Assembly (NCBI RefSeq): GCF_030013205.1
Contig: NZ_CP122648.1
Length of the DNA: 64,000 bases
Source of the DNA: Escherichia coli
Lineage (GTDB): Bacteria; Pseudomonadota; Gammaproteobacteria; Enterobacterales; Enterobacteriaceae
Direction: 5' to 3' (one strand)
Part shown: positions 1-64,000 of the stretch, piece by piece
How positions within the stretch are numbered: position 1 is the stretch's first letter
How the letters are laid out: every line of letters begins with the position of its first letter
The notes under the pieces: generated by a model
Database searches by the model: none
Told to the model about the DNA's origin: nothing
What the model saw: only the letters and a program-made list of their open reading frames with translations
Made by a program: the position numbers and the translations under genes

Positions 1-11316: not shown

Positions 11317-11719
11317 AATCTATTCGCCTTATATATGTCTGGAGGTTTTGAGGATGATGATTAATTATTATCGCCAGAACGAAATGTGCACGAAAAATTG
11401 CTATAAGAATTGTGTCACTTTTATCATTGTGACATGACCAGTTCGTCATTAATCTCATGATCGTTTAAATACTACCGCCAAATCATGCAACGAACTTTGC
11501 TGGATTCAGTTTATGCTGCTGTAAATCCGCTCGCAGTAAACCTTTCAGACGCTCCGTGATGTTATCAGTGGTTCTTTAAGCGTTTTGCTGGTGTACTCAC
11601 TACAAACGAATTGCGAATCGAATCAATGTGAAACGGAAAGGTACAATCTCCCTTTTTTTAGTGTTAACATCGCTAAACCGGGTGGAAGGTGAGAGGTTAA
11701 TGTCTTTCATTTGTGTACC

Positions 11720-11838
11720 TGATTGCGAACCAATTTAGCATTTGTTGGCTAGATGGTTTCGCAATGAACTGTTAATAAACAAATTTTTCTTTGTATGTGA
11801 TCTTTCGTGTGGGTCACCACTGCAAATAAGGATATAAA
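11720..11838 (+). promoter_or_regulatory. thrS leader / translational operator region
   Basis: Established ThrRS autoregulation via a tRNA(Thr)-mimicking leader immediately 5' of thrS; boundaries approximate, not folded here. Confidence 0.5.
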
Positions 11839-13767
11839 ATGCCTGTTATAACTCTTCCTGATGGCAGCCAACGCCATTACGACCACGCTGTAAGCCCCAT
11901 GGATGTTGCGCTGGACATTGGTCCAGGTCTGGCGAAAGCCTGTATCGCAGGGCGCGTTAATGGCGAACTGGTTGATGCTTGCGATCTGATTGAAAACGAC
12001 GCACAACTGTCGATCATTACCGCCAAAGACGAAGAAGGTCTGGAGATCATTCGTCACTCCTGTGCGCACCTGTTAGGGCACGCGATTAAACAACTTTGGC
12101 CGCATACCAAAATGGCAATCGGCCCGGTTATTGACAACGGTTTTTATTACGACGTTGATCTTGACCGCACGTTAACCCAGGAAGATGTCGAAGCACTCGA
12201 GAAGCGGATGCATGAGCTTGCTGAGAAAAACTACGACGTCATTAAGAAGAAAGTCAGCTGGCACGAAGCGCGTGAAACTTTCGCCAACCGTGGGGAGAGC
12301 TACAAAGTCTCCATTCTTGACGAAAACATCGCCCATGATGACAAGCCAGGTCTGTACTTCCATGAAGAATATGTCGATATGTGCCGCGGTCCGCACGTAC
12401 CGAACATGCGTTTCTGCCATCATTTCAAACTAATGAAAACGGCAGGGGCTTACTGGCGTGGCGACAGCAACAACAAAATGTTGCAACGTATTTACGGTAC
12501 GGCGTGGGCAGACAAAAAAGCGCTAAACGCTTACCTGCAGCGCCTGGAAGAAGCCGCGAAACGCGACCACCGTAAAATCGGTAAACAGCTCGACCTGTAC
12601 CATATGCAGGAAGAAGCACCGGGTATGGTATTCTGGCACAACGATGGCTGGACCATCTTCCGTGAACTGGAAGTGTTTGTTCGTTCTAAACTGAAAGAGT
12701 ACCAGTATCAGGAAGTTAAAGGTCCGTTCATGATGGACCGTGTCCTGTGGGAAAAAACCGGTCACTGGGACAACTACAAAGATGCAATGTTCACCACGTC
12801 TTCTGAGAACCGTGAATACTGCATTAAGCCGATGAACTGCCCGGGTCACGTACAAATTTTCAACCAGGGGCTGAAGTCGTATCGTGATCTGCCGCTGCGT
12901 ATGGCCGAGTTTGGTAGCTGCCACCGTAACGAGCCGTCAGGTTCGCTGCATGGCCTGATGCGTGTACGTGGTTTTACCCAGGATGACGCGCATATCTTCT
13001 GTACTGAAGAACAAATTCGCGATGAAGTTAACGGATGTATCCGTTTAGTCTATGATATGTACAGCACTTTTGGCTTCGAGAAGATCGTCGTCAAACTCTC
13101 CACTCGTCCTGAAAAACGTATTGGCAGCGACGAAATGTGGGATCGTGCTGAGGCGGACCTGGCAGTTGCGCTGGAAGAAAACAACATCCCGTTTGAATAT
13201 CAACTGGGTGAAGGCGCTTTCTACGGTCCGAAAATTGAATTTACCCTGTATGACTGCCTCGATCGTGCATGGCAGTGCGGTACAGTACAGCTGGACTTCT
13301 CCTTGCCGTCTCGTCTGAGCGCCTCCTATGTGGGCGAAGACAACGAGCGTAAGGTACCGGTAATGATTCACCGCGCAATTCTGGGGTCGATGGAACGTTT
13401 CATCGGTATCCTGACCGAAGAATTCGCTGGTTTCTTCCCGACCTGGCTTGCGCCGGTTCAGGTTGTTATCATGAATATTACCGATTCACAGTCTGAATAC
13501 GTTAACGAATTGACGCAAAAACTATCAAATGCGGGCATTCGTGTTAAAGCAGACTTGAGAAATGAGAAGATTGGCTTTAAAATCCGCGAGCACACTTTGC
13601 GTCGCGTCCCGTATATGCTGGTCTGTGGTGATAAAGAGGTGGAATCAGGCAAAGTTGCCGTTCGCACCCGCCGTGGTAAAGACCTGGGAAGCATGGACGT
13701 AAATGAAGTGATCGAGAAGCTGCAACAAGAGATTCGCAGCCGCAGTCTTAAACAATTGGAGGAATAA
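11839..13767 (+). CDS. thrS: Threonyl-tRNA synthetase
   Basis: 642 aa, [49 protein letters not shown]...; class II aaRS motifs. Confidence 0.97.
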
Positions 13768-14313
<546 letters not shown>

Positions 14314-14385
14314 GGCCTTCAAGTAGCACTGTCTGTGGAGCCTTTGGGCTTCACAGGCATTGTTCGCCTTTGTTTCGTTTATTAA

Positions 14386-14607
<222 letters not shown>

Positions 14608-14633
14608 GCCGTTAACGTTTTTTAACTTTTTAA

Positions 14634-15017
<384 letters not shown>

Positions 15018-15028
15018 GCCAGTTGAAA

Positions 15029-15052
15029 GAGGGAGCTAGTCTCCCTCTTTTC
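15029..15052 (+). terminator. Rho-independent terminator after rplT
   Basis: agagggagctagtctccctctttt: GC stem plus T-run; coordinates approximate. Confidence 0.55.
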
Positions 15053-15139
15053 GTTTCAACGCCATCAAAACATTGACTTTTATCGCCGTAGCCTTTTCAA
15101 TAAAGGTCTTTTGAAAAGTACCAAAAGGTAACGCAAGCA

Positions 15140-15184
15140 ATGAATGCTGCTATTTTCCGCTTCTTTTTTTACTTTAGCACCTGA
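15140..15184 (+). CDS. pheM: pheST attenuator leader peptide (14 aa, 5 Phe)
   Basis: ATGAATGCTGCTATTTTCCGCTTCTTTTTTTACTTTAGCACCTGA = [14 protein letters not shown]. Confidence 0.85.
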
Positions 15185-15230
15185 CTCCAGGAGGCTAGCG
15201 CGTGAGAAGAGAAACGGAAAACAGCGCCTG

Positions 15231-15257
15231 AAAGCCTCCCAGTGGAGGCTTTTTTTG
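15231..15257 (+). terminator. pheST attenuator terminator hairpin
   Basis: aaagcctcccagtggaggcttttttt between pheM and pheS. Confidence 0.7.
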
Positions 15258-15280
15258 TATGCGCGTTTTGAAAAAATTAA

Positions 15281-16306
<1,026 letters not shown>

Positions 16307-16317
16307 GGCAGGAATAG

Positions 16318-18708
<2,391 letters not shown>

Positions 18709-18712
18709 ACCT

Positions 18713-19012
18713 ATGGCGCTTACAAAAGCTGAAATGTCAGAATATCTGTTTGATAAGCTTGGGCTTAGCAAGCGGGATGCCAAAGAACTGGTTGAACTGT
18801 TTTTCGAAGAGATCCGTCGCGCTCTGGAAAACGGCGAACAGGTGAAACTCTCTGGTTTTGGTAACTTCGATCTGCGTGATAAGAATCAACGCCCGGGACG
18901 TAACCCGAAAACGGGCGAGGATATTCCCATTACAGCACGGCGCGTGGTGACCTTCAGACCCGGGCAGAAGTTAAAAAGCCGGGTCGAAAACGCTTCGCCC
19001 AAAGACGAGTAA
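18713..19012 (+). CDS. ihfA: Integration host factor alpha subunit
   Basis: [99 protein letters not shown]. Confidence 0.97.
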
Positions 19013-19025
19013 TCTGATCTAACTA

Positions 19026-19054
19026 AAAAGGCCGCTCTGCGGCCTTTTTTCTTT
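19026..19054 (+). terminator. ihfA terminator hairpin; also the left copy (attL core) of the island-flanking direct repeat
   Basis: aaaaaggccgctctgcggccttttttcttt; the core ggccgctctgcggccttttttcttt recurs near 36016. Confidence 0.75.
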
Positions 19055-19317
19055 CAATAACCGATTGATTTATAATGTTTTATATATCTTCGTTCCACCA
19101 TGTGTCCACATTCAGTGGAGGGAGAGGGGAGTAAGCCCGCTACATTGTGGGCTTTGTCTTATAGTCTGATCACCGTTTCAAGTCAGTAAGGACACCAAAA
19201 AGAAAACCCGCAGTTTTTACGTTGCGGGTTTGTTGTTCATGTCTGTGAGATAGGGTGCCTTATCGACCTTACCCTGGCAACCGATTGACGGGGGATTGCT
19301 CCCCCGTCGCGGTTTCC

Positions 19318-19458
19318 TTACTGCTTACACTGTAAGAACGCCGCAAACTCCGCTCCCCAGAATCTCATCCGTATTTCGCACAGCGAACCGTGCAACATCC
19401 AGATGATGAGGATTGCCGTCACGCAGAACGTGATGGCCGTAAGCGATTTTTGCGACAT
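19318..19458 (-). CDS. Hok/Gef-family type I toxin (46 aa)
   Basis: MSQKSLTAITFCVTAILIIWMLHGSLCEIRMRFWGAEFAAFLQCKQ: single TM helix then SLCEIR..R....E.AAF signature shared by Hok/Gef/HokA; below the ORF-track size cutoff; coordinates hand-derived. Confidence 0.7.
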   Translation of the reverse strand: MSQKSLTAITFCVTAILIIWMLHGSLCEIRMRFWGAEFAAFLQCKQ

Positions 19459-19612
19459 AGCACTTGCTCCTTTTCCGGAGAGGCGCTAACCTTTCACTTG
19501 TCAAGGTAATGCGGTTAGGGCCTCGGTTAAACAGAAACGTTTTCCGGGGCCTTTCCACATCTGGCCTTCGGGTATTCCCTCCGACCATCAGCCGAAAGGC
19601 ACCCGCGCGCAA
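19325..19612 (-). other. mok-like reading frame fully overlapping the hok-like ORF in another frame (probable translational-coupling frame, not an independent protein)
   Basis: 95-aa track ORF ends 7 nt from the hok-like stop and spans it, the architecture of hok/mok loci. Confidence 0.45.
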
Positions 19613-19648
19613 TCTATCTCTTTTTTGTTACTCCGGCAATTCTGCCTG

Positions 19649-19909
19649 TTAATTTTGAGGTAAGGGCAAACTCATCTGATTGTTTCCTTTGTGTGAAGCT
19701 GGCAGTTCATGCCACGGGATACCTTCTGAAGAGTGAGCGCCGGAGGCGTGTTTCGATGTGAATTTATGGAAAGCTTCCAGTGTTGAGAAGCATACACCGC
19801 ATTCTAGGTTGTTACATTGGTAATACTTTTGCCGCACGGTGTTTGAATCATTTTCCGGACGACTGGTGCGGATTCGGGCAGATGCGCCACAAAGCGGACA
19901 ACGGAACAT
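19649..19909 (-). CDS. ogr: Ogr/Delta-family zinc-finger late-gene activator (P2 Ogr-like)
   Basis: MFRCPLCGASARIRTSRPENDSNTVRQKYYQCNNLECGVCFST...: CxxC ... CxxxxC pattern and spacing of P2 Ogr. Confidence 0.8.
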   Translation of the reverse strand: MFRCPLCGASARIRTSRPENDSNTVRQKYYQCNNLECGVCFSTLEAFHKFTSKHASGAHSSEGIPWHELPASHKGNNQMSLPLPQN

Positions 19910-20119
19910 AGCGACCTCCCTTACTGTGGTGCTTCCGCTATTCTAAGTTGTACTGAAACAGATTCCAATTAACAGCTTGTCTTGTGTGAAAAGTGGAAGT
20001 TCACAATTGTGATAGCCATTACTAACGTTGTGATGTATTAGTCAACGGGAAACAAGGCATCTGTAACATATCTATGGATATGTTATATTATTGTTGCCAT
20101 AGGAAAAATCCGCTTTAAA

Positions 20120-20434
20120 GTGGTTGCTGATCATGAATATTTGTATTGGAAGATAATTGCAATGAGCGAAAGAGTGTTTGAGAAAGAACTATATTCTGAA
20201 TGGGTTATACGCAATAGTCTATATTGGATGACTCCGCTTACTCGATGGAAACTCCATGAAGACGTTTCCCACTGGATAATCTCTTTTGAAAACGATAATC
20301 CCAAATTCCTTTATGAATTCGATAGGCTGCTTAATGATTACTCTTTGCGAGAAAAGCTACAGCATAAAACAGGGGCGTTGAGAGACTCTATTGTCCATAA
20401 AGTGCTTCGCAGTGTTGATGAGAGGCTTTCATAA
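20120..20434 (+). CDS. hxsD: His-Xaa-Ser system protein HxsD (LLNDYxLRE-motif protein)
   Basis: 104-aa ORF containing ...FDRLLNDYSLREKLQHK...; stop overlaps hxsB start (TAATG); true start may be the internal ATG near 20162. Confidence 0.7.
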   Translation: MVADHEYLYWKIIAMSERVFEKELYSEWVIRNSLYWMTPLTRWKLHEDVSHWIISFENDNPKFLYEFDRLLNDYSLREKLQHKTGALRDSIVHKVLRSVDERLS

Positions 20435-21822
20435 TGGAATTGATGCCATTTAATTTTGACAGATTGCCTAATGGACAGGTGTTTATAAGCAACCTTGCAG
20501 GTTTTCATCATTTCATTGGTGAGCAAGACCTTATTGATCTTTCTGATGAGCGAATTAGTTCGGAGCAATCAAACGTGCTAGAAAGTAAGCTTTTCATAAC
20601 CAGTGAAAGCTCATCTGCTATAACTCCCTATGCTTTAAGTTCTGCTTTTGCAAAACGATTGATGAATGAACTGGCTGTCAGGCCAATTTTCATGATTGTA
20701 CCCACATTACGTTGTGACCATACATGCAAGTATTGCCAGGTTAGTAGAGCTTCTGTTAATGCCTCAGGTTACGACCTAAATCCTGAGCTCATCCCCGATA
20801 TTATTTCGGCTATTAAAAAACTATCAACGCCACCTTACAAAATAGAGATACAGGGTGGGGAGCCTCTCTTGCGGTTTGATTTAATTCAGAACATCTATGA
20901 TCAATGTGCTGAAACGCTGGGAAGAACCAATTTTGAGATGGTGGTGGCATCAAGTCTGTCTGTCTTGAATGAGGATATGATTGAATGGTCGAGAGACCGG
21001 AACATAACGTTCTCTGTGTCGCTTGATGGTGAGGAAGTTGTTCACAACAGTAATCGAATTCTTGGTCGTGGGCTTGCGTACAGTAGAACAGTGTCAGGGG
21101 TAGAGGCTATCAAACACTCTTTAGGTGCTGGCCGCGTTGCAACGGTTACTACAGTTACTAAAGAGCTTATCAGACGTCCTGAATCGATTGTTCAGGCTCA
21201 CTTGTCTCTTGGGCTCAAGGACATGTTTATCCGACCTGTTAGTCCCTATGGGTTTGCACAAAAAGCTTCTTTCACCTTTTCTATGGACGAATACTTCAGC
21301 TTCTATGCCTCGTTGATAGATGAAATCCTTAAGATTAATAATGAAGGGATAAGGGTTGTGGAACATTCGGCCTCCATTCATCTGAAAAGGATCTTCAATC
21401 CCGGTTTTAGTGGCTATGCGGATTTAAAGTCTCCAAGTGGAGTCGTGCTTAACAGTATTCTTTTCAATTATGACGGTCGAGTATATGGTAGCGATGAGAG
21501 CCGTATGTTGCAGAAGGTGAATCCTGAAACGGAGTTCAGTGCGGGTGAAGTTAAGACGCTATCATTTTCTGATAGTCCTTACTATAACGCAGTATTGACT
21601 TCATCGTTCAATTTTGCTCTGCCAGGTTGTGATACATGTGCATATCAACCATTTTGTGGTTCAGATCCATGCCAGAACATAAGTGTACAGGGTGAGCCTG
21701 TCGGCGATAGGAGTCGTTCAACGTTTTGTCAATATCACAAGGGGATGTTCAGGTATCTGATGAACTGCATCTCAGAGGGTGGTTCGAAGGCTGAGATGCT
21801 AAAAGGATGGGCATATGTCTGA
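20434..21822 (+). CDS. hxsB: Radical SAM / SPASM-type maturase, first of the pair (HxsB-like)
   Basis: 462 aa; CxxxCxxC in ...PTLRCDHTCKYCQVS...; C-terminal Cys cluster ...LPGCDTCAYQPFCGSDPCQNI...; overlaps the neighbouring genes. Confidence 0.8.
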   Translation: MELMPFNFDRLPNGQVFISNLAGFHHFIGEQDLIDLSDERISSEQSNVLESKLFITSESSSAITPYALSSAFAKRLMNELAVRPIFMIVPTLRCDHTCKYCQVSRASVNASGYDLNPELIPDIISAIKKLSTPPYKIEIQGGEPLLRFDLIQNIYDQCAETLGRTNFEMVVASSLSVLNEDMIEWSRDRNITFSVSLDGEEVVHNSNRILGRGLAYSRTVSGVEAIKHSLGAGRVATVTTVTKELIRRPESIVQAHLSLGLKDMFIRPVSPYGFAQKASFTFSMDEYFSFYASLIDEILKINNEGIRVVEHSASIHLKRIFNPGFSGYADLKSPSGVVLNSILFNYDGRVYGSDESRMLQKVNPETEFSAGEVKTLSFSDSPYYNAVLTSSFNFALPGCDTCAYQPFCGSDPCQNISVQGEPVGDRSRSTFCQYHKGMFRYLMNCISEGGSKAEMLKGWAYV

Positions 21823-22927
21823 GGTTATCAGGAACGATATCTTTCATTTTGCTTCTACAGAGAACGTGCCCACGGGGTTCTATCGGTTATGCAAACAAAA
21901 ACCAGTGAACCCTTTATTCTTTTTGCCCAATTTGCTAGTAGTTGCTGAGGGCAATAATGATGCCATTCCACCATGCTTTGATTTCTCTGTTATTAGCACT
22001 GAATTATTTGAGTCAATTGAAGATGGAGATATTGGGATAATCAACAATGGCAATATGATACGCGTTATTCTGTCACGCAAAGCCAACCATAATACTGTCT
22101 TAGTTACGGAACGCTGCAATAACTTGTGTCTGTTTTGTTCGCAGCCACCAAAGAAAATAAATGATGACTGGCTACTTACCCAATCAGCTCTTGCTATAGC
22201 TTCATTTGGCTTGAACGGAGTTGTTGGGGTCAGCGGTGGTGAACCTTTGCTATATGGGGATGACTTCCTTCACTTCATTGATTTTATCATCGAGAATTCA
22301 CCAGATACTGCTTTACATGTTTTAACAAACGGACGCAAATTTGCTGATACCAACTTTACACAGGAAATGGCAAAGCGAAGCAAAAAGATCAAAATCACCT
22401 TTGGTATCCCGCTCTACTCATCAAGACCACTTGTGCATGATCATCTGGTAGGGAGTGATGGCGCATTTAATGAAACGGTTAAAGGGTTAATCAATGCAGG
22501 AAACTTGGGGATTAATATCGAACTTAGAGTTATTCCTACACTGGCTAACTATACCGAATTGGATGATATCGTAGAATTCGCTGGCCGTGTGTTCTCCAAC
22601 ATCAATCAGATTTCCCTTATGGGGTTGGAGCCTATCGGTTGGGCACGAAAAAACTGGTCCACCATCTTCATTGATCACAGTAGTTATAGTGAGAAAATAA
22701 TCTCTGCCATAGACGCTGCATACAGGTCAGGCATACCTCTGACAATTTTTAATTATCCTTTGTGTTATCTTCCTGAAAGGGCTAGGGAGCTTGCTGTTCA
22801 GTCGATCTCTGATTGGAAAAATTACTATCCAAAAGAATGTGATGAATGTACTCAGAAGCCTTCCTGTGCTGGCTATTTCAGTTCCTCAAAAGGCCGTTTT
22901 CATCAATCACCGAGACCAATTTTATGA
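21815..22927 (+). CDS. hxsC: Radical SAM maturase, second of the pair (HxsC-like)
   Basis: 370 aa; CxxxCxxC in ...VTERCNNLCLFCSQP...; C-terminal Cys-rich ...CDECTQKPSCAGYF...; 8-nt overlap with hxsB, ATGA overlap with hxsA. Confidence 0.8.
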   Translation: MSEVIRNDIFHFASTENVPTGFYRLCKQKPVNPLFFLPNLLVVAEGNNDAIPPCFDFSVISTELFESIEDGDIGIINNGNMIRVILSRKANHNTVLVTERCNNLCLFCSQPPKKINDDWLLTQSALAIASFGLNGVVGVSGGEPLLYGDDFLHFIDFIIENSPDTALHVLTNGRKFADTNFTQEMAKRSKKIKITFGIPLYSSRPLVHDHLVGSDGAFNETVKGLINAGNLGINIELRVIPTLANYTELDDIVEFAGRVFSNINQISLMGLEPIGWARKNWSTIFIDHSSYSEKIISAIDAAYRSGIPLTIFNYPLCYLPERARELAVQSISDWKNYYPKECDECTQKPSCAGYFSSSKGRFHQSPRPIL

Positions 22928-23559
22928 AAAAGTTTAATTTTGCTGCTCTACTTCCGGGATTTTTGGCTCTCAACAATTCTGTATGGGCAAGCGATTCATC
23001 TACAGGAGCGAGTGATTTACCTGGTATGACTCTTAATGAGCATGATTTAGTGATAGCTCCACTTAACACGGAAGTCCCATTTTATATCGCAGGGCATCGA
23101 AGCCATAGTTCTCATAGGAGCCATAGCTCTCATAGATCCTCATCAGGTGGTGGATACTATGGTGGAAGTACCCCCTATTATCCAAAAACATACAGCTCAC
23201 CAAGTTCATCTGGTTCTTCAAGTTCAGGTGCAAGTTCCTCATCGTCCTCTTCCTCGGTGCGTGCACTTCGTTCTAACGATAATAATAGAACCACTAACAC
23301 GAGTTCTGTTGGAACTTCAGAGGTTAACCGTACGAGTAATGGGCTTGCTTCTGATGCAGAGAAACGTAAGCGATTGATTATGCGAGTTCAGTTCGCATTG
23401 CTGGACAGGGGATTTTATAACGGAAATATTGACGGCATAATGGGGCCATCCACAAGGCTGTCTGTGAAAAATTACCGCATTGCGAATGGATTACCGATTC
23501 CTGCAACTGAAACACTCGACGCACAATTGTTAAATTCTTTGAATATATTAGCTCGCTAA
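22924..23559 (+). CDS. hxsA: His-Xaa-Ser repeat protein (HxsA-like), secreted, with peptidoglycan-binding-like C-terminal domain
   Basis: From internal ATG of track ORF 22846..23559: MKKFNFAALLPGFLALNNSVWA (signal peptide), HRSHSSHRSHSSHRS (5 HXS repeats), Ser/Gly-rich linker, C-terminal ...RVQFALLDRGFYNGNIDGIMGPSTRLSVKNYRIANGLPIPATETLDAQLL. Confidence 0.8.
   Translation: MKKFNFAALLPGFLALNNSVWASDSSTGASDLPGMTLNEHDLVIAPLNTEVPFYIAGHRSHSSHRSHSSHRSSSGGGYYGGSTPYYPKTYSSPSSSGSSSSGASSSSSSSSVRALRSNDNNRTTNTSSVGTSEVNRTSNGLASDAEKRKRLIMRVQFALLDRGFYNGNIDGIMGPSTRLSVKNYRIANGLPIPATETLDAQLLNSLNILAR
23097..23135 (+). repeat. Short in-frame tandem DNA repeat encoding the His-Xaa-Ser units
   Basis: agccatagttctcatagg / agccatagctctcataga-like 18-nt units; coordinates approximate. 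Confidence 0.6.
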
Positions 23560-23861
23560 ATCTCAGTGAGGTATAAATAAAAAGCAATAAATTATATTAG
23601 TCGCGCGTCCATTATTGGTGGGTAAGTTCAAGGACCGTCTGCTCTGTGTCAGGGGCAGATGGTCAGATAAGACTGTGCCGTTTAGCCCGCTAGTACGTGT
23701 CTGGACTAATACATTTAAGAGTCTCATTCTGCTATCCATTCCGGGATTTTTGCCTCAAGCTCAAGCTGTGTGGTAAAGCCGCTGTTATCAATGGTGTGCT
23801 CGGCTTTTGCAATAATCCAGTCCTGATTATCAATCTCGCTTTTAAATCCTGTTACCGTGCC

Positions 23862-23869
23862 ATGCATTT
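23862..23869. repeat. Target-site duplication (left copy) of the IS66-family element
   Basis: ATGCATTT, repeated at ~26569-26576. Confidence 0.7.
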
Positions 23870-23899
23870 GTAAGCGACTCGTCAGAACCGTATTGATAT

Positions 23900-25471
23900 T
23901 TACTGAGAGCTCAGATCAACTTTCCAGGGCAACAGATCGCGTACCCGGTTTGCCGGCCAGTCCTGGATATGTTCAATGACGTAACGCAGCCACTTTTCTG
24001 GCTCCACATTGTTCAGACGGCATGTGCCGATCAGCGAGTACAACACCGCCGCATGTTCACCACCGCTGTCGGAACCCGCGAACATCCAGTTTTTCCGGCC
24101 TACGGCCACTCCCCGTAAGGCGTTCTCTGCGGTGTTGTTGTCGATTTCCACCCAGCCATTACTGCAGTACACGTTCAGTGCATCCCACTGTTTCAGCAGG
24201 TATGCGAACGCTTTTGCCGTATCTGAGTGACGCGACAGTGTTTTCATCTGTTGCTGTATCCAGTCATACAGTGACTGCATCAGTGGCGCGGCTCTGGCTT
24301 TTCTTGCCGCCAGACGCTGTTCTGCTGAACAGCCCCGGACCTCTGCCTCGATGGCATACAGTTCACCGATACGCTGCAGGGCTTCCGTGGTGATGTAGGT
24401 GGGCGCTCTTGCATGCACATCGTGGATTTTTCTCCGGGCATGAGCCATACACGCGGCTTCCGTTATTCTGCCGGATTCGTATAACGCCCGGTAACCACCG
24501 TAAGCATCGGCCTGAAGCACACCGCTGTAACCGGCCAGGTGATTTTGTGGATGGATACCTTTCCGGTCCGGACTGTACGCGAACCAGACCGCCGGGGGCA
24601 TCTGTGAACCGGCGTTACGGTCATCACGGACGTAGACCCACAGCCGGGCTGTCCGGGTTTTACCGCTGCCCGGCTCCTGGACCGGGACGGGGATATCATC
24701 AGCATGGACTTTACCGGGCATCAGCACATACTGGCGCAGGACGTCATACAGCGGCTCCAGCAGTTCAGCAACAGCACCTGTCCAGCGCCCCAGTGTGGCA
24801 CGGCTCAGCTCCACTCCCTGACGACGGTATATTTCTGACTGGCGGTATAACGGCAGATGGTCTGCATATTTCCCGGTGACAACATGGGCCAGAAGCCCCG
24901 CTCCGGCATAACTGCGTGCAATGGGTTTTGAAGGTACTGGTGCCTGTACGATATGGTCGCACCGGCAACAGGCCTGTTTCGGACGTTGTGTTTCGATAAC
25001 CTTAAAGGCGCTGCTGATAAGCTCCAGTTGCTCTGACACATCACATCCCAGAGAACTGAGTTCACCACCACAGGCAGGACAGCATTCCTCTTCCGGCCGG
25101 ATAACCCGGGTTTCACGGGGAAGTGAGGCCGGTAACGGTTTACGGGCTGAAGACTGGCGCAGGGCGGATGGCAGTACCGGGTCATATTGCTCACCCAGCG
25201 TTTCCGCCATTTCTTCCTGAAGTGCGCTGATTCGCTCCTGTGCTTCCTGTATCTGCCGTTCGGTTTTTGCACGAAGTTTTTCTGAGCTTTTACCGAACTG
25301 CATACGTTGCAGTTTCGCAACCAGCGCCTTCAGCCGGTTGATTTCGGAAGCATAAGCCGCCACCCGCTGTGAGAGCAGGCGGTTGTATTCAGCCATCTGG
25401 CGGATGGTGTCCTGTTGCGTCTGCAACAGTGCCCGCAGGCGGGCGTTCTCATGAGCAAGTGAGGTGTCCAT
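23900..25471 (-). CDS. IS66-family transposase TnpC
   Basis: 523 aa with leucine-zipper-like N-terminus, Cys cluster (CPACGG...CRCDH) and C-terminal ...[23 protein letters not shown]... typical of IS66 TnpC. Confidence 0.85.
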
Positions 25472-25490
25472 ATCCTCACTTTACAACGGG

Positions 25491-25838
25491 TTATATGCGG
25501 ATTCCAGCGCGTTCCGTTCGTTTCGGGTGCTTCCAGTTGATACCTTCAAGAAGCATGGATAACTGAGCCGGAGTAAGGTGCACCTTGCCGTCACGGGTGA
25601 CTGGCCAGACGAAGCGGCCCCGCTCCAGGCGTTTGGTGAAGAGGCACAGTCCGTCACTGTCAGCCCACAACACTTTTATCTGGTCACCCCGGCGTCCGCG
25701 GAAGATGAACAGGTGTCCGGAGAACGGGTCATCCTTCAGGACGTTCTGAACTTTTGATGCCAGGCCGTTAAAGCCATTTCGCATATCGGTGATACCTGCA
25801 ACCAGCCAGATACGCGAACCTGCAGGGAGAGATATCAT
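25491..25838 (-). CDS. IS66-family accessory protein TnpB
   Basis: 115 aa, ...RIWLVAGITDMRNGFNGLASKVQNVL... Confidence 0.8.
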   Translation of the reverse strand: MISLPAGSRIWLVAGITDMRNGFNGLASKVQNVLKDDPFSGHLFIFRGRRGDQIKVLWADSDGLCLFTKRLERGRFVWPVTRDGKVHLTPAQLSMLLEGINWKHPKRTERAGIRI

Positions 25839-26515
25839 CAGTGGCTGCTCCCTTTTATTTCGCGGATAAGTGTCTGTAATAACGCCGGCGTCAGTTTACC
25901 TTTAAGCCTGAGAGTTCCGGCCGGCAGAACCAGCTCACAACACAGACTGTCGGACGGTGTATTTATCTGCTCTGGTTCCTGTGCGGGGGCCGGGATTTTA
26001 TTATCCGGCTCCGGCGTTAACGTCACGGGAAGCAGTGCCGGCATATTTTTTCCGGAAGGCAGCAGGCCACCTTTCCGGTATTGATGGCGCCAGTTGAAGA
26101 GCAGGTTATCGTTGATTCCGTTTTCCCGGGCGATCTGCGCCACACAGGCTCCGGGCTGCAGTGACTGCTCCACTAAGGCGATTTTAAACTCATAAGGGAA
26201 GTTGGGCCGCCGGGGACGTTTTTTTACCACGGGGGCTTCGGATATAACGGTGCTTTCAGGACGTACGACTGGTACCGTGGAAAATTGTCCGTAAAGGCAG
26301 GCATCAAGTTCCTGCTCCGACATGCCTGCGGGCAAAGGCCACGAAAGGCCAGCTCTCCGAAAGCGCACGAACATACTACAAACTGTTGATTTTGGTACAC
26401 CCAGGCGACGCCCGGCCACAACCCGGGGTAAATGTTCTTCAAAGTGAAGACGTAAAGCTTCAGTGATCCAGGTCCGGTGTTTCATACGATAGTGTCCATT
26501 AAAAATGATGGACAT
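25838..26515 (-). CDS. IS66-family accessory protein TnpA (start uncertain; track ORF may be over-extended)
   Basis: ...RPRRPNFPYEFKIALVEQSLQPGACVAQIARENGINDNLLFNWRHQYRKGG... Confidence 0.65.
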   Translation of the reverse strand: MSIIFNGHYRMKHRTWITEALRLHFEEHLPRVVAGRRLGVPKSTVCSMFVRFRRAGLSWPLPAGMSEQELDACLYGQFSTVPVVRPESTVISEAPVVKKRPRRPNFPYEFKIALVEQSLQPGACVAQIARENGINDNLLFNWRHQYRKGGLLPSGKNMPALLPVTLTPEPDNKIPAPAQEPEQINTPSDSLCCELVLPAGTLRLKGKLTPALLQTLIREIKGSSH

Positions 26516-26568
26516 TATTTTTGTAGAGCCGGAGGAAACAGACCAGACGGTTTAAATGAGCCGGTTAC

Positions 26569-26576
26569 ATGCATTT
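26569..26576. repeat. Target-site duplication (right copy) of the IS66-family element
   Basis: ATGCATTT. Confidence 0.7.
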
Positions 26577-27266
26577 CGGGGTAGAGTTCTGCACGCCCAC
26601 GTGCCAGCGTGATGGAAAATGATGCGGCTCCGCGTTGTAGCTGCTGCCACTTTGCCGCCGCTGCGCGTCTTGCTGCCTGCTCGTTCTGATAAGTCTTGCG
26701 TAACACAAACACATTGCCTTCCGCACCTTCCATATAATCACCTTCACGGCTGCTGCTTTTCTCCTTTTTAGGTTTTGGTGGTTTGCGGCGTTTCACACTG
26801 ACTTTTTTCTTTTTCCCGTAATTAAGATCAAGCCAGTAAGCGCGTACCCCCGTATACGCTTCGCGGTCAGCAATGCGGAACTGATGGCGATCGCCGCTGT
26901 TGCGCGTGATGGCGAACGATGGCAACGGCTGGCCCTGTGCGTTCACGCCACCGCCTGGCATGATGAATAACAGATTATCGCTTTTTACCGTGGTGATTGC
27001 GCCCAGCATTTCCGCCATGCGCGTAAGGAAGGACATGTCGCTTTCTTCGGTCTGGTCGGCGTGGTCGATTTCGATATCCATCAGCATTTCGCTGATTTGC
27101 GGTTTCAGGCCGTACCGATGAGCGATGGCGGATACCACACGCTCAACGGTCACATCATGCCAGGACACCTCACGTTTAACGTTAAATTCATCCCGAAAAT
27201 CTGCGCTTCTGGCTGAAACAGTCAGCCTGTCCGGCGGTCCTTCGTGAGCGATTTCATCAACAATTA

Positions 27267-27685
27267 GACTGGCCCCCTGAATCTCCAGACAACCAATATC
27301 ACTTAAATAAGTGATAGTCTTAATACTAGTTTTTAGACTAGTCATTGGAGAGCAGATGATTGATGTCTTAGGACCGGAGAAACGCAGACGGCGTACTACA
27401 CAGGAAAAGATCGCTATTGTTCAGCAGAGTTTTGAACCGGGAATGACGGTCTCCCTTGTTGCCCGGCAACACGGTGTGGCAGCCAGCCAGTTATTTCTCT
27501 GGCGCAAGCAATACCAGGAGGGAAGTCTTACTGCTGTGGCCGCAGGAGAGCAGGTCGTTCCTGCCTCTGAACTTGCTGCTGCCATGAAGCAGATTAAAGA
27601 ACTCCAGCGCCTGCTCGGCAAAAAAACGATGGAAAATGAACTCCTTAAAGAAGCCGTTGAATACGGGCGTGCAAAAAAAGTGGAT
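27267..27685 (+). mobile_element. IS2 left-end fragment (IRL plus 5' part of insC/orfA), truncated near IS2 position ~416
   Basis: TAGACTGGCCCCCTGAATCTCCAGACAACCAATATCACTTAAATAAGTGATAGTCTTAATACTAGTTTTTAGACTAGTCATTGGAG... then Ins[57 protein letters not shown]...[10 protein letters not shown]; homology ends just after the A-run; remainder of IS2 absent. Confidence 0.8.
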
Positions 27686-30247
27686 ACAGTGCTCAGCGAA
27701 AAACAACAAAAGCTGATGCAGCAGTTAAGCACCCGGCTTGAACGCCTGAATGAATCGCGCACACGGGAAATTCAGAAAATGCGGGAGCTTGGCGGAGAGC
27801 TGAAACGCCACGGCATTTCCCTGACAGGCAGCGATAACACCATCCAGCAGGCCATCAGACGCACCGAACAGTACAACAACCAGCTTGAACGCGAACGGCA
27901 GGCGCTTGCGCGTGTAACACGGGCGCGTGAGCGGTATTCGCGCGCGCAGGAAACAGCGGGAAAACTGAAAACAGGTGGTGCGCTGGCAATTGGTGCGGCA
28001 ACGGCGGGCGGCTATGCTGCCGGGCGTTTTTTGCAGCCTGCGATCGGGTTCGGCAAAGAGATGTCCCGCGTTCAGGCACTGACGCGAATCGACAAAAACA
28101 GCCCGCAGTTTAAGGCGCTGCGTGAGCAGGCGTTAAAACTTGGCTCTGAAACACAGTTTACTGCGAGTGATGCCGCCAGTGGGCAGAGCTTTCTGGCAAT
28201 GGCTGGTTTTACTCCGCAGGCCATTCAGGCCGCATTGCCCGGTGTTCTTAATATGGCGCTGGCAGGTGGCGTCGAACTCGGCGAGACGGCTGATATAGGC
28301 TCCAATATCCTCACACAGTTCAACCTGACAGCCGATCAAATGGACCGTGTTGGCGATACGCTGACAGCAGCATTCACCCGGACCAATACTGATTTACGCG
28401 CGCTGGGCGAAACCATGAAGTATACCGGTCCGGTTGCCGCAAAACTTGGTATCAGTCTTGAAGAAGCGGCGGCCATGGCCGGGATGCTTGCCAATAATGG
28501 TCTTCGCGGAAGCGATGCTGGTACGGCCATGCGCGCAAGTCTGTCCCGCCTTGCATCACCGCCAAAAGCTGCGGCTGATGCACTGAAAGAGCTGGGGGTG
28601 TCAGTTGCTGACGCCAGAGGCAAAATGCGCCCGATGGAGGATGTGCTGCTTGATCTCTATAAGGCGACACAAAAATACGGACAGGTGGACCAGGTTTCCT
28701 TCTTCAAGGACATCGCCGGAGAAGAGGCGTTCGTTGGTTTGCAGACGCTTGTTGCGGCGGCTGGTTCAGGAGAGCTGCAAAAACTGACCAGAGAATTGCA
28801 GGGGGCAAGGGGAGAGGCCGATCGCGTCGCAAAAGTAATGGCCGATAATCTTGATGGGGACCTGAAAAATCTCGACAGCGCATGGGAAGGTCTTCGTATT
28901 CGCATCAGTGATCTGGTTGACGGTCCGCTGCGTTCTGTCACGCAGTGGCTCACGCGGGTGCTTGAAAAAATCACCTCGCTGGCGCAGGCCCATCCGGTAC
29001 TGACGCGCCAGCTACTGATAGCAGGCGGTGCGTTGCTGGCAATGACTGCAACGATTGGCTCGTTGTCGCTGGTTATTGGGGTGCTTTACGGGAAGCTGGC
29101 CACCCTGCGTCTTGGTTTTGACATTCTTACCCGGTCAATGAATGTCGTCAGGGTGTTGCCTGCGCTGTGGGGAATGGTGACGGGTTCCGTTTCTTTACTG
29201 GGAGGCGCCATCGGGGCGTTGTTCAGTCCGGTTGGTCTTATCGTGGCTGCGCTTGCCGGAGCTGCCGTTCTTATCTGGAAATACTGGGATCCCATCAGGG
29301 CATTTTTTGCCGGGGTGTTCAGCGGGATTATGGAAAGGCTGACCCCGTTGCGCGAAACCTTTGAACGGTTTGGTCCTGTTTTTGACACAATCGGAAGCGG
29401 GATCAGCCAGGTGTTTAACTGGTTTAAATCGCTGCTGTCACCGATGGAGTCCAGCAAGGAAACGCTGGATAAATGTACCAGTGCTGGCGAGATATTCGGT
29501 AACGTTCTTGGCGGTGCGTTACAGCTTGTTCTGACACCTGCAAAAATGCTACTGGATACGCTGGCGTGGATACTTGAAAAACTTGGCGTCCTTCCGGATG
29601 AAGCGGAAAGGGCGCGCAAGAAAATCGAAGACGCACAGCGTGCGGCCATTCTTCAGGACAAGGTTGCCTTGCTTCAGGGTGACCTGGCGAAAATCAATCC
29701 GCCGAAGCCTGTGGAAAATGGCAATGGCACCGGAGGTAATAAACCCAAAGACAACAAACCGCTCACAGACAGCAATACCGGGACGCTACGCAGACTCAGC
29801 AAAATTGCTGATAACACAGGTAAGCTGGTTGATGAGACGAAAAAACGCATTGGCCCCGGCGATATTGTCTTTAAGAACCTGCCCCGCGCACTTGCTGTTC
29901 GTGGAGAGTGGCAGGAGCGGAAGATTGCGCAGGTCAGTAAGCCTGCCCCCGCAATTAATATCACACCCGTGGTCCCGGCTCCGCTGCCTCCGGCGCTGGT
30001 CCCTGTTGTTGCGGCCAGCTCCCGCCCGGTGGCGGAGGCCATACGATCTCCAGTGGCATCAGTTCCTGTAACTTCCCGTAACCGGGAGCCTGTTGCCTCC
30101 GGATTTGGTGGTGAAATTCATGTTCATCTGCATAACGTTGTTACGCAGAATCCCCGCGAACTGGCGAAACTGGTCGGTGAAATGGTCAGGGCAGAAATGG
30201 AACGGCGCGCCCGTGCCGGGCGTGGCAGTTTTTACGATAAAGATTGA
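27356..30247 (+). CDS. Chimeric ORF: IS2 InsC N-terminal ~110 codons fused in frame to a P2 gpT-like tail tape measure protein
   Basis: Track ORF 27311..30247 (978 aa); after ...EYGRAKK the sequence continues as tape-measure-like (..[71 protein letters not shown]..). Confidence 0.75.
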
Positions 30248-30253
30248 GGAGTC

Positions 30254-30748
30254 ATGGCCATGATGATGATCTACGGCATGTTTGTTTTTGAGCTGCGCAC
30301 GCTGCCGCATCAGCAGTTACAGCAAAACAAAAGCTGGCGGCATGTGAAAAATGAACGCGTTAACCGTTCAGCAAGCTGGCAGTATATCGGTGCAGGTGAT
30401 GATCGCATCGTTCTTTCTGGTATGCTTTATCCTGAAATTACAGGTGGCGAAGTGTCGCTGTCGCTGCTGACCACGCAGGCGTATACAGGACGCCCCTGGC
30501 CTCTTATTGATGGCGTCGGGCAGATTTACGGCATGTATGTCCTGACCGAAACGAATACGACCCGTTCCGAGTTTGATCGCTACGGTAAGGCGAAAAAGAT
30601 AGAATTTTCACTGACCCTTGAACGCTGTGATGAGGATTTGCGGGAGCGCCTGCAATCCTCATCGTTCAGCGATATGCTGTCCGGCTTCAAAGATAAAGTG
30701 ACATCATCCCTTAACAGCGCGGCCAGTTCAGTTAAAGGGCTGTTCTGA
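30254..30748 (+). CDS. P2 gpU-like tail protein
   Basis: MMMIYGMFVFELRTLPHQQLQQNKSWRHVKNERVNRSASWQYIGAGDDRIVLSGMLYPEITGGEVSL... resembles P2 gpU (MMVLGMFVFELRT...). Confidence 0.8.
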   Translation: MAMMMIYGMFVFELRTLPHQQLQQNKSWRHVKNERVNRSASWQYIGAGDDRIVLSGMLYPEITGGEVSLSLLTTQAYTGRPWPLIDGVGQIYGMYVLTETNTTRSEFDRYGKAKKIEFSLTLERCDEDLRERLQSSSFSDMLSGFKDKVTSSLNSAASSVKGLF

Positions 30749-30918
30749 TTTAATGCTGGCCACTCATACCCTCATACCTGGTAATAAGTGGCCAGTCTTA
30801 ACACTCACCATTTGATTGCACCAGTGTTAACGATTTGTTACTGGACATCAGACACGCTGGATAGCCAGTAGAAACATACCATAAAAATTATTACAATAAT
30901 TGGTCACATGATTATCTT

Positions 30919-31482
30919 ATGCTGAATAATAGAGATATGAATATTAATGAACTTAAAGATTGTATTCACTATGAAGTAATCGGTAGCGAGCGTCCTTTCT
31001 CCTGGCGAAAGGCAATTGTTCGCGCAATAAAACATAGAAGAGTTCGTTATTTATTTTGGTGGCGCATAGCCAAATACCTTTTTGATAAAGGCGGATACTG
31101 TCGGAAGATTGCGGGGAAAATAGAACGTTTCATTCTTGATAAATATAATGTAACAGTCCCTTTAACTGTAAATATAGGGAAAGGCTTTGATATTTCTTAT
31201 CTCAACAGTGTTGTTATCGGTCACAAAGTAACAATCGGTGAAAATTGTTCAATAAAACCAGGGGTAACTATTGGGCTGCGTGGTGATTTTAATGATATGG
31301 ATATTGTTATAGGACATAATGTGACCATTGGTTGTAATGCCACCATTCTTGGTGGCAAAGTGCGTATAGGAAACAATGTCACAATAGGTGCTCATGCATT
31401 GGTATTGCATGATATTCCAGATGATTCAACATTCATCACTAAATTTCAGTCTGAAGTTATCTGCTCGTCCTCCCGCACATAA
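30919..31482 (+). CDS. Hexapeptide-repeat (left-handed beta-helix) acetyltransferase, AT-rich cargo gene
   Basis: Repeats of [LIV]-G-x-x-x-x-I-G ([22 protein letters not shown]...[33 protein letters not shown]); low GC; 3' end overlaps tfa 3' end. Confidence 0.75.
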
Positions 31483-32063
31483 CCCTGATTCATCAGCTCT
31501 GGCCATACGATATCCGGAGCTGTACTGGTGTCAATTCTACTCACTAATACTCTGTATTTTCTCCAGGAATCCAGTTGTGAATTTTCCTCGTTTGTTGCTA
31601 TTTCAAGATTAACTGCATCCTGCAGAATTGCGATGTTATCTGTTGCTTCCTGGATCAACCTTGCCTTTTTCTCTTCCGCTTCCCGTATCCGAAACAGTTT
31701 TTCTGCTTCCTCATCCTTCACCCAGGATACGCCGTCCCACTTCTGATACTCCCCTGCTGGCGACAACCAGGTGACATTCTCTGGTAGCGGTCCGGGTTCA
31801 GAAATAAACAACGCGTCCCCCGATGCCACGTCATAGACCGTTTTACCACGATGGTCTTCAACAATATTCCACGATTCATTTTCACTGTTAAAAACTGCCA
31901 CAAAGCCAGCAGGAATTTCCGGTGGGGCGATATCTGTAGAATTGGCTGGCAGCCCTGTATGAGGTGGAATATATGCGTCACCTTCACCAATAAACTCATT
32001 AGTTCCGGCCAGCAGGTTATAAATTTTTACAGTACGTGATTGTTCACTCATTCTGAATGCCAT
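31446..32063 (-). CDS. Tail fibre assembly chaperone (Tfa; P2 gpG-like)
   Basis: 205 aa immediately downstream of, and start/stop-overlapping with, the tail fibre gene; Tfa-like sequence. Confidence 0.75.
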
Positions 32064-33724
32064 TATGCAAGCCTCACAATATAATTAAATGCGATGTTTT
32101 TAACGGTGTTTTCCGCGTTACCAGCAGCGTTAACGGTGATGGTGTGTCCATGTGAACCAATCGCAACAGAGTGCGTATGAGCGCCAATACCAACAGTGTG
32201 TGCATGTGCCCCAGCACTTGTAGCGGTACCTGATACTGAGTGGGTATGTGCGCCAGAAGAAGGCACAGTTCCATTCCCCACCACCGTGCCACTTGATGCA
32301 CCATCAAGCCAGTCGAAATTCATACCTCCACTGTTTGGTCTCCTTAATGGAACGGTATGTGTATGTGCGCCAGCACTATTTGCAGTACCAGATACATTGT
32401 GGGTATGTGCACCAGTGTTATTCGTTGATTTAGTACCGTAATCAAACGACGATGTGGTTTTCGTACCCAAATCCGTACTGGATGCGCTGGCACTGTGGGT
32501 GTGCGATTTAATGCCATCCTGTTCCTGAGACAATACGGCCCGACCACTGGCGGGTTTGCCCTTGATTGTCCAGCCGCGCATATCTGGAATAACACCAGAA
32601 GGATAGGCAATAGCCAGTTTCGGATATGCTGCCTTATCAAACGTCTGCCCCTGCATGATTGCATAACCTGCAGGTGGCGTATCTGATGGCCACGGCAGCG
32701 GAACACCTGGCGGAAACGCTTCAATATTTGCCGAGCCGTCAAATTTTACGCCGTTAATTGTCCTTGCCGTTTTCAGCTTTGTTGCTGTAGCAGCATTGCC
32801 GGATAGTTCGCCAGAAAGACCACCGCTGAATGTCTGTTTCGCCGCCCATGTCTGAGCTTCGTCGATAATTGGCACACGTCTTGTCGTAATCGTGCGGCTT
32901 CCCGGATTTCCTGAAATGCGAACCATAAAAAAGCGGTAATTCGCTTTACTTGCAGTGCTGCGCCATACATGCATTGAGCGCCCCGTACCGAAATCATCAC
33001 TCGGACCAACTGCGATGTTTATCAGGTTGCCATCAATGACGCCCCAGTCCATACCGTCGGGAATATTGGTCATGTTATCAAGCCGAACGGTTATCAGACT
33101 GCCCGGCACAAAATCGTAGGTCTGCCAGTCCAGGCTGGTGAGTTTTGCCACTGCGCCACCGATCCCCATATTCAGGGGCAACGAAAAGGAGTTATACACT
33201 TCTCGCCATTCGGTCCATGTGCTCCCGGCGTAGACGCGCTCAAAAGTGCGCCCCTGTGTGGTTTCTGATTTCCCTGTGGTTGTGTAACGCTGCCAGACAG
33301 ATACACCATCAAAACGCCTGATTACTTCCAGTATCCCAAGCAATGTCGCCCCAGCAGCGTCCAGCATCGGACCGTTTGTCGCCTTTCCTGTAACACTGTA
33401 AATACCGGGGTCGGTTAGAACATTCAAATCACCTTCGTAATAACGGCTCTCTGACTGATGACCGACTCTTAACCACGGTTCCCACTGCGGATTTGATGCA
33501 TCCCAGCTTGCCGCAAGGCAGCGAACGTACATATTCCCACGACGAGTGGTATAACGTTGCGTTCTTCCATAATTCCCGCCTTCGAGGATCTCAAGCGTCC
33601 CCTGAGCAAAGCCGCCTTCCTCTGGATAATTGCGTTCATATGAAGCTATAGCCGAGCTACTGTTACGCCATAAACCAAGATGCTCAGCGGCTCCAAGCGT
33701 ATTCAGGTCTATAGTCGTACTCAA
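32063..33724 (-). CDS. Phage tail fibre protein
   Basis: 553 aa; ...[41 protein letters not shown]... and C-terminal His-rich repeats [38 protein letters not shown]. Confidence 0.8.
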
Positions 33725-34000
33725 AGGGCGGGTAGTTCAAGAAGCTGTTCCGGAGCGTTTGTTGATGATCCCGATCTGCATAAAAATATTCTTATTTGCT
33801 ATCCGTATGGTAACTATGAATATGACAATATTATCTATGTTGAAAAGAAAACTAATGCATTGGGCGTTGTTGTGACGTATGCACAGACTGCACGAGACGA
33901 TGCTGAATAAGATACTACAGAGATAGTCCACTTTTTTGTTTATTTGTCGGGATAAAAACAAATTACCCCGACTCACCATGTATTAATCTTCCGCTTTAAG

Positions 34001-34384
34001 TTAGTCTTGTAGCTGCGCTGTCCTGCTATGCAGCAAAGCGGCGTACTTTAATGCGTCCTGTGCTTTCTGGAATTTAAGTGCATAGTCAGTGGCGATTTTT
34101 TCCAGTTCAGCGATTCGGTTGTCTTTGGTTTCCAGCCAATCAAGTAGCGCCAATACTTCAGGATCCCCGACATCCAACACTGTTACGCGTGATTTTTCAT
34201 AATGTTCGTCGGCAAGAGTTCGACCAATTTTGAAATCTCCATCATCACCATAACCGGAGCAGCCATAAACAACCTGTGCTCCAGATATTCGCTGAATTGA
34301 CATTTCTTCGCCGCAAATAGGGCATTTTGGTACTGGTGCAGGTGAATAACGTTCACGTAATGCCTGATAGTTGATTTTGCTCAT
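34001..34384 (-). CDS. Hypothetical phage protein with CxxC zinc-ribbon-like motif
   Basis: 127 aa, ...PVPKCPICGEEMSIQRISGAQVVYGCSGYG...; no family recognised. Confidence 0.4.
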   Translation of the reverse strand: MSKINYQALRERYSPAPVPKCPICGEEMSIQRISGAQVVYGCSGYGDDGDFKIGRTLADEHYEKSRVTVLDVGDPEVLALLDWLETKDNRIAELEKIATDYALKFQKAQDALKYAALLHSRTAQLQD

Positions 34385-34642
34385 TAAGTCGCTCTTCTTG
34401 TTTATGTTCTGAGATGGAGATCAGGGCGAACTCGCCCTGACGTTGTGTTATTCAGGAAATAACGCCCTGATATTTCCGGCCATCTGACTGGTTATCTGTG
34501 CGGTTGGTACTGGCTGTGACAGGGGGCGTTCTGTCCTGGTTTGTGTCACTGATAACGCCTCATCGTCAGCCCATGCAGCCAGTCGGTAAGCCTCTGCCGG
34601 ATTCATTTTCAGAAGTGCCAGCCCGGCCAGAAAAGCCACGCG

Positions 34643-35221
34643 TTGGCCGCTTTTGCGGGCTTCCGGTGTAAGGCTGTCCAGCCAGGCGCATGCTTCGCTT
34701 TCGTTCTTGACGGCCGCAGGCTTCAGATAGAAACTTATCTGAGTAAGTCTGAATGTGTTCAGTTGCTGGATGCACTGGCTGAAAATCCCGATGAACGGCT
34801 GGCTGTCGAAATCCTTCTGTCGACCGGGGCGCGATGGGGCGAGGTAGCGGTACTGGAGCAGCGCCGTGTTCTTCATTGTCGAATCACTTTTTCAAAAACG
34901 AAGAACAGCAAAAACCGTACCGTTCCTATTTCTGAAAGCCTGTTTGAAAAGATCAAAAAACGGGGCGGGAAACTGGTGTTTCCGACGCTGGATTATCCAT
35001 TGGTTCGCGATGTCATCAAAACGGTCGCATCTGATGTTCCTGACGGCCAGGCTGTTCATGCGCTGCGCCACACCTTCGCCAGTCATTTCATGATGAACGG
35101 CGGCAATATTCTGACGCTCCAGAAAATTCTGGGGCACGCAAAGATTCAGACAACGATGATTTATGCCCATCTTGCGCCGGATTACTTGCAGGATGCGGTG
35201 AGATTTAATCCAATAGCTTGA
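34643..35221 (+). pseudogene. int: Tyrosine recombinase (phage integrase) C-terminal catalytic-domain fragment
   Basis: ...LSTGARWGEVA...NRTVPIS...HALRHTFASHFMMNGGNILTLQKILGHAKIQTTMIYAHLAPDYL (R, HxxR, catalytic Y); ~190 codons versus ~330 for full length; N-terminal domain not found in frame. Confidence 0.7.
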
Positions 35222-35231
35222 AGGTAGGAAA

Positions 35232-35615
35232 ATGAAAGATATTGAACATTCAGGGGAAATGGAAAAGAAAAAACGGGAGTTTATTAAAAAACTGGAATCG
35301 ATAACGCCAAGAGAATTCTTCCGTTTTTTAAATGAAAAAAACGTCACTGTGGTTTGCCTTGGGTGCGGACTGAAAGATACCCAGATAACTGCCACTACAG
35401 GTAAGTTAAATCTCCAACAACTCCTGGATGGTGAAAAAGGGGAAGAGTTTATGACGTACTTCAGGCTTGAACCAGGTCACCCAGGTGATAGTGATGCGAA
35501 TTATTACTACAAATCTTTTTGTGAGAACTGCGGTTATATAACTATGCATGCAGTGACTCCGGTATTGAACTGGTTGGGATCGCAAAAAAACCAGGAAGGG
35601 TCAGGTGATGAATGA
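35232..35615 (+). CDS. Hypothetical protein with two CxxC pairs (putative zinc ribbon)
   Basis: 127 aa; ...VVCLGCGLKD... and ...FCENCGYITMH...; start preceded by aggtaggaaaATG. Confidence 0.45.
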   Translation: MKDIEHSGEMEKKKREFIKKLESITPREFFRFLNEKNVTVVCLGCGLKDTQITATTGKLNLQQLLDGEKGEEFMTYFRLEPGHPGDSDANYYYKSFCENCGYITMHAVTPVLNWLGSQKNQEGSGDE

Positions 35616-35907
35616 GTATACTTATATCACGGGTTTTTCCATTCCGTATCCAGGAGGAATTCAGGTGAGCAATCGCAGAAGTCAGGCAAGTCGTGATGAG
35701 TTCGCTCTTGATAGCCGTGTTGCACGAATGGAGTCTGATATCTCATACATCAAGAGAGATATTGAAGAGCTGAAGAGCGATCTCAAGGATGTGAGAGGCG
35801 ATATTGATAAGATACGCACAACAGATTTCAGGCTCATGTTTGGTGCGTTGATTACTACAGCCTTGGGGTTAGCTGGCTTAATGGCGAGAGGTTTTCACTG
35901 GATTTAA
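35605..35907 (+). CDS. Hypothetical coiled-coil protein with C-terminal transmembrane helix
   Basis: 100 aa; ...ESDISYIKRDIEELKSDLKDVRGDIDKIRTTDFRLMFGALITTALGLAGLMARGF; overlaps previous ORF by 11 nt. Confidence 0.45.
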   Translation: MMNEYTYITGFSIPYPGGIQVSNRRSQASRDEFALDSRVARMESDISYIKRDIEELKSDLKDVRGDIDKIRTTDFRLMFGALITTALGLAGLMARGFHWI

Positions 35908-36015
35908 GATCCACAAAGTGACCACATCTCTGTTATTTGTTGTGGTTGGCTGTGTTTTTGTGTGTCTGTAAGTCTTTGATAATTATCTAACTTATTGATT
36001 TTTGTTTGTGTTTAT

Positions 36016-36040
36016 GGCCGCTCTGCGGCCTTTTTTCTTT
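36016..36040 (+). repeat. Right copy (attR core) of the island-flanking direct repeat; doubles as the terminator-like hairpin upstream of btuC
   Basis: ggccgctctgcggccttttttcttt, identical to ~19030-19054. Confidence 0.75.
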
Positions 36041-36098
36041 TCACTGTCGAAGAGTCACCGTAAAATCAACGCCATGACACTTCAGCAGAACGGATACC

Positions 36099-37079
36099 AT
36101 GCTGACACTTGCCCGCCAACAACAGCGACAAAATATTCGCTGGTTATTATGCCTGTCAGTTTTGATGCTGCTGGCGCTTCTCTTAAGCCTTTGCGCCGGT
36201 GAACAATGGATCTCGCCAGGTGACTGGTTTTCTCCTCGAGGCGAACTGTTCGTCTGGCAGATTCGCCTGCCACGTACGCTGGCTGTATTGCTGGTTGGTG
36301 CGGCGTTGGCTATATCCGGCGCTGTAATGCAGGCGTTATTTGAAAATCCTCTGGCAGAACCTGGACTACTTGGCGTCTCTAATGGCGCAGGCGTGGGGCT
36401 TATCGCCGCGGTATTGCTTGGGCAAGGGCAACTCCCCAACTGGGCGCTGGGGCTGTGTGCGATTGCTGGCGCGCTTATCATCACTTTAATACTCTTACGT
36501 TTCGCCCGTCGTCATCTTTCGACCAGTCGGTTATTGCTGGCTGGCGTTGCATTAGGGATTATCTGTAGCGCACTAATGACGTGGGCTATCTACTTTTCCA
36601 CCTCTGTTGATTTACGTCAGCTGATGTACTGGATGATGGGCGGTTTTGGCGGCGTAGACTGGCGGCAAAGCTGGCTGATGCTGGCATTGATCCCCGTGTT
36701 GTTGTGGATCTGTTGTCAGTCCAGACCGATGAATATGTTAGCACTTGGCGAGATCTCGGCGCGGCAACTGGGTTTACCCCTGTGGTTCTGGCGCAATGTG
36801 CTGGTGGCAGCGACCGGCTGGATGGTTGGCGTCAGTGTGGCGTTGGCGGGTGCTATCGGCTTTATTGGTCTGGTGATCCCACATATTCTCCGGTTATGTG
36901 GTTTGACCGATCATCGCGTATTACTTCCCGGCTGCGCGCTGGCAGGGGCGAGCGCATTGCTGCTGGCCGATGTTGTAGCGCGCCTGGCATTAGCTGCTGC
37001 AGAGCTGCCTATTGGCGTGGTCACCGCAACGTTGGGTGCGCCGGTGTTTATCTGGTTATTGTTAAAAGCAGGACGTTAG
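36099..37079 (+). CDS. btuC: Vitamin B12 ABC transporter permease
   Basis: 326 aa, [44 protein letters not shown]... Confidence 0.95.
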
Positions 37080-37141
37080 CCGCAAAAAGACGGTCTATGA
37101 TTAAAAGCTAAGATTTTTACTGACCACACCCAGGAGAAACG

Positions 37142-37693
37142 ATGCAAGATTCCATTCTGACGACCGTAGTGAAAGATATCGACGGTGAAGTGACCACGCT
37201 GGAGAAGTACGCCGGTAATGTGCTGTTGATTGTCAATGTCGCCTCAAAGTGTGGCTTAACGCCGCAATATGAGCAGTTGGAGAATATTCAGAAAGCCTGG
37301 GCCGATCGTGGTTTTGTGGTGCTGGGATTCCCGTGCAACCAGTTTCTGGAGCAAGAACCGGGCAGCGATGAAGAGATTAAAACTTACTGCACCACTACAT
37401 GGGGGGTGACGTTCCCGATGTTCAGTAAGATTGAAGTTAATGGTGAAGGACGCCATCCGCTGTATCAAAAATTGATTGCCGCAGCGCCGACCGCAGTCGC
37501 GCCGGAAGAGAGCGGATTCTATGCCCGTATGGTCAGCAAAGGTCGTGCACCGCTGTACCCTGATGATATCTTATGGAATTTTGAGAAATTTTTAGTTGGC
37601 AGGGACGGATTGGTCATCCAGCGTTTTTCCCCGGATATGACGCCGGAAGATCCCATTGTGATGGAAAGCATTAAACTGGCGTTGGCAAAATAA
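37142..37693 (+). CDS. btuE: Glutathione peroxidase-family protein BtuE
   Basis: 183 aa, ...[20 protein letters not shown]...GFPCNQF... Confidence 0.95.
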
Positions 37694-38442
37694 TGTCTAT
37701 TGTGATGCAGTTACAGGATGTTGCGGAGTCTACCCGCCTGGGGCCGCTTTCTGGCGAGGTTCGGGCTGGGGAGATCCTGCACCTGGTGGGGCCGAATGGC
37801 GCGGGTAAGAGTACCTTACTGGCGCGAATGGCCGGAATGACCAGCGGTAAGGGAAGCATTCAGTTCGCGGGGCAACCACTGGAAGCATGGTCCGCAACAA
37901 AACTCGCGCTGCATCGCGCCTATCTTTCACAACAACAGACGCCACCGTTTGCAATGCCGGTCTGGCACTACCTGACACTGCATCAGCACGATAAAACGCG
38001 TACCGAACTACTGAATGATGTCGCAGGGGCGCTGGCTCTTGATGACAAACTCGGACGTAGCACCAAGCAACTTTCCGGCGGCGAATGGCAACGCGTACGT
38101 CTTGCTGCGGTGGTGCTGCAAATCACACCACAAGCCAATCCCGCAGGCCAATTGCTGCTTCTTGATGAGCCGATGAACAGTCTTGATGTTGCGCAACAAA
38201 GTGCATTAGACAAAATTCTGAGCGCGCTGTGTCAGCAAGGACTGGCGATTGTGATGAGCAGTCACGATCTCAACCATACATTGCGTCATGCGCATCGGGC
38301 GTGGTTGCTAAAAGGTGGAAAAATGCTGGCCAGTGGACGCAGGGAAGAGGTGCTCACGCCGCCAAATCTGGCGCAGGCCTATGGGATGAATTTTCGCCGT
38401 CTGGATATCGAAGGTCACAGAATGCTGATTTCGACCATCTGA
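37693..38442 (+). CDS. btuD: Vitamin B12 ABC transporter ATP-binding protein
   Basis: 249 aa; Walker [10 protein letters not shown]; signature LSGGEWQR. Confidence 0.95.
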
Positions 38443-38519
38443 TTTCATTAGTATCTTGAAAATCGGGTAATTACGACGCTAAATTAATGCAAGAATAAAA
38501 AACAGAGGAACCGTACGGA

Positions 38520-38984
38520 ATGCGTTTCTGCCTTATTTTGATCACAGCACTGTTTCTGGCCGGGTGTAGCCACCATAAAGCACCGCCGCCAAATGCCAGA
38601 CTTTCTGATTCGATTACCGTTATTGCCGGTTTGAACGACCAGCTACAGAGCTGGCATGGCACGCCGTATCGTTATGGTGGCATGACGCGGCGCGGTGTGG
38701 ACTGTTCGGGGTTTGTGGTTGTGACGATGCGCGATCGTTTCGATTTGCAGCTGCCCCGAGAAACTAAAGAACAAGCCTCTATCGGCACGCAAATTGATAA
38801 AGACGAGTTGCTGCCAGGTGACCTGGTCTTTTTCAAAACGGGCTCCGGACAAAATGGTTTGCATGTAGGTATTTACGATACCAACAACCAATTTATCCAC
38901 GCCTCTACCAGCAAGGGAGTGATGCGTTCCTCACTTGATAATGTCTATTGGCAGAAAAATTTCTGGCAGGCGAGACGAATCTAG
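38520..38984 (+). CDS. nlpC: NlpC/P60-family lipoprotein
   Basis: 154 aa; lipobox LAGCS; ...DCSGFVV... catalytic Cys context. Confidence 0.9.
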   Translation: MRFCLILITALFLAGCSHHKAPPPNARLSDSITVIAGLNDQLQSWHGTPYRYGGMTRRGVDCSGFVVVTMRDRFDLQLPRETKEQASIGTQIDKDELLPGDLVFFKTGSGQNGLHVGIYDTNNQFIHASTSKGVMRSSLDNVYWQKNFWQARRI

Positions 38985-39230
38985 TATGTCGAAAAATTGA
39001 CGGCGATGATACATCGCCGTCAATTTACTCCAGAATACGGTAGTATTTTGCAGACAAAAATTCCGTAAATGGATTATTCGTTTATAATCAGGATAATCTA
39101 AAAAAAGGACCCCTGAAAAAGTGGTTAACATGGAACAAATGAAAGTTACTCCTTCTGTAATTGTTATGTCTTATGGCCTCATCCCTTTTAGCCGGATACT
39201 GAAAAACATCCTTCGAGAGGGACGGTTACC

Positions 39231-39944
39231 ATGAAGATTTTTTTGGAGAATCTTTATCATTCTGATTGCTATTTCCTGCCGATAAGAGATAACCAGCAAG
39301 ACCTTGTCGGCGTTGAGTTAATTACCCATTTCTCCAGTGAAGATGGTACGGTTCGTATCCCGACGAGTCGGGTTATAGCGCAACTTACCGAGGAGCAACA
39401 TTGGCAATTATTTTCAGAGCAGTTGGAATTACTAAAATCATGCCAACACTTTTTTATTCAACATAAACTCTTTGCCTGGCTTAATTTAACGCCACAAGTG
39501 GCTACTTTATTATTAGACAGGGATAATTACGCAGGCGAACTATTAAAATATCCGTTTATTGAACTGTTGATTAATGAGAATTACCCGCATCTCGATGAAG
39601 GAAAAGATAATCGCGATCTTTTTTCCTTATCGCAAATGTATCCCCTTGTGTTAGGTAATTTGGGCGCAGGCAATAGCACAATGAAAGCGGTTTTTGATGG
39701 TCTTTTCACCCGCGTCATGCTGGATAAAAGTTTTATTCAGCAACAAATCACGCATCGCTCCTTCGAACCGTTTATTCGTGCGATCCAGGCGCAAATTTCC
39801 CCATGTTGCAATTGCATCATCGCGGGGGGCATTGATACGCCAGAAATAATGGCACAGATTACCCCCTTTGATTTCCATGCTCTCCAGGGATGCCTGTGGC
39901 CTGCCGTTCCCATAAATCAGATAACGACGTTGGTTCAGCGATAA
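39231..39944 (+). CDS. ydiV: EAL-like anti-FlhD4C2 factor YdiV
   Basis: 237 aa; synteny between nlpC and selO. Confidence 0.85.
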   Translation: MKIFLENLYHSDCYFLPIRDNQQDLVGVELITHFSSEDGTVRIPTSRVIAQLTEEQHWQLFSEQLELLKSCQHFFIQHKLFAWLNLTPQVATLLLDRDNYAGELLKYPFIELLINENYPHLDEGKDNRDLFSLSQMYPLVLGNLGAGNSTMKAVFDGLFTRVMLDKSFIQQQITHRSFEPFIRAIQAQISPCCNCIIAGGIDTPEIMAQITPFDFHALQGCLWPAVPINQITTLVQR

Positions 39945-39967
39945 CCCTCCTGTTTGCTGGTGTTTAA

Positions 39968-41443
<1,476 letters not shown>

Positions 41444-41446
41444 AGG

Positions 41447-41638
41447 CTACTTGGTCAACAGCAGCTTGCCAGCCTGAGTTTTACGGAGCAGATATTCTTG
41501 CCCGTCATGATCGATAATCAGTTTGCCATCCGGACCTAACAGTGTCTGGCTGGTAATTCGCCGAATGGGCTGTGGGGAAGCGGTCTTGTGATTGGCATCC
41601 GTTTCAGGCGTGAGTTTTCTGCTATCCGTATAACGCAT
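41447..41638 (-). CDS. ydiE: HemP-family small protein YdiE (63 aa)
   Basis: [63 protein letters not shown]. Confidence 0.8.
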
Positions 41639-41769
41639 AAAGATTAATAATAATTGATATAACAATGATTCTTATTATCAATATTATGGCGGGCCAGAGC
41701 AAGCAGTAATTTGTTGAGAAGACAACAAGTTGCGCAGAAATGCCCATTCCGTCAGGAATGGGCACGCAT

Positions 41770-42816
41770 TCAGAAACGGGTATCAACTGCAGAGGCGAGT
41801 TTTTCGACCAGGCGTTCGGTATCTTCCCAGCCCAGACACGGGTCGGTAATCGATTGACCGTAAGTGAGCGGCTGACCGCCGGCGATTTTTTGCGTTCCTT
41901 CGCGCAGGAAACTTTCCGCCATAATTCCAGCAATCGCCGTAGAGCCATTGCGGATTTGCTGACAAATATCCTCACAAACTTCTAACTGGCGACGGTGCTG
42001 CTTCTGGCAGTTACCGTGGCTGAAATCCACCACCAGATGTTCAGGTAAATCAAACTCGTGCAGCGTATCGCAGGCTGCGGCGATATCATCGGCATGATAA
42101 TTCGGTTTTTTGCCGCCACGCATAATAATGTGGCCATACGGGTTGCCGCTGGTCTGATAGATGGTCATCTGACCATTTTTGTCTGGCGAGAGGAACATAT
42201 GGCTGGCGCGGGCTGCGCGGATAGCATCCACGGCAATCCGCGTGTTGCCATCGGTACCATTTTTAAAACCTACCGGACAGGAGAGTGCCGAAGCCATTTC
42301 ACGGTGGATCTGACTTTCGGTAGTACGTGCGCCAATCGCACCCCAACTGATTAAATCAGCAATAAACTGACCGGTCACCATATCGAGGAACTCAGTCGCG
42401 GTAGGGACGCCCAGCTCATTTACCTGTAAAAGTAATTTGCGCGCCAGCTCCAGACCGTGATTTACCCGATAGCTGCCGTTTAAATCTGGATCGGAGATTA
42501 GCCCTTTCCAGCCGACAACAGTTCGTGGTTTTTCAAAATAGGTGCGCATTACGATTTCCAGCCGTGACTGGTACTGGTTGCGCAGCGACTGCAGACGGGT
42601 GGCGTACTCCATTGCAGCGGTGAGATCGTGGATCGAGCAGGGGCCAATAATGACCAACAGTCGCTTATCTTCACCATTCAGTATTTTTTCAATTCTGCGG
42701 CGGGAGTCGGTGACATGGGTGGCGACGCCAGGCGTTACGGGATACCGTAGCGCGAGTTCGGCGGGCGTTACCAGGCTCTCAATACGCGCAGTACGGAGTT
42801 CGTCAGTTCTGTTCAT
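41770..42816 (-). CDS. aroH: DAHP synthase, Trp-sensitive
   Basis: 348 aa, MNRTDELRTARIESLVTPAELALRYPVTPGVATHVTDSRRRIEKILNGEDKRLLVIIGPCSIHD... Confidence 0.95.
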   Translation of the reverse strand: MNRTDELRTARIESLVTPAELALRYPVTPGVATHVTDSRRRIEKILNGEDKRLLVIIGPCSIHDLTAAMEYATRLQSLRNQYQSRLEIVMRTYFEKPRTVVGWKGLISDPDLNGSYRVNHGLELARKLLLQVNELGVPTATEFLDMVTGQFIADLISWGAIGARTTESQIHREMASALSCPVGFKNGTDGNTRIAVDAIRAARASHMFLSPDKNGQMTIYQTSGNPYGHIIMRGGKKPNYHADDIAAACDTLHEFDLPEHLVVDFSHGNCQKQHRRQLEVCEDICQQIRNGSTAIAGIMAESFLREGTQKIAGGQPLTYGQSITDPCLGWEDTERLVEKLASAVDTRF

Positions 42817-42961
42817 TACAAGTCTCAGAAATTTGTTGCTTCTACGGCAGGACTACCGGGAAGTGATGCGCATCACGATAAACCAATCGCAGCTGATTTC
42901 AAGTGCGAGGTGTGTCACACCTCGCCGGGTGGTTAGCATGATAACAAAAAAACAAGCTAAT

Positions 42962-42979
42962 GCACTAGTTCTCTAGTAC
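42962..42979. promoter_or_regulatory. TrpR operator of the aroH promoter
   Basis: gcactagttctctagtac: near-perfect palindrome matching the trp-repressor box (CTAG half-sites); coordinates approximate. Confidence 0.6.
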
Positions 42980-43806
42980 ATTCGACGGCTAAGGCCCATG
43001 ATATCGAGGATCTTGGTGGCAATCTCTTCTACCGAATAATTGGTACTGTTAATCCACGGGATCTGATTTTTACGGTACAAGGCTTCTACTTCCGCGACTT
43101 CCATCCTGCACTGACGAAGCGAGGCATAGCGACTGTTCTCCCGACGTTCTTCGCGAATCGCCGCCAGACGTTCCGGGTCGATAGTCAGGCCGAACAATTT
43201 ATGCTGAAGCGGTTTGAGCGACGCGGGTAGCACAAGATTATCCATATCGTCGGCAATAAAGGGGTAGTTTGCCGCGCGGATACCAAATTGCATTGCCAGA
43301 TACAGACTGGTGGGGGTTTTACCACAGCGAGAAACGCCGAGCAGGATCACCTGAGCCTGGTCCAGATTGCGTAACGAAATGCCATCATCGTGGGCGAGGG
43401 TGTAATCAATCGCAGCAATGCGCGCATCATATTTATTGAGATTATTAGGGTTAAGGCCATGGGTACGATGAGCAATCGGCGTTGGATCCAGTTTCATCTC
43501 TTGTTGTAGCGGGGCAACCAGCGCCTGAACGATATCCTGGCAAAAGCCTTCACTTTGCAAGATGATGGCGCGAATCTCCGGCAACACGATGGAGTAGAAG
43601 ACCAGCGGGCGCACACCTGTCTGGTGATAAATTGCGTCAATCTGATCCTTCACTGCCCGTGCACGGCTCTCATTTTCGACAAACGGCAGCGTAATGCTGC
43701 TGATAGTGACGGGAAATTGTGACATTACTGCGTGTCCTAATACCTCCGCAGTTATTGCCGTACCATCAGAAATATAAAAAACGTGGCGATCAACAGCATT
43801 ATCCAT
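42973..43806 (-). CDS. ppsR: PEP synthetase regulatory protein (kinase/pyrophosphorylase)
   Basis: 277 aa, [33 protein letters not shown]...; divergent from ppsA. Confidence 0.9.
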
Positions 43807-44138
43807 TTTGTTCTTCCCGTGATGCAGACATAATTCTATGAAAGCATAAATTAAAAACGCACAGAAGCGTAGAACGTTATGTCTGGTTTATAAAATGAAC
43901 CTTCAATTTTATTTTTTATGAAAACAGTATTTCATTTTTACGGTTTCGTTTATACCGATGGTTTATGTGGAAATTGTCGAAGAGAGCAGATTTGCGCAAC
44001 GCTGGGATCAGTCTTAAAAAGTAAAAAAATATATTTGCTTGAACGATTCACCGTTTTTTTCATCCGGTTAAATATGCAAAGATAAATGCGCAGAAATGTG
44101 TTTCTCAAACCGTTCATTTATCACAAAAGGATTGTTCG

Positions 44139-46517
44139 ATGTCCAACAATGGCTCGTCACCGCTGGTGCTTTGGTATAACCAACTCGGCATGAATGATGT
44201 AGACAGGGTTGGGGGCAAAAATGCCTCCCTGGGTGAAATGATTACTAACCTTTCCGGAATGGGTGTTTCCGTTCCGAATGGTTTCGCCACAACCGCCGAC
44301 GCGTTTAACCAGTTTCTGGACCAAAGCGGCGTAAACCAGCGCATTTATGAACTGCTGGATAAAACGGATATTGACGATGTTACCCAGCTTGCGAAAGCGG
44401 GCGCGCAAATCCGCCAGTGGATTATCGACACTCCCTTCCAGCCTGAGCTGGAAAACGCCATCCGCGAAGCCTATGCACAGCTTTCCGCCGATGACGAAAA
44501 CGCCTCGTTTGCGGTGCGTTCCTCCGCTACTGCAGAAGATATGCCGGACGCTTCTTTTGCCGGTCAGCAGGAAACTTTCCTCAACGTTCAGGGTTTTGAC
44601 GCCGTTCTCGTGGCAGTGAAACATGTATTTGCTTCTCTGTTTAACGATCGCGCCATCTCTTATCGTATGCACCAGGGTTACGATCACCGTGGCGTGGCGC
44701 TCTCCGCCGGTGTTCAGCGGATGGTGCGCTCCGACCTCGCATCTTCTGGCGTGATGTTCTCCATTGATACCGAATCCGGCTTTGACCAGGTGGTGTTTAT
44801 CACTTCCGCATGGGGCCTTGGTGAAATGGTCGTGCAGGGCGCGGTTAACCCGGATGAGTTTTACGTGCATAAACCGACACTGGCGGCGAATCGCCCGGCT
44901 ATCGTGCGCCGCACCATGGGGTCGAAAAAAATCCGCATGGTTTACGCGCCGACCCAGGAGCACGGCAAGCAGGTTAAAATCGAAGACGTACCGCAGGAAC
45001 AGCGTGACATCTTCTCGCTGACCAACGAAGAAGTGCAGGAACTGGCAAAACAGGCCGTACAAATTGAGAAACACTACGGTCGCCCAATGGATATTGAGTG
45101 GGCGAAAGATGGCCACACCGGCAAACTGTTCATTGTGCAGGCGCGTCCGGAAACCGTGCGCTCACGCGGTCAGGTCATGGAGCGTTATACGCTGCATTCA
45201 CAGGGTAAGATTATCGCCGAAGGCCGTGCTATCGGTCATCGCATCGGCGCGGGTCCGGTGAAAGTCATCCATGACATCAGCGAAATGAACCGCATCGAAC
45301 CTGGCGACGTGCTGGTTACTGACATGACCGACCCGGACTGGGAACCGATCATGAAGAAAGCATCTGCCATCGTCACCAACCGTGGGGGGCGTACCTGTCA
45401 CGCGGCGATCATCGCTCGTGAACTCGGCATTCCGGCGGTAGTGGGCTGTGGTGATGCAACAGAACGGATGAAAGACGGTGAGAACGTCACTGTTTCTTGT
45501 GCCGAAGGTGATACCGGTTATGTCTATGCGGAGTTGCTGGAATTTAGCGTGAAAAGCTCCAGCGTAGAAACGATGCCGGATCTGCCGTTGAAAGTAATGA
45601 TGAACGTCGGTAACCCGGACCGTGCTTTCGACTTCGCCTGCCTGCCGAACGAAGGCGTGGGCCTTGCACGTCTGGAATTTATCATCAACCGTATGATTGG
45701 CGTCCACCCACGCGCACTGCTTGAGTTTGACGATCAGGAACCGCAGTTGCAAAACGAAATCCGCGAGATGATGAAAGGTTTTGATTCTCCGCGTGAATTT
45801 TACGTTGGTCGTCTGACTGAAGGGATCGCGACGCTGGGTGCCGCGTTTTATCCGAAGCGCGTCATTGTCCGTCTCTCTGATTTTAAATCGAACGAATATG
45901 CCAACCTGGTCGGTGGTGAGCGTTACGAGCCAGATGAAGAGAACCCGATGCTCGGCTTCCGTGGCGCGGGCCGCTATGTTTCCGACAGCTTCCGCGACTG
46001 CTTCGCGCTGGAGTGTGAAGCAGTGAAACGTGTGCGCAACGATATGGGGCTGACCAACGTTGAGATCATGATCCCGTTCGTGCGTACCGTAGATCAGGCG
46101 AAAGCGGTGGTTGACGAATTGGCGCGTCAGGGGCTGAAACGTGGTGAGAACGGGCTGAAAATCATCATGATGTGTGAAATTCCGTCCAACGCCTTGCTGG
46201 CAGAGCAGTTCCTCGAATATTTCGACGGCTTCTCAATTGGCTCAAACGACATGACACAGCTGGCGCTCGGTCTGGACCGTGACTCTGGCGTGGTGTCTGA
46301 ACTGTTCGATGAGCGCAACGATGCGGTGAAAGCACTGCTGTCGATGGCGATTCGTGCCGCGAAGAAACAGGGCAAATATGTCGGGATTTGCGGTCAGGGT
46401 CCATCCGACCACGAAGACTTTGCTGCATGGTTGATGGAAGAGGGGATCGATAGCCTGTCTCTGAACCCGGACACCGTGGTGCAAACCTGGTTAAGCCTAG
46501 CTGAACTGAAGAAATAA
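44139..46517 (+). CDS. ppsA: Phosphoenolpyruvate synthase
   Basis: 792 aa, [35 protein letters not shown]... Confidence 0.97.
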
Positions 46518-46573
46518 AATAAATACCCGGCGGCGTTTTGTCGCCGGGTTTATGTGATCCCCGAAGATGAAAC

Positions 46574-48274
46574 TTATTCAATCTCTTCACAGACATCCTG
46601 AGTTAATCGCAGCATAATATCTTTCCTTAACAAAAACTTTTGTATTTTACCTGAGGCAGTGCGAGGTAGTTTTTCGATTACCACGATATGTTCAGGATAT
46701 TTATATTTCGCGACCCGTTTACGGCTAAAAAAAGTCACCACGTCTTCCAGCGATAATGAATGATGCGGGGCTTTCAGCACGACATAAGCGCATGAGCGTT
46801 CACCTAAACGTTCATCGGGCATCGCAACCACACAGGCATCGTGAATTTTAGGATGCTGCAATAAAATATCTTCTACTTCACGGCTGCTAATATTTTCGCC
46901 ACCGCGGACAATAATATCTTTCTTGCGCCCGGTTATTTTTATATAGCCAGCTTCATCCATGCGGCAGAGATCGCCGCTGTAATACCAGCCTTCTTCATCC
47001 AGCGCACGGGCGGTTAATTCAGGTTCATCAAAATACCCCATAAACACATTGGGGCCACGCGAGGCTTCTTCACCTTCGCAACCTGGCGGTAAGGTCTTGC
47101 GTGCGTCATCGACCACTTTAATCTCAACACCTGCGGCAGCGTAACCATCGGTGTGCATAAAGCGCGACAAAGGATCGTCGAGATTCACCACTGCGTGCGG
47201 CGAACTTTCTGTGGAACCATAAACACTTAATAATTTAATGCCGCGCTGCTGGCATTCACGCGCCACTTTTTTGGGGATTGTGGTCCCGCCGCAAAGAAAG
47301 AAGCGCAGCGCTGAAAGGTCAGCGGGTTGTTTCTCCAGTAAATTCAAAAGATCATAGACAAACGGCGTTGCGCCGAGCATACAGGTGCAACGCTGCTGCT
47401 CAAGCAACGCGAGACACGCATCAGGAGTGAAAATATCTAACAACACGCTGCGAGCGCCAATTAAGAATGGTGCCGTTACGCCATGCAGAAAGCCCGTTGC
47501 ATGACCAAGTGGCGCAGGCATCATAAAGACATCCTGCCAGGTCAGATTCAACCGCGCGCAATAAGCCCGCTCACTGGCGAGAATATTGTTATGCGTTAGC
47601 ATCACGCCCTTTGGCAGACCCTCGGTTCCGGAGGTAAACAGCACCGCGGCTAATTCATCGCCGTGGACCGTTATCGCCGTGGTCAGAGGAGTATTGTCGG
47701 CGATAATCTGACTTAATGAGAGGGAAGAGGTGGCGGGAGCCAGTTTGTCCACGCCGACAATTTGTTGTAGTTGTAGAAGCTGATTTTGCAGCGGCAGGAT
47801 TAAATCTACCGGACGCGTTTGTTTAAACAACGTCGGTGCAAAGAACATTTTTGCCTGACACTTATTGAGTACCCATACCAGTTCTGCTTCCCGCCAGGAA
47901 GGCAACAGCGGTACGGAAACCGCACCGATTTTCAGGCAGGCAAGATAGATAACGGTAAATTCACACCAGCCAGGCAGTTGAAATGCGATGCGATCGCCTG
48001 ATTCAATACCCTTCGTCAACATCCAGTTTGCCAGACAGCTCGCGGCGTGATCGAGCGCGCTATAGGTGTACGATGCTCCATGATTATCGACCACGGCAAT
48101 TTTGTCTGGCATCGCACGAGCGGTCTGCTGCCAGTAATCGGCCAGCGAAGCATCGCCCCATAGCCCTTGCTGACGATACGCCGCACGACGTTGTTCGTTA
48201 AACGTTAATGTCACTTTCATTTTGAACTCTCGAGACAGAACATCAGGCCCGAGATGCGGGCCTGTGGGATGCAT
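46574..48274 (-). CDS. fadK: Short-chain acyl-CoA synthetase
   Basis: 566 aa AMP-binding enzyme (...TSGTEGLPKGV...); alternative internal start MKVTLTF possible. Confidence 0.85.
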   Translation of the reverse strand: MHPTGPHLGPDVLSREFKMKVTLTFNEQRRAAYRQQGLWGDASLADYWQQTARAMPDKIAVVDNHGASYTYSALDHAASCLANWMLTKGIESGDRIAFQLPGWCEFTVIYLACLKIGAVSVPLLPSWREAELVWVLNKCQAKMFFAPTLFKQTRPVDLILPLQNQLLQLQQIVGVDKLAPATSSLSLSQIIADNTPLTTAITVHGDELAAVLFTSGTEGLPKGVMLTHNNILASERAYCARLNLTWQDVFMMPAPLGHATGFLHGVTAPFLIGARSVLLDIFTPDACLALLEQQRCTCMLGATPFVYDLLNLLEKQPADLSALRFFLCGGTTIPKKVARECQQRGIKLLSVYGSTESSPHAVVNLDDPLSRFMHTDGYAAAGVEIKVVDDARKTLPPGCEGEEASRGPNVFMGYFDEPELTARALDEEGWYYSGDLCRMDEAGYIKITGRKKDIIVRGGENISSREVEDILLQHPKIHDACVVAMPDERLGERSCAYVVLKAPHHSLSLEDVVTFFSRKRVAKYKYPEHIVVIEKLPRTASGKIQKFLLRKDIMLRLTQDVCEEIE

Positions 48275-48276
48275 GA

Positions 48277-48570
48277 TTAGCCGTAGCGAAAATCAATACC
48301 GAAGGTGCCTGCGGGATATTGCCACTGTTCGAGAATAGTGTTGCCGCACAGCACCCGACAGGTGCCGCATTCCAGACAACCGGCGGGATCGAAATGAATG
48401 TTTCCTGCGTCATCCTGCTTATAAAGTCCGGCAGGGCAGGCTTTCATTAATTTACGGAATTCATTGATATCGGGATTTGCCGCCAAAATGATATGCGGGT
48501 GGCCCTCATCAACATGGAATTTATTGACGCCTAATTTGATGTCGACGTTAACCGTAGCGTTCTGGCTCAT
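48277..48570 (-). CDS. ydiT: Ferredoxin-like protein
   Basis: 97 aa with Cys cluster (CPAGLY...CLECGTCRVLC). Confidence 0.85.
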   Translation of the reverse strand: MSQNATVNVDIKLGVNKFHVDEGHPHIILAANPDINEFRKLMKACPAGLYKQDDAGNIHFDPAGCLECGTCRVLCGNTILEQWQYPAGTFGIDFRYG

Positions 48571-49856
48571 AGCGCGGTTGCTCCCTTAATGCCATCTTTC
48601 AGCAAGTTGATCAGCCCAATTTTCTTCGCGTGTCCCATGATCATTTTGCGTACCGGCTGGTTTGGTTTGCCGTCAATGGTGAACATCTCGTTCATGATGT
48701 CGGCTACCATTCGTGGATATTGGCTAAACAGGCGCGGGTTTTCCATGAGCGCCGGGATCTTGCGAAAATGCTGCATATCACGCATGACGCAGCTTTGTTC
48801 CAGCTCACGTTTGTATTGCGCAAGACTGCTGGCGGAGAAATCCGCGCGTTCTTTGGCGGCGATCACCGTTGTGGCGGCAGCCTGAGCCGATGCAATGGCT
48901 AAATCCATGCCGCGAACTGTAAAACCCAAATTCAGGCAGAAGCCTGCGGCGTCACCAACGATCATCACGCCATCGTTAACCAGCTGCGGCACCATTGCCA
49001 GACCGCCTTCCGGCACCATATGCGCGGAATATTCAAGCAGTTTGCCGCCGCTAATCAGCGGGCGAATGGCGGGGTGTTGTTTAAAATCTTCCAGCATTTG
49101 CGGCACGCTTTTTTGCGCATGGGCGATATCACCCAATCCACAAACCAGCCCCAACGATATGGAATCCTTATTGGTATAGAGAAATCCGCCGCCCATCAGG
49201 CCGTCAGAAGGGGAACCGGCAAACAGCCAGGCGGCACCTTCCTCGCCCGTAATATTAAAGCGATCGTTGATCTGTTCTGGTGTGAGGCCAATAACCTCTT
49301 TAACACCAACAGCGTAATGATGCGGATCGGAAGCGGGAACCATTCCCAGCGAGCGGCCAAGCATCGAGTTAACGCCATCAGCCAGAATCACCACATTCGC
49401 TTCGAGAATATCATCCCCGGCCTGGACGCCAGTGACCTTGTTTCCTTCACGAACCAGCGCATCGACGCGAACGCCCGGGATAAACTGTGCGCCCGCCTGC
49501 TCGGCTTGTTCCATCAACCACGGGTCCAGACGATTACGCAATACGGTATAAGATGCGTGTTGCGGAACATCTGGTTGCTCGCGGTGAAAATCGAGGGTAA
49601 CGGCGCTCTCTTCGGTTAAGAAAGAGATTTTCTCGCGTGTGACCTTGCGTTCTACCGGCGCTGATGCTGCAAAGCCTGGAATAATCGCTTCAAGTGTGTG
49701 GGCATAAAGACGCCCGCCGGTCATGTTTTTACATCCGGCACTGTCGCCGCGTTCTATCACCAGGACATCCAGCCCGGCTCGCGCCATGACCTGTGCGGCA
49801 ACGCTACCGGCAACGCCCGCACCGACCACAATGGCATCAAATTTGTCATCCGACAT
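48567..49856 (-). CDS. ydiS: FAD-dependent oxidoreductase (ETF-QO-like)
   Basis: 429 aa, N-terminal dinucleotide-binding motif DAIVVGAGVAG. Confidence 0.85.
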   Translation of the reverse strand: MSDDKFDAIVVGAGVAGSVAAQVMARAGLDVLVIERGDSAGCKNMTGGRLYAHTLEAIIPGFAASAPVERKVTREKISFLTEESAVTLDFHREQPDVPQHASYTVLRNRLDPWLMEQAEQAGAQFIPGVRVDALVREGNKVTGVQAGDDILEANVVILADGVNSMLGRSLGMVPASDPHHYAVGVKEVIGLTPEQINDRFNITGEEGAAWLFAGSPSDGLMGGGFLYTNKDSISLGLVCGLGDIAHAQKSVPQMLEDFKQHPAIRPLISGGKLLEYSAHMVPEGGLAMVPQLVNDGVMIVGDAAGFCLNLGFTVRGMDLAIASAQAAATTVIAAKERADFSASSLAQYKRELEQSCVMRDMQHFRKIPALMENPRLFSQYPRMVADIMNEMFTIDGKPNQPVRKMIMGHAKKIGLINLLKDGIKGATAL

Positions 49857-49911
49857 GCGTTATGCTCCCTTCCCGCTGCGTTTACAGCGGGAGATGTGGT
49901 TGAAAGGGGAA

Positions 49912-50850
49912 TTAGCTGCTCAACTGGCTAATCAGGGCAGGGACGACTTTGTAGATATCGCCCACCAGACCGTAGTCGGCATAGTTGAAGATTGGCGCAT
50001 TTTTATCTTTATTGATGGCGACAATCACTTTTGCGCCGTTGCCGCCAACCATATGCTGGATCTGCCCGGAAATCCCCAGCGTCAGGTAGAGATCGGATTT
50101 CAGCAACACGCCGGAGACACCGATATAACGTTCACGCTCCATCCAGTTCTCGCCTTCGGCAATTGGACGTGAACAGCCGACTTCAGCATTCAGCACCGCC
50201 GCCAGTTCGTGGACCATTTTCAGGTCATCCTGCGCCGCCAGACCACGACCGACGCCAACCACACGTTTTGCTTTGCTCAGGTCCACGCTGCTTGCGGCTT
50301 TCGCACGGCGTTCGCGACAGAGAATTTCATGACGCGGAGCAACATAAGGTACCGTTTCTGTCGGGCACTGATGAGCGGTATCACTGGTGCACGGTTCCTG
50401 AACACCGGGTGCAAGGGTAATGATCGCCAGCGGGCTGTTGATCTTTTCCTGTGCGAACGCTAACCCGCCATACATCCGGTGTTCGGCGCAAATGTGACCA
50501 TCGACAATATCCACCGCAGTGGCATCGTTCACCAGCGCCGCATTCAGTTGCACACTTAACCGTGCTGCCAGAGCTTTACCACGTTTCGTCGCGGCCAGCA
50601 GCAACATAGAAGGGTGTTTATCTTTCAGCAGGGCAGCAATGCTTTCGGCGTAATTTTCAGTACGTTGCAGCGCATCATTTTGCTCAAGAACATAAATACA
50701 TTTTGGACCATAAGGCATAACTGCCTGCGCCTGGTCGGTATTTTGTACAATGGCATACACCTGTTGGCCCCATTGCTGCGCGCCGCCAAACAGTTCAGCA
50801 TAACGTTCAGGATTATCGCTAAAGACCCAGACGCTGTTTAATTGACTCAT
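49912..50850 (-). CDS. ydiR: Electron transfer flavoprotein alpha subunit
   Basis: 312 aa; ETF alpha signature region; synteny. Confidence 0.85.
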   Translation of the reverse strand: MSQLNSVWVFSDNPERYAELFGGAQQWGQQVYAIVQNTDQAQAVMPYGPKCIYVLEQNDALQRTENYAESIAALLKDKHPSMLLLAATKRGKALAARLSVQLNAALVNDATAVDIVDGHICAEHRMYGGLAFAQEKINSPLAIITLAPGVQEPCTSDTAHQCPTETVPYVAPRHEILCRERRAKAASSVDLSKAKRVVGVGRGLAAQDDLKMVHELAAVLNAEVGCSRPIAEGENWMERERYIGVSGVLLKSDLYLTLGISGQIQHMVGGNGAKVIVAINKDKNAPIFNYADYGLVGDIYKVVPALISQLSS

Positions 50851-50869
50851 CGTTTCTTCTCCGTAGGCT

Positions 50870-51634
50870 TCAGTTCAGGGCTTTCTTCAGATGTTCCGCC
50901 AGCTCGGCAATGGCCTCCGGCGAATCGTTATCGAGAATGATGTGCTTACGTTCTGTTTGCGGCGGTACGCGAATGCCGGTCAGTTCAGCAAGCGGCGCGC
51001 TCTGGCTCCAGCCAATGTCACTTGCCTGCCACTGATTTACCGGTTTTTTACCCGCGCCGAGAATGGCTTTCATCGAAGGAATGCGTGGCATGTTAATATC
51101 GGAGGTGACGCAGAGCACGGCTGGAACAGAGAGCTCAATAACTTCAACATCATCTTCAAGCGTGCGTTCAATCACCAGTGTATTGCCCTGACGCTGAATA
51201 GCACTCACTGCATTAATCACCGGAAGTTGCAGAATTTCTCCGACCAGCAAGCCAACCTGCTGGGCATAAAGGTCGCCGGAACCTTCACCAAAGATCAGTA
51301 AATCGAAGCCGATTTTTTCAACTGCTGCCGCCAGCGCCTTTGCGGTATCGAGAGGCAGTGCATGTTCAAGTTGCGCATCCTGCACCAAATACAGGCTATG
51401 CGGCCCGCGGGATAGCACGTCTTTACGCACTTTCGAGTTCTGCAACAATGAGCCGCCAATGGTCAGCGCGGCTATCTCATCGTCATCTGTTGCAATCTGG
51501 CTTGCAGCTTCAATGGCATTGAGATCGAACTGGCTGATTTTGGCGTCGGCATTGTCGAAATTCAGGGTATATTCTGGAGTGACAACAATGTCCTGTTCTT
51601 CAGGCACCAGCTTAAAGCAGGTTATTATTTTCAT
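50870..51634 (-). CDS. ydiQ: Electron transfer flavoprotein beta subunit (254 aa from internal MKIITCF)
   Basis: Track ORF 50870..51733 over-extended at 5' end. Confidence 0.85.
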   Translation of the reverse strand: MKIITCFKLVPEEQDIVVTPEYTLNFDNADAKISQFDLNAIEAASQIATDDDEIAALTIGGSLLQNSKVRKDVLSRGPHSLYLVQDAQLEHALPLDTAKALAAAVEKIGFDLLIFGEGSGDLYAQQVGLLVGEILQLPVINAVSAIQRQGNTLVIERTLEDDVEVIELSVPAVLCVTSDINMPRIPSMKAILGAGKKPVNQWQASDIGWSQSAPLAELTGIRVPPQTERKHIILDNDSPEAIAELAEHLKKALN

Positions 51635-51948
51635 GATTTCTCCTGTGAGTCGCATACGGAACCATCTCCGATGGAAGGTAAAAATGGCCTGAAAATAGTG
51701 TGCGATAGCAGGGCGGGGGGTTCGACGGAGCAAGCTGTTTTCCTTGCCAACAATCTTGCAAAAAAATGCGATCGCTAAAACAAAAGTGCAATTTGCGGCA
51801 ATATAGTTATTCCATGACCGTACAATCTTGCATTCAGTGTAAATAATCTTGTTTAGCTCTCGCTAAACGCGGTTGTATAACCGCAATACACGCCGTATTT
51901 TATCCGGCATATATTGTTTTTGCTTGCTCATGGAATAGGGAGGTTGTC

Positions 51949-52860
51949 ATGTATCAACGCTGTTTTGATAACGCCAGCGAAACGCTGTTTGTTGCCGGTA
52001 AAACGCCACGGCTTTCACGTTTTGCATTTAGCGATGATCCAAAATGGGAGTCCGGACATCACGTTCATGACAATGAAACCGAGTTGATTTACGTCAAGAA
52101 AGGGGTAGCAAGGTTTACCATCGATTCTTCGTTATATGTCGCGCACGCCGATGACATTGTGGTGATAGAACGTGGCAGGCTGCATGCGGTGGCCTCTGAC
52201 GTTAACGATCCGGCAACGACGTGTACCTGTGCGCTGTACGGCTTTCAGTTTCAGGGGGCTGAGGAAAATCAGCTACTGCAACCGCATTCTTGCCCGGTAA
52301 TTGCCGCAGGGCAGGGAAAAGAAGTCATTAAAACCTTATTTAATGAGCTAAGTGTGATTTTGCCGCAAAGTAAAAATAGCCAAACATCTTCGTTATGGGA
52401 CGCCTTTGCCTATACGTTAGCAATTCTTTACTATGAAAACTTTAAAAATGCTTATCGTTCGGAGCAGGGATATATTAAAAAAGATGTTCTGATAAAAGAT
52501 ATTCTTTTCTATCTGAATAATAACTATCGCGAAAAAATCACTTTAGAGCAGTTATCGAAAAAGTTTCGTGCCAGCGTCAGTTATATTTGCCATGAATTTA
52601 CCAAAGAGTATCGTATTTCCCCTATTAACTATGTTATTCAACGGCGTATGACGGAAGCGAAATGGTCACTCACTAATACTGAATTATCACAGGCAGAGAT
52701 CTCCTGGCGTGTGGGTTATGAAAATGTCGATCACTTTGCCAAACTGTTTTTGCGCCATGTCGGCTGTTCGCCCAGCGATTACCGCAGGCAATTTAAAAAC
52801 TGTTTTGCGGAACAAGAAATCTTATCTGAATTTCCTCAACCGGTAAGTCTTGCCGGATAA
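51949..52860 (+). CDS. ydiP: AraC-family transcriptional regulator
   Basis: 303 aa, C-terminal AraC-type HTH region. Confidence 0.85.
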   Translation: MYQRCFDNASETLFVAGKTPRLSRFAFSDDPKWESGHHVHDNETELIYVKKGVARFTIDSSLYVAHADDIVVIERGRLHAVASDVNDPATTCTCALYGFQFQGAEENQLLQPHSCPVIAAGQGKEVIKTLFNELSVILPQSKNSQTSSLWDAFAYTLAILYYENFKNAYRSEQGYIKKDVLIKDILFYLNNNYREKITLEQLSKKFRASVSYICHEFTKEYRISPINYVIQRRMTEAKWSLTNTELSQAEISWRVGYENVDHFAKLFLRHVGCSPSDYRRQFKNCFAEQEILSEFPQPVSLAG

Positions 52861-52902
52861 ATCTGGCGGCGCAGTTTGTTAAGAAGCTGCGCCGCCTGCA
52901 GA

Positions 52903-54054
52903 TTATTTGTTCTGATAATCTTTCAGGATCTGCCGACCCGCTACGTAAATCATAATTTCGTCTGTACCGCCGCCGATACGTTCACAACGGACATCACGCC
53001 AGAAGCGAGAGACGCGCGCCTCATCGGTATAGCCCAGACCGCCCATGATTTGAATCGCATCATCAATAACTTCCATTGCGGTACGTGCGCAGTACAGTTT
53101 TGCCAGCGCCGCGCTGGTGCGCAGTGACTGATGCTGATCGGCTTGCCATGCCACTTTCAACACCATGTTGCGCATGTTGTCGATCTTAATCGCCATCAGC
53201 GCCAGTTTTTCCTGGATCATCTGGTTATGACCAATGGGCTTACCAAAAGCGATACGTTGGTTGGCATAGCGGGCGGCATCTTCAAAGGCACACTCGGCAA
53301 AGCCGGTGCTGCGCGCGGCGTTGATCAGGCGCTCCATCTCAAAGTTGTACATCACATTGAGGAAACCCATTCCTTCTTCGCCCACCATGTCGCTCTCTTC
53401 AACTTCCACGTTGTCGAGATAGACTTCGCAGGTGCTGAGCATATGCCAGCCGATTTTATGCAGCGGGTTAATCTTAATGCCGGGCTTACTGGAGTCGACC
53501 CACCACAGGGTGAAGGCTTTTTGGGGATCTTTCGGTTCTGGATCGCGCGCCAGCACCAGCATATACGGGTACTCTTTCGCGCCGGTAATAAAGGTTTTCT
53601 GGCCGTTGATGTAAACCTTGCCGTTTTTACGCGTGTAAGTGGTGGTGGCGCTGTTGTTATCTGAGCCTGCGCCTGGTTCCGTCAATGCCAGGGCATAGGC
53701 GGGATCACCCGTTTCCAGGGTGCTCTCTGCCGTTTTACGTAGCTGCTCTGCAGAACCGAAACGGCGCATACTGTGAATACATTGACCGTTGGTGATCAAA
53801 AATGCCGGGGCACCGCATTTTGACACTTCCATCAGCGCCAGCATTTGGGTGACGTAATCCGCAGGGATACCACCAAATTCTTCCGGCACGCCAAGCATGG
53901 AAATACCGTTATCCGCCAGTGCCCGCATAAATTCACGCGGGTATGTCCCGTTTTGATCGCAGGTGCGGAAATACTCTTCCGGAAAGTTAGTCGTAATCAG
54001 TTCGCGAATACTGGCCAGCAGCAGTTCTTGTTCTTCAGTTAAAGAAAAATCCAT
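52903..54054 (-). CDS. ydiO: Acyl-CoA dehydrogenase family protein (383 aa from internal MDFSLTEEQ)
   Basis: ACAD-family sequence; track ORF 52903..54108 over-extended into ydiF. Confidence 0.85.
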   Translation of the reverse strand: MDFSLTEEQELLLASIRELITTNFPEEYFRTCDQNGTYPREFMRALADNGISMLGVPEEFGGIPADYVTQMLALMEVSKCGAPAFLITNGQCIHSMRRFGSAEQLRKTAESTLETGDPAYALALTEPGAGSDNNSATTTYTRKNGKVYINGQKTFITGAKEYPYMLVLARDPEPKDPQKAFTLWWVDSSKPGIKINPLHKIGWHMLSTCEVYLDNVEVEESDMVGEEGMGFLNVMYNFEMERLINAARSTGFAECAFEDAARYANQRIAFGKPIGHNQMIQEKLALMAIKIDNMRNMVLKVAWQADQHQSLRTSAALAKLYCARTAMEVIDDAIQIMGGLGYTDEARVSRFWRDVRCERIGGGTDEIMIYVAGRQILKDYQNK

Positions 54055-54067
54055 CGTGATACTCCTG

Positions 54068-55663
54068 TTAATGAGCCGCTTCAGGCAGGACAAAACCCAT
54101 CGCCGCATCGATAAATAATCTTTCGTCCATCAGTTTGAGTTCTGGCGAAATCACTGGGGTGAAATCCATTTTGTCGAGAATATCTTTTTGTAAATCGACG
54201 CCAGGGGCGATTTCGATTAAATGCAGGCCGTCTTCTTTCAGCGTGAATACTGCGCGCTCAGTGATATAACGAACATCCAGCCCTCGCTCGAGAGCGATTT
54301 TTCCGCTGAAAGTAATTTCCGGTAGTTCCCGAATAAATTTCTTCACCCGTCCTTCCTGGACGATATTTAATTTGCCGTCGGTAATTTCTGTTTTTAAACT
54401 GCCCGCAGTTAATGTGCCGCAGAAAACGATTTTCTTCGAAGTGGCACTGATATCAATAAATCCACCGGTGCCCATGATTTTACCATTGAATTTATGCACG
54501 CCGACGTTACCGTGCTGGTCGACTTCAGCAAAACTCAAATAACAAACATCCAGACCGCCACCGTGATAAAAATCAAACTGGGACGTCATATCCAGAATGG
54601 CACGGGTATTCACGTTCGCGCCAAAGGCGATCCCCTGTGAAGTAATTCCGCCAATCGGACCTGTTTCTACCGTCAGAATAAAGTCATCAGCACAACCTTC
54701 TTCTCGGGCGACCAGGCCAATGCCGTCAGCAATACCGACGCCGACATTCCCCACCGCGCCTTTACGCATTTCGAATAATGCGCGCCGCGCAACTAATTTA
54801 CGTTGGTTTAGGGGCAGGCTAAGTTTGGTACTGTCATCAAGGGTGAAGTCACCAGAAATAAAGCGGTTAACCGGTGCACCGCCATACAGTTGGGTTTGAT
54901 CCGGATCGACCACCACAATATCCACCAGATAACCCGGAATACGGACAGATTTAGGATGCAGCGTGGCTTTCTTAACCATTTTCTGCACCTGCATCATCAC
55001 AATACCGCCGTTATTGTGCACCGCCTGGGCAATAACCAATGCGTCGAGATACATCACCTCATCTTCAAAAGTGGCGTAGCCTTCGCTGTCGCAGGTGGTA
55101 GCGCGAATGAAGGCGATATCTGGCGCAATCGCTTTGTAATAGAGATATTCTTTGTTATCAAACTCGACCAGTTTAATCAGGTCTTCTTTAGTGACTTCAT
55201 TCAGTTTGCCGCCATGCTGGCGTGGATCGACAAATGTCCCGATGCCAATATCACTAATAATACCAGGCTGGTGGGCTGCGGCGGCGCGTAAGGTTTGTGT
55301 AAGTACACCTTGTGGATAGTTATAAGCAATAATTTTATTTTGTTCTGCGAGATCAGAAATACGCGGCGATTGTCCCCAGTGACCGCATAATGCCCATTTC
55401 ACCAGACCTTCTTGCGCCAGCGGACTAATACCACGGTCGGCGCGATCGCCAAGCCCTGTCGGACTAATAATCGATAAATTACGTGGCGTTTGAGTCTGTT
55501 TATATTTATCAGCAAGAGCAGTAATTAACGTGGTGGCTTCCAGAATACCGCCGCCAGCGCCTAACACACAAAGTGTTGCTTCGTCGGGAATATAATTCAC
55601 CGCTTCCTGTGCCGACAGGACCGGCACTCGTCCATTAATACGAGGTGGTTTTATAGGTTTCAT
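54068..55663 (-). CDS. ydiF: Acetate/short-chain acyl-CoA transferase (fused alpha/beta)
   Basis: 531 aa CoA-transferase family. Confidence 0.85.
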   Translation of the reverse strand: MKPIKPPRINGRVPVLSAQEAVNYIPDEATLCVLGAGGGILEATTLITALADKYKQTQTPRNLSIISPTGLGDRADRGISPLAQEGLVKWALCGHWGQSPRISDLAEQNKIIAYNYPQGVLTQTLRAAAAHQPGIISDIGIGTFVDPRQHGGKLNEVTKEDLIKLVEFDNKEYLYYKAIAPDIAFIRATTCDSEGYATFEDEVMYLDALVIAQAVHNNGGIVMMQVQKMVKKATLHPKSVRIPGYLVDIVVVDPDQTQLYGGAPVNRFISGDFTLDDSTKLSLPLNQRKLVARRALFEMRKGAVGNVGVGIADGIGLVAREEGCADDFILTVETGPIGGITSQGIAFGANVNTRAILDMTSQFDFYHGGGLDVCYLSFAEVDQHGNVGVHKFNGKIMGTGGFIDISATSKKIVFCGTLTAGSLKTEITDGKLNIVQEGRVKKFIRELPEITFSGKIALERGLDVRYITERAVFTLKEDGLHLIEIAPGVDLQKDILDKMDFTPVISPELKLMDERLFIDAAMGFVLPEAAH

Positions 55664-55807
55664 TGTTAATTCCTGATTCAGGTGTGATTTTCCCTACGCC
55701 AGATGGAGAATTAGCGCACAGAGACTCACGAAATATTTTTATTAAATACGGTTAAATATATTTTTTTAGTTCGGCGGGGGAGGATATTCCCGCCGAAATA
55801 TTATTGC

Positions 55808-56566
55808 TTATGCCTGATGTAAAATAGTTAACACTGTGCGCAAATCATTTACCGAGATTTGCCCTGGTGCAGAGGCTTTTTTTACCGCACCAAAAGTTGC
55901 CGCCGAGCCAAATACTTCACCAGCCAGACGAGAAATTACGCCAGTTTTTGCCATTGACATCGTGATGATTGGACGATCGGCATACTGCTCCTGCATCTCC
56001 AGGGTCGCGGCAAGCAACGTCAGCACATCGCTGGTACTTTGCGGCATCAGCGCAATCTTAGGAATATCGGCGTCGAAGGATTGCATTTTGCGCAGACGGG
56101 CAATGATTTCTTCGGCTTCCGGCGTTTTATGGAAGTCATGGTTGGACATGACAACTTTCACATCATGCGCGTGGGCGTAGGCGACGGTTTCTTTAACCTG
56201 ATCATCGCCGGTAAATAACTCCAGATCGATCATATCAACCAGGCCACTATCGATGGCTGCACGATTGAGTGCAATATATGCCTCGGTGGAAATCGCCTGC
56301 TCGCCGCCTTCTTTGGCACTGCGGAAGGTAAACAGCAGCGGTTTTTCTGGCATGGTTTCACGGAGAATTTTTGCTGCCGCCATGACAGACTCCACATTGG
56401 AGAGATCGGCATAGTGGTCCACACGCCATTCCAGAATATCAAAGTCCGCTTCACGATAGGCGAGAGCTTCGGATTTCACGCTGGCGATATCTTTCGCCAT
56501 CAGCGAGACGATGATTTTAGGTGCGCCCGTACCAATGACGAGATCTTTTACAGTTACGGTTTTCAT
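55808..56566 (-). CDS. aroD: 3-dehydroquinate dehydratase type I
   Basis: 252 aa, [52 protein letters not shown]... Confidence 0.95.
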
Positions 56567-56596
56567 TTTTTACCCTTTCTGCACGCGGTCAGCCTG

Positions 56597-57463
56597 TCAG
56601 GCACCGAACCCCATGACCTGTTTAACATATTCCAGAGGGAAATCTTTGCCAGTCCATAACGTGAACTGTTCAGCCCCTTGCCACAACAACATGCCGTATC
56701 CATCAATCGTTTTGCAACCAGCTTGTTGCGCCTGCTGCAATAACTTCGTCATATGCGGGTTATACACGCATTCAGTGACCAGAAGTCCCGGATGTAACAG
56801 ACTGATATCATTAACCAATGATTCATTCTCAAGGGGTTTCATGCCCACTTTTGTGCCATTGGTTAAAATGTCGGCGGAAGCCAGGGCTTCAGCAAAGGCT
56901 TGCTGATCGGCGAGATCGGTAACCGTGACGACACAATCGGTGTTTTCGTTAACCCGCTGCGCGAAGGCGAGGGCTTTATCGAAGAACTCATCCCGACGGT
57001 TAAAGAGTTTAATTTCTTTTAAACCTTCAATTGCCCCCTGCGCGCCAATCGCCGTTGAGGCACCTCCGGCCCCTAACAGCACCATCGTTTTGCCTTTGAT
57101 ATCAAAACCGCTCTCTTTAATGGCGCGAATATGGCCCGTGCCGTCGGTGTTATAGCCACGCAGATAGCCATCATCATTAACGATGGTGTTGATGGCCCCC
57201 ACCAGTTTGGCCGCTGGCGTTAATTCATCAACATATTCACACGCCAGTTGTTTGTTCGGCATTGATACACCAGTTCCGCGCATTTTGAGGGCTTTTAATC
57301 CTTCAATTGCTCCGGGAAAACTATCGTTATCCACTTCAAAGGCCATATAGGTAAATGGCAATCCCGCTTTTTCTAAGGCTTTATTCTGCATTTCAGGCGA
57401 TAAACTGTGGCGGATAGGATAAGCCATCAGCCCAATCAATTCGTATTTTGCGGTAACATCCAT
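56597..57463 (-). CDS. ydiB: Quinate/shikimate dehydrogenase
   Basis: 288 aa, [27 protein letters not shown]...; Rossmann GAGGAS. Confidence 0.9.
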
Positions 57464-57474
57464 AATTAACTCCT

Positions 57475-64000: not shown

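Follow-up and report, generated by a model that had tools for sequence, protein, structure and literature searches.

P2 recombines by means of Int, IHF and Cox, at a core of ~27 bp. In Escherichia coli, prophages of the P2 type are typically found at small-RNA genes or intergenic sites, such as rybB, cyaR and cpxP-fieF (E. coli W genome paper, PMC3032704). The closest described relative of the element studied here is a 35.8-kb P2-like prophage which the SE11 genome paper places between btuC and ihfA in its table, with 25 nt duplicated (Oshima et al., 2008; PMC2608844), so that both the ihfA integration site and its 25-nt duplication have been known since 2008. The same 3' end yields a small RNA in Salmonella: STnc540, a ProQ-dependent sRNA, is cut from the ihfA 3'UTR, and the homologous terminator forms the end of both this sRNA and the ihfA mRNA (PMC6315103). 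As for the cargo of the present element, an antiphage function has been described for the hxs operon, giving the HXS system (PMC13128918).

Here we analysed a 64-kb stretch of E. coli DNA (hereafter the window) in which two copies of a 25-bp sequence lie between ihfA and btuC. It is very likely, in our view, that a temperate phage of the P2 family (Peduoviridae) integrated site-specifically into the ihfA intrinsic terminator and left them behind as its attL and attR cores. What lies between them today is a badly decayed, probably fixed remnant rather than an intact mobile island.

Results

Boundaries and gene content of the element

The 25-mer GGCCGCTCTGCGGCCTTTTTTCTTT is present in exactly two copies on the + strand, at 19030-19054 and 36016-36040. 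Allowing up to 3 mismatches, no third match was found in the 64 kb, and 100 shuffles gave 0; a chance repeat was thus ruled out as the origin of the two copies. The first copy starts 17 nt past the ihfA stop codon (19010-19012) and the second ends 58 nt upstream of the btuC ATG (36099). The two stop being identical exactly at the 25-bp edges and enclose 16,961 bp, the edges of the prophage remnant being 19055-36015. A tRNA target was discarded, as 18000-37500 contains no tRNA or tmRNA gene. Gene calls taken from the RefSeq annotation of the ETEC1748 record, which is 100% identical, gave the following map:

18713-19012, + strand: ihfA, integration host factor alpha, the host gene with the target terminator (RefSeq annotation)
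19030-19054, + strand: attL core, the native ihfA terminator (A5, GGCCGC-TCT-GCGGCC, T6CTTT), also the 3' hairpin of Rfam STnc540
19055-19317: P' arm of the former attP, with several hairpins and an IHF consensus at 19058-19070 (- strand)
19318-19458, - strand: Hok/Gef family toxin gene of the prophage (annotation, phage-collection comparison)
19649-19909, - strand: ogr/Delta-like late-gene activator, a P2-family marker beside att (annotation, SE11 alignment)
20162-23559, + strand: hxsD-hxsB-hxsC-hxsA cargo operon (HXS antiphage system) in the gpD-ogr slot (NCBIfam equivalogs above cut-offs)
23724-23869, - strand: 3' fragment of gpD, severed by IS66 (annotation, SE11 alignment)
23870-26566, - strand: IS66-family ISCro1 (tnpA, tnpB, tnpC) with the 8-bp target duplication ATGCATTT
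26567-27264, - strand: 5'-side remainder of gpD, VgrG/Pvc8 family
27356-27688, + strand: transposase fragment where a deletion took out sheath, tube and gpE along with the beginning of the tape measure gene
27674-30247, + strand: tail tape measure gene gpT without its N-terminus, a pseudogene (annotation, SE11 alignment)
30260-30748, + strand: gpU-like tail protein
30937-31482, + strand: hexapeptide-repeat acetyltransferase, cargo
31446-32063, - strand: tail fibre assembly protein
32063-33724, - strand: tail fibre gene, C-terminal part, N-terminus missing
34013-34384, - strand: fragment of an ead/Ea22-like gene
34448-34762, - strand: ParR-like partition gene, truncated at the junction of a 4.6-kb deletion (34736-34739)
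34736-35221, + strand: integrase remnant, residues 163-323 of a 325-aa P2-family tyrosine integrase
35232-35907, + strand: two small cargo ORFs in a variable slot between int and att
35908-36015: P arm of the former attP, with IHF consensus sites at 35969-35981 and 35988-36000 (- strand)
36016-36040, + strand: attR core, where hairpin and T-run recur but the upstream A-run is absent
36099-37079, + strand: btuC, the first host gene past the island

The P2-type late genes ogr, gpD, gpT, gpU, tail fibre and tail fibre assembly stand in the order of the family, although only remnants of them are left in the window. Congruently with the first-pass annotation, which had described P2-like phage DNA plus cargo, both the gene calls and the SE11 alignment place the element in this group. 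PADLOC v2, which has no Hxs model, returned only weak radical-SAM (viperin) matches on the cargo. The two ORFs between int and att matched nothing in NCBIfam or PADLOC and only PHROGs of unknown function; in other lysogens this slot is filled by other ORFs.

Decay of the prophage

The element lacks sheath, tube, baseplate, head, lysis and replication genes. Without a complete virion gene set, it is a remnant and not a functional family member. We reconstructed its decay by comparison with the sister strain ETEC6333 and from the target duplication of IS66. According to this reconstruction, the prophage decayed after its integration, in a porcine ETEC lineage: gpD was interrupted by an IS66 element, some of the tail genes went with an IS-associated deletion, the genes for head, lysis, baseplate and replication were lost, and the N-terminal half of the integrase disappeared in a 4.6-kb deletion. 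The remnant has kept its cargo intact, above all the HXS antiphage operon.

The part of the integrase that was retained is the catalytic domain with its R, H-x-x-R, H and Y residues, while the arm-binding and core-binding domains (residues 1-162) are deleted. Judged from its sequence, the remnant probably cannot excise on its own. It is very improbable that it is still mobile, excised through its two perfect cores by the catalytic half of the integrase or by an identical integrase from another prophage. Both cores are indeed still exact 25-mers and the catalytic residues are in place, but besides these domains the island has lost its Cox/Apl-type early region, genomes almost never hold a second copy of the integrase gene, and the same island structure is common to 14 genomes over at least 80% of its length.

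Comparison with the SE11 prophage

The intact SE11 prophage, PP_SE11-4, is bounded on either side by the same core as the island of the window and shares its site and orientation. The two share 95-98% DNA identity in hok-ogr, gpD, gpT-gpU, the 3' half of int and the att-proximal arm, with all common segments collinear, and their integrases are 97% identical over the retained part. PP_SE11-4 is complete with 35.8 kb, whereas the element in the window amounts to 17 kb and has lost half of int together with the genes for head, lysis, baseplate, sheath, tube and replication. It also contains IS66, which PP_SE11-4 does not, and its cargo differs: the gpD-ogr slot is taken by hxsDBCA, and the ORFs between int and att are not those of PP_SE11-4.

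The right-hand part of the island contains ead/Ea22-like and ParR/ParM-type genes that are missing from the SE11 prophage, and GC content ranges from 39% to 57% along the island. These features could point to a composite of two elements in tandem at the same att, later fused by deletion, with the ihfA side stemming from a P2-like phage and the btuC side from a plasmid-like or lambdoid ParMR-Ea22 element. We find such a composite hardly credible and reject it because the island holds no internal copy of the core, even with up to 3 mismatches, and is collinear with single prophages such as that of SE11. Moreover, in ETEC6333 ParM lies directly beside a P2-type replication endonuclease and an integrase of the same family, as would be expected for the mosaic early region of one prophage.

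The empty site in E. coli genomes

We reconstructed the empty site as the left flank, one copy of the core and the right flank (702 bp). This sequence is contiguous in 5120 of the 5426 complete E. coli genomes; in strain C4 it is 100% identical to the reconstruction, and the 40 kb around the site contain one core copy. In ~305 of the 5426 genomes the site is split, and homology on the btuC side resumes exactly where the repeat begins, at query position 318. The site is thus occupied in ~5.6% of the complete genomes, by one integrase lineage, and the core is found in two copies only where the integrase-bearing prophage is present. In the alignment of attB, attL and attR, identity switches at the core edges. 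Among 100,044 species-representative genomes, the exact core occurs in six Escherichia-like representatives only, once in each, and the attR junction has no match.

These results, together with the repeat scan and the hairpin fold described below, bear out what had been proposed from the window alone, namely an island in the ihfA terminator bounded by a 25-bp duplication, outside which the annotated order of ihfA followed by btuC resumes. Island-free genomes do not carry two copies, and the repeat does not lie off the boundary. Short GC-rich hairpins with T-runs are common in intergenic DNA, but the notion that the repeat was a pre-existing duplicated terminator or REP-like element between which foreign DNA was gathered by other means can safely be dismissed, since empty-site genomes hold a single copy, two copies accompany only the integrase-bearing prophage and the homology breakpoints fall on the repeat edges.

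Integrase lineage and attachment site

The integrase is 97-100% identical among the lysogens at the ihfA-btuC site and 48.5-48.8% identical over its full length to those of P2 and Wphi; no isolated phage was found with an integrase more than 57% identical to it. Integrase DNA occurs in 298 genomes as against ~305 split sites, a match at the level of counts, and it is always chromosomal. The order int, cargo, btuC was seen in all eight of the loci inspected (8/8).

For integration into this site, the phage attP would have carried the same 25 bp as the host site. A P2-type tyrosine integrase would then have exchanged strands inside this common sequence, and therefore a full copy would be left at each junction. 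IHF probably helped by binding the consensus sites beside the core; 3 of the 7 IHF consensus matches in the 64 kb fall within 50 bp of the cores. Candidate arm-type integrase sites were limited to one 10-bp direct repeat, AACCGATTGA, 4 and 224 nt past the core, which as a single 10-bp pair was too weak to be accepted as such.

We searched sequence databases for the excised attP junction and found none in the phage collection, IMG/VR or JGI metagenomes. The attP was therefore deduced from the prophage ends alone. When the reconstructed attP (P arm, core and P' arm) was compared with phage records by megablast and blastn, no match appeared beyond the hok-ogr region common to P88-like phages, and exact-junction scans of IMG/VR and JGI metagenomes gave no match. 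The four IMG/VR matches to the core plus P' arm are all attL sequences with an ihfA flank.

The terminator hairpin and STnc540

The repeat consists of a 6-bp GC stem and a 3-nt loop followed by T6CTTT, the layout of an intrinsic terminator. The hairpin folds with -16.3 kcal/mol at attL (z -5.35) and with -11.6 kcal/mol at attR. These folds and the attB/attL/attR alignment confirm that hairpin and T-run are kept at both junctions, as the first-pass annotation had stated. A terminator scan called the attR copy terminator-like and did not list the attL copy, for which the fold was used in its place; the attL copy was likely missed because an A-T extended stem uses up the T-run under the rule of the scan.

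From this layout, we infer that transcription terminates at both copies. The ihfA mRNA and the small RNA derived from its 3'UTR would keep their native hairpin and U-run at attL, and at attR the second hairpin and T-run would separate the int-cargo transcription unit of the prophage from btuCED, which makes it plausible that btuCED is insulated from transcription of the island. The final 3 nt of the attR core are shared with a promoter-like TTTTCA-17-TAAAAT (36038-36066).

The hairpin lies inside the Rfam family STnc540 (RF02082), as its terminator hairpin and 3' end. The STnc540 model scores 67.4 bits at the empty site and 41.9 bits at attL (gathering score 38), and 24.2 bits at attR, below the gathering score. 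Downstream, the model extends ~56 nt past the hairpin, into sequence that the insertion has shifted by 17 kb. STnc540 was characterised in Salmonella, and the E. coli sequence would be its counterpart.

Because the hairpin is the 3' end of STnc540, the ihfA site fits the usual targeting of small-RNA 3' ends, such as rybB and cyaR, by P2-type phages. The earlier view that the site is unusual for a P2-like element did not hold, given that small-RNA and intergenic sites are typical for E. coli prophages of this type. A broader reading seems unlikely to us and is offered tentatively: integration would preserve STnc540 at attL and plant a second ProQ-type 3' hairpin that ends the int-cargo transcript at attR, which could create a new prophage-encoded 3'UTR RNA or put btuCED under prophage read-through control, and sRNA 3' ends (rybB, cyaR, STnc540) may be the specific targets towards which integrases of the P2 family diversified.

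Discussion

Our results do not change the current understanding of site-specific integration, and the integration of a P2-family phage at ihfA is a correct but ordinary finding. Its practical value is one of annotation, as it fixes the exact edges of a prophage remnant from porcine ETEC and shows how far that remnant has decayed. Decayed prophages with an intact HXS operon are easily missed by prophage predictors, which bears on claims that HXS belongs to the chromosome and is not carried by prophages. Moreover, where P2-like viruses have been reported to carry BtuC as an auxiliary metabolic gene, a boundary overrun at the ihfA-btuC site is the probable cause.

Phages are known to integrate at sRNA 3' ends, and the shared sequence of att core and STnc540 hairpin adds a minor case to this pattern. 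Judging by titles and abstracts, none of the 9 papers mentioning STnc540 appears to concern phage integration, and no paper linking STnc540 with phage attachment was found at that level.

Compared with P2, the element of the window has a tyrosine integrase gene that adjoins att and is transcribed towards it, ogr at the opposite end, a short core about as long as that of P2 and, next to it, IHF consensus sites. It differs from P2 in the variable cargo slot between int and att and in the inversion of the tail gene block FI-U relative to gpD-ogr. With the P2-type prophages at rybB, cyaR and cpxP-fieF it shares a P2-family integrase that targets the 3' hairpin of a non-tRNA transcript and rebuilds that hairpin, but its core is different and its integrase, ~48% identical to those of P2 and Wphi, belongs to a distinct lineage.

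The 25-bp repeat and the empty site

The 25-mer GGCCGCTCTGCGGCCTTTTTTCTTT is present in two exact copies, which are its only matches in the 64-kb window with up to 3 mismatches allowed; 100 shuffles yielded none. Identity between the copies stops exactly at the 25-bp edges.

19030-19054, + strand: ihfA-side copy (attL), starting 17 nt past the ihfA stop codon
36016-36040, + strand: btuC-side copy (attR), with the btuC start codon 58 nt beyond its end

We built a 702-bp empty-site query from the left flank, one repeat copy and the right flank and searched it against 5426 complete E. coli genomes. The site was unbroken in 5120 of them and split in two places in ~305, where the btuC-side piece starts at query position 318, the first base of the repeat. 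Strain C4 carries the query at 100% identity, with btuC directly after ihfA and the 25-mer once in 40 kb. When this empty site (attB) was aligned with the attL and attR sequences from the window and from the intact 35.8-kb P2-like prophage PP_SE11-4 of E. coli SE11, identity switched precisely at the core edges. The repeat is therefore the edge of the strain-specific DNA, with the ihfA-btuC order outside it, as the first-pass annotation had proposed, and no island-free genome with two copies was found. Among species-representative genomes, six Escherichia-like ones have one exact core each and other species have none.

Two side observations concern the comparison strains. In C4 the type III secretion effector gene espL1 lies between yniD and thrS (L004 10562-12460), and ihfA follows ~8 kb downstream. 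In the sister strain ETEC6333 the attL core (L003 1231-1255) reads GGCCGCTTTGCGGCC, a C-to-T substitution in the loop of the hairpin that leaves the stem intact, and attR is unchanged.

A decayed P2-family prophage with variable cargo

Over 18000-37500 the window matches the chromosome of the porcine ETEC strain ETEC1748 at 100% identity, and at least 80% of that region is common to thirteen other genomes, those listed being mostly porcine ETEC/O139 isolates. RefSeq annotation of the identical record, PHROG and NCBIfam scans and alignment to the SE11 prophage agree in identifying the DNA between the copies as a single P2-family prophage with cargo, lying with ogr towards ihfA and int towards btuC, in line with the initial P2-like reading.

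19910-23730: variable gpD-ogr slot
20162-23559: intact hxsD-hxsB-hxsC-hxsA operon, in the gpD-ogr slot
23870-26566: ISCro1 (IS66-family, 2,697 bp), splitting gpD, with an 8-bp target duplication ATGCATTT at 23862-23869 and 26567-26574
27356-27688: transposase fragment, separate from ISCro1, marking where the sheath, tube and gpE genes were deleted
35222-35907: second variable slot, from the int stop codon to the att core

The remnant keeps hok and ogr (97.7% identical to SE11), a tape measure gene without its N-terminus, gpU, a C-terminal tail fibre fragment with the tail fibre assembly gene, Ea22-like and ParR-like early-gene fragments, the 3' half of int and ~110 bp of the att-proximal arm. 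Compared with an intact P2-family prophage, it has no sheath, tube, gpE, baseplate, lysis, head, terminase or replication genes. In ETEC6333 a near-full integrase, ParM and the replication endonuclease are still present. Compared with that strain, the window lacks one IS1 and 4,607 bp (junction 34736-34739), which makes the window copy a later stage of decay. Internal-deletion decay of this ihfA-site family occurred more than once.

The cargo comprises hxsDBCA, an acetyltransferase gene and a pair of small ORFs in the int-att slot. Across genomes the gpD-ogr slot is either empty or occupied by hxsDBCA or by a PIN-domain, DUF3800, YecA-family or hypothetical gene. The int-att slot holds two ORFs of 127 and 100 aa in the window, both in PHROGs of unknown function, and different one- or two-ORF sets in other lysogens (L002, L005, L006, L017, L018), divergence beginning in the last few int codons. 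HXS was recently shown to act against phages by blocking the entry of their DNA, and the same paper states that 77% of E. coli hxs operons have no overlap with predicted prophages (PMC13128918). The ogr-hxs-gpD arrangement of the window recurs in 45 genomes; there, as in the window, hxs is P2-prophage cargo, and some of the carriers are remnants that predictors would overlook.

Integrase and IHF consensus sites

The integrase ORF of the window matches residues 163-323 of the 325-aa SE11 protein; it keeps the catalytic residues but has lost the arm-binding and core-binding domains of the N-terminus. Integrases of five lysogens at the ihfA-btuC site are 97-100% identical to one another, match the P2 and Wphi integrases at ~48% and find a top match of only 56.5% identity in the phage collection. 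Judged by sequence, they form a distinct P2-type lineage, to date seen in prophages only. Integrase DNA was found in 298 of the 5426 genomes, always chromosomal and in nearly all cases single-copy, in count-level agreement with the ~305 occupied sites. All eight inspected loci share the order int, one or two variable ORFs, core, btuC. As a separate observation, E. coli TD225-C4 (L019) holds an independent remnant at this site, in which the tail genes run straight into the final ~68 codons of int, a further case of decay by internal deletion.

Seven matches to the IHF consensus WATCAANNNNTTR occur in the window, and three of these (19058-19070, 35969-35981 and 35988-36000) are no more than 50 bp from the cores. 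This placement fits a P2-like, IHF-assisted intasome, from which we infer IHF binding. An attP junction was found in neither the phage collection, IMG/VR nor the JGI metagenomes, so we can only infer the excised form of this prophage family.

The core as a predicted terminator and its overlap with STnc540

Both junctions retain a hairpin and T-run, as the first reading had it. The attL RNA folds into an A5/U5-extended GGCCGC-UCU-GCGGCC hairpin with a U-rich tail (-16.3 kcal/mol, z = -5.35). Read from the other strand, the hairpin is followed by U5, making attL a candidate, potentially bidirectional terminator that faces the convergent hok-ogr genes. The attR copy keeps the 6-bp GC stem and a T6CTTT tract (-11.6 kcal/mol) and was terminator-like in a consensus scan; the scan missed attL, most likely because the A-T stem extension consumes the T-run under its rule. 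Transcription of int and the cargo ORFs runs towards btuC, which puts the second hairpin in a good position to end it, and it is plausible that this predicted terminator insulates the btuC side. A promoter-like TTTTCA-17-TAAAAT starts within the last three core bases, so btuC keeps its short native upstream region.

The Rfam family STnc540 (RF02082) spans the core (window 18954-19110; L004 20242-20400), scoring 67.4 bits at the empty site, 41.9 at attL and 24.2 at attR (gathering score 38); its model takes in ~56 nt downstream of the terminator that are actually btuC upstream region. The Salmonella STnc540, a ProQ-dependent sRNA of ~60-90 nt, derives from the ihfA 3'UTR and has its 3' end at the ihfA terminator (PMC6315103). 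Since the duplicated core contains both the hairpin and the U-run, and the sequence preceding the hairpin at attL is all native, the insertion alters neither the 3' end of ihfA mRNA nor any E. coli STnc540 orthologue. An sRNA- or ProQ-related consequence of the duplicated hairpin is unlikely. No link to phage attachment was found in the nine papers mentioning STnc540, judged by title or abstract, and the overlap is a minor addition to known facts.

Comparison with known integration sites

The first-pass interpretation is supported in its essentials, except that it considered the site unusual for a P2-like element. The E. coli W genome paper places P2-type prophages at the rybB ncRNA, the cyaR RNA and cpxP-fieF (PMC3032704), which makes non-tRNA targets, specifically sRNA 3' ends, typical for such prophages. 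Among the putative auxiliary metabolic genes of P2-like viruses, a 2026 survey includes the BtuC permease (PMC13100340). Because btuC (window 36099-37079) begins only 58 nt beyond the integration site of this family, the entry probably reflects a prophage boundary drawn too far and not a phage gene. The integration site and its duplication are already known: the SE11 prophage occupies the same ihfA-btuC site with the same 25-nt duplication (Oshima et al., 2008; PMC2608844), and the feature described here is that known att site holding a decayed P2-type prophage.

Follow-up and report, generated by a model that had tools for sequence, protein, structure and literature searches.

A probable hok/Sok-type toxin and antisense-RNA module at the margin of a degraded P2-like prophage adjoining ihfA in Escherichia coli

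Between ihfA and an ogr-type gene in a 64,000-nt stretch of Escherichia coli DNA (contig NZ_CP122648.1, hereafter the window) lies a 46-codon reading frame that a first-pass annotation, made from the sequence alone, had taken for a Hok/Gef toxin overlapped by a mok gene. The locus raises the question of whether a complete toxin-antitoxin cassette is present at this site, whether it is built and controlled as hok/mok/sok of plasmid R1 is, and whether it is still functional inside a prophage remnant. We found that the locus has the features of a hok/Sok-type toxin and antisense-RNA module at the margin of a degraded P2-like prophage adjoining ihfA, and we consider it very probable that it is an intact cassette of ~400 bp, carried as P2-like cargo between ogr and the attachment site and surviving in the decayed prophage at the ihfA terminator. 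The locus is already known, as it is annotated in RefSeq and belongs to a Hok cluster that has been catalogued and experimentally sampled; its sole unusual trait is that the supposed mok leader gene is not conserved.

The 46-codon frame encodes a Hok/Gef family peptide. Its translation, MSQKSLTAITFCVTAILIIWMLHGSLCEIRMRFWGAEFAAFLQCKQ, is exactly the one given by the first-pass annotation, and it matched the Pfam model HOK_GEF (PF01848; E = 9.1e-8, residues 7-44 against model positions 5-42 of 42) and PHROG 251, ‘MokW-like host killing’ (E = 2.7e-23), while an identical protein in RefSeq, WP_001416438.1, is labelled ‘Hok/Gef family protein’. The single hydrophobic stretch that had been read as a transmembrane helix spans residues 6-22, with a mean Kyte-Doolittle hydropathy of 2.44 versus 2.66 for R1 Hok. 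Residues M1, C16, T18, L30, C31, E32, and E41 (logo numbering) are kept in more than 80% of Hok peptides (Escalera-Maurer et al., 2026 preprint; bioRxiv 10.1101/2025.08.07.668861); the window peptide carries the equivalents M1, C12, T14, L26, C27, E28, and E37, a mapping onto the logo positions that is our own reading of the alignments. Four residues (T14, L26, E28, and E37) are invariant in an alignment with HokA-E, R1 Hok, and HokW, and Cys27 and Cys44 are conserved. Members of the subfamily from E. coli, Shigella, E. albertii, Salmonella, and Klebsiella oxytoca all keep the length of 46 residues and share M1, Q3, K4, G24, C27, E28, A36, E37, A39, A40, L42, Q43, C44, and K45; residue 33, an arginine in the window allele, is variable in the family alignment (R, S, N, or K).

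The peptide is 39% identical to a member of the HokA cluster and 24-30% identical to HokB, HokC, HokD, HokE, R1 Hok, and HokW, and it is therefore none of the named Hok peptides; the suspicion that the locus corresponds to no K-12 hok locus was borne out by this alignment. The closest characterised cluster is that of K-12 HokA, whose NCBIfam model (NF007290) was the best-scoring of the curated models and which shares with the window peptide a similar tail (SLCE...ELAAFLAC/EFAAFLQC) with a C-terminal cysteine. We rejected orthology with HokA, as the score of 36.1 bits falls far under the equivalog cut-off of 89; the match to the NCBIfam Hok model was likewise weak (25 bits, cut-off 73). The window peptide is also four residues shorter than HokA, and its gene occupies a different genomic site, as prophage cargo at ihfA. 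Another point of comparison is hokW-sokW of the Stx2 prophage Sp5, a prophage-borne type I system in which HokW is made on induction and phage release is raised about two-fold (PMC8621323). The label ‘MokW-like host killing’, under which phage annotation files the window family, is misleading: primer sequences and Table S2 place HokW (MKQQKAM...VDYESEK, 51 residues) in the HokD cluster, cluster 35, at 30% identity to the window Hok, and we therefore rejected the identification of the ‘MokW-like’ family with the characterised Sp5 hokW.

The family to which the window peptide does belong has been catalogued as Hok ‘cluster 72’, with members 72_1621 and 72_1589 (Escalera-Maurer et al., 2026 preprint; bioRxiv 10.1101/2025.08.07.668861). 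The latter is the copy that sits beside lom in Stx phages, a locus separate from hokW. The former differs from the window allele by one nucleotide in the reading frame (S33 in place of R33) and has the same length of 46 residues and the same listed Shine-Dalgarno sequence (SD), GGAGC. It was cloned under an arabinose promoter as one of 45 peptides in the toxicity assay. Of these, 42 proved toxic; the only peptides named as non-toxic are 19_179, 60_1482, and 69_1540, and 72_1621 is not among them (bioRxiv 10.1101/2025.08.07.668861). By analogy with this variant, which largely answers the question of toxicity, the R33 peptide of the window would be expected to be toxic when induced. That survey analysed coding sequences only, and Mok, Sok, and the mRNA elements were not curated in it (bioRxiv 10.1101/2025.08.07.668861).

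The first-pass annotation had placed the frame immediately inside the left attachment repeat of a prophage remnant, and this placement holds. In the window, ihfA ends at 19012 and is followed by the left copy of a 25-nt exact direct repeat that flanks an island of ~17 kb; the terminator of the hok transcript lies ~150 nt inward of this copy. The order within the island is hok, ogr, hxsDBCA, an IS66 element, P2-type tail-gene fragments, and an integrase fragment, after which comes btuC, and the host prophage is accordingly degraded (IS66 insertion, truncated tail genes, integrase fragment). No second hok copy was found anywhere in the 64-kb window. Over 39.7 kb the window agrees at 99.99% identity with E. 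coli K_EC180, which was isolated from swine faeces, and the RefSeq annotation of that genome is therefore valid for the window as well; the remaining 100% matches are ETEC strains.

The decay of the surrounding prophage suggests a reading in which the cassette is a silent relic, intact in sequence yet unexpressed or non-toxic and without function in the island. Its model would be the K-12 chromosomal hok loci, which are thought to be inactivated, and the weakness of the predicted promoters when judged by consensus also speaks for it. Against it, no frameshifts, stop codons, or IS insertions were found within 19200-19640, the cassette shares 93-95% identity with those of free phages, both its structure, in which compensatory changes occur, and its promoter boxes are conserved, and the one-residue variant 72_1621 is among the tested peptides reported as toxic, the differing residue 33 being variable in the family. 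We judge such a relic to be very improbable.

The cassette also occurs outside the window. A search of 5426 complete E. coli genomes returned related DNA from 1755, with at least 80% of the 461-nt query covered in 1638 of them. The junction of ihfA, attachment site, and hok was common to 294 of the 5426 genomes, most matching the junction probe only up to 19054. The cassette (~19245-19640) shared 93-98% identity with copies in P2-like phages that are free or inducible (Chuche, P88, PhiR44_2, and others) and was ~80% identical beside lom in the lambdoid Stx phages and 74-79% identical at other E. coli sites. Phage Chuche carries, in this order, cox, C, int, [attP], mom/com-like genes, hok, ogr, and D. 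Salmonella has the ogr-hok-att-ihfA layout of the window (gpU-gpD-ogr-hok-ihfA-pheT). Among the best 80 IMG/VR contigs, an ogr homologue ended at nearly the same distance before hok in 70 (exactly the same in 63) and 47 were provirus contigs that ended at the hok stop codon; the ihfA attachment core was present in only 4 of the 33 that had downstream sequence. A scan of genome contigs returned six loci, with three E. coli-like contigs labelled Collinsella, Planococcaceae, and Xanthomonas probably representing contamination. The cassette is a mobile and common cargo of P2-like phages, held at a fixed distance after ogr; it is standard ogr-proximal cargo and frequently lies outermost among the prophage genes.

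Both promoters of the cassette were assigned by homology and conservation, as a generic sigma-70 scan found neither. The predicted hok promoter (coordinates of this and all other features are given in Table 1) starts 10 nt past the ogr stop codon and is weak, with 8 of 12 consensus matches, which is under the threshold of the scan. Similarity among hok copies stops upstream of its -35 box, and the -10 box, which varies among TAGATT, TAGAAT, and TAAATT, keeps a fixed distance to GCGGGUGCC, the conserved 5' end, whether the context is P2-like, lambdoid, or chromosomal. Because no terminator lies in the 10 nt between the ogr stop codon and this promoter, transcription may also read through from ogr into hok. 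The 5' end of the mRNA was placed from the start of the alignment to Rfam RF01794 (‘sok’) together with the promoter spacing, and the 3' end from the terminator hairpin. The whole of RF01794 aligned to the hok strand (19604..19445; E = 8.5e-9) at 47.3 bits, against a gathering threshold of 59; all cluster-72 loci scored 30-57 bits and an R1-type plasmid control 87 bits. In this control, too, the match lay on the hok strand, and its end coincided with the hok AUG; the family therefore describes the leader of the hok mRNA, and its first position corresponds to the expected 5' end. The resulting predicted length is similar to that of the R1 hok mRNA, which we take to be 398 nt.

A 403-nt RNA running from 19605 to 19203 folded with a minimum free energy (MFE) of -176 kcal/mol (z = -8.4). 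In this fold the 5' end pairs with a segment ~330 nt away, in the tac/fbi arrangement described for R1 (PMC9841398); this long-range pairing had been proposed as a check on the locus, and it was recovered both in the MFE structure and, with compensatory changes, across homologues. The consensus was built from 15 loci: the window, phage P88, E. albertii, a Citrobacter MAG, an Stx phage, three other E. coli contexts, K. oxytoca, and six from Salmonella. It comprised 77 pairs, with 95.7% of cells paired compared with 37-42% in controls slid by 1-3 columns, and 21 of the consensus pairs showed compensatory changes, compared with 12.5±2.1 in shuffles, none of 500 of which reached as high a count. 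The tac/fbi helix contributes 10 pairs to the consensus, seven conserved and three changed on both sides in 6 of the 15 sequences, and the mean column identity of fbi is 0.83 versus 0.46 just downstream.

Between these ends, the fold places parts of the leader and the start of hok in further helices. The GAGG motif (19524..19521) is buried in helix 5 (96.7% paired), which carries a GC-to-AU compensatory change in three sequences and which RF01794 aligns to the equivalent hairpin of the R1 family; the complement of this hairpin would form the stem-loop of the predicted Sok-like RNA. The hok SD, GGAG, stands at 19470..19467, 8 nt before the AUG, within a local hairpin, and the start region of hok (19458..19443) is paired with a segment of the coding sequence through helices 8-9 (13 pairs, 98-99% paired). 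Eight of these 13 pairs are invariant, and as invariant pairs neither support nor oppose pairing, helices 8-9 rest on the energy model. The terminator hairpin is kept in the P2-type copies of E. coli, and a similar hairpin takes its place in Salmonella. Read from the sequence, tac (GGG-U-GCCUUU) would also be able to pair with AAAGGCCCC. The truncated R1 mRNA ends after a stem-loop comparable to the one that directly follows the hok stop codon here. When the 3'-truncated RNA was folded, tac moved into a local 5' hairpin and the GAGG hairpin stayed closed; the MFE fold held no R1-like tac/ucb ‘open’ form. In the models, the fold of the predicted mRNA is conserved and covarying, includes tac/fbi pairing, and buries the ribosome-binding site and start codon of hok.

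The antisense half of the module is predicted where homology to R1 would place it. On the strand opposite to hok, the hexamers and 17-nt spacer TTGCTC-17-TAACCT are homologous, position for position, to TTGCGC-17-TATCCT of R1, which from work of the Gerdes laboratory we take to be the Sok promoter, and RF01794 aligns end to end on both loci. The -10 box has a column identity of 0.98, beside a leader segment (19518..19499) that is among the least conserved in the leader (mean column identity 0.66), and in some Salmonella copies it reads TATCCT as in R1. With 6 of 12 consensus matches the promoter is weak, and the generic scan missed it. The RNA that it would produce folds at -24.8 kcal/mol (z = -3.4) and leaves a 9-nt unpaired 5' tail. 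A convergent Sok-type antisense promoter and RNA homologous to those of R1 are thus predicted, and the convergent promoter and hairpin lie at the place where the first-pass annotation had expected a Sok-like antitoxin. That annotation would have dropped its reading had there been no toxicity and no antisense RNA or conserved fold elements of the hok mRNA, which is not what these comparisons returned: the fold is conserved, and the 72_1621 variant is not among the three non-toxic peptides.

Table 1. Features of the hok/Sok-type module and its surroundings, in coordinates of the 64,000-nt window
Feature	Position	Strand	Basis or remark
Left copy of 25-nt att direct repeat (= ihfA terminator)	19030..19054		Exact repeat; right copy 36016-36040
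Intrinsic-terminator-like hairpin and U run AAACCCGCAACGUAAAAACUGCGGGUUUUCUUUUU	19204..19231	-	Stem from + strand scan; U run read from sequence
Predicted full-length hok mRNA, ~405 nt	19200..19604	-	Both ends deduced
fbi-like 3' element CGAUAAGGCACCC, complementary to tac	19253..19265	-	MFE fold; consensus
Stable 3' stem-loop directly past hok stop	19279..19314	-	Helices 14-15, 99-100% paired, 5 compensatory pairs
hok coding sequence, 46-aa Hok/Gef toxin of ‘cluster 72’	19318..19458	-	ORF, Pfam, PHROG, RefSeq
Overlapping -1-frame ORF (‘mok’ of the first-pass annotation), not conserved	19325..19612	-	Same register as R1 mok
Coding segment GCGGAGUUUGCGGCGU (codons 36-41), pairing with hok start region	19338..19353	-	Helices 8-9
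Local hairpin around hok SD	19459..19487	-	Helix 7, 98.7% paired
Predicted Sok-type antisense promoter: -35 TTGCTC (19464-19469), 17-nt spacer, -10 TAACCT (19487-19492)	19464..19492	+	Homology to R1
Variable leader segment, complementary to 5' tail of Sok-like RNA; position of R1 mok start codon	19499..19518	-	
Predicted Sok-like antisense RNA, ~60 nt, unpaired 5' tail and GC-rich stem-loop	19499..19560	+	Both ends deduced
Hairpin burying conserved GAGG against GGCCCC, ucb/anti-SD-like	19519..19551	-	MFE fold; helix 5
tac-like 5' element GGGUGCCUUUCG	19593..19604	-	MFE fold; consensus helices 1-2
Predicted hok promoter: -35 TTGCCG (19639..19634), 17-nt spacer, -10 TAGATT (19616..19611)	19611..19639	-	Read from sequence
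ogr/Delta-type late-gene activator of P2-like element	19909..19649	-	Directly upstream of hok promoter

The locus shares with R1 hok/mok/sok the order in which its elements are predicted (promoter, tac, anti-SD/GAGG hairpin, Sok target, Sok promoter in the leader, hok SD, hok, 3' stem-loop, fbi, and terminator). It differs from R1 in its site on a P2-like prophage rather than a plasmid, in a Hok peptide that is 30% identical, in a hok AUG that lies ~13 nt nearer to the Sok promoter in the Rfam alignment, and in the lack, across its cluster, of a conserved mok start codon or an open leader frame. The last of these bears on the longer reading frame that the first-pass annotation had likened to mok. 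This 95-codon frame, which begins with TTG, does contain the whole hok frame in another register, as had been stated; its end, which had been put 7 nt downstream of hok, falls 7 nt before the hok stop codon in the orientation of the gene. Its identification as mok was not supported by comparison with other copies.

In R1, the mok AUG lies 58 nt before the hok AUG, and Hok is no longer made when stop codons interrupt mok ahead of the hok start (PMC9841398). Under a canonical hok/mok/sok arrangement, Mok would be translated here from the -1 frame and coupled to hok translation, and it would be the direct target of Sok. The window allele permits this in part, as its -1 frame, in the register of R1 mok, runs without a stop from the GAGG past the hok start, and its GAGG/anti-SD hairpin and the target of the Sok tail are positioned as in R1. 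The start codon is where the arrangement becomes doubtful: the candidates are a TTG (19504, at -46 relative to hok) that follows the GAGG by 16 nt and lacks a separate SD, or an AUU at 10 nt (19510, -52), and none of 18 diverse loci had an ATG, GTG, or TTG 5-13 nt after the conserved GAGG, a span in which the R1-type control has its ATG at 8 nt. The best 80 phage contigs, all near-identical, fell into 14 leader alleles, and in 54 of them the leader was of the window type, the TTG at -46 being the commonest allele among these close relatives; the other 26, however, had stops in the mok frame or lacked a start codon. Among the 18 diverse loci, moreover, all three frames were stopped between the GAGG and the hok SD in 10, including those of the free phage P88 and an Stx phage. 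Farther downstream, the mok frame stays open to near the hok stop only if Cys27 is encoded by TGC, as in the window; the synonymous TGT of most homologues creates a TGA in the mok frame. We therefore regard translation of a Mok peptide in the R1 manner as unlikely. A leader mini-ORF (GUG-AAA/AUA-GGU-UAG) was considered in its place and rejected, as roughly half of the loci lack it and its distance from the GAGG is 23 nt.

Since no conserved mok was found, we file the locus as hok/Sok and not as a three-gene hok/mok/sok system. As Hok of R1 needs mok and no conserved mok is seen here, cluster 72 would either work without mok or use something that is not recognisable as such, and because the leader lacks a conserved, translatable mok frame, control by Sok in this cluster is probably not exerted through mok translation. 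It is possible, and we suggest it only tentatively, that the cluster-72 loci are mok-less hok/Sok systems that have kept the R1-like GAGG/anti-SD hairpin and the Sok target in an untranslated leader; the Sok-like RNA and the tac/fbi pairing would then control Hok purely through RNA structure and RNase cleavage at the buried SD and AUG, and the variable target of the Sok tail would make the antitoxin specific to each copy.

For the intact cassette that we consider very probable, homology to R1 suggests a sequence of events in which the full-length hok mRNA would be translationally inert and stable, and trimming of its 3' end would remove fbi and activate it. The short, unstable antisense RNA would pair with the leader and lead to its decay or to a block of translation. 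Should transcription stop or the DNA be lost, the antisense RNA would decay first, and Hok would then insert into the inner membrane and collapse the membrane potential. Such a module could serve to stabilise the prophage or island (post-segregationally), to exclude other phages, or to help lysis. The exclusion of other phages has been reported for hok/sok of R1. Help with lysis has been reported for hokW-sokW (PMC8621323).

The locus has little discovery value as such, and its use lies in the annotation of the leader and the antisense RNA: because both fall below the Rfam gathering threshold in this cluster, the antitoxin half of the module is left without annotation in over 1,700 complete E. 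coli genomes. The missing conserved mok would be a modest departure from the textbook mechanism of R1, and it bears on how Sok may act without a leader peptide.

The 25-nt att core of the P2-like prophage remnant coincides with the ihfA terminator and lies within a match to STnc540, an enterobacterial small RNA located at the ihfA 3′ end. The Rfam match spans the att core, with good alignment confined to the portion up to the terminator, and the same model scored 171.6 bits at a Salmonella locus carrying a prophage in the same site. The ihfA/STnc540 terminator is the insertion site of the P2-like element, with the copy made at 36016-36040. Coordinates of this and other features are collected in the table, where the Phe leader and RprA are ordinary features expected for this chromosomal region.

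Features of the window and of the comparison loci
Feature	Sequence	Position	Strand	Remarks
espL1, type III effector gene	window	about 9418-11316	-	between yniD and thrS; annotation of matching K_EC180 (swine faecal E. coli) record
Phe leader RF01859	window	15134-15258	+	74 bits; upstream of pheS
STnc540 (Rfam)	window	18954-19110	+	41.9 bits, gathering score 38
His-Xaa-Ser cluster hxsD, hxsB, hxsC, hxsA	window	about 20162-23559	+	K_EC180 annotation, coordinates transferred
IS66-family element, ISCro1 type	window	about 23900-27225		tnpA, tnpB, transposase
Integrase fragment, 152 aa	window	about 34762-35220		
RprA sRNA RF00034	window	60772-60879	-	118.5 bits
R1-type hok locus	L020	544-603		IncFII plasmid pMTY1886
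Two cluster-72 hok copies	L018 (Salmonella enterica)	2501-2641 and 2991-3131		
Two cluster-72 hok copies	L019 (Salmonella enterica)	2501-2641 and 2995-3135		

Within the remnant, the hxs cluster directly adjoins ogr and occupies the place that gene D has in P2; comprising two radical-SAM maturases and a repeat peptide, it looks like an unusual cargo for a phage island. The IS66-family element is bordered by a truncated gpD/VgrG-family gene, and a truncated tape-measure gene lies beyond it. Because of this insertion and these truncations, and because the integrase is only a fragment, the island is a non-excisable remnant.

The hok stop codon was the exact contig end in 47 of the 80 best-matching IMG/VR provirus contigs, so the outermost gene called in P2-like prophages of this kind is typically hok. 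Such predicted boundaries exclude the 3′ UTR of hok, with its fbi and terminator. Three near-identical E. coli-type hok loci on short contigs of assemblies that bear the names Collinsella sp., Planococcaceae bacterium, and Xanthomonas pisi are most likely contaminant DNA of enterobacterial or phage origin. At the R1-type plasmid locus, the mok ATG precedes the hok ATG by 57 nt, not 58 nt, which places it in frame with hok and predicts a 71-aa Mok-Hok fusion; the sole RefSeq feature there is a shortened Hok CDS.

Both cassettes of each S. enterica locus are complete and stand in tandem at a spacing of about 490 nt, every copy having its own RF01794-matching leader, and the two copies differ in their Sok-target segments. 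Across the IMG/VR contigs, the part of the leader complementary to the 5′ tail of the predicted Sok RNA (window 19499-19518) occurs as 14 alleles, among carriers of which the Hok peptides are 98% identical. This allelic variety would fit a diversification of antitoxin specificity between co-resident hok copies; three related places are present in K_EC180.

Follow-up and report, generated by a model that had tools for sequence, protein, structure and literature searches.

The ogr-like gene at 19649-19909 (minus strand) of a 64,000-nt stretch of Escherichia coli contig NZ_CP122648.1, hereafter the window, is best read, with a probability of roughly 0.8, as the ogr orthologue of a recently decayed P88-like prophage at the ihfA terminator, now an orphan that would be surviving passively beside an hxsDBCA operon that is not its target. 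In the history that we propose, a P88-like prophage of the P2 family (Peduoviridae, Xuanwuvirus/Gemsvirus type) would have integrated into the ihfA terminator, with a native right end ordered D, variable cargo slot, ogr, hok/sok, attR. Insertion of ISCro1 and IS-associated deletions would then recently have reduced it to a 17-kb remnant, removing capsid, lysis, baseplate, replication and immunity genes along with both recognisable late-promoter regions, and ogr would have been left intact, probably transcribable, and with no target in cis. The features of the island, in window coordinates, are the following.

19030-19054: attR core, a 25-bp repeat (GGCCGCTCTGCGGCCTTTTTTCTTT) that is the ihfA terminator (longest exact repeat between the island ends)
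19318-19458, minus strand: hok/gef-family type I toxin ORF, 46 aa (Pfam HOK_GEF 7.7e-8; NCBIfam HokA 4.7e-9, below cut-off)
19445-19604, minus strand: hok mRNA leader / sok-like antitoxin RNA (Rfam RF01794 sok, 47.3 bits against a gathering score of 59, E=4e-9)
19649-19909, minus strand: ogr, an 86-aa Ogr/Delta zinc-finger late-gene activator, intact
19940-19968, minus strand: predicted sigma-70 promoter of ogr, TTGGAA-17 nt-TAGAAT (promoter scan; consensus match)
20063-20091, plus strand: predicted hxs promoter, GTAACA-17 nt-TATTAT (scan), inside about 100 bp conserved with hxs cassettes elsewhere
20162-23559, plus strand: hxsD-hxsB-hxsC-hxsA, the HXS anti-phage system, between D and ogr (NCBIfam equivalogs, RefSeq)
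23727-23869, minus strand: 3' end of tail gene D (VgrG/Pvc8 family), cut by an IS (blastn to P88 D, 98.6%)
23870-26567, minus strand: IS66-family element ISCro1 (tnpA, tnpB, transposase) in D (RefSeq and blastn)
26568-27264, minus strand: middle part of D (blastn; window 27264 = H22 25558)
27265-27686, plus strand: IS/transposase fragment replacing the deleted segment (RefSeq 'transposase, incomplete')
27687-30753, plus strand: truncated tape-measure gene T, then tail gene U (RefSeq, blastn, phrog_76 tail protein; 27687 = H22 28509)
31446-33724, minus strand: tail-fibre assembly gene G and the C-terminal part of tail-fibre gene H (RefSeq, PHROG)
34448-35221: early-region leftovers, a partition gene (minus strand) and a C-terminal tyrosine integrase fragment (plus strand) (RefSeq, blastn, PHROG)
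36016-36040: attL core, the second copy of the 25-bp repeat GGCCGCTCTGCGGCCTTTTTTCTTT (same repeat search)

The ogr ORF, 86 codons long in the ORF list of the window, begins with ATG, 6 nt downstream of a Shine-Dalgarno sequence (AAGGGAGG) graded as strong. Its product belongs to the Ogr/Delta family, matching Pfam Ogr_Delta (PF04606) over residues 3-49 at E=5.4e-14 and 52.3 bits (cut-off 26.3), and PHROG 603, 'transcriptional regulator', at 3.6e-15. The best NCBIfam match is the P2-Ogr model (NF007241 / PRK09678) with 43.4 bits against a cut-off of 116; by that model the protein is a family member and not a P2-Ogr/OgrK equivalog. RefSeq names it 'ogr/Delta-like zinc finger family protein' (WP_001781539.1) in the swine E. 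coli strain K_EC180, whose chromosome is essentially identical to the window. Cysteines C4, C7, C32 and C37 align with C4, C7, C30 and C35 of P2 Ogr, in the CX2C...CX4C arrangement described for the zinc ligands of the Ogr/Delta family (PMC3931495). The original prediction of an intact zinc-finger late activator is upheld by the Pfam match and these four aligned cysteines, none of which has been lost.

P2 Ogr, 186 B and P4 delta are known to bind zinc and DNA and to activate transcription by way of the RNA polymerase alpha subunit, according to work cited in PMC3931495, and the family mechanism, recognition of a dyad at about -55 with contact to the alpha subunit, is established (summarised in PMC3931495 and PMC8628076). 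By analogy, the window protein would bind zinc and DNA and activate transcription in the same manner. With 186 B, P4 delta and PSP3 Pag it shares family-level homology (PF04606) and presumably also the dyad at about -55 and the alpha contact. P4 delta differs in being a tandem domain duplication borne by a satellite, whereas the window Ogr is single-domain and lies in helper-phage synteny.

The closest relatives are the products of same-position ORFs in P88, 500465-2, Chuche, PhiR44_2 and Shae_phiSM (96.5-97.7% identity). Residues 1-53 are invariant in five aligned P88-like alleles, and the private substitutions of the window protein, V58A and R74K, fall in the variable C-terminal tail. In P88, genes FI, FII, E, T and U lie on one strand, and D, ogr (43 bp past D) and hok on the other, followed by attP and int; the P88 record leaves this ogr ORF without annotation. 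P2 has the order D, annotated ogr promoter, ogr, terminator, attP. The D-ogr-att synteny is thus common to P88, 500465-2, H22 and P2, and the window retains it as D fragments, cargo, ogr, hok and attR. P88 and its relatives (Peduoviridae: Xuanwuvirus, Gemsvirus) also share with the window the 86-aa length of the protein, the position of its gene after D and before hok and the attachment site, and the same Shine-Dalgarno and -10 region at ogr. The differences are that the window phage is a remnant without late promoters, and that the hxs operon fills a D-ogr gap that in P88 measures 43-45 bp.

Likeness to P2 is looser. P2 Ogr has the same Pfam family, the four zinc cysteines, the D-ogr-att synteny and an ogr promoter of its own in the D-ogr gap, but identity is 38%, the window spacing is CX2C-X24-CX4C as against X22 in P2, and the C-terminal tail of the window protein is 14 aa longer. 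The cognate dyad that we infer for P88-type Ogr would be TCT-N12-ACA, as against TGT-N12-ACA for P2. A parallel in circumstance is OgrK of the K-12 cryptic prophage PR-X, likewise a remnant with an intact ogr beside a D pseudogene; in the K-12 annotation PR-X consists only of ogrK and that pseudogene, and is a smaller remnant than the one in the window. The ogr genes of K-12 and B are reportedly functional.

On its other side ogr adjoins the hok-like locus, as the original prediction had it: the Hok/Gef ORF and the sok-like RNA both lie just beyond the ogr stop codon on the same strand. The hok gene adjoins ogr in P88 and 500465-2 as well, which marks it as a native gene of P88-like phages. 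Since the order is the same in P88 and the right end of P2 is analogous, ogr and hok/sok are both native right-end genes of the P88-like phage type.

The island lies among host genes, thrS-infC-rplT-pheST-ihfA on one side and btuCED on the other, with ihfA ending at 19012 and btuC starting at 36099. From 19000 to 23869 the window is collinear with strain H22 at 99.84% identity over 4870 bp (blastn). H22 carries the same insertion as a near-complete prophage that encodes the same Ogr protein accession. ISCro1 is flanked on both sides by about 9 bp of H22 sequence, as a target duplication, and past 27264 a deletion has removed the 5' end of D together with the PD/PF late-promoter region, genes FI, FII and E, and the first part of T. 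The segment in its place, 27265-27686, has no blastn match to H22 or P88. Of the late genes only U and G survive, along with a disrupted D, a truncated T and the C-terminal end of H, and RefSeq annotation and PHROG show the island to be without capsid, terminase, lysis, baseplate, replication, C and cox genes. That most late genes are gone, as originally proposed, is therefore borne out.

Two other stretches of the island depart from P88. Just 3' of U lies a 187-aa 'transferase' (30919-31482, plus strand; phrog_2154) that may be another cargo gene; at this place P88 has a DNA invertase gene and an invertible tail-fibre segment. Between the integrase fragment and attL, small ORFs of 127 and 100 aa (35232-35907, plus strand; phrog_4293 and phrog_3556/20262) occupy a position at which P88 has nothing.

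The dyads expected of Ogr-controlled late promoters were sought in the island and upstream of hxs, as the original prediction had suggested. The exact pattern TGT-N12-ACA misses the late promoters of P88 itself, and was replaced by a P88-derived one, GTTCT-N12-ACAAC. This sequence, which departs from the P2 consensus by one mismatch, is kept in P88 as GTTCT-N12-ACAAC(AAAA) between P and O and between FI and D, and recurs at the matching P/O and FI/D sites of H22; the P/O dyad is found also in 500465-2 and the FI/D dyad also in an O145 prophage. The intact relatives P88 and H22 therefore have dyads of the TGT-N12-ACA type with one mismatch, and no exact TGT-N12-ACA at those sites. As this P88-type consensus is drawn from two conserved sites, divergent or degenerate Ogr sites could escape it.

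Both dyad-bearing regions, P/O and FI/D, are absent from the window by the blastn map, and the dyad at 25886-25907 of H22 is missing with them. Exact TGT-N12-ACA occurs four times in the 17-kb island, against about four expected by chance: in the IS66 element, in the 'transferase' gene, in the tail-fibre gene and at 33868, none of them near hxs. GTTCT-N12-ACAAC has one match in the island when one mismatch is tolerated (0.6 expected by shuffling) and eight when two are (7.7 expected). Between ogr and hxs (19900-20170) there is no TGT-N12-ACA with up to one mismatch, no P88-type GTTCT-N12-ACAAC, and no N12 dyad with up to two mismatches to the 10 specified bases of GTTGT-N12-ACAAC. The suggested search thus yields nothing upstream of hxs and counts at the level of chance in the island, and the Ogr of the window is an orphan with no cognate target left in cis.

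The sole match with one mismatch (34442-34463) lies at the 3' end of the partition (par) gene and is found also in P88 (10116-10137 of locus L003), where it sits about 68 bp upstream of gp19; it may represent either a late promoter so far overlooked or a hairpin.

Across relatives, the interval between D and ogr, which is 19910-23726 in the window, is a variable cargo slot of P88-like phages that holds several known defence systems. The sample comprised E. coli genomes together with 79 IMG/VR contigs whose Ogr is at least 97% identical. The gap is 45 bp in 34 of these contigs and holds 1.0-3.8 kb of cargo in the other 45; the cargo is of at least 17 unrelated types, in both orientations. Recognisable cargo includes HXS, Shedu SduA and a PifA-like KAP NTPase, with a GmrSD_N+HNH protein, two PIN-domain proteins, a HEPN-like protein and DUF2971 among further types; strain CT30 carries a SIR2 protein and an ATPase here. 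P2-like phages have comparable hotspots at gpA-gpQ (old/tin) and Z/fun, which hold interchangeable anti-phage cargo with its own promoters (PMC9122126, PMC9519451). The D-ogr gap resembles these in being a fixed slot for swappable cargo between conserved phage genes, and differs in lying at the right end, between D and ogr, a location that those two papers do not name. It could be mined for cargo in the way that the published P2 hotspots have been.

The same loci suggest how ogr may be transcribed. Within the roughly 65 bp that precede the ogr ATG, the IMG/VR loci keep the hexamers TTGGAr and TAGAAT or TAAAAT, separated by a 17-nt spacer of variable sequence, across 17 cargo types. Such constancy of the hexamers around a changing spacer is what a working promoter would be expected to show, and ogr is probably transcribable from this conserved sigma-70-type promoter of its own.

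Two further patterns near this promoter were set aside. GTTGG-N13-ACAAC upstream of ogr is over-represented (8 seen, 1 expected), but it is the ogr core promoter itself, from the -35 hexamer through the spacer, which might also serve as an operator. A TGTGA-N11-TCACA dyad upstream of the promoter is not conserved in the homologous region of 500465-2. An apparent duplication of the 3' end of ogr upstream of the gene (19982-20004 against 19689-19709) scored 23 against 15 ± 2.3, a score reached by 5 of 500 shuffles, and was judged too weak.

The original prediction presented the intact persistence of ogr as noteworthy. At the 0.16% divergence from H22, about 0.4 substitutions are expected in 261 bp, and because the region is 99.84% identical to H22, with the same Ogr protein, an intact ORF of this length is expected without selection; recency suffices. 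Survival would then be passive, favoured by recent decay, by the small size of the target and by a seat between the hok/sok addiction module and a useful defence operon, although the data fit weak selection of ogr as well as passive retention. If Ogr is made, its sole plausible activity would be in trans, at late promoters of co-resident or incoming P88/P2-like phages or of P4-like satellites, as the family mechanism described above would allow. The idea that it responds to superinfecting phages needs rewording in these terms: Ogr is an activator and not a sensor, and possible trans-activation, with ogrK of K-12 as precedent, describes its potential better. An orphan ogr of this kind is already known. 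It is an ordinary, correctly annotated and very common phage regulator (similar ogr DNA is found in 1210 of 5426 complete E. coli genomes), has the K-12 precedent, and as a finding in itself matters little.

Among other accounts of its retention, the one that fares best, though we consider it unlikely, is that ogr is kept by selection as a trans-acting factor, for helping co-resident P88-like prophages or P4-like satellites, or for harming incoming P2-like phages through untimely expression of their late (lysis) genes. A 501-bp query (19560-20060) that takes in ogr and flanking sequence hits the near-identical K_EC180 genome at three places, so targets may co-reside; the ogr promoter is conserved, and K-12 too keeps its ogrK. 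Against this, there is no sign of selection beyond what recency explains, co-resident phages would have an ogr of their own, and IS elements also strike hxs in sister strains, which suggests a region in decay and not one being maintained.

It is more doubtful that ogr is a silent relic, intact by chance, with no meaningful expression here and no activity. The same expectation of about 0.4 substitutions accords with that account, as does the loss of all targets in cis, and ogr no longer lies behind the late D promoter, from which it probably receives extra transcription in intact phages. The conserved TTGGAA-17-TAGAAT promoter and the strong Shine-Dalgarno sequence are kept, however, and with the immunity repressor gene missing nothing encoded in the island would repress ogr.

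Very improbable, in our estimation, is a three-part survival module of hok/sok, ogr and HXS, with Ogr acting in trans as a decoy-type defence or as a satellite helper. If it existed, Ogr made from its own promoter in the absence of a phage repressor would switch on late and lysis promoters of incoming P88/P2-like phages too early or, alternatively, would wake P4-like satellites.

We return to the preferred reading, in which the neighbouring operon is independent of Ogr. All four hxs genes exceed their NCBIfam cut-offs (hxsD, TIGR03976, 90.6 bits against 50; hxsB, TIGR03978, 558 against 370; hxsC, TIGR03977, 398 against 268; hxsA, TIGR03979, 159 against 122) and stand in the D-B-C-A order of the HXS system in PMC13128918. 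HXS, an anti-phage system published in 2026, prevents phage DNA from entering the cell; the cloned operon came from an E. coli strain and protects E. coli MG1655 (PMC13128918). The 2023 release of PADLOC, which holds no HXS model, gave weak viperin-type radical-SAM matches to these genes, and the function assigned here is that of PMC13128918. The operon and ogr are divergent, as first noted, with 252 bp between ogr and hxsD.

About 100 bp upstream of hxsD, from GTAACAT at 20063, is kept across unrelated hxs contexts, and homology ends just upstream of it. The operon is present in 151 complete E. coli genomes, of which 45 have it at 99% identity or more, all at the ihfA locus beside ogr, and the remaining 106 carry other variants (91% and 75%). 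In the three genomes inspected, these other variants are borne by integrative islands, ssrA-type or otherwise, that have relaxases but lack ogr. Since the upstream 100 bp is kept in islands without ogr, hxs brings its own promoter. The operon has no N12 dyad at about -55, the mark of an Ogr-controlled late operon. It follows that hxsDBCA is independent defence cargo and not a target of Ogr, and that their adjacency is positional; the proposal that Ogr could activate neighbouring cargo is not supported, given the missing dyad, an hxs promoter region kept where there is no ogr, and the activity of HXS in MG1655 (PMC13128918). HXS is thus the cargo of a P88-like prophage or remnant in 45 of the 151 hxs-positive complete genomes, and the prophage-borne share of HXS systems in E. 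coli is explained by the D-ogr slot. Prophage predictors can miss P88-like remnants that carry it.

One element in the intergenic region does resemble an Ogr site. GTTGT-N10-TCAAC at 20027-20046 has Ogr-like half-sites with a spacer of 10 nt and not 12, at marginal significance given that five spacings were tested; its centre lies some 60 bp upstream of where hxs transcription is predicted to start, and it sits at the junction just outside the conserved hxs cassette, and is not kept in the other hxs loci compared. Modulation of hxs by Ogr through this element would be a weaker variant of the survival-module idea. That the orphan Ogr has been domesticated, switching on hxs or other island cargo, for example upon infection by a P2-like phage, is hardly credible: divergent neighbours 252 bp apart and an imperfect dyad at a suggestive distance speak for it, but all known and inferred Ogr sites have N12 spacing, no N12 dyad appears in the intergenic region even with mismatches, the hxs promoter region is kept in ssrA-type islands without ogr, HXS cloned without ogr works in MG1655 (PMC13128918), and the variety and both orientations of cargo in the D-ogr slot mark the adjacency as positional.

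The predicted hxs promoter is overlapped by a perfect inverted repeat, TAACATAT-N6-ATATGTTA, at 20064-20085. Its TAACA...TGTTA core is partly kept in other hxs cassettes, and may be an operator for an HXS regulator. In several sister strains IS2 or ISVsa5 lies inside the stretch from ihfA to hxsA, and in one ISVsa5 splits hxsC; from these insertions, the defence cargo is itself decaying in part of the lineage.

We also note some peculiarities at and beyond the right end. (i) Relatives have a second variable slot between hok and the attachment site (L008 4327-4623; L010, the O145 prophage, 3589-4522; L004 24449-25679). Its contents there are a TM2-domain protein, a Com regulator with a DNA methyltransferase, and a zinc-ribbon protein with a TagO-like protein; the window has nothing in this slot. 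(ii) An Rfam match to the sRNA STnc540 at 18954-19110 (41.9 bits against a gathering score of 38) spans the 3' end of ihfA and its terminator. It covers the attachment core, so that phage integration duplicates part of the sRNA locus. (iii) Between yniD and thrS, a 632-aa ORF (9418-11316, minus strand) goes by the name EspL1, a type III secretion effector, in the annotation of the identical genome, and H22 has only a frameshifted fragment at this site.

Follow-up and report, generated by a model that had tools for sequence, protein, structure and literature searches.

A probable module junction, with a predicted promoter on either side, separates an ogr-like gene from the hxs anti-phage operon in a decayed P88-like prophage of Escherichia coli

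In one Escherichia coli chromosome, the anti-phage operon hxsDBCA lies back to back with a gene for an Ogr/Delta-type zinc-finger protein, and the spacer between them contains several dyad symmetries. Does this spacer act as one control region, through which the Ogr-like protein or a host regulator governs hxs, as the initial annotation had suggested, or do two modules simply meet there? We analysed a window of 64,000 nucleotides (the whole stretch taken from contig NZ_CP122648.1, in which all coordinates are given) that is 100% identical to E. coli K_EC180, a swine isolate. The gene order runs from the chromosomal backbone genes thrS-infC-rpmI-rplT-pheST-ihfA through hok, the ogr-like gene, and hxsDBCA to an IS66 element, a fragment of gpD, and the tape measure and other tail genes. 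The locus is a decayed P88-like prophage (Peduoviridae: Xuanwuvirus/Gemsvirus) downstream of ihfA, at the ihfA site, and because the sheath and tube genes are missing, it is defective. The two divergent units are as follows.

19649 to 19909, minus strand: ogr/Delta-like zinc-finger gene, 86 amino acids (Pfam PF04606 Ogr_Delta, E 8e-14, residues 3-49)
20162 to 23559, plus strand: hxsD-hxsB-hxsC-hxsA, the HXS anti-phage system (NCBIfam equivalogs, in agreement with the RefSeq annotation; published function in PMC13128918)

The ogr-like protein carries the four cysteines of the Ogr_Delta zinc finger at positions 4, 7, 32, and 37 and is assigned to PHROG 603, transcriptional regulator. It is a family member and not an Ogr equivalog, since its score against the NCBIfam Ogr model is 43.4 bits and the cut-off is 116. 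The gene is 96.5 to 100% identical to the one that follows gpD in P88-like phages, and it stands downstream of gpD in P88, in phage 500465-2, and in 80 IMG/VR loci. As in P88, a hok/gef-family toxin gene (19318-19458, minus strand) lies directly downstream of it. An Rfam search of 19000-20600 gave no match in the spacer and only two sub-threshold hits elsewhere: a sok-like antisense RNA overlapping the hok/gef gene (19318-19604; RF01794, 47 bits, below the 59-bit threshold) and a partial match to the STnc540 sRNA at 19000-19110, which covers the 3' end of ihfA immediately ahead of the junction with the prophage.

All four hxs genes exceed their NCBIfam cut-offs (hxsD, hxsB, hxsC, and hxsA score 90.6, 558, 398, and 159 bits against 50, 370, 268, and 122, respectively). 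HXS was reported in 2026 by Li et al. as an anti-phage system of broad range that keeps phage DNA from entering, and the window holds the same four genes in the same order, hxsD-B-C-A (PMC13128918). That report places 77% of E. coli hxs operons outside predicted prophages, whereas the copy in the window belongs to the prophage-borne minority. It mentions an "endogenous promoter" and gives no description of the promoter, leader, or flanks; the native expression signals of HXS have not been described before and are mapped here as predictions from sequence. For the hxs radical SAM proteins, PADLOC returned only weak matches to viperin, because its 2023 version has no HXS model.

The extent of the spacer depends on where hxsD begins. 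The start is almost certainly ATG 20162 and not GTG 20120: RefSeq annotates it there, and 29 of 29 homologues align from that methionine. Relatives differ within 20120-20161 by 1-2-nt indels, which rules out a coding extension from GTG 20120 and means that this stretch is non-coding. The spacer is therefore 252 bp long (19910-20161) and not about 210 bp as first described, although it is AT-rich as claimed (GC 37.6% against 48.8% for the window). For the same reason, the TATATT hexamer, which is present at 20084-20089, stands about 72 nt before the hxsD start codon, not 30 nt.

We then searched for sequences similar to 19640-20440 and obtained two independent sets of matches. For the ogr half (ogr and 40-90 bp upstream of it), the matches are to P88-like phages and to some 1,300 E. 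coli genomes, and they stop at 19950, 19968, 19979, 19985, or 20001, depending on the relative. The hxs half, 19988-20440, is 84.6% identical to Klebsiella IncF plasmids, where an IS110 element lies upstream and there is no ogr. Near 20000, GC content declines from 0.47 to 0.365, and past hxsA it rises again; hxsDBCA itself has a GC content of 36-44%, compared with about 50% in the flanks. The left module, up to about 19985, is thus P88-like backbone with the ogr-like gene, its ribosome-binding site, and its promoter, and the right module, from about 19988, is the upstream DNA of hxsDBCA, which travels with hxs to Klebsiella plasmids and to genera that lack ogr. We also examined 29 other hxs loci (25 Enterobacterales genomes, one Klebsiella plasmid, and three other E. 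coli islands). The ogr-like gene is absent from all 29, and we found no regulator gene that travels with the hxs cassette. We conclude that 19910-20161 is probably the junction of two unrelated modules placed back to back, with separate histories and each with its own sigma-70-type promoter. Because each gene would have brought an ordinary promoter of its own, most of the palindromes between them are better read as incidental than as parts of a shared switch. A 47-bp piece of the right module (20037-20083, with the -35 hexamer and most of the dyad in the promoter spacer) also occurs at 97.9% identity on two E. coli plasmids (H165 and H166), with no annotated gene beneath it.

The place where the modules meet is itself variable among P88-like phages. 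In P88, ogr follows gpD after 45 bp. The same 45-bp gap is found in 34 of 80 IMG/VR relatives, and in another 45 of the 80 the gap measures 1.0-3.8 kb, with 21 other distinct lengths in that range. Our set of slot loci comprised window 19990-23720, L103-L182, L002, and L008-L010. In other phages, the cargo between gpD and ogr includes Shedu, PifA, PDC-S31, a PsyrT-like protein, GmrSD, a YecA-family protein, and several unknowns; six of ten cargo proteins tested had no PADLOC match. Among 16 representative loci, the cargo faces each way in eight. This variable and defence-rich content indicates that the gpD-ogr gap is a defence hotspot and that hxs is one of its cargoes. The intact arrangement free of the IS66 element is present in the IMG/VR loci L103 and L104. 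The IS66-family element of the window (ISCro1, 23870-26567) sits inside gpD, and the sequences to its left and right overlap by 9 bp when placed on L103, which is uninterrupted. What is annotated as a small "hypothetical" gene (23724-23867) represents the C-terminal fragment of gpD.

Defence hotspots in P2-like phages and P4 satellites have been studied before: the gpA-gpQ slot next to cos was analysed systematically by Rousset et al. in 2022, who in their introduction also refer to two variable loci of P2-like phages known from earlier work (PMC9122126). Those hotspots resemble the gpD-ogr slot in being variable, in lying between conserved phage genes, and in being filled with diverse anti-phage systems; in both cases, the cargo systems would bring their own native promoters and protect the lysogen. 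The slot described here differs in its position, between gpD and ogr rather than between gpA and gpQ, and in belonging to the Xuanwuvirus/Gemsvirus lineage. We found no earlier description of the gpD-ogr slot of P88-like phages in the papers we consulted. Autonomous promoters at a hotspot junction are an ordinary finding that would not surprise a specialist.

The boundary between the phage backbone and the hxs cassette falls at about 19986-20001, inside a short element that recurs at the edges of cargo.

19972 to 20010, plus strand: recurrent cargo-border element containing TGTGAA-N9-TTCACA at 19985-20005 (nhmmer profile match, E 3e-7)

The element is about 40 bp long and reads roughly CAGTCCGyTwTGAGCGAAnAGCGGAAGTTC. 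It occurs twice upstream of hxs on the Klebsiella plasmid (L004, 4906-4945 and 4985-5024), once in Buttiauxella (L016, 3538-3577), and beside YecA-type cargo (L127 and L008, the latter at 5367-5406); further copies lie at L185 3500-3540 and L184 3500-3539. Among the settings of the element are a genomic island and a second P2-like prophage, where its neighbour is a HEPN-domain gene close to the tail-sheath gene. In all, P2-family phages carry the element in two different slots, and plasmids and a genomic island carry it as well. Its stem covaries, with TGTGAA/TTCACA in the window and TGCGAA/TTCGCA in L127. The TGTGAA-N9-TTCACA dyad, which the initial annotation had placed correctly just upstream of the palindrome, is part of this border element and not an hxs operator.

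One reading of the element is that it is not just residual flank and serves as a recombination or capture site through which defence cassettes move among P2-family slots (gpD-ogr and the one beside the tail-sheath gene), islands, and plasmids. We regard this as quite unlikely; a capture role, if true, would explain the two element copies on the Klebsiella plasmid hxs cassettes. Terminal inverted repeats around the cargo were considered and rejected for the window, whose flanks are not similar and score below the shuffle mean. Across 22 cargo classes, a significant flanking inverted repeat was found only at the YecA-type locus L127 and is not a general feature. There, imperfect inverted repeats about 100 bp long (z = 8 against shuffles) flank the YecA-type cargo of L127 (and L008), and the octamer AACTTAGA stands on both sides of that cargo, like a target duplication; in other cargo classes, the flanking repeats and octamer are weak or absent. 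The 146-bp stretch of L004 that includes both element copies matches about 138 E. coli genomes, in one to four places each. The hotspot and the recurring element may both be of use in studying the transfer of defence cassettes among phages, plasmids, and islands.

On the phage side of the junction, the ogr-like gene has the following signals.

19915 to 19920, minus strand: Shine-Dalgarno sequence GGGAGG of the ogr-like gene (read from the sequence; nearly invariant in 80 P88-like loci)
19940 to 19968, minus strand: predicted ogr promoter (consensus scan; -35 TTGGAA at 19968-19963, 17-bp spacer, -10 TAGAAT at 19945-19940, start near 19933)

The predicted promoter lies 24 nt upstream of the strong ribosome-binding site. 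Its -10 hexamer is kept in nearly all P88-like loci, and its -35 hexamer (TTGGAA or TTGGAG) is kept in most cargo-bearing flanks.

On the other side, the hxs cassette carries a promoter and leader of its own.

20063 to 20091, plus strand: predicted hxs promoter (consensus scan; -35 GTAACA at 20063-68, 17-bp spacer, -10 TATTAT at 20086-91, start near 20098-20099)
20098 to 20161, plus strand: conserved hxs 5' leader, 64 nt (alignments; Shine-Dalgarno GGAAG at 20149-20153)
20110 to 20123, plus strand: small leader hairpin CCGCTTTAAAGTGG (two pairs with compensatory CG to UA changes)

The hexamers match the consensus at 9 of 12 positions. GTAACAT and TAT..T are invariant in 11 of 11 hxs upstream regions, which were retrieved by protein or BLAST similarity without reference to the promoter motif and which represent several sequence types, with HxsD proteins 63-87% identical to that of the window. 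Another 19 metagenome sequences were fetched with a pattern that contained the promoter motifs; because of this they add nothing to the promoter argument, and they were counted for the hairpin. An alternative promoter from the consensus scan, TTGCCA-16-TAAAGT, was rejected, as its -10 is not conserved in relatives. As the initial annotation proposed, the Ogr/Delta-type zinc-finger gene and hxsD diverge from a promoter region that lies between them, and one of the dyads in that region overlaps the credible hxs promoter.

Alignable conservation across hxs cassettes starts at GTAACAT (20063) and runs through TAT..T and the leader; in other E. coli hxs variants, similarity to the window sets in only at 20058-20061. 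Homology among these variants begins only at the -35 hexamer, which indicates that the conserved cassette contains no upstream activator site. Identity to sister cassettes is 74-83% over the upstream stretch 19988-20062 and 82-85% at whichever codon position of hxsD-hxsB is least conserved (mostly third positions of hxsB). By this comparison, the stretch shows no sign of extra constraint. A natural disruption lies within it.

20048 to 20052, no strand: IS2 target, with GGAAA duplicated, in strain ETEC4075 (L183 861-2199)

The IS2 element of ETEC4075 separates ogr and the upstream dyads from the hxs promoter, and an IS2 element lies within the ogr-hxs stretch in several other strains also. In ETEC4075, the insertion point is 11 bp before the -35 hexamer of hxs, and the element points the same way as hxs.

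Cassette types that share only about 83% identity in their coding DNA are nearly identical over the first ~35 nt of the leader. In the hairpin, 88.9% of cells are paired, and its covariation score is 0.396, compared with 0.207 in shuffles; none of the 500 shuffles came up to 0.396. Folded in full, the leader is no more stable than shuffles (z = -0.19), and support is confined to the small hairpin. These features suggest that hxs would be transcribed from its own modest promoter, with a start near 20098-99, into an mRNA that would begin with the conserved 64-nt leader and its small hairpin at 20110-23. Most likely, hxs is expressed at a low level from this predicted sigma-70 promoter, and such expression would take place in the lysogen independently of Ogr. 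HXS under its endogenous promoter defended both MG1655 and BL21, in a variant and with an upstream length that may differ from those of the window, and HxsB, HxsC, and HxsD were below western-blot detection under that promoter (PMC13128918). The predicted promoter, the leader, and a minimal cassette boundary at about 20058 can be tested directly and should help those who wish to clone HXS or to find out if it is constitutive.

The initial annotation had offered a different account, in which the adjacent Ogr-like late activator switches hxs on at prophage induction through the upstream dyad. Ogr-dependent late promoters of P2 carry TGT-N12-ACA centred near -55 and lack a -35 hexamer. The hxs region is like them in that an Ogr/Delta-family gene lies next door, divergent and adjacent, and in that a TGT...ACA dyad lies upstream: TGTGAA-N9-TTCACA can be written as TGT-N15-ACA, a looser form of the P2 box, and one TGT-N15-ACA occurs in the P/O late-promoter region of P88. 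It differs from them in the N15 spacing of that dyad, which is the only TGT...ACA dyad in 19800-20250, in the position of the dyad, whose centre lies about 103 bp ahead of the predicted hxs start and not at -55, and in the -35-like hexamer of the predicted hxs promoter. A P2-type box, TGT-N12-ACA, is absent from 19800-20250, although the P2 box may not be the one used by a P88-type Ogr-like protein. We searched the P/O and FI/D late regions of P88 for an Ogr box and found no TGT-N12-ACA and no usable motif there; the single TGT-N15-ACA in P/O corresponds to the genome-wide chance rate, and the FI/D region has none. The dyad, moreover, belongs to a border element that also occurs without ogr, as hxs itself does at all 29 other loci. 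Other cargo in the slot faces either way, and the IS2 insertion of ETEC4075 parts ogr and the dyads from hxs. With halves of separate histories, a conserved cassette that begins only at the -35 hexamer, palindrome and TTGTGAT words that are not kept in the closest sisters, and a published system active under its endogenous promoter (PMC13128918), the idea that the spacer forms one control region tied to Ogr is not supported. Control of hxs by Ogr is unlikely, and switching at prophage induction through the upstream dyad is very unlikely indeed. We read the adjacency of ogr and hxs as an accident of the gpD-ogr slot and the ogr-like gene as a bystander, which saves a misdirected experiment.

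A host regulator was the other possibility raised, and here the TTGTGAT words come into play.

20007 to 20013 and 20028 to 20034, plus strand: two TTGTGAT words, weak CRP-like matches (not kept in the closest sister cassettes)

Both words are present as reported. If the TGTGA-rich stretch 20008-20044 held class I CRP sites, hxs would be under catabolite control. The sequences TGTGATAGCCATTACT (8/10) and TGTGATGTATTAGTCA (7/10) have their centres near -83 and -62 relative to the predicted start, and both positions are allowed for class I CRP sites. These positions, however, hang on a predicted start site; the right half-sites are poor; and by our own estimate, chance should yield about 0.8 matches with at most three mismatches in 252 bp. 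The closest sisters carry degraded versions of both sites (TGGTGA..., TGCGAT..., TGCAAT...), with TTGCGAT or TTGCAAT in place of the second TTGTGAT, and neither site is present in any other cassette type. We found no conserved CRP-type TGTGA-N6-TCACA site at a class I or II position, and we consider catabolite control through this stretch highly improbable. Scans of the spacer with consensus sequences for CRP, FNR, ArcA, Fur, Zur, IHF, LexA, Lrp, CpxR, PhoP, and OmpR gave only weak, non-conserved matches. An ArcA-like 9/10 match over the hxs -10 hexamer was rejected, as it is not conserved outside the closest clade.

Two further symmetries in the spacer were assessed against chance, with 3,000 dinucleotide-preserving shuffles of its 252 bp.

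20001 to 20012, no strand: 12-bp palindrome TCACAATTGTGA, lineage-specific
20064 to 20085, no strand: 9-bp inverted repeat TAACATATC-TATG-GATATGTTA, candidate operator inside the hxs promoter spacer

The perfect 12-bp palindrome is where it had been annotated. A perfect palindrome of at least 12 bp appeared in 7.6% of the shuffles (P = 0.076). The palindrome is a 1-nt deletion variant, given that sister cassettes read TCACAATTGgTGA and TCACAATTGaTGA. On this comparison it is probably incidental, and the palindrome and the TTGTGAT words are most likely lineage-specific features without function. The second symmetry had been reported as an 8-bp inverted repeat, AACATATC-N4-GATATGTT, at 20065-20084; it is present there and in fact has 9-bp arms. 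An inverted repeat with arms of at least 9 bp and a loop of 3-12 appeared in 1.1% of the shuffles (P = 0.011), and the two symmetries together in 0.1%. Of these two, only the 9-bp repeat therefore beats chance on its own; the 12-bp palindrome does not. The 6-bp-arm dyad and the repeated 7-mers are short motifs.

Could a dimeric repressor, with its gene in the host or in another element, use the 9-bp repeat as its operator, so that HXS is conditionally repressed and not simply constitutive? Repressor operators are known in sigma-70 -35/-10 spacers. The repeat resembles them in that its perfect 9-bp arms reach across the spacer and into both hexamers, which is where a repressor classically sits, and any protein bound there would be expected to repress. 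For the window, L016, and L102, the repeat has P = 0.001-0.011 against spacer shuffles. In this closest clade, the arms are kept nearly invariant and two to three of the four loop positions vary; L004 keeps seven of eight arm positions. Cassette types L006 and L007 carry spacer dyads of different sequence, and native HXS expression is very low (PMC13128918). Arms that are better kept than the loop, in a repeat unlikely to arise by chance, hint at regulation.

Against this, the commonest hxs cassette type has no such dyad (P ~1), and unlike known repressor operators, the repeat has no cognate regulator that we could find, none accompanying the cassette, and is not conserved across hxs cassette types. 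The arms are in part constrained anyway by the -35 hexamer and a conserved TG upstream of the -10, palindromes form easily in AT-rich spacers, and the scans for CRP, FNR, ArcA, Fur, Zur, Lrp, and others gave nothing conserved. The 9-bp repeat appears to be the only plausible operator in the spacer, a candidate and not a general feature of hxs. Regulation through the promoter-spacer dyad is possible on this sequence evidence, and a repressor that makes HXS conditional strikes us as rather unlikely; we retain expression from an autonomous hxs promoter as the preferred reading.

Beyond the spacer, the hxs cassettes also differ at their downstream end. The other E. coli hxs islands carry a gene directly after hxsA, absent from the window and from the Klebsiella plasmid copy of hxs, that encodes a TIGR04141/DUF6119-family protein of about 535-545 amino acids (L005 9571-11202; L006 9498-11102; L007 9520-11127) and may be an accessory gene of hxs.

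What the first reader, a model, noticed from the sequence alone, without database searches (positions are those of the whole stretch)
20120..23559. Complete His-Xaa-Ser (Hxs) four-gene operon with paired radical SAM maturases, carried as prophage cargo
Four translationally coupled genes (stop/start overlaps TAATG, 8-nt, ATGA) encode: a 104-aa protein with the exact motif LLNDYSLRE (the defining LLNDYxLRE signature of HxsD); a 462-aa radical SAM protein (CDHTCKYC) with a C-terminal SPASM-like Cys cluster; a second 370-aa radical SAM protein (CNNLCLFC); and a 211-aa protein carrying HRSHSSHRSHSSHRS. This is the HxsD-HxsB-HxsC-HxsA architecture. To my knowledge it has only been defined by comparative genomics and has no demonstrated biochemistry or biological role. 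The operon is AT-rich compared with the flanking housekeeping genes and sits between the Ogr-like gene and gene D of a P2-like prophage remnant, so it looks like a moron. An anti-phage defence or inter-bacterial role is my inference from that placement, not a demonstrated function.
Basis: partly seen in the sequence, partly recalled or inferred. Interest (0 to 1): 0.9.

Follow-up and report, generated by a model that had tools for sequence, protein, structure and literature searches.

The report
Known HXS anti-phage operon, P2-borne
This is an intact copy of the four-gene HXS anti-phage system, shown in 2026 to block phage DNA entry, carried as cargo in a decayed P2-like prophage of E. coli; it is real and correctly recognised but no longer new.

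Summary
Window 20162-23559 encodes hxsD-hxsB-hxsC-hxsA with the stated overlaps and motifs, and all four proteins pass the curated NCBIfam cut-offs. RefSeq already annotates identical DNA in E. coli K_EC180 as hxsDBCA.

The claim that the system has no known role is out of date. Li et al. (Nat Commun 2026, PMC13128918) showed that a related E. coli allele restricts 110 of 113 phages. Its two radical SAM enzymes, with HxsD, mature HxsA into a periplasmic, peptidoglycan-anchored effector that blocks phage DNA entry. Every residue they found essential is conserved here.

The prophage-cargo reading is supported and sharpened. A 3,776-bp AT-rich module with a promoter-like site conserved across alleles (19951-23726) fills the ogr-D slot of a P2-like prophage at the ihfA terminator. 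In other genomes that slot is empty or holds other genes. Here the prophage is a 17-kb remnant, and ISCro1 splits gene D.

Of 5,426 E. coli genomes, 155 carry hxs. All 45 with this allele have it beside ogr. The seven other contexts I sampled are integrase/relaxase islands. Klebsiella carries it on conjugative plasmids.

Verdict: already known, with modest added value on its mobile-element carriage.

The parts
19030..19054 (.). attL: a 25-bp direct repeat (GGCCGCTCTGCGGCCTTTTTTCTTT, the ihfA terminator) marking the left end of the prophage remnant
   Evidence: The exact repeat occurs again at 36016-36040. ihfA and btuC flank the island.
19318..19458 (-). hok/gef family toxin gene of the P2-like element
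   Evidence: RefSeq annotation of identical DNA. It sits beside ogr in all P2-like loci fetched.
19649..19909 (-). ogr/Delta-like zinc-finger late activator gene, the left conserved flank of the cargo slot
   Evidence: The conserved flank ends at 19950 when compared with the empty site.
19951..23726 (+). hxs cargo module (3,776 bp, 41.9% GC) filling the ogr-D slot
   Evidence: blastn against the empty slot in L005 and against slots with other cargo (L006-L008) gives sharp boundaries at 19950 and 23727.
20063..20091 (+). Promoter-like site GTAACA-N17-TATTAT, overlapped by a dyad (TAACATATC-TATG-GATATGTTA)
   Evidence: Consensus scan. The block is conserved upstream of hxsD in all four allele contexts, although sequence further upstream diverges. 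Function is inferred, not shown.
20162..20434 (+). hxsD (90 aa; LYW at 20-22, LLNDYSLRE at 56-64)
   Evidence: TIGR03976 at 90.6 bits against a cut-off of 50. The start codon follows RefSeq and the allele alignment.
20434..21822 (+). hxsB (462 aa), a radical SAM maturase with CxxxCxxC at 94-101 and a C-terminal Cys cluster at 399/402/408/413/432/445
   Evidence: TIGR03978 at 558.2 bits against 370. Pfam gives Radical_SAM and Fer4_12.
21815..22927 (+). hxsC (370 aa), a radical SAM maturase with CxxxCxxC at 101-108 and auxiliary Cys at 317/342/345/351
   Evidence: TIGR03977 at 398.4 bits against 267.9. Pfam gives Radical_SAM.
22924..23559 (+). hxsA (211 aa): signal peptide 1-22, leader, five HxS repeats at 58-72 ending in SHRSS, a Ser-rich linker and a C-terminal peptidoglycan-binding domain
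   Evidence: TIGR03979 at 159.4 bits against 121.65. Pfam PG_binding_1 covers 154-191 with i-E 2.9e-4.
23727..23869 (-). 3' end of P2 gene D (codons ~317-364), the right conserved flank of the slot
   Evidence: 98.6-99.3% identity to the D 3' ends in L005, L007 and L008 (95.1% in L006). tblastn with full-length D.
23870..26567 (-). ISCro1 (IS66 family: tnpA, tnpB, tnpC) inserted in gene D with a target-site duplication of about 8-9 bp
   Evidence: RefSeq annotation. The flanks overlap by 9 bp on the uninterrupted D gene. It is absent from O26:H11 11368.
26568..27264 (-). Middle part of gene D (codons ~88-324); the first 87 codons are deleted
36016..36040 (.). attR: the second copy of the 25-bp repeat, just upstream of btuC

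Best explanation
This is an intact HXS (His-Xaa-Ser) anti-phage system. It is a self-contained module with its own promoter-like site, carried in the ogr-D slot of a P2-like prophage that integrated at the ihfA terminator. Here the prophage has decayed, so the module now behaves as a fixed chromosomal gene set. The mechanism below is taken from Li et al. 2026, who worked on a related allele, and is inferred for this copy. In the cytoplasm the two radical SAM enzymes HxsB and HxsC, with HxsD bound to HxsC, mature the HxsA precursor. Maturation consists of N-terminal processing and a +8 Da modification on the last repeat (SHRSS). [quoted passage not shown] The five basic HxS repeats then stall entry of the incoming phage genome, without killing the cell and without affecting adsorption. 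On a phage, such a module acts as broad superinfection exclusion that benefits the lysogen and therefore the prophage.
For: Identity is shown here. All four NCBIfam equivalog models are passed. The gene order is D-B-C-A with overlapping stops and starts. Function is shown elsewhere. The related allele restricted 110 of 113 phages, all four genes were needed, DNA entry was delayed, and HxsA was periplasmic and carried +8 Da on SHRSS (PMC13128918). The two can be linked. Every residue that paper found essential is present at the same numbering: HxsB C98/C101 and C399/C402, HxsC C105/C108 and C342/C345, the LYW and LLNDYxLRE motifs, signal peptide 1-22, five HxS repeats, SHRSS and the PG-binding domain. 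HxsA codons 1-92 show 0 nonsynonymous and 29-35 synonymous codon changes between the four alleles first compared, and 0-1 against 30-31 in four more, so the substrate half is under strong purifying selection. The cargo status is also shown here. The module has sharp boundaries against an empty slot. The same slot holds other cargo in other genomes. GC content is 41.9% against 53.6%. The promoter-like block is conserved across alleles. All 45 genomes with this allele have it next to ogr. O26:H11 11368 carries it in a complete-looking 35-kb P2-like prophage, and IMG/VR viral contigs show the same arrangement.
Against: This allele has not been tested. The strain used in the paper (MEM, CP012378) could not be fetched. 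The paper's 214-aa HxsA matches the 1218KP-type allele, to which this copy is only 63% (HxsD), 74% (HxsB), 80% (HxsC) and 86% (HxsA) identical. Expression from the proposed promoter is not shown, and promoter-like sites in the region are no more frequent than in shuffled sequence. No terminator was found after hxsA. The final effector step, electrostatic binding of DNA, is only a model in the paper itself. PADLOC 2023 has no model for the system, so there is no independent classifier support.
Confidence: 0.85

Rival explanations
1. The operon makes a modified peptide or protein with a role unrelated to defence, such as a His-rich periplasmic metal-binding or cell-wall protein, or a secreted RiPP-like (ribosomally made, post-translationally modified peptide) natural product used in competition between bacteria. 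This was the open possibility before 2026.
For: The radical SAM maturases are most similar to RiPP and SPASM-type peptide maturases. His- and Ser-rich repeats could bind metals. The earlier literature treated HxsB and HxsC as putative peptide maturases (PMC9062424).
Against: Direct phage-challenge, DNA-entry and localisation data exist for a related allele. HxsA is a 211-aa protein with a peptidoglycan anchor, not a small exported peptide. Its neighbours in the islands are defence-type genes such as Abi, TOPRIM and ABC-three-component systems.
Confidence: 0.04
2. The copy in this window is an inactive relic that decayed together with its prophage.
For: The surrounding prophage is heavily degraded. 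ISCro1 splits D, the first 87 codons of D are deleted, and the tape-measure and tail-fibre genes are partial. In other genomes hxsB or hxsC are interrupted by IS2, IS3, ISSen4 or ISVsa5, so the system is sometimes lost.
Against: All four reading frames are complete with every essential motif. The operon is 100% identical in several genomes and at least 99% identical in 45. The proteins are 99-100% identical to those in the complete-looking O26 prophage. The IS insertion lies outside the module.
Confidence: 0.07
3. The main target is DNA entry in general, for example conjugation, transformation or phage satellites, and phage exclusion is only one aspect. The module would then serve mobile elements as an entry-exclusion device against rival elements.
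For: hxs sits on P2-like prophages, on integrase/relaxase islands and on 418 plasmids, of which 331 are conjugative and 322 are from Klebsiella. The paper states that effects on plasmids and satellites were not tested.
Against: No data exist. Plasmids were transformed into HXS-expressing cells in the published work, presumably without difficulty. Conjugative DNA enters through a different channel.
Confidence: 0.1

Closest known systems
HXS anti-phage system of E. coli MEM (Li et al., Nat Commun 2026, PMC13128918)
   Same: Same four families, same D-B-C-A order, same Cys ligand positions, same signal peptide 1-22, and five HxS repeats ending in SHRSS with a PG-binding domain. The N-terminal 92 residues of HxsA are identical or nearly identical in every E. 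coli and Klebsiella allele compared, apart from a 7-residue deletion in the O55:H7 copy.
   Different: This is a different allele. HxsA is 211 aa here and 214 aa in the paper. Against the 214-aa-type allele, HxsD, HxsB and HxsC are only about 63%, 74% and 80% identical. This copy is P2-prophage cargo, whereas the paper describes HXS as typically chromosomal and 'intrinsic'. It has not been tested.
P2-like phage cargo hotspots: tin/old between gpA and gpQ, Z/fun in the tail genes, and int-proximal sites (Rousset et al. 2022, PMC9122126; bioRxiv 10.64898/2026.02.27.708500)
   Same: A small locus of a few kb with high turnover lies between two conserved phage genes. It holds defence-type cargo of deviant GC content with its own promoter-like site.
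   Different: The slot here lies between ogr and D. Neither paper names it in the text I read. The second paper mentions only unspecified hotspots 'within the late genes'.
Phage-encoded superinfection exclusion that blocks DNA injection, such as T4 Imm and Sp
   Same: A prophage-borne envelope factor stops an incoming phage genome at the entry step without killing the host. This is a functional analogy; the paper makes the comparison with T4 Imm and Sp.
   Different: There is no sequence relationship. The PHROGs hits were only radical SAM families and families of unknown function. HXS needs radical SAM maturation and has a very broad spectrum, whereas Sie (superinfection exclusion) systems are narrow.
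Radical SAM/SPASM peptide maturases (AnSME, PapB, CbpB, SCIFF maturase)
   Same: A radical SAM core with CxxxCxxC plus C-terminal auxiliary-cluster cysteines. There are weak full-length NCBIfam matches, for example the anaerobic sulfatase maturase model over residues 92-444.
   Different: The scores are far below those families' cut-offs. Pfam SPASM is not detected. The substrate is a 211-aa exported protein, not a short peptide.

Membership tests
HXS / His-Xaa-Ser system (NCBIfam TIGR03976-03979; Li et al. 2026) | HxsD: TIGR03976 above its cut-off, with the LYW and LLNDYxLRE motifs | tested here: met
   90.6 bits against 50. LYW is at 20-22 and LLNDYSLRE at 56-64 of the 90-aa form.
HXS / His-Xaa-Ser system | HxsB: TIGR03978 above its cut-off, CxxxCxxC, and second-cluster cysteines at 399/402 | tested here: met
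   558.2 bits against 370. Cysteines are at 94/98/101 and 399/402, the residues mutated in the paper.
HXS / His-Xaa-Ser system | HxsC: TIGR03977 above its cut-off, CxxxCxxC, and second-cluster cysteines at 342/345 | tested here: met
   398.4 bits against 267.9. Cysteines are at 101/105/108 and 342/345.
HXS / His-Xaa-Ser system | HxsA: TIGR03979 above its cut-off, with tandem His-Xaa-Ser repeats (five, the last within SHRSS) | tested here: met
   159.4 bits against 121.65. H.S occurs at 58, 61, 64, 67 and 70, and SHRSS at 69-73.
HXS / His-Xaa-Ser system | HxsA has an N-terminal signal peptide and a C-terminal peptidoglycan-binding domain | tested here: met
   PG_binding_1 covers 154-191 with i-E 2.9e-4. 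There are also weak SleB and endolysin hits. The signal peptide (MKK, a hydrophobic stretch, then VWA|SD at 22/23) was read from the sequence and matches the paper's 1-22. No signal-peptide predictor was available.
HXS / His-Xaa-Ser system | Gene order hxsD-hxsB-hxsC-hxsA in one operon | tested here: met
   Overlapping stop and start codons at all three junctions.
HXS / His-Xaa-Ser system | Protects against phage by delaying genome entry; HxsA is processed, carries +8 Da and is exported | not testable with these tools
   Shown only for the MEM allele. It requires cloning, phage challenge and mass spectrometry of this allele.
Radical SAM/SPASM maturases | SPASM domain (Pfam PF13186) with the seven-Cys motif | tested here: inconclusive
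   No Pfam SPASM hit for either enzyme. HxsB has Cx2Cx5Cx4C plus two further cysteines, and HxsC has Cx2Cx5C. Weak NCBIfam alignments to SPASM-type maturases extend across the C-terminus.
P2-like prophage cargo (moron) at a variable slot | Lies between two conserved phage genes, and the same slot is empty or holds different genes in related prophages | tested here: met
   The slot is empty in L005, holds a YecA-family gene in L006, a PIN-domain gene in L007 and a hypothetical gene in L008. The boundaries are at 19950 and 23727.
P2-like prophage cargo (moron) at a variable slot | Separate transcription unit with deviant base composition | tested here: met
   The operon runs opposite to ogr and D. 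A promoter-like block is conserved within the module. GC content is 41.9% against 53.6%. Promoter activity itself was not tested.
Phage superinfection-exclusion proteins (Sie; T4 Imm and Sp) | Sequence homology to known Sie families | tested here: not met
   The PHROGs hits are radical SAM families and families of unknown function, plus one weak endolysin hit (PG-binding region); none is an exclusion family. The resemblance is functional only.

The most novel reading that the evidence does not exclude
In enterobacteria HXS is essentially a module of mobile elements rather than an 'intrinsic' chromosomal defence. It sits in a so-far unnamed ogr-D cargo slot of a P2-like phage lineage, on integrase/relaxase islands and on Klebsiella conjugative plasmids. 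The divergent, untested P2-borne allele would then act as a broad superinfection-exclusion device for the phage, possibly with a different spectrum, for example towards P2-like phages or their P4 satellites.
Probability: 0.45. Interest if true: 0.4.

Novelty: already known. Interest (0 to 1): 0.22.

Why it matters
That work is published, so the locus opens no new question by itself. What this analysis adds is context. In E. coli the system sits on mobile elements in every context I examined. 29% of carriers have it as cargo of a P2-like prophage, in a slot not listed among the known P2 hotspots. This qualifies the published view of HXS as an intrinsic host system distinct from phage-encoded exclusion. 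The substrate half of HxsA is almost invariant while its maturases diverge by 20-38%, which is a useful constraint for anyone working out the +8 Da chemistry.

Tried and rejected
- **PADLOC (2023).** No Hxs model exists. Only weak viperin-family radical SAM hits appeared, so this says nothing about defence status.
- **Nucleotide search of GenBank phages.** No match. A protein search found only a Leptospira phage (30% identity) and one faecal contig. Sequenced free phages therefore do not document this allele, and the evidence for phage carriage rests on prophages and IMG/VR contigs.
- **The strain tested in the paper.** I tried to fetch MEM (CP012378) to measure identity to this copy, but it is not in the collection and the paper's supplements are not held. 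I used the 214-aa HxsA allele of strain 1218KP as a proxy. This is an assumption.
- **An apparent inversion and truncated D.** I first read the D(-)/FI(+) arrangement and the short annotated D as signs of a defective prophage in O26:H11. tblastn shows that D is full-length and in frame in L002, L005, L007 and L010. The arrangement recurs at three integration sites, so it is normal for this lineage and I dropped that reading.
- **Terminator after hxsA.** None was found.
- **Rfam over the island.** The only hit was STnc540, at the ihfA 3' end.
- **Searches of the P2 hotspot papers.** Neither 'ogr', 'gpD' nor 'radical SAM' occurs in the text of either paper, and 'Hxs' is also absent from the 2026 preprint.
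Full report
**1. Observation**

The window is E. coli DNA. Positions 19600-23900 are 100% identical to strain K_EC180 (NZ_CP062203), where NCBI's PGAP pipeline already names the genes hxsD, hxsB, hxsC and hxsA.

The three junctions overlap as stated: TAATG, the 8-nt ATGTCTGA and ATGA. All quoted motifs are present.

Each protein exceeds the curated cut-off of its NCBIfam equivalog model:

| Protein | Model | Score (bits) | Cut-off (bits) |
|---|---|---|---|
| HxsD | TIGR03976 | 90.6 | 50 |
| HxsB | TIGR03978 | 558.2 | 370 |
| HxsC | TIGR03977 | 398.4 | 267.9 |
| HxsA | TIGR03979 | 159.4 | 121.65 |

There are three small corrections.
- hxsD most likely starts at the ATG at 20162 and encodes 90 aa.
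- Pfam finds Radical_SAM in both enzymes but no SPASM domain, although Cx2Cx5Cx4C-type clusters are present.
- ISCro1 lies between hxsA and most of gene D.

**2. What is known**

A full-text search found one study of this system, a January 2026 preprint and its March 2026 Nature Communications version (Li et al., PMC13128918). The authors cloned the operon from E. coli MEM. Their main results were as follows.
- It restricted 110 of 113 coliphages. The exceptions were T4, one other Tequatrovirus and P1.
- All four genes were required.
- Adsorption was unaffected and infected cells did not die.
- T7 genome entry was delayed from about 8-12 min to about 30-50 min.
- T7 escape mutations mapped to the ejectosome proteins gp15 and gp16.

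[quoted passage not shown] HxsA is processed at its N-terminus only when HxsB, HxsC and HxsD are present. Periplasmic HxsA carries a +8 Da modification on SHRSS. HxsC binds HxsD. Replacing any one of the five HxS repeats abolishes defence.

The statement that the system has no demonstrated biochemistry or role is therefore out of date.

**3. Is this copy likely to work the same way?**

The residues the paper mutated are all present at identical numbering: HxsB C98/C101 and C399/C402, and HxsC C105/C108 and C342/C345. So are LYW, LLNDYxLRE, the signal peptide ending VWA|SD at 22/23, five HxS repeats ending in SHRSS, and PG_binding_1 at 154-191.

I could not fetch the MEM sequence. The paper's HxsA has 214 aa, which matches the allele of strain 1218KP. 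Against that allele this copy is 63% (HxsD), 74% (HxsB), 80% (HxsC) and 86% (HxsA) identical. This is therefore an untested, fairly divergent allele of a tested system, and its function here is inferred.

**4. Context in the window**

The island between ihfA and btuC is bounded by a 25-bp direct repeat, the ihfA terminator, at 19030-19054 and 36016-36040. It contains hok/gef, ogr, the hxs operon, a gene D split by ISCro1 and lacking its first 87 codons, a partial tape-measure gene, tail-fibre fragments and an integrase fragment. It is a 17-kb remnant of a P2-like prophage.

Comparison with an unoccupied ogr-D junction (L005) places the cargo at 19951-23726, or 3,776 bp, replacing about 10 bp. 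The module is 41.9% GC against 53.6% for pheT-ihfA and runs opposite to ogr and D. It carries a GTAACA-N17-TATTAT block about 75-100 nt upstream of hxsD. That block is conserved in all four allele contexts, while sequence further upstream diverges. Calling the module a moron is justified.

**5. The ogr-D slot**

In related P2-like prophages, at three different chromosomal sites, the slot varies:
- empty in L005;
- a YecA-family gene in L006;
- a PIN-domain gene in L007;
- a 340-aa hypothetical gene in L008.

In the spread sample, 13 of the 21 rows that matched both flanks were empty (a span of about 500 bp) and 8 held 1.5-2.4 kb of other DNA.

The papers on P2 hotspots name gpA-gpQ, a tail-gene site and int-proximal sites. 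I found no mention of ogr-D.

**6. Distribution**

Of 5,426 complete E. coli genomes, 155 carry hxs. They fall into allele groups at 99% identity or more to the window (45 genomes), about 90% (46) and about 72% (64).
- **The 45 genomes with this allele.** All have hxs next to ogr, and 44 are contiguous with ihfA. In O26:H11 11368 the prophage looks complete: int, C, cox, A, Q, P, O, N, M, L, lysis genes and tail genes, with a full-length D. IMG/VR holds four matching viral contigs, two of about 36 kb.
- **The other groups.** I sampled seven loci. All lie in islands at ssrA, tRNA-Thr or the pao/yah region. Six carry integrase or recombinase genes together with a relaxase; the tRNA-Thr island is a CP4-6-like element bounded by IS copies. 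They often sit beside other defence-type genes, and a TIGR04141/DUF6119 gene follows hxsA in six of the seven.
- **Plasmids.** HxsB is encoded on 418 plasmids. Of these, 322 are from Klebsiella and 331 are conjugative.

The 29% share in P2-like prophages agrees with the paper's figure of 23% in predicted prophages. The paper's conclusion that HXS is an intrinsic host system, distinct from phage-encoded exclusion, looks too strong.

**7. A detail worth keeping**

Between alleles whose HxsD, HxsB and HxsC differ by 20-38%, codons 1-92 of hxsA carry 29-35 synonymous changes and 0-1 nonsynonymous changes. The exception is the O55:H7 copy, which has a 7-residue in-frame deletion in this region. This region covers the signal peptide, the leader, the repeats and the Gly/Tyr stretch. 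The whole N-terminal half is under very strong purifying selection. That fits a substrate that must satisfy two maturases, an export route and a target all at once.

**8. Verdict**

The claimed novelty is gone, because the system is published and annotated by name. What remains is contextual: carriage on mobile elements, an ogr-D cargo slot, and a divergent untested allele. Interest is low to moderate.

Noticed in passing
window 22924-23199 (hxsA codons 1-92); also L003, L004, L011, L020-L023: The N-terminal 92 residues of HxsA are identical or differ by one residue across the P2, island and Klebsiella-plasmid alleles. There are 29-35 synonymous and 0-1 nonsynonymous codon changes, while HxsD, HxsB and HxsC diverge by 20-38%. 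The O55:H7 allele (L019) has a 7-residue in-frame deletion (SSTGASD) in the leader.
   Followed up: yes
L005 3311-3352; L006 3600-4739; L007 3554-5056; L008 3502-4524: The ogr-D junction of this P2-like lineage is a variable cargo slot. It can be empty or hold a YecA-family gene, a PIN-domain gene, a hypothetical gene or hxsDBCA. The P2 hotspot papers I read do not name it.
   Followed up: partly
L003 15507-17138; L004 15441-17048; L011 9475-11124; L019 12486-14298; L021 12439-14043; L022 12419-14023: A gene of about 540 aa from the TIGR04141/DUF6119 'sporadically distributed' family directly follows hxsA in six of the seven non-P2 contexts sampled. It is a pseudogene in two of them. It is absent from the P2-borne module and from the plasmid copy. 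It may be an accessory partner or a separate defence gene.
   Followed up: no
L023 (K. pneumoniae IncFIB plasmid pZ0117KP0017-3) 6729-10126; HxsB is encoded on 418 plasmids, of which 322 are from Klebsiella and 331 are conjugative. It is about 92% identical in protein sequence to this copy. In the one plasmid examined, IS elements flank the operon. The 2026 paper does not discuss plasmid carriage.
   Followed up: partly
(for example NZ_CP035860, NZ_CM194533, NZ_AP027957, NZ_CP053723, NZ_CP115351): In several E. coli genomes hxsB or hxsC is interrupted by IS2, IS3, ISSen4 or ISVsa5. The recurrent inactivation suggests that the system carries a cost or is dispensable in some lineages.
   Followed up: no
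window 20064-20085: A 9-bp perfect inverted repeat (TAACATATC-TATG-GATATGTTA) overlaps the conserved promoter-like site. A TAACA-N12-TGTTA dyad is kept in three of the four alleles aligned. It may be an operator.
   Followed up: no
L002 15605-16866; L005 3353-4620; L006 5139-6397: In this P2-like lineage D and ogr are transcribed divergently from the FI-FII-E-T-U block, unlike the arrangement I recall for P2 itself. PGAP calls a short D (about 265 aa) plus a spurious partial ORF, although a full-length D of 364-366 aa is in frame.
   Followed up: partly
window 18954-19110: An Rfam STnc540 sRNA match (41.9 bits against a gathering score of 38) spans the ihfA 3' end and terminator. This is the sequence duplicated as the prophage att site.
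   Followed up: no
KF114877.1 80102-81502 (Leptospira phage vB_LnoZ_CZ214-LE1): This is the only named phage in the GenBank phage collection with an annotated hxsB. It is 30% identical over 99% of the protein.
   Followed up: no
L010 (ETEC1738) 1-9000: In one genome the hok-ogr-hxs-D-FI block adjoins lambdoid lysis genes instead of ihfA. This suggests a rearrangement between prophages or a different integration site.
   Followed up: no

What the first reader, a model, noticed from the sequence alone, without database searches (positions are those of the whole stretch)
23724..33724. Tail module is scrambled: T-U on the opposite strand to D, ogr, G and H, with sheath/tube, baseplate, capsid and replication genes absent
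In P2 the order is H-G-FI-FII-E-T-U-D-ogr on one strand. Here ogr, D, tfa (G) and the tail fibre are on the minus strand, while T and U are on the plus strand adjacent to the IS2 fragment. No FI, FII, E, baseplate, capsid, terminase or replication genes are present, and the integrase lacks its N-terminal half. The element therefore looks non-inducible and immobile, yet it retains intact-looking cargo (hxs, hok-like, acetyltransferase), which suggests selection on the cargo rather than the phage.
Basis: partly seen in the sequence, partly recalled or inferred. Interest (0 to 1): 0.4.

Follow-up and report, generated by a model that had tools for sequence, protein, structure and literature searches.

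The report
Decayed P88-like prophage, not scrambled
This is the worn-down remnant of a common P88-type (P2-family) prophage: its odd-looking gene directions are the normal layout of that phage type, and it lost most of its genes through three deletions and two insertion-sequence hits, which is ordinary prophage decay.

Summary
"Scrambled" is wrong. The window is a porcine ETEC chromosome carrying a 16,986-bp island between ihfA and btuC, flanked by a perfect 25-bp att repeat. It is colinear, with no inversion, with an intact 36.6-kb prophage at the same site in other E. coli. That prophage and the plaque-forming phage P88 (Xuanwuvirus) both have D(-) | FI-FII-E-T-U(+) | cargo | G-H(-). The divergent D/FI junction is contiguous in 1,354 of 5,426 complete E. 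coli genomes. The tail proteins here are 94-99% identical to P88 and only 34-46% to P2.

The real lesions:
- an ISCro1 insertion in D with an 8-bp target duplication;
- a 421-bp IS2 left end joined to a 2.9-kb deletion (D 5' end to T 5' end);
- a 13-kb deletion (H 5' end to beyond Q);
- a 7-kb loss of the early region and int 5' half, which took two steps.

Sister strains preserve the intermediate stages. The element cannot make particles, replicate or excise by itself. The hxs cargo belongs to a published anti-phage system, but evidence for selection on cargo is only suggestive. A second, separate defective P88-like prophage sits 700 kb away. Verdict: ordinary, already known.

The parts
19030..19054 (.). 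attL core: 25-bp perfect direct repeat GGCCGCTCTGCGGCCTTTTTTCTTT, which is the ihfA terminator
   Evidence: repeat family D6. Joining 18700-19054 to 36041-36400 reproduces, at 100% identity, the uninterrupted ihfA-btuC site present in 5,120 of 5,426 genomes.
19318..19458 (-). hok/gef-family toxin gene (cargo next to attL)
   Evidence: Pfam HOK_GEF. 100% identical to the E1739 prophage copy and 95.7% to P88's.
19649..19909 (-). ogr (late-gene activator), intact
   Evidence: Pfam Ogr_Delta. 100% identical to E1739, 96.5% to P88, 38% to P2 Ogr.
20162..23559 (+). hxsD-hxsB-hxsC-hxsA, the His-Xaa-Ser system, carried as cargo between ogr and D
   Evidence: All four proteins exceed the NCBIfam equivalog cut-offs. 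HxsA has a 22-residue signal-like N-terminus and five HxS repeats. GC is 0.39-0.44 against 0.52-0.57 in the phage genes. The family has published anti-phage activity (PMC13128918).
23724..23869 (-). 3' end of gene D (last 48 codons)
   Evidence: tblastn D residues 320-367; blastn colinearity.
23870..26568 (-). ISCro1 (IS66 family, 2,699 bp; tnpA, tnpB and the transposase gene) inserted in D. The 8-bp target duplication ATGCATTT lies at 23862-23869 and 26569-26576.
26569..27264 (-). Middle of gene D (residues about 88-327); the N-terminal 87 codons are missing
   Evidence: Pfam Phage_GPD.
27265..27685 (+). IS2 left end (nt 1-421 of 1,331: terminal repeat plus the 5' part of orfA). It is flush against D on the left and joined to T on the right at a 2-bp microhomology.
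   Evidence: 94% to a complete IS2; Pfam HTH_Tnp_1.
27686..30247 (+). Tape-measure gene T lacking its first ~81 codons. In this strain it is fused in frame to IS2 orfA (ORF 27311-30247).
30260..30748 (+). Gene U, full length, with one lineage-specific amino-acid change
   Evidence: Pfam Phage_P2_GpU.
30937..31482 (+). Hexapeptide-repeat acetyltransferase, cargo in the position occupied by Z/fun in P2
   Evidence: Pfam Hexapep; PHROG 2154, unknown function; below every NCBIfam cut-off; 100% identical to E1739.
31446..32063 (-). Tail-fibre assembly gene G (tfa), full length
   Evidence: Pfam Caudo_TAP.
32063..33735 (-). Tail-fibre gene H, C-terminal 557 codons only (the N-terminal 328 are missing)
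   Evidence: Pfam Collar and Phage_fiber.
33736..34012 (+). 3' end of a hypothetical gene from the Q-to-ead variable region. This is the right side of the 13-kb deletion (5-bp microhomology GGTAG).
   Evidence: 100% identical to F344 31186 onward; PHROG 1416.
34013..34384 (-). ead/Ea22-like gene. The same short form is present in the otherwise near-complete F344 prophage.
   Evidence: Pfam Ead_Ea22.
34448..34739 (-). StbB-like partition gene, lacking its first 6 codons
   Evidence: Pfam Plasmid_stab_B; PHROG 2515.
34740..35221 (+). Integrase C-terminal half (residues 163-323 of 323), joined to stbB at a 4-bp microhomology (TATC)
35232..35907 (+). Two small hypothetical genes between int and attR (phage-borne, function unknown)
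36016..36040 (.). attR core, the second copy of the 25-bp repeat

Best explanation
Window 19030-36040 is a defective prophage of the P88 type (genus Xuanwuvirus, family Peduoviridae). A tyrosine integrase placed it in the ihfA terminator.

Its strand pattern, D(-) | FI-FII-E-E'-T-U(+) | cargo | G-H...(-), is the native architecture of this phage type. It is not a rearrangement.

The intact 36.6-kb phage was reduced to 17 kb by ordinary events:
1. ISCro1 transposed into D, leaving an 8-bp duplication.
2. IS2 inserted near the 5' end of D. An illegitimate deletion then ran from inside IS2 into T, removing the D 5' end, the D/FI promoter region, FI, FII, E/E' and the T 5' end.
3. A 13-kb microhomology deletion removed the H 5' end, I, J, W, V, S, R, the lysis genes, X, L, M, N, O, P and Q.
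4. A 2.5-kb deletion removed the early operon, cox and C.
5. In this sub-lineage only, a 4.6-kb deletion removed parM, A and the 5' half of int.

What is shown: the junctions, the event order (1-4 precede 5) and the gene content. What is inferred: the element cannot be induced, replicate, lyse, assemble or excise on its own.

What is left that could still act is the cargo (hok, the HXS anti-phage operon, an acetyltransferase, two small ORFs) plus ogr, U and G.
For: - Colinearity with the intact same-site prophage of E1739: five blocks in the same order and orientation at 96-99.9% identity.
- The same strand pattern occurs in E1739, F344 and phage P88.
- The D/FI divergent junction is contiguous in 1,354 of 5,426 complete E. 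coli genomes.
- Tail proteins are 94-99% identical to P88 and 34-46% to P2. P2 itself has the one-strand order. P88 is inducible and forms plaques (PMC5285337).
- Junction sequences show the target duplication and the microhomologies.
- Decay ladder: ETEC1701, W13-16 and P15-25 carry lesions 1-4 but keep parM, A and a full int. The window type differs from them by one 4.6-kb deletion. ETEC4068 took a different, overlapping route.
- The H deletion junction is shared by 14 complete genomes and the stbB|int junction by 7.
- The att repeat and an exact empty site were found.
- 29 of 47 reference proteins have no hit anywhere in the window.
Against: - Nothing contradicts the architecture argument.
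- The order among lesions 1-4 is not resolved, because no genome with only a subset was found.
- It cannot be decided whether IS2 entered D first or sat in T and deleted leftward.
- Immobility is inferred from gene content, not tested. Both att cores and the adjoining arms are intact, so excision in trans by a co-resident phage with the same integrase specificity cannot be excluded.
- The truncation point of H coincides to within 3 bp with a deletion endpoint in a second prophage of the same genome. Simple independent deletions do not explain that.
Confidence: 0.93

Rival explanations
1. One reading: a P2-order tail module was scrambled, with T-U flipped by an IS-mediated inversion, as part of the decay.
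For: T-U lies next to an IS2 fragment, and P2 has all these genes on one strand.
Against: Intact relatives and P88 have the same orientation with no IS present. The window is colinear with them. There is only one truncated IS2 piece and no inverted partner. The proteins are P88-type, not P2-type. The D/FI divergent junction is present in 1,354 genomes.
Confidence: 0.02
2. The 'missing' genes are not lost. They lie elsewhere in the genome as part of the same element, either through mis-assembly or because a rearrangement split one prophage in two.
For: ETEC1748 and its six closest relatives carry FI, FII, E, a full T, O, P, Q, A, cox, C and int homologues about 700 kb away. One deletion endpoint in that locus coincides with the H truncation point here.
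Against: That locus is a separate P88-like prophage next to pdxB. It has its own hok, ogr, D, T, U, G and stbB, and an integrase only 47% identical. Its D/FI 5' region is 2.3% diverged, its early region resembles P88, and it contains no reciprocal junction. The junctions in the window recur identically in 7-14 independent complete assemblies. Even together, the two loci lack baseplate, tail-completion, lysis, terS, L and X genes.
Confidence: 0.02
3. The remnant persists because its cargo is selected: a prophage domesticated into a small defence and addiction island (HXS blocks incoming phage DNA; hok resists loss of the left end). This adds to the best explanation rather than competing with it.
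For: - The HXS family has published broad anti-phage activity (PMC13128918), and all four Hxs proteins meet equivalog cut-offs.
- Seven independent deletions in this clade all miss hok, hxs and the acetyltransferase. A uniform-placement simulation gives P = 0.005.
- Seven substitution events fall in 6.15 kb of structural remnants and none in 4.09 kb of cargo. My binomial arithmetic gives 0.03.
Against: - The cargo set was defined after the fact. ETEC4068 lost the two small ORFs next to int.
- The genomes were found with a query that contains the acetyltransferase. For the hok-hxs block alone, my arithmetic gives about 0.1.
- Three of the seven substitutions cluster within 180 bp of H in one strain and may be a single recombination event (my arithmetic then gives 0.08).
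- ETEC6333 probably has one hxs mismatch.
- The whole remnant is about 0.1% diverged from intact phages, so intact ORFs are expected without selection.
- 27 of the 45 genomes with this hxs allele have it next to an intact D-FI junction, so its presence here is inheritance from the phage.
- Expression was not tested.
Confidence: 0.35
4. The retained tail genes form a working tail-derived device (tailocin-like).
For: U and G are full length; large parts of T and H remain.
Against: There is no sheath, tube or baseplate (V, W, J, I), no R or S, and no lysis genes. D and T are truncated and H lacks its baseplate-attaching N-terminal 328 residues.
Confidence: 0.01

Closest known systems
Escherichia phage P88 (KP063541; Xuanwuvirus, Peduoviridae), induced from a porcine K88 E. 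coli
   Same: Same gene order and strands: H, G | variable slot | U-T-E'-E-FII-FI on the opposite strand | D | ogr | hok. D, T, U, ogr, hok and StbB are 94-99% identical in protein.
   Different: P88 is complete and viable. It has no hxs: D and ogr are 43 bp apart. It carries a tail-fibre invertase module where this element has an acetyltransferase. Its H/G alleles differ. Its integrase is only 52% identical, and the att core used here is absent from the P88 record.
Intact same-site prophages in E. coli E1739 (NZ_CM180506.1) and F344 (NZ_OY754421.1)
   Same: Same attB (ihfA terminator), same att core, same cargo (hok, hxsDBCA, acetyltransferase, two small ORFs), 99.9% nucleotide identity over shared parts.
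   Different: They keep all 47 genes (36.6 kb). F344 has its own independent ISCro1 insertion in D, 213 bp from the one here.
   Same: Same family and the same set of homologous tail genes. A cargo slot follows G (Z/fun in P2). ogr lies next to att.
   Different: In P2, FI-FII-E-T-U-D form one operon on the same strand as H-G. Here the FI-U block is natively inverted and D is separate. Protein identity is only 34-46%.
Defective (cryptic) prophages of E. coli in general. From my own knowledge, not tested here: the K-12 P2-like remnant ogrK/yegZ, and the picture of prophage decay by deletion and IS insertion.
   Same: att-flanked, truncated integrase, IS insertions, microhomology deletions, retained accessory genes.
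   Different: Here the intermediates are preserved in sister strains, so the order of the late steps can be read directly.
HXS anti-phage system (Li et al. 2026, Nat Commun, PMC13128918)
   Same: hxsD-B-C-A order, two radical SAM enzymes, HxsA with a signal peptide, five HxS repeats and a peptidoglycan-binding-like C-terminus.
   Different: The tested operon came from E. coli strain MEM, and I did not measure its identity to this allele. HxsA is 211 residues here and 214 in the paper. Activity of this copy is untested.

Membership tests
P2-type (Peduovirus) tail gene order | FI-FII-E-T-U-D transcribed as one unit on the same strand as H-G | tested here: not met
   P2 annotation compared with the window and its intact relatives, where FI-U is opposite to D, G and H.
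P2-type (Peduovirus) tail gene order | Close protein similarity to P2 tail proteins | tested here: not met
   D 46%, T 34%, U 46%, Ogr 38%.
P88-like phages (Xuanwuvirus) | Gene order D | FI..U inverted | variable slot | G, H, with ogr and hok beyond D | tested here: met
   P88 annotation. The window is colinear with intact relatives that show this order.
P88-like phages (Xuanwuvirus) | High identity of conserved proteins to P88 | tested here: met
   D 96-98%, T 94%, U 99%, Ogr 96.5%, Hok 96%, StbB 95%. The 11.2-kb tail region of the intact relative matches P88 over 64% of its length at 94% nucleotide identity.
P88-like phages (Xuanwuvirus) | Genus-level whole-genome nucleotide similarity to P88 (ICTV-style threshold) | not tested
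   A remnant cannot be scored this way, and I did not compute whole-genome identity of E1739 or F344 against P88.
Defective prophage | Flanked by att direct repeats at a site that is empty in other genomes | tested here: met
   25-bp perfect repeat; exact empty site in 5,120 of 5,426 genomes.
Defective prophage | Loss of genes essential for the lytic cycle | tested here: met
   29 of 47 reference proteins have no hit in the 64-kb window; D, T, H and int are truncated.
Defective prophage | No excision, replication or particles on induction | not testable with these tools
   Needs mitomycin C induction and attP/attB PCR.
IS-mediated inversion | Inverted segment bracketed by two IS copies in inverted orientation | tested here: not met
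   There is a single truncated IS2 piece, and ISCro1 is a simple insertion with a target duplication. No segment is inverted relative to intact relatives.
HXS anti-phage system | Four genes hxsD-hxsB-hxsC-hxsA, each matching its family model | tested here: met
   TIGR03976 91 bits (cut-off 50), TIGR03978 558 (370), TIGR03977 398 (268), TIGR03979 160 (122).
HXS anti-phage system | HxsA with an N-terminal signal peptide, five HxS repeats and a peptidoglycan-binding domain | tested here: inconclusive
   The signal-like N-terminus and the run HRSHSSHRSHSSHRS were read from the translation. Pfam PG_binding_1 scores 22.4 bits, just under its cut-off of 23.
HXS anti-phage system | Protection against phage infection | not testable with these tools
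   Shown only for the strain MEM operon in PMC13128918.
Tailocin / contractile tail device | Sheath, tube and baseplate genes present | tested here: not met
   No hit for FI, FII, V, W, J or I.

The most novel reading that the evidence does not exclude
The most novel reading has three parts.

1. The interval between D and ogr in P88-type prophages may be an undescribed accessory-gene or defence hotspot. It holds hxs, GmrSD-, PIN-, DUF3800-, DUF2971-, YecA- or ParA-type genes, or nothing.

2. In E. coli, one of the three hxs alleles travels only at this spot. Decayed remnants like this one would then look 'chromosomal' to prophage predictors.

3. The porcine ETEC/O139:H1 clade may show, step by step, a prophage being whittled down to a defence-plus-hok island. 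The early region was lost twice independently, and one breakpoint is shared to within 3 bp between two co-resident prophages, which hints at a site-specific break or inter-prophage recombination.
Probability: 0.3. Interest if true: 0.35.

Novelty: already known. Interest (0 to 1): 0.15.

Why it matters
The main value is as a correction. Comparing a P2-family prophage with P2 alone makes a normal P88-type layout look rearranged, and about a quarter of complete E. coli genomes carry that layout.

The locus is also a clean, datable example of prophage decay, because the intermediates survive in sister strains.

It shows that the recently described HXS anti-phage operon can be phage cargo that outlives its phage. 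That matters for how 'prophage-borne' and 'chromosomal' defence systems are counted.

Tried and rejected
- **Inversion:** looked for an inverted segment or paired IS copies. None found.
- **Defence models (PADLOC) on the cargo:** only weak generic radical-SAM matches to pVip, and no hits for the other cargo proteins. This library predates the HXS paper.
- **RNA families (Rfam) across the island:** no Sok or other phage RNA. The only hit was STnc540 at the ihfA 3' end.
- **P88 att site:** the 25-bp core is absent from P88, so P88 uses another site.
- **Split-element hypothesis:** found a second prophage, but it has its own ends and no reciprocal junction.
- **Shared H breakpoint:**
  - No IS sits at that point in the 60 best genomes carrying this H allele.
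  - A short hairpin spans the point, but its folding energy is not unusual (z about -0.9), and there are no Chi sites nearby.
  - No repeat homology exists between the two ends of the second prophage's deletion.
  - The coincidence is left unexplained.
not meaningful. There are only about 10 substitutions in the whole clade.
- **Housekeeping:** my first scripts failed because several loci are stored in one file.

Full report
**Where the window comes from.** The 10-kb region matches the chromosome of porcine enterotoxigenic E. coli ETEC1748 (NZ_CP122719.1) and 11 other complete swine or wild-boar genomes at 99.9-100% identity over its full length. In the RefSeq annotation the phage-like genes lie between ihfA (window 18713-19012) and btuC (36099-37079). 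The rest of the window is ordinary core chromosome, katE to ydiJ.

**Island limits.** A perfect 25-bp direct repeat, GGCCGCTCTGCGGCCTTTTTTCTTT, lies at 19030-19054 and 36016-36040. Joining the two flanks at this repeat gives a 715-bp sequence. It occurs at 100% identity in other strains and is uninterrupted in 5,120 of 5,426 complete E. coli genomes. The insert is therefore 16,986 bp, and the repeat, which is the ihfA terminator, is the att core.

**Checking the observation.**
- I translated all 47 genes of an intact relative and searched the whole 64-kb window. 29 have no hit, including FI, FII, E, E', every baseplate, head, terminase and lysis gene, A, ParM, C and the early genes.
- Int keeps residues 163-323 of 323. 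D keeps about 88-367, split by an IS. T keeps 79-935. H keeps 329-885.
- So the factual content of the finding holds.

**Why "scrambled" is wrong.**
- Human ETEC strain E1739 carries an apparently complete 36.6-kb prophage at the same ihfA-btuC site with the same att core.
- Its order is hok(-) ogr(-) hxsDBCA(+) D(-) | FI FII E E' T U(+) | acetyltransferase(+) | G H I J W V S R, lysis genes, X L M N O(-) | P Q(+) | ead stbB parM A, early genes(-) | C int and two small ORFs(+).
- The window aligns to it in five blocks, all in the same order and orientation, at 96-99.9% identity. No segment is inverted.
- Phage P88 (KP063541, genus Xuanwuvirus) has the same strand pattern. It is mitomycin-inducible and forms plaques (PMC5285337).
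- A 1-kb probe spanning the D 5' end, the divergent intergenic region and the FI 5' end is contiguous in 1,354 of 5,426 genomes.
- P2 does have everything on one strand. However, the proteins here are 34-46% identical to P2 and 94-99% to P88.
The FI-U block is natively opposite to D, G and H in this phage type.

**The real lesions**.
1. ISCro1, 2,699 bp, is inserted in D with the 8-bp duplication ATGCATTT.
2. At 27265 an IS2 terminal repeat abuts D exactly. Only nt 1-421 of IS2 remain, joined to T codon ~81 at a 2-bp microhomology. The relative's 2,946 bp between these points are gone (D 5' 270 bp, promoter region, FI, FII, E/E', T 5' 242 bp).
3. At 33735/33736, H is joined through the 5-bp microhomology GGTAG to the 3' end of a small gene beyond Q. 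About 13 kb are lost.
4. At 34739/34740, stbB is joined through TATC to the middle of int. About 7 kb are lost relative to intact phages.

**Order of events from sister strains.**
- ETEC1701, the O139:H1 strains W13-16 (wild boar) and P15-25, and ETEC6333/6334 share lesions 1-3. They also have a 2.5-kb deletion of the early operon, cox and C, but they keep parM, a full-length A and a full-length int.
- The window differs from ETEC1701 by one extra 4.6-kb deletion and a handful of point changes. The 7-kb loss was therefore two steps.
- ETEC4068/4075 took another route from the same ancestor: an IS2 between ogr and hxsD, an internal T deletion, a G/H deletion, and a different deletion from A to the second small ORF.
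- Neither right-end deletion can be derived from the other. The replication/integration region was lost twice independently.
- The H junction is present in 14 complete genomes and the stbB|int junction in 7. That rules out mis-assembly.
- F344, an otherwise near-complete same-site prophage, has its own ISCro1 in D, 213 bp away and in the same orientation.

**Are the missing genes elsewhere?**
- A search with the deleted FI-T segment found a 99.2% copy in ETEC1748 and its six closest relatives about 700 kb away.
- It belongs to a second P88-like prophage next to pdxB. That prophage has its own hok, ogr, a different D-ogr cargo gene, D, FI, FII, E, T, U, the same acetyltransferase and G alleles, N', O, P, Q, stbB, parM, A, cox, C and an integrase only 47% identical.
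- It is itself defective, lacking most of H, plus I, J, W, V, S, R, the lysis genes, X, L and M. It has no reciprocal junction with the window element.
- The two are separate elements. Even together they lack baseplate, tail-completion, lysis and small-terminase genes.
- P15-25 has yet another deleted P88-like prophage at serS-dmsA.

**An unexplained detail.**
- The right end of the second prophage's H deletion and the truncation point of H in the window fall at the same position to within 3 bp. One keeps ...GGGCGGGTAG and the other keeps CTGATTGAG....
- This position is the boundary between two knob-like repeats of the fibre, residues 328|329.
- I found no IS there in other genomes, no unusual hairpin energy and no Chi sites.
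- The second prophage is nearly identical to the window type from mid-FI to G but 2.3% diverged in D and FI 5'. Co-resident P88-like prophages evidently exchange segments, and the coincidence may be connected to that.

**The cargo.**
- All four Hxs proteins pass the NCBIfam equivalog cut-offs.
- HxsA has the signal-like N-terminus and five HxS repeats described for the HXS anti-phage system. In the published study that system blocked DNA entry of 110 of 113 tested coliphages (PMC13128918).
- hxs occurs in 151 of 5,426 genomes as three alleles. The 45 genomes with this allele (at least 99% identity) equal in number the 45 genomes whose match covers at least 80% of the hok-ogr-hxs-D query. I take these to be the same genomes, but I did not cross-check the two lists.
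- In 27 genomes hxsA, an intact D and FI are contiguous. I did not cross-check this list against the 45 either.
- A 91%-identical allele sits in an ssrA-linked mobilisable island.
- In other P88-like prophages the D-ogr interval is empty or holds unrelated genes: DUF3800, GmrSD, PIN, DUF2971, YecA, ParA and others. The published P2 hotspot is a different one, gpA-gpQ (PMC9122126).

**Is the cargo under selection?**
- The remnant differs from intact relatives by about 0.1%, so intact ORFs prove nothing and dN/dS has no power.
- A simulation placing the seven observed deletions at random gives P = 0.005 that none touches hok, hxs or the acetyltransferase. However, the cargo set is post hoc, and the genomes were ascertained with a query containing the acetyltransferase. 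For hok-hxs alone my arithmetic gives about 0.1.
- Within the clade there are seven substitution events in 6.15 kb of D, T, U, G and H remnants and none in 4.09 kb of cargo. My binomial arithmetic gives 0.03, or 0.08 if three clustered H changes in W13-16 count as one event.
- This is suggestive only. hok, if active, would itself oppose loss of the left end (inference from the known behaviour of hok/sok loci).

**Verdict.** This is a real but ordinary feature: a decaying prophage of a known, common type.

Noticed in passing
window 19910-23723; other genomes: In P88-like prophages the interval between D and ogr varies. It is about 40 bp in P88 and empty in roughly half of the sampled E. coli prophages. 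Elsewhere it holds 1-4 kb of unrelated genes: hxsDBCA, DUF3800, GmrSD, PIN, DUF2971, YecA, ParA, an alpha/beta hydrolase. It looks like an accessory or defence hotspot distinct from the published gpA-gpQ hotspot of P2-like phages.
   Followed up: partly
window 20162-23559: hxs occurs in 151 of 5,426 complete E. coli genomes as three alleles (at least 99%, about 91% and about 75% identity). 45 genomes carry this allele, and the same number match at least 80% of the hok-ogr-hxs-D query. At least 15 of them sit in IS-disrupted or deleted prophages that a prophage predictor could miss. This bears on the published statement that 77% of E. coli hxs operons are not prophage cargo (PMC13128918).
   Followed up: partly
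NZ_CP122719.1 about 1606150-1631455 (L018): A second, separate and also defective P88-like prophage lies next to pdxB in the same genome. It shares near-identical T-U-acetyltransferase-G with the window element but has its own D, early region and integrase.
   Followed up: yes
window 33735/33736 and L018 27453/27454: The H truncation point in the window element and one H deletion endpoint in the second prophage coincide to within 3 bp (GGGTAG^CTGATTG, residues 328|329 of H, a boundary between two knob-like repeats). Unexplained.
   Followed up: partly
window 27311-30247: IS2 orfA is fused in frame to the truncated tape-measure gene, giving a 978-codon ORF. A 1-bp difference at 27673, in the A-run of the IS2 frameshift site, puts the fusion out of frame in ETEC1701, P15-25 and W13-16.
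   Followed up: partly
window 23862-26576; F344 (L008) 5915-8629: ISCro1 entered gene D twice independently, in this clade and in F344. The two insertions are 213 bp apart, in the same orientation, each with its own 8-bp target duplication.
   Followed up: partly
window 18954-19110: There is an Rfam hit to the enterobacterial sRNA STnc540 at the ihfA 3' end (41.9 bits, gathering score 38). It overlaps the attL core, so the prophage integrates in the terminator of this 3'-UTR RNA and restores it with its own copy of the core.
   Followed up: no
equivalent of window 20048-20052 in ETEC4068/4075 (L009 2278-3608): A complete IS2 sits between ogr and hxsD in two sister strains, directly upstream of the hxs operon. 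It could silence or drive the operon.
   Followed up: no
window 4368-5037, 5827-6620, 9418-11316: hxpB and yniA are annotated as frameshifted pseudogenes in this strain. A full-length T3SS effector gene, espL1, lies in a low-GC stretch (about 0.40) between yniD and thrS.
   Followed up: no
NZ_CP080233.1 about 1817490-1845542 (L019): Strain P15-25 has a third P88-like prophage at serS-dmsA with the same U, acetyltransferase and G alleles and a full-length H. It is also deleted, from J to O. Several decaying copies of this phage type co-reside in the porcine lineage.
   Followed up: no
window 1001-2000: The lowest-GC kilobase of the window (0.34) corresponds to ydjO, an ordinary core-genome hypothetical gene.
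   Followed up: no

Follow-up and report, generated by a model that had tools for sequence, protein, structure and literature searches.

A complete ISCro1 element in a damaged tail gene D of a P2-like prophage remnant in Escherichia coli

The element and its ends

The 64-kb window, by which we mean the whole stretch of E. coli DNA analysed here, carries a complete 2,699-bp insertion sequence on the minus strand (23870..26568), lying within a phage tail gene D and oriented so that its genes run in the same direction as D. All three open reading frames of the element are intact and are the same as those of many other copies. The tnpC gene (23900..25471, minus strand) encodes a 523-aa DDE transposase, which matches the NCBIfam model NF033517 (transpos_IS66) with 478.2 bits (cutoff 180) and shows the Pfam architecture LZ_Tnp_IS66, zf-IS66, DDE_Tnp_IS66 (E-value 6e-103), and DDE_Tnp_IS66_C, marking it as an IS66-type TnpC. 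Upstream of tnpC and on the same strand are the genes for two IS66 accessory proteins, the 115-aa TnpB (25491..25838; NF033819, IS66_TnpB, 128.9 bits, cutoff 50) and the 225-aa TnpA with a helix-turn-helix (HTH) assignment (25838..26515; NF038385, IS66_access_TnpA, 295.8 bits, cutoff 150). As in other IS66 elements, tnpA and tnpB overlap, the tnpB start and the tnpA stop sharing base 25838 in an ATGA motif.

IS66-family inverted repeats are described as 20 to 30 bp long, starting with GTAAGCG and accompanied by 8-bp direct repeats (PMC11946415). The tnpC-distal terminal repeat GTAAGCGACTCGTCAGAACCGT (23870..23891) has the GTAAGCG start, and the tnpA-proximal repeat, read inward as GTAACCGGCTCATTTAAACCGT (26547..26568), shares 16 of its first 22 positions with it, so that the imperfect inverted termini GTAAGCG and GTAACCG reported in the first-pass annotation are indeed of the IS66 type (GTAAGCGACTCG... 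and GTAACCGGCTCA..., both with the GTAA start). The left boundary reads ...GTGCC ATGCATTT / GTAAGCGACTCG..., with the 8-mer at 23862..23869 and the element from 23870 onwards (with more context, ...CCTGTTACCGTGCC ATGCATTT / GTAAGCGACTCGTCAG...). The right boundary reads ...GAGCCGGTTAC / ATGCATTT CGGGG..., with the last base of the element at 26568 and the second 8-mer, read directly in the window, at 26569..26576 (with more context, ...TTTAAATGAGCCGGTTAC / ATGCATTT CGGGGTAGAG...). An 8-bp target duplication at both ends had already been noted, and it is exact: ATGCATTT occurs at only two sites in the 64-kb window, namely the two flanks of the element, and its reverse complement was not found in the window. 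In gene D the left copy covers part of codon E320 together with M321 and H322.

The repeat is formally 9 bp long, the C at 23861 in front of the left copy being the same as the last base of the element at 26568. This last C is part of the conserved ...CGGTTAC terminus and is present in every ISCro1 copy examined. Eight distinct plasmid sites of ISCro1, most of them AT-rich, show a duplication of 8 bp in seven cases and of 9 bp in one.

Over its full 2,699 bp the element is 100% identical to copies on E. coli chromosomes and plasmids that PGAP labels "IS66-like element ISCro1 family". It is a member of the IS66 family, and PGAP naming, length, and the literature assign it specifically to ISCro1. 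An ISCro1 of 2,699 bp (946022..948720) with the 8-bp duplication TTTTATCT has been listed inside a prophage (PMC6963479, table), an ISCro1 in ST131 is given as 2,824 bp (PMC8764528), and in Citrobacter rodentium ICC168, where the element was first named, it has expanded to 24 copies (PMC3072379). The window copy shares with ISCro1 the length of 2,699 bp, the tnpA-tnpB-tnpC order, the GTAAGCG/GTAACCG termini, and the 8-bp duplication, and shows no detectable differences from the copies that PGAP names ISCro1, only the insertion site being lineage-specific. Further IS66-family elements of E. coli, such as IS679, ISEc8, and ISEc22/23, likewise have three open reading frames, a DDE_Tnp_IS66 transposase, 8-bp duplications, and GTAA-type ends. 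These are distinct elements, whereas the window copy falls into the ISCro1 group at 100% identity; related but diverged plasmid matches are 76 to 95% identical to it.

Matches to the element were found in 2,657 of 5,426 complete E. coli genomes and on 1,993 plasmids, mostly conjugative, with up to 28 places in a single genome. At an identity of at least 99%, ISCro1 is present in 1,786 E. coli records and on 968 plasmids, the latter including plasmids of strains ETEC1748, ETEC6333, and ETEC6334, which also bear the chromosomal insertion described here. A known insertion sequence in a known kind of target, annotated in RefSeq relatives, is in itself an ordinary finding.

Gene D and the remains of the prophage

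The intact D homologue of E. coli E1739 has 367 codons, belongs to Phage_GPD (Pfam ID PF05954, E-value 3.6e-17) and to PHROG 52 "tail protein" (E-value 1e-165), and adjoins ogr and the tail genes FI-FII-E-T-U, in keeping with the P2 gpD/Phage_GPD baseplate hub, which is related to the VgrG protein of type VI secretion systems (T6SS). The window copy differs in that only codons 91 to 367 are left and these are split by ISCro1. The middle fragment with codons 91 to 322 (26569..27264, minus strand) is 99.4% identical to positions 9302-9998 of the E1739 locus, which we refer to as L002. The 3' fragment, taken from the list of open reading frames, covers codons 323 to 367 and the stop codon (23724..23861, minus strand; 23727-23861 without the stop) and lies in a region, 23000-23869 of the window, that is 100% identical to E1739; in the PGAP annotation of K_EC180 it appears as a hypothetical protein of 47 aa that starts at the duplicated Met321. 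An IS66-family element in tail gene D, as originally proposed, is borne out by the model scores above their cutoffs, by the 100% identity to ISCro1, and by the assignment of the intact homologue to Phage_GPD.

The minus-strand frame of D reads ...GRAELYPEMH on the right of the element and GTVTGFKSEIDNQDW... on its left, just as first described. Deleting the element and one copy of ATGCATTT in silico yields a continuous reading frame, ...AELYPEMHGTVTGFKSEIDNQDWIIAKAEHTIDNSGFTTQLELEAKIPEWIAE followed by the stop codon, with the end ...KIPEWIAE.

A second lesion lies further upstream in D. Homology between the window and all empty-site genomes ends at 27264, and at 27264/27265 gene D abuts the true left terminus of an IS2 element (TAGACTGGCCCCCTGAATCTCC... 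from 27265). The IS2 is truncated (27265..27686, plus strand) and comprises the left terminus TAGACTGGCCCCC... and the part of orfA that ends shortly after the A-run frameshift site, as seen from the NCBIfam match "IS2 repressor TnpA" (235.8 bits) and from alignments with a complete IS2 and with K_EC180. It is followed by the tape-measure gene T (27687..30247, plus strand; TIGR01760, tape_meas_TP901), which lacks its 5' end, starting from about codon 82, is 99.9% identical to L002 from 12945 onward, and is marked as partial by PGAP in K_EC180. The switch from IS2 orfA to T, at the equivalent of L002 12945, runs across a microhomology of 2 to 5 bp (GG·TA), the last 2 to 5 bp of the IS2 fragment being common to T. 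Compared with E1739, 2,946 bp of prophage are missing here, comprising D codons 1 to 90, the D/FI intergenic region, FI, FII, E/E', and 242 nt of the 5' end of T. About 5% of the positions of the IS2 fragment differ from canonical IS2, a divergence that may stem from a variant form of IS2 and not from age.

Two chimeric reading frames arise at these junctions. In the window, IS2 orfA is fused in frame to T, giving an open reading frame of 978 aa (27311-30247), but the fusion frame hangs on one extra A in the homopolymer at 27673-27679, which K_EC180 lacks (A6) and which is probably also missing from four other full-length genomes scoring 99.9%. On the other side, the open reading frame of 276 aa that holds the middle fragment of D (26515-27345) takes its 27 N-terminal residues from antisense IS2 and its 17 C-terminal residues from ISCro1, so that its apparent N-terminus "MTSLKTSIK..." is antisense IS2 and not D.

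The start codon of D and the region upstream of it are absent from the window together with codons 1 to 90 of the intact 367-codon allele. No Phage_GPD protein of full length is left among the tail genes of the window, the remaining codons being split after codon 322. Read against the E1739 allele, the window D is a doubly damaged pseudogene in a cryptic prophage remnant. The first-pass annotation had suggested that precise excision would restore the frame, and this holds locally, the frame being rejoined at the junction upon in-silico excision and retranslation. The product of precise ISCro1 excision would, however, be a D fragment (codons 91 to 367) with neither start codon nor promoter; because codons 1 to 90 were lost to the separate IS2-linked deletion, removal of ISCro1 would not revive D. 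The example cautions against equating an in-frame rejoining at an insertion sequence junction with the restoration of a gene. The significance is small beyond the annotation, in which a "gpD" open reading frame turns out to be a pseudogene.

In E1739, the P2-like prophage that lies between ihfA and btuC is complete, with integrase, replication genes, ParM, portal, terminase, capsid, lysis, baseplate, tail fibre, the FI-U block, D, and ogr. In the canonical P2 gene order, the FI-U block is not inverted relative to D, whereas in this prophage family it is. An IS2-mediated inversion, considered for the window since T and U face D, was rejected, as the arrangement in the complete E1739 prophage is likewise divergent, with D followed by FI-FII-E-T-U.

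The window is 99.98% identical to K_EC180 over 12.6 kb, and both have retained only hok, ogr, hxsDBCA, the remnant of D with ISCro1, the IS2 remnant, the truncated T, U, an acetyltransferase gene, a tail-fibre assembly gene, a truncated tail-fibre gene, a truncated integrase gene, and fragments of ead and parR-like genes. The window prophage lacks its genes for head, lysis, baseplate, and replication and has other large deletions besides that between D and T. Judged by this gene content, the prophage is a long-dead, heavily deleted remnant, in which ISCro1 is one of at least four lesions.

Empty sites, carriers, and the order of events

The junction excised in silico was used as an empty-site query against complete E. 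coli genomes and aligns as one continuous piece in 63 of them. In E1739 (L002 9289-9340), the site reads CCTGTTACCGTGCC ATGCATTT CGGGGTAGAG, with identical flanks and a single copy of the 8-mer (L002 9303-9310), matching the in-silico excision product exactly. The junction between ISCro1 and D is found at 100% identity in 14 complete E. coli genomes, all from swine, namely K_EC180, the O139:H1 strains W13-16 and P15-25, and eleven enterotoxigenic E. coli (ETEC) isolates. A further carrier is the assembly GCA_900450405.1, in which the same chimeric open reading frame of 276 aa adjoins ISCro1. The insertion is simple and clean and has been inherited by descent in this lineage, and an assembly artefact is excluded; the simple transposition event proposed at the outset agrees with the single-copy empty site in continuous alignment in the 63 genomes.

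ISCro1 is multicopy, and such repeats can misassemble or mediate rearrangements, which raises the question of whether homologous recombination between ISCro1 copies or a misassembled repeat, with coincidental 8-mers, might have produced the structure without any transposition. The chance of identical abutting 8-mers is 1 in 65,536 (1.5e-5), an exchange between copies would give flanks that do not match, and the flanks here are halves of a single gene, which the 63 empty-site genomes carry precisely joined with one copy of the 8-mer; the junction with the element is common to 14 independent complete assemblies and one NCBI assembly. We consider an origin without transposition at this site to have a negligible probability. 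It is also very improbable that the interrupted locus would still act as a functional unit, in which read-through from the IS2 end into the D remnant would drive ISCro1 via the tnpA start, or in which the fusion of InsA and T would be expressed. The stop codon of the 276-aa open reading frame does overlap the ATG of tnpA by one base (TAATG, 26513-26517), and the InsA-T reading frame of 978 aa is continuous in the window, but that frame requires the additional homopolymer A absent from K_EC180, and all phage partner genes are missing.

Taken together, the locus was almost certainly shaped by a single transposition of ISCro1 into D and an independent IS2 lesion, both in a P2-like prophage remnant, and no observation speaks against the ISCro1 insertion itself. 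An intact ISCro1 would have transposed once into D between codons 322 and 323, in the prophage between ihfA and btuC, and staggered cleavage of the target followed by gap repair would have created the 8-bp ATGCATTT duplication, as suggested by the duplication seen here and by the behaviour of the family. The likely donor is an identical ISCro1 copy, carried on a conjugative plasmid or at another chromosomal site in the same swine-associated lineage; the plasmids of carrier strains hold the element and are thus plausible donors. IS2 would have entered D between codons 90 and 91, and an illegitimate-recombination deletion of about 3.9 kb would then have taken most of IS2, the 5' end of D, FI, FII, E/E', and the 5' end of T; the breakpoints are seen in the alignments, and we infer the order of these two steps.

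The 14 genomes with the junction of D, IS2, and T are the very ones that have the ISCro1 junction. Among complete genomes, no intermediate allele was found, that is, neither the D-IS2 junction without ISCro1 nor the reverse. The hypothetical 304-aa product expected with IS2 only gave no record in an exact look-up that did find the 276-aa control, a result that does not prove absence. Both lesions always co-occur and no intermediate is seen, so that their distribution neither orders them nor dates the insertion. Somewhat short of an even chance is given to a history in which ISCro1 was the first, inactivating hit on a still-functional D or prophage, ahead of the IS2 insertion and deletion, and would mark the onset of decay. 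Strains MS1657 and F344, which carry ISCro1 in an otherwise intact D with FI to T intact, speak for such an order, but no genome with the insertion at the ATGCATTT site keeps the 5' end of D, both lesions sit in the same 14 genomes, and ISCro1 is 100% identical to many copies whereas the IS2 fragment is about 5% off canonical IS2.

The insertion had also been called probably recent and helpful in dating the decay of the prophage. The perfect duplication and the 100% identity to other ISCro1 copies favour the first part, but the insertion is fixed in a lineage of at least 14 complete swine genomes and one further assembly; these features show only that it is evolutionarily young, yet older than the diversification of the lineage. 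The dating value is weak, given that the ISCro1 and IS2 lesions share the same 14 genomes with no intermediate and that the prophage has other large deletions. As a clonal marker, the ISCro1 insertion together with the D-IS2-T junction cleanly identifies a swine-associated lineage of E. coli (O139:H1/ETEC isolates).

Other ISCro1 insertions in gene D

Independent, co-oriented ISCro1 insertions in D were observed in two other strains, both with FI to T intact. In MS1657 (chicken, USA), the duplication is TTGTAGTT(G) at L002 9369-9377, and in F344 (France), it is GTTTGCGG at L002 9514-9521. Together with the site of the window (L002 9303-9310), the three ISCro1 sites in D span 219 bp and belong to unrelated lineages. 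Tiling queries that joined the end of the element to successive chunks of D gave no further co-oriented ISCro1 in the next 560 bp of D; this survey covered co-oriented ISCro1 within D, from about codon 40 onward.

About 80 complete genomes carry this D allele. For two hits beyond that of the window in the 282 bp queried at first, among about 78 carriers, a rough Poisson calculation gives P values from 4e-5 to 0.02, a range set by the values assumed for copy number and for the neutral target fraction. This is suggestive of a hot spot but subject to ascertainment bias and the non-independence of the genomes. The 3' third of D is only mildly more AT-rich than the average of the locus, and this AT-richness cannot by itself account for three hits. 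A GTAAGCG 7-mer in D (L002 9570), considered as an attractor that mimics the end of the element, was rejected, since the 7-mer has four occurrences on one strand of the 19-kb locus.

That the 3' third of P2-like D is a regional hot spot for ISCro1 is a tentative and rather doubtful proposal. If true, it would point to a target selection by IS66 elements beyond a simple preference for AT-rich DNA, or to recurrent selection for the inactivation of D. The possible hot spot is the sole point of wider interest at this locus, given how poorly target choice by IS66-family elements has been characterised.

The IS2 fragment and the tape-measure gene

The tape-measure gene of the remnant has lost its 5' part and is joined to a truncated IS2 (window 27265-27686), which retains its true left terminus and orfA as far as the frameshift A-run. 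This IS2'-T' fusion takes the place of 2.9 kb of prophage, comprising the 5' end of D, FI, FII, E/E' and the 5' end of T. The A-run at 27673-27679 is A7 in the window versus A6 in K_EC180, a near-identical relative, and in canonical IS2, and the truncated orfA product is therefore continuous with the tape-measure sequence in an uninterrupted ORF of 978 aa, InsA'::T' (27311-30247, plus strand). Seven of the 14 related swine genomes are 100% identical to the window across the IS2'/T' region. In two of the 14, ETEC4068 and ETEC4075, the match to window 26950-27950 ends at about 27767, indicating a putative extra rearrangement within the truncated tape-measure gene.

Further losses, tail-block orientation and cargo

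Comparing L005 947-4105 with L006, a locus of the E. coli E1739 prophage, reveals more large deletions in the remnant at window 33724-36000. The integrase is cut down to about 459 bp, repressor through parM and portal through the baseplate genes are missing, and the N-terminus of the tail-fibre gene has been lost.

In this P2-like prophage family, the FI-FII-E-T-U tail block sits in inverted orientation with respect to both D/ogr and the H/G tail-fibre genes, so that D and FI are transcribed divergently. The inversion is also present in the apparently complete E1739 prophage (L002 9165-16011, and L006), the window counterpart being 27687-30748. The gene order of canonical P2 differs from this arrangement.

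The His-Xaa-Ser radical-SAM system hxsDBCA (20162-23559, plus strand) is cargo placed between ogr (19649-19909, minus strand) and D, and is still intact in the remnant, in contrast to the decayed structural genes. The prophage end carries a hok/gef toxin gene (19318-19458, minus strand).

ISCro1 in gene D

Two more, independent ISCro1 insertions, each with its own duplication and oriented as in the window, are found in gene D of MS1657 (L004 3571-6269) and F344 (L018 ~2571-5269), at 66 bp and 211 bp, respectively, from the window's ISCro1 site. Both correspond to the gene D portion at window 26569-26850, and gene D may be a regional hot spot for ISCro1 insertion.

At the TAATG of window 26513-26517 (minus strand), the stop of the chimeric truncated-D ORF shares one base with the tnpA start codon; read-through translation entering ISCro1 would therefore end exactly at the tnpA start. 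This overlap is probably a coincidence.

Follow-up and report, generated by a model that had tools for sequence, protein, structure and literature searches.

A truncated IS2 end joined to a tape-measure gene in a decaying Peduoviridae prophage of porcine Escherichia coli

The 64-kb stretch of Escherichia coli DNA analysed here (the window) contains an open reading frame in which the first part of an IS2 gene runs without a stop into a phage tape-measure gene. This raises the question whether the locus holds a hybrid gene or the remains of two broken ones, and by which events the two parts came to lie next to each other.

Anatomy of the junction

The window is 100% identical to positions 2289162-2353161 of the chromosome of E. 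coli ETEC1748 (NZ_CP122719.1). For comparison, K-12 IS2A, a full-length copy from strain L73 of a 1331-bp IS2 variant common in E. coli, and locus L002 of strain F344, an IS2-free relative, were used as references. The junction between phage gene D and the left end of IS2 (IRL) was found in 14 of the 5,426 genomes searched, all of them complete genomes of porcine E. coli, originating from Belgium, France and South Korea. They represent a narrow lineage of ETEC/oedema-disease strains that are near-clonal, with 0-8 SNPs per 34-50 kb. Its recurrence in 14 genomes, none of which carries a complete IS2 at this site, shows that the junction is not an assembly artefact, and the observation made in the earlier note is confirmed.

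A BLAST search of the complete window with K-12 IS2A as query returned a single match, in which IS2 nt 1-421 correspond to positions 27265-27686 on the plus strand (94.8% identity). No IS2 sequence beyond nt 421, i.e., neither orfB encoding the DDE transposase nor IRR, was detected anywhere in the 64 kb. Compared with the L73 copy, the closest full-length variant, the fragment is identical save one extra A in the slippery run and thus comprises 422 instead of 421 nt. In agreement with the earlier note, which was based on the letters alone, the alignments to both references show that IS2 is cut to about 420 bp, that homology ends just past the slippery A run and that the remainder of the element is absent. 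The fragment begins at 27265, not 27267, and stops at 27686, 7 nt past the run at 27673-27679. From 27265 onward, IRL is the same as in K-12 IS2A and the L73 variant. Its left flank reads ACAAT, directly followed by TAGACTGG, while the right end and the right flank, with any second copy of a 5-bp target duplication, are deleted.

The remnant shares IRL, the promoter region, the Shine-Dalgarno sequence, the ATG, orfA codons 1-108 and the position of the slippery run with both full-length copies and then continues for 7 nt beyond the run. It differs from them in comprising only nt 1-421, in lacking orfB and IRR and, in the window assembly, in carrying A7G rather than A6G. It is a fragment, not an element, and cannot transpose. 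The weak extended -10 promoter of IS2, the domains of OrfA and the difference between A6G and A7G have been described (PMC3219604). A P_IRL-like region is present at 27307-27348 (plus strand), which is identical to K-12 IS2A and differs at two positions from the P_IRL-containing oligonucleotide of that study. A scan of 27000-27800 for sigma-70 and terminator consensus sequences yielded nothing, which is no surprise given the weak extended -10 type of this promoter and hence uninformative. The orfA Shine-Dalgarno sequence GGAG (27347-27350) precedes insC'/orfA' (27356-27679, plus strand), which keeps 108 of 121 codons. These encode the HTH DNA-binding domain (Pfam HTH_Tnp_1, E value 1.8e-17) and the leucine-zipper-like dimerisation segment (residues 73-100; domain limits from PMC3219604). 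PGAP calls the region a partial transposase pseudogene.

Homology to the intact tape-measure gene T (F344, L002 8759-11566, 935 aa) restarts at 27685 in T codon 83, or at 27682 with one mismatch, and the TA at 27685-27686 is common to IS2 and T. The truncated gene T' comprises codons 83-935 plus the stop codon (27685-30247, plus strand; 99.9% identity to F344 T from L002 9001). The native 5' end of T is thus missing, as had been proposed. In some strains PGAP lists T' as a partial pseudogene next to the insC' pseudogene. The Pfam domain PhageMin_Tail is found over the full length of the model (E value 1.6e-56). The designation of the protein as P2 gpT-like is only distantly appropriate: amino acid identity is 35% to T of the P2 type (Peduovirus) but 97.9% to the tape measure of Escherichia phage 500465-2 (genus Gemsvirus, Peduoviridae), with which T' also shares the hydrophobic central segments and the adjacent downstream gene U. 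The latter is intact and colinear with F344 (30260-30748, plus strand, PGAP annotation). Unlike gpT of the Peduoviridae, T' has neither residues 1-82 nor a start of its own, and it is not accompanied by the sheath and tube genes or by the chaperone genes E and E'; FI and FII are likewise absent upstream.

On the other side of the junction resides the middle part of tail gene D (late control D / VgrG-like; 26568-27264, minus strand; 99.8-100% identity to F344 L002 2651-2871 and 5571-6054). ISCro1 interrupts the gene toward its 3' end, and the left end of IS2 does so toward the 5' end, at about codon 92. D homology, which reaches the insertion point as CATCAACAAT, ends exactly at IS2 nt 1. The prophage is P2-related (Peduoviridae, Gemsvirus-like) and located between ihfA and btuC. 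In P2, the genes FI to T, U, D and ogr all lie on one strand; phage 500465-2 and 1,356 of the 5,426 E. coli genomes carry D in the orientation opposite to FI-FII-E-E'-T-U. The divergence of D (minus) and FI (plus) is thus the native state of this prophage family rather than a rearrangement. This disposes of an inversion as source of the junction, and the missing part of IS2, whose presence elsewhere could have signalled such an event, was not found in the 64-kb window. With the arrangement being native, a check for inverted repeats flanking a supposed FI-U inversion in F344 became moot.

Length of the slippery run and the reading frame

In the window assembly, the open reading frame at 27311-30247 encodes 978 aa from an upstream GTG, just as the earlier note had described it. 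From the IS2 ATG at 27356, which is preceded by GGAG, the chimera encompasses 963 aa with the order InsC(1-108)-Val-Asp-T(83-935) (27356-30247, plus strand). A single reading frame results because seven A residues at 27673-27679 (plus strand) place insC' and T' in one frame. The canonical IS2 run is A6(G), and the 14 junction genomes show A7 in nine (the window and eight sisters, among them ETEC1748 and ETEC4068) and A6 in five (K_EC180, W13-16, P15-25, ETEC4069 and ETEC1701). The in-frame state can consequently not be regarded as a stable property of the junction. In the A6 genomes, orfA' stops 11 codons past the run and nine past the join, T' lies in the -1 (orfB) frame, and the T frame is open for just six codons 5' of the join. 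In ETEC4068, where T' has suffered an additional in-frame deletion, PGAP annotates the correspondingly shorter chimera as a coding sequence (WP_282842278.1).

The seventh A corresponds exactly to A7G, a frame-fusing IS2 mutation made in the laboratory (PMC3219604). In the engineered A7G OrfAB construct (PMC3219604 and references therein), it likewise brings the downstream -1 frame into the register of orfA. In that construct, however, orfA is read into orfB to give an active transposase, whereas here a truncated tape measure follows and the seventh A may not be genuine.

The 963/978-aa reading frame could itself be an assembly artefact, with a true run of A6G, an insC' that stops soon after the join and T' out of frame. 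We consider this possible, though less likely than not. A6 occurs in all three junction genomes from outside the Belgian project. ETEC4069 shows 0 SNPs relative to the window over 50 kb, and the sole differences are the lengths of two A runs, each by one base, one of them being the run at 27673-27679. The other disrupts the conserved yniA gene in the window, an allele present in only four of 5,423 genomes, all from one project, which identifies it as a miscall. K_EC180, an A6 genome, contains an additional G-run miscall in ydiV. Furthermore, when a phylogeny was attempted, the only informative SNP (window position 30422) conflicted with the A6/A7 pattern. On the other hand, the known miscalls shorten the runs (A7 to A6, G6 to G5), a bias that would favour A7 as the true state, and nine assemblies agree on A7. 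A nearby A7 run (27611-27617) is constant in seven of seven junction assemblies checked directly. Note also that about 995 records hold the IS2 variant at at least 99% identity and that one full-length copy alone matches the A7 query exactly, indicating that over-calling in such a context is not systematic. A literature search on the sequencing chemistry of the Belgian ETEC assemblies gave no match for the strain names and nothing relevant on the topic.

Expression and possible function

Any product of the locus would arise from the weak P_IRL promoter. With A7G, orfA' would read straight into T'. With A6G, T' would be reachable only by -1 frameshifting and without the natural downstream hairpin. 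In K_EC180, the slippery sequence A AAA AAG is indeed followed by a -1 frame that is open into T'. In native IS2, a hairpin (-38.3 kcal/mol, z -2.3) is predicted to begin 7 nt downstream of the run, while nothing comparable is predicted after the run in the chimera (-17.9 kcal/mol, z -0.45). The putative product would combine the DNA-binding and dimerisation domains of InsA with a tape measure deprived of sheath, tube and chaperones, and we expect the fusion to have no function.

A more far-reaching proposal holds the seventh A to be genuine and inherited from the IS2 copy that entered D, with an excess of transposase favouring the loss of orfB and the remnant now acting as a toggling InsA-tape-measure repressor or titrator of IS2 ends in the porcine lineage. 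If true, this would be a natural case of the laboratory A7G mutation with OrfAB as the main product, and a fusion of the InsA HTH and dimerisation segment to a tape measure would be switched on and off by A6/A7 slippage, titrating or repressing IS2 ends in trans. We regard this as very improbable.

Very improbable, too, is the idea of a retained functional gene, be it a trans-acting repressor of IS2 or a DNA-tethered derivative of the tape measure, with A6/A7 slippage as a switch. It is true that promoter region, Shine-Dalgarno sequence, ATG, HTH and dimerisation segment are all intact and that run length differs among near-clonal strains, but this variation is confounded with sequencing noise. 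Likewise, T' forms a 2.5-kb open frame in 14 of 14 junction genomes, and an extra deletion in ETEC4068 and ETEC4075, which takes another 1,044 bp out of T' across a 6-bp overlap, is in frame, which could hint at retention. However, the strains are too alike for the open frame to be a sign of selection, as decay is not yet expected at this level of divergence, and the chance of two in-frame outcomes is about 1/9. In addition, all partner tail genes of T' are deleted, the junction occurs in one narrow lineage only (14 of the 5,426 genomes), and the surrounding prophage is visibly eroding. Apart from sheath and tube genes, the prophage also lacks capsid and replication genes, and the insertion of ISCro1 into D is a further sign of decay. 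The window is devoid of a 4.6-kb ParM-gpA-int block that P15-25 retains. Judged by these sequence differences, decay is continuing within the porcine lineage.

Origin of the junction and its significance

Relative to F344, L002 6055 to about 9003 is replaced by IS2 nt 1-421. Compared with the IS2-free relative, about 2.95 kb of prophage sequence (the 5' end of D, FI, FII, E, E' and the 5' end of T) as well as IS2 nt 422-1331 are lost. We conclude, with a probability of roughly 0.85, that the locus is a non-functional IS2-T' scar, left by insertion of IS2 into D and subsequent illegitimate deletion in a degrading Peduoviridae prophage. In the first step, which the clean junction shows, an IS2 variant transposed into D at about codon 92, with its left end toward the 3' part of D and orfA toward the divergent FI-FII-E-E'-T-U operon. 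The anatomy of the locus suggests that a second step fused IS2 nt 421 with T codon 83 through one illegitimate deletion of about 3.9 kb, which removed the remainder of the element with orfB and IRR together with the prophage genes up to and including the first 82 codons of T. The outcome is that the IS2 promoter region, Shine-Dalgarno sequence, ATG and orfA codons 1-108 stand in front of T', which was joined in the orfB (-1) frame.

That IS2 first inserted in the ordinary way and that illegitimate recombination followed is indicated by an endpoint within the element (nt 421/422) and by an overlap at the join that is limited to the 2-bp TA, within a GGRTA motif matched at four of five positions. 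The IS2 breakpoint coincides with the 5' foot of a strong, GC-rich hairpin, the one predicted 7 nt past the run in native IS2, and this structure may have promoted replication slippage during the deletion. Slippage between CGCACG motifs flanking both breakpoints was considered and rejected, as neither copy is kept in the product. Among the 5,426 genomes, we found no intermediate that carries a full IS2 in D and no IS2-T junction in another context, so that the order and number of the events proposed here are probable rather than proven.

Adjacent deletions are a known effect of IS elements. The earlier suggestion of an IS2-mediated deletion or inversion deserves comment, and its first half stands insofar as a deletion has taken place. 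That the IS2 transposase carried out this deletion, or an inversion between two IS2 ends, is highly unlikely even though an IS2 end sits at the rearrangement and forms a clean IRL-D transposition junction: transposase-made deletions and inversions end at the IS terminus and leave the element whole, whereas the break is at nt 421/422 of 1331, orfB and IRR are lost, and the opposite orientation of D and T is older than IS2, being found in the 1,356 genomes without the element. Moreover, the right end of IS2 serves as donor and the left end as target in transposition (PMC3219604); an isolated IRL cannot initiate the process.

The scar left by insertion and deletion closely resembles generic IS-associated prophage decay in E. 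coli, in which IS insertion is likewise followed by microhomology deletions, giving rise to adjacent partial pseudogenes in PGAP annotation. There is no substantive difference; the one curiosity is that the IS2 frameshift site lies 7 nt before the break and that T' was joined in the orfB frame. The IS2-T' junction is ordinary gene wreckage, and its biological weight is very small, as it adds one more scar of IS insertion and microhomology deletion. It does call for caution in annotation: a 2.9-kb 'hybrid ORF' can hang on one homopolymer base that is called differently in near-identical long-read assemblies, and PGAP is inconsistent at the locus, where it reports either a pair of pseudogenes or an intact coding sequence for a 'tape measure protein', depending on the strain. 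Finally, the analysis documents the divergence of D from FI-U as the normal architecture of a Peduoviridae prophage family that is very common in E. coli.

The truncated IS2 end and its two junctions

The window is identical at every base to positions 2289162-2353161 of the chromosome of ETEC1748 (NZ_CP122719.1), an isolate from a pig in Belgium. A BLAST search with K-12 IS2A against the whole window gave one match, IS2 nt 1-421 at 27265-27686 with 94.8% identity. Homology to the prophage gene D ends exactly at IS2 nt 1 (...CATCAACAAT|TAGACTGG), which is a normal transposition junction, and the second junction falls inside IS2. When the window, IS2A and an intact tape-measure gene (T) are aligned together, homology switches at GTGGA|TA|CAGTG: IS2 identity extends to 27686 and T identity begins at 27685 (27682 if one mismatch is allowed), leaving a 2-bp TA overlap within a 4/5 match to GGRTA. 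Both analyses confirm the proposal of the earlier note that an IS2 end of ~420 bp is joined to a tape-measure gene. The whole of the 2-kb stretch from D through the IS2 fragment into the 5'-truncated T (T') is matched in 12 complete genomes, and a version with an additional deletion in another two; a 241-bp probe for the junction of D with the left IS2 end (IRL) matches exactly those 14. The host was a pig or wild boar in every case, and the countries of sampling are Belgium, France (O139:H1) and South Korea. The earlier note had allowed for a complete IS2 to emerge on re-assembly; none of the 14 genomes has one at the D site.

The ORF listing gives a 978-aa frame on the plus strand (27311-30247). 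The start codon of IS2 itself, ATG at 27356 with GGAG at 27347-27350, is also where the partial transposase annotated by PGAP begins. Counted from this ATG, the ORF comprises 963 aa, i.e., InsC residues 1-108, a Val-Asp pair encoded by IS2 bases in the -1 frame and T residues 83-935, and Pfam assigns it an N-terminal HTH_Tnp_1 and a full-length PhageMin_Tail domain. The description "P2 gpT-like" needs narrowing: T' is 97.9% identical to the tape measure of Gemsvirus and 35% identical to the P2-type T.

Prophage context and origin of the deletion

Surrounding the junction, between ihfA and btuC, is a degraded prophage related to P2. In the IS2-free relative, strain F344, the gene order is D (-), followed by FI, FII, E, E', T and U (+), a cargo acetyltransferase gene and G, H, I, J, W and V (-). 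By BLAST of the window against F344, the 421-nt IS2 end stands in place of F344 positions 6055 to ~9003, which contain FI, FII, E and E' together with the first ~91 codons of D, the intergenic region between D and FI, and T codons 1-82. The P2-type record has FI-FII-E-E'-T-U-D-ogr on a single strand, and in the prophage family of the window D is directed away from FI. Because 1,356 of 5,426 complete E. coli genomes (an intact D was found in one of them) share this divergent D|FI junction, and so does the classified Escherichia phage 500465-2 (Peduoviridae, Gemsvirus), which is colinear with F344 over D, the baseplate genes and FI-U, it is native for D and T to stand head to head as they do in the window, and the inversion considered in the earlier note is rejected.

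Judged from the sequence, the simplest history would have two steps: insertion of IS2 into D, and then a single illegitimate deletion that would have taken IS2 nt 422-1331 along with ~2.95 kb of prophage. Deletions made by a transposase end at an IS terminus. Since the second junction is internal to IS2, and the donor end of IS2 is the right end, IRR (PMC3219604), "IS2-mediated" is the wrong term for the second step. Intact IS2 (nt ~422-494; 1922-1994 of the locus inspected) carries a strong predicted hairpin (-38.3 kcal/mol, z -2.3) with a 9-bp GC-rich outer stem, GCGCACGCG/CGCGUGCGC, starting 7 nt past the A6G run, a spacing as expected for a frameshift stimulator. The breakpoint (27686/27687) lies exactly at the 5' foot of this predicted hairpin, which may have favoured a template switch during replication.

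Further elements occupy the prophage. ISCro1 (IS66 family, tnpA-tnpB-tnpC; 23870-26567) sits in D with an 8-bp duplication, ATGCATTT. The ISCro1 of F344 (2872-5570 of its locus) is an independent insertion in D, in the same orientation and 212 bp away, with the duplication GTTTGCGG; the proximity of the two suggests that ISCro1 either prefers targets in this region or hopped over a short distance. At the prophage edge, adjoining ihfA, lies a Hok/Gef toxin gene (19318-19458). A His-Xaa-Ser radical-SAM cassette, hxsD-hxsB-hxsC-hxsA (20162-23559), is cargo flanked by ogr (19649-19909, -) and the D remnant, and the acetyltransferase gene ("transferase"/serine acetyltransferase-like; 30937-31482) occupies a P2-type moron position, with U on one side and the tail-fibre assembly gene on the other. 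Another genome of the family carries ISEcp1-blaCTX-M-15 in the hxs slot and a family-9 glycosyltransferase (26255-27433 of its locus) in the acetyltransferase slot.

Length of the A run and the reading frame

The canonical slippery window of IS2 is A6G, and an engineered A7G fuses orfA to the -1 frame, the fusion becoming the main product (PMC3219604). The window has A7G at 27673-27679; six A's instead of seven are the sole difference between the full-length 1331-bp IS2 variant of strain L73 and the fragment. A7 is found in nine of the 14 junction genomes (ETEC1748, 4067, 4068, 4070, 4071, 4075, 4079, 6333 and 6334), all from one Belgian project, and A6 in five (K_EC180, W13-16, P15-25, ETEC4069 and ETEC1701). 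With A6, insC' terminates and T' lies in the -1 frame, where orfB would be, a frame that is open for just 6 codons upstream of the join. The continuous ORF that had been proposed is present in the window sequence, and yet an in-frame chimera is not a fixed property of the junction, whether or not A7 is real.

A7 could be homopolymer noise in the assembly. ETEC4069 shows 0 SNPs to the window in 50 kb and differs only in the lengths of two A runs, the one at 27673-27679 and one in yniA. There, the window has A6 at 6174-6180 in place of the A7 of nearly all E. coli, which breaks a conserved gene; only 4 of 5,423 genomes have this allele, each of them an assembly of the same Belgian ETEC project, and it splits the near-identical ETEC6333 and ETEC6334, so that it is probably a miscall. 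The same probably holds for ydiV of K_EC180 (39230-39942 of its locus), frameshifted by G5 for G6, a change that other lineage members do not have. Moreover, the A6/A7 distribution is at odds with the sole informative SNP, at 30422. However, the miscalls on record have too few bases, not too many, which would favour A7, and a nearby A7 run (27611-27617) does not vary among the seven junction assemblies that were inspected directly. Over-calling of the A run is not systematic here, because among ~995 records with this IS2 variant over the run only one full-length copy, on a plasmid of ETEC1720, matches the A7 query exactly. We consider A7 to be real in ETEC1748 with a probability of roughly two-thirds.

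The ETEC1720 plasmid copy (1592-2821 of its locus) is annotated as an unbroken 409-aa transposase, a "frame-fused" OrfAB that is either natural or artefactual. An IS2 copy in strain 2017.10.01CC combines A7 with a G4-to-G3 change that compensates for it 27 nt further downstream. hxpB (4368-5037) carries an annotated frameshift in all lineage members examined, and this frameshift may be real.

Expression and continuing decay

By analogy with IS3-family OrfA proteins, the fusion product might bind IRL. The predicted product would retain the InsA HTH and the dimerisation segment of residues 73-100 (limits from PMC3219604). At all but two positions, the P_IRL region agrees with the published sequence of the weak extended -10 IS2 promoter (PMC3219604), and a simple sigma-70 scan found no match at the locus. 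Read-through is unlikely because the genes upstream of the chimera are oriented the opposite way. In A6 genomes, a -1 shift is predicted to yield the same fusion; the native downstream hairpin is absent. As the sheath, tube and chaperone genes are deleted, T' cannot build a tail. Junction strains differ by only 0-8 SNPs per 34-50 kb, and the open T' frame is therefore uninformative with regard to selection. PGAP calls two partial pseudogenes in A6 and A7 states alike and annotates a chimeric CDS only in ETEC4068, where it is listed as intact (WP_282842278.1, 615 aa, "phage tail tape measure protein").

ETEC4068 and ETEC4075 carry a further 1,044-bp in-frame deletion in T' at a 6-bp overlap (window 27768-28811; 7363-7368 of the ETEC4068 locus). 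The window lacks a 4.6-kb block encoding ParM, the replication endonuclease gpA and the full integrase that P15-25 has kept; this deletion lies at 34736-34739, and of the integrase a fragment remains at 34763-35221. H, the tail-fibre gene, is 5'-truncated at ~33735, and P15-25 has an IS1 at window ~33986-33993. The T' deletion, the loss of the ParM-gpA-int block and ISCro1 in D show that the prophage of this lineage is still eroding. The observation in the earlier note is confirmed and its interpretation partly supported: insC' and T' are already marked partial in RefSeq, and what joins them is an ordinary junction of pseudogenes within a decaying prophage, its sole twist being that the frame is set by homopolymer length.
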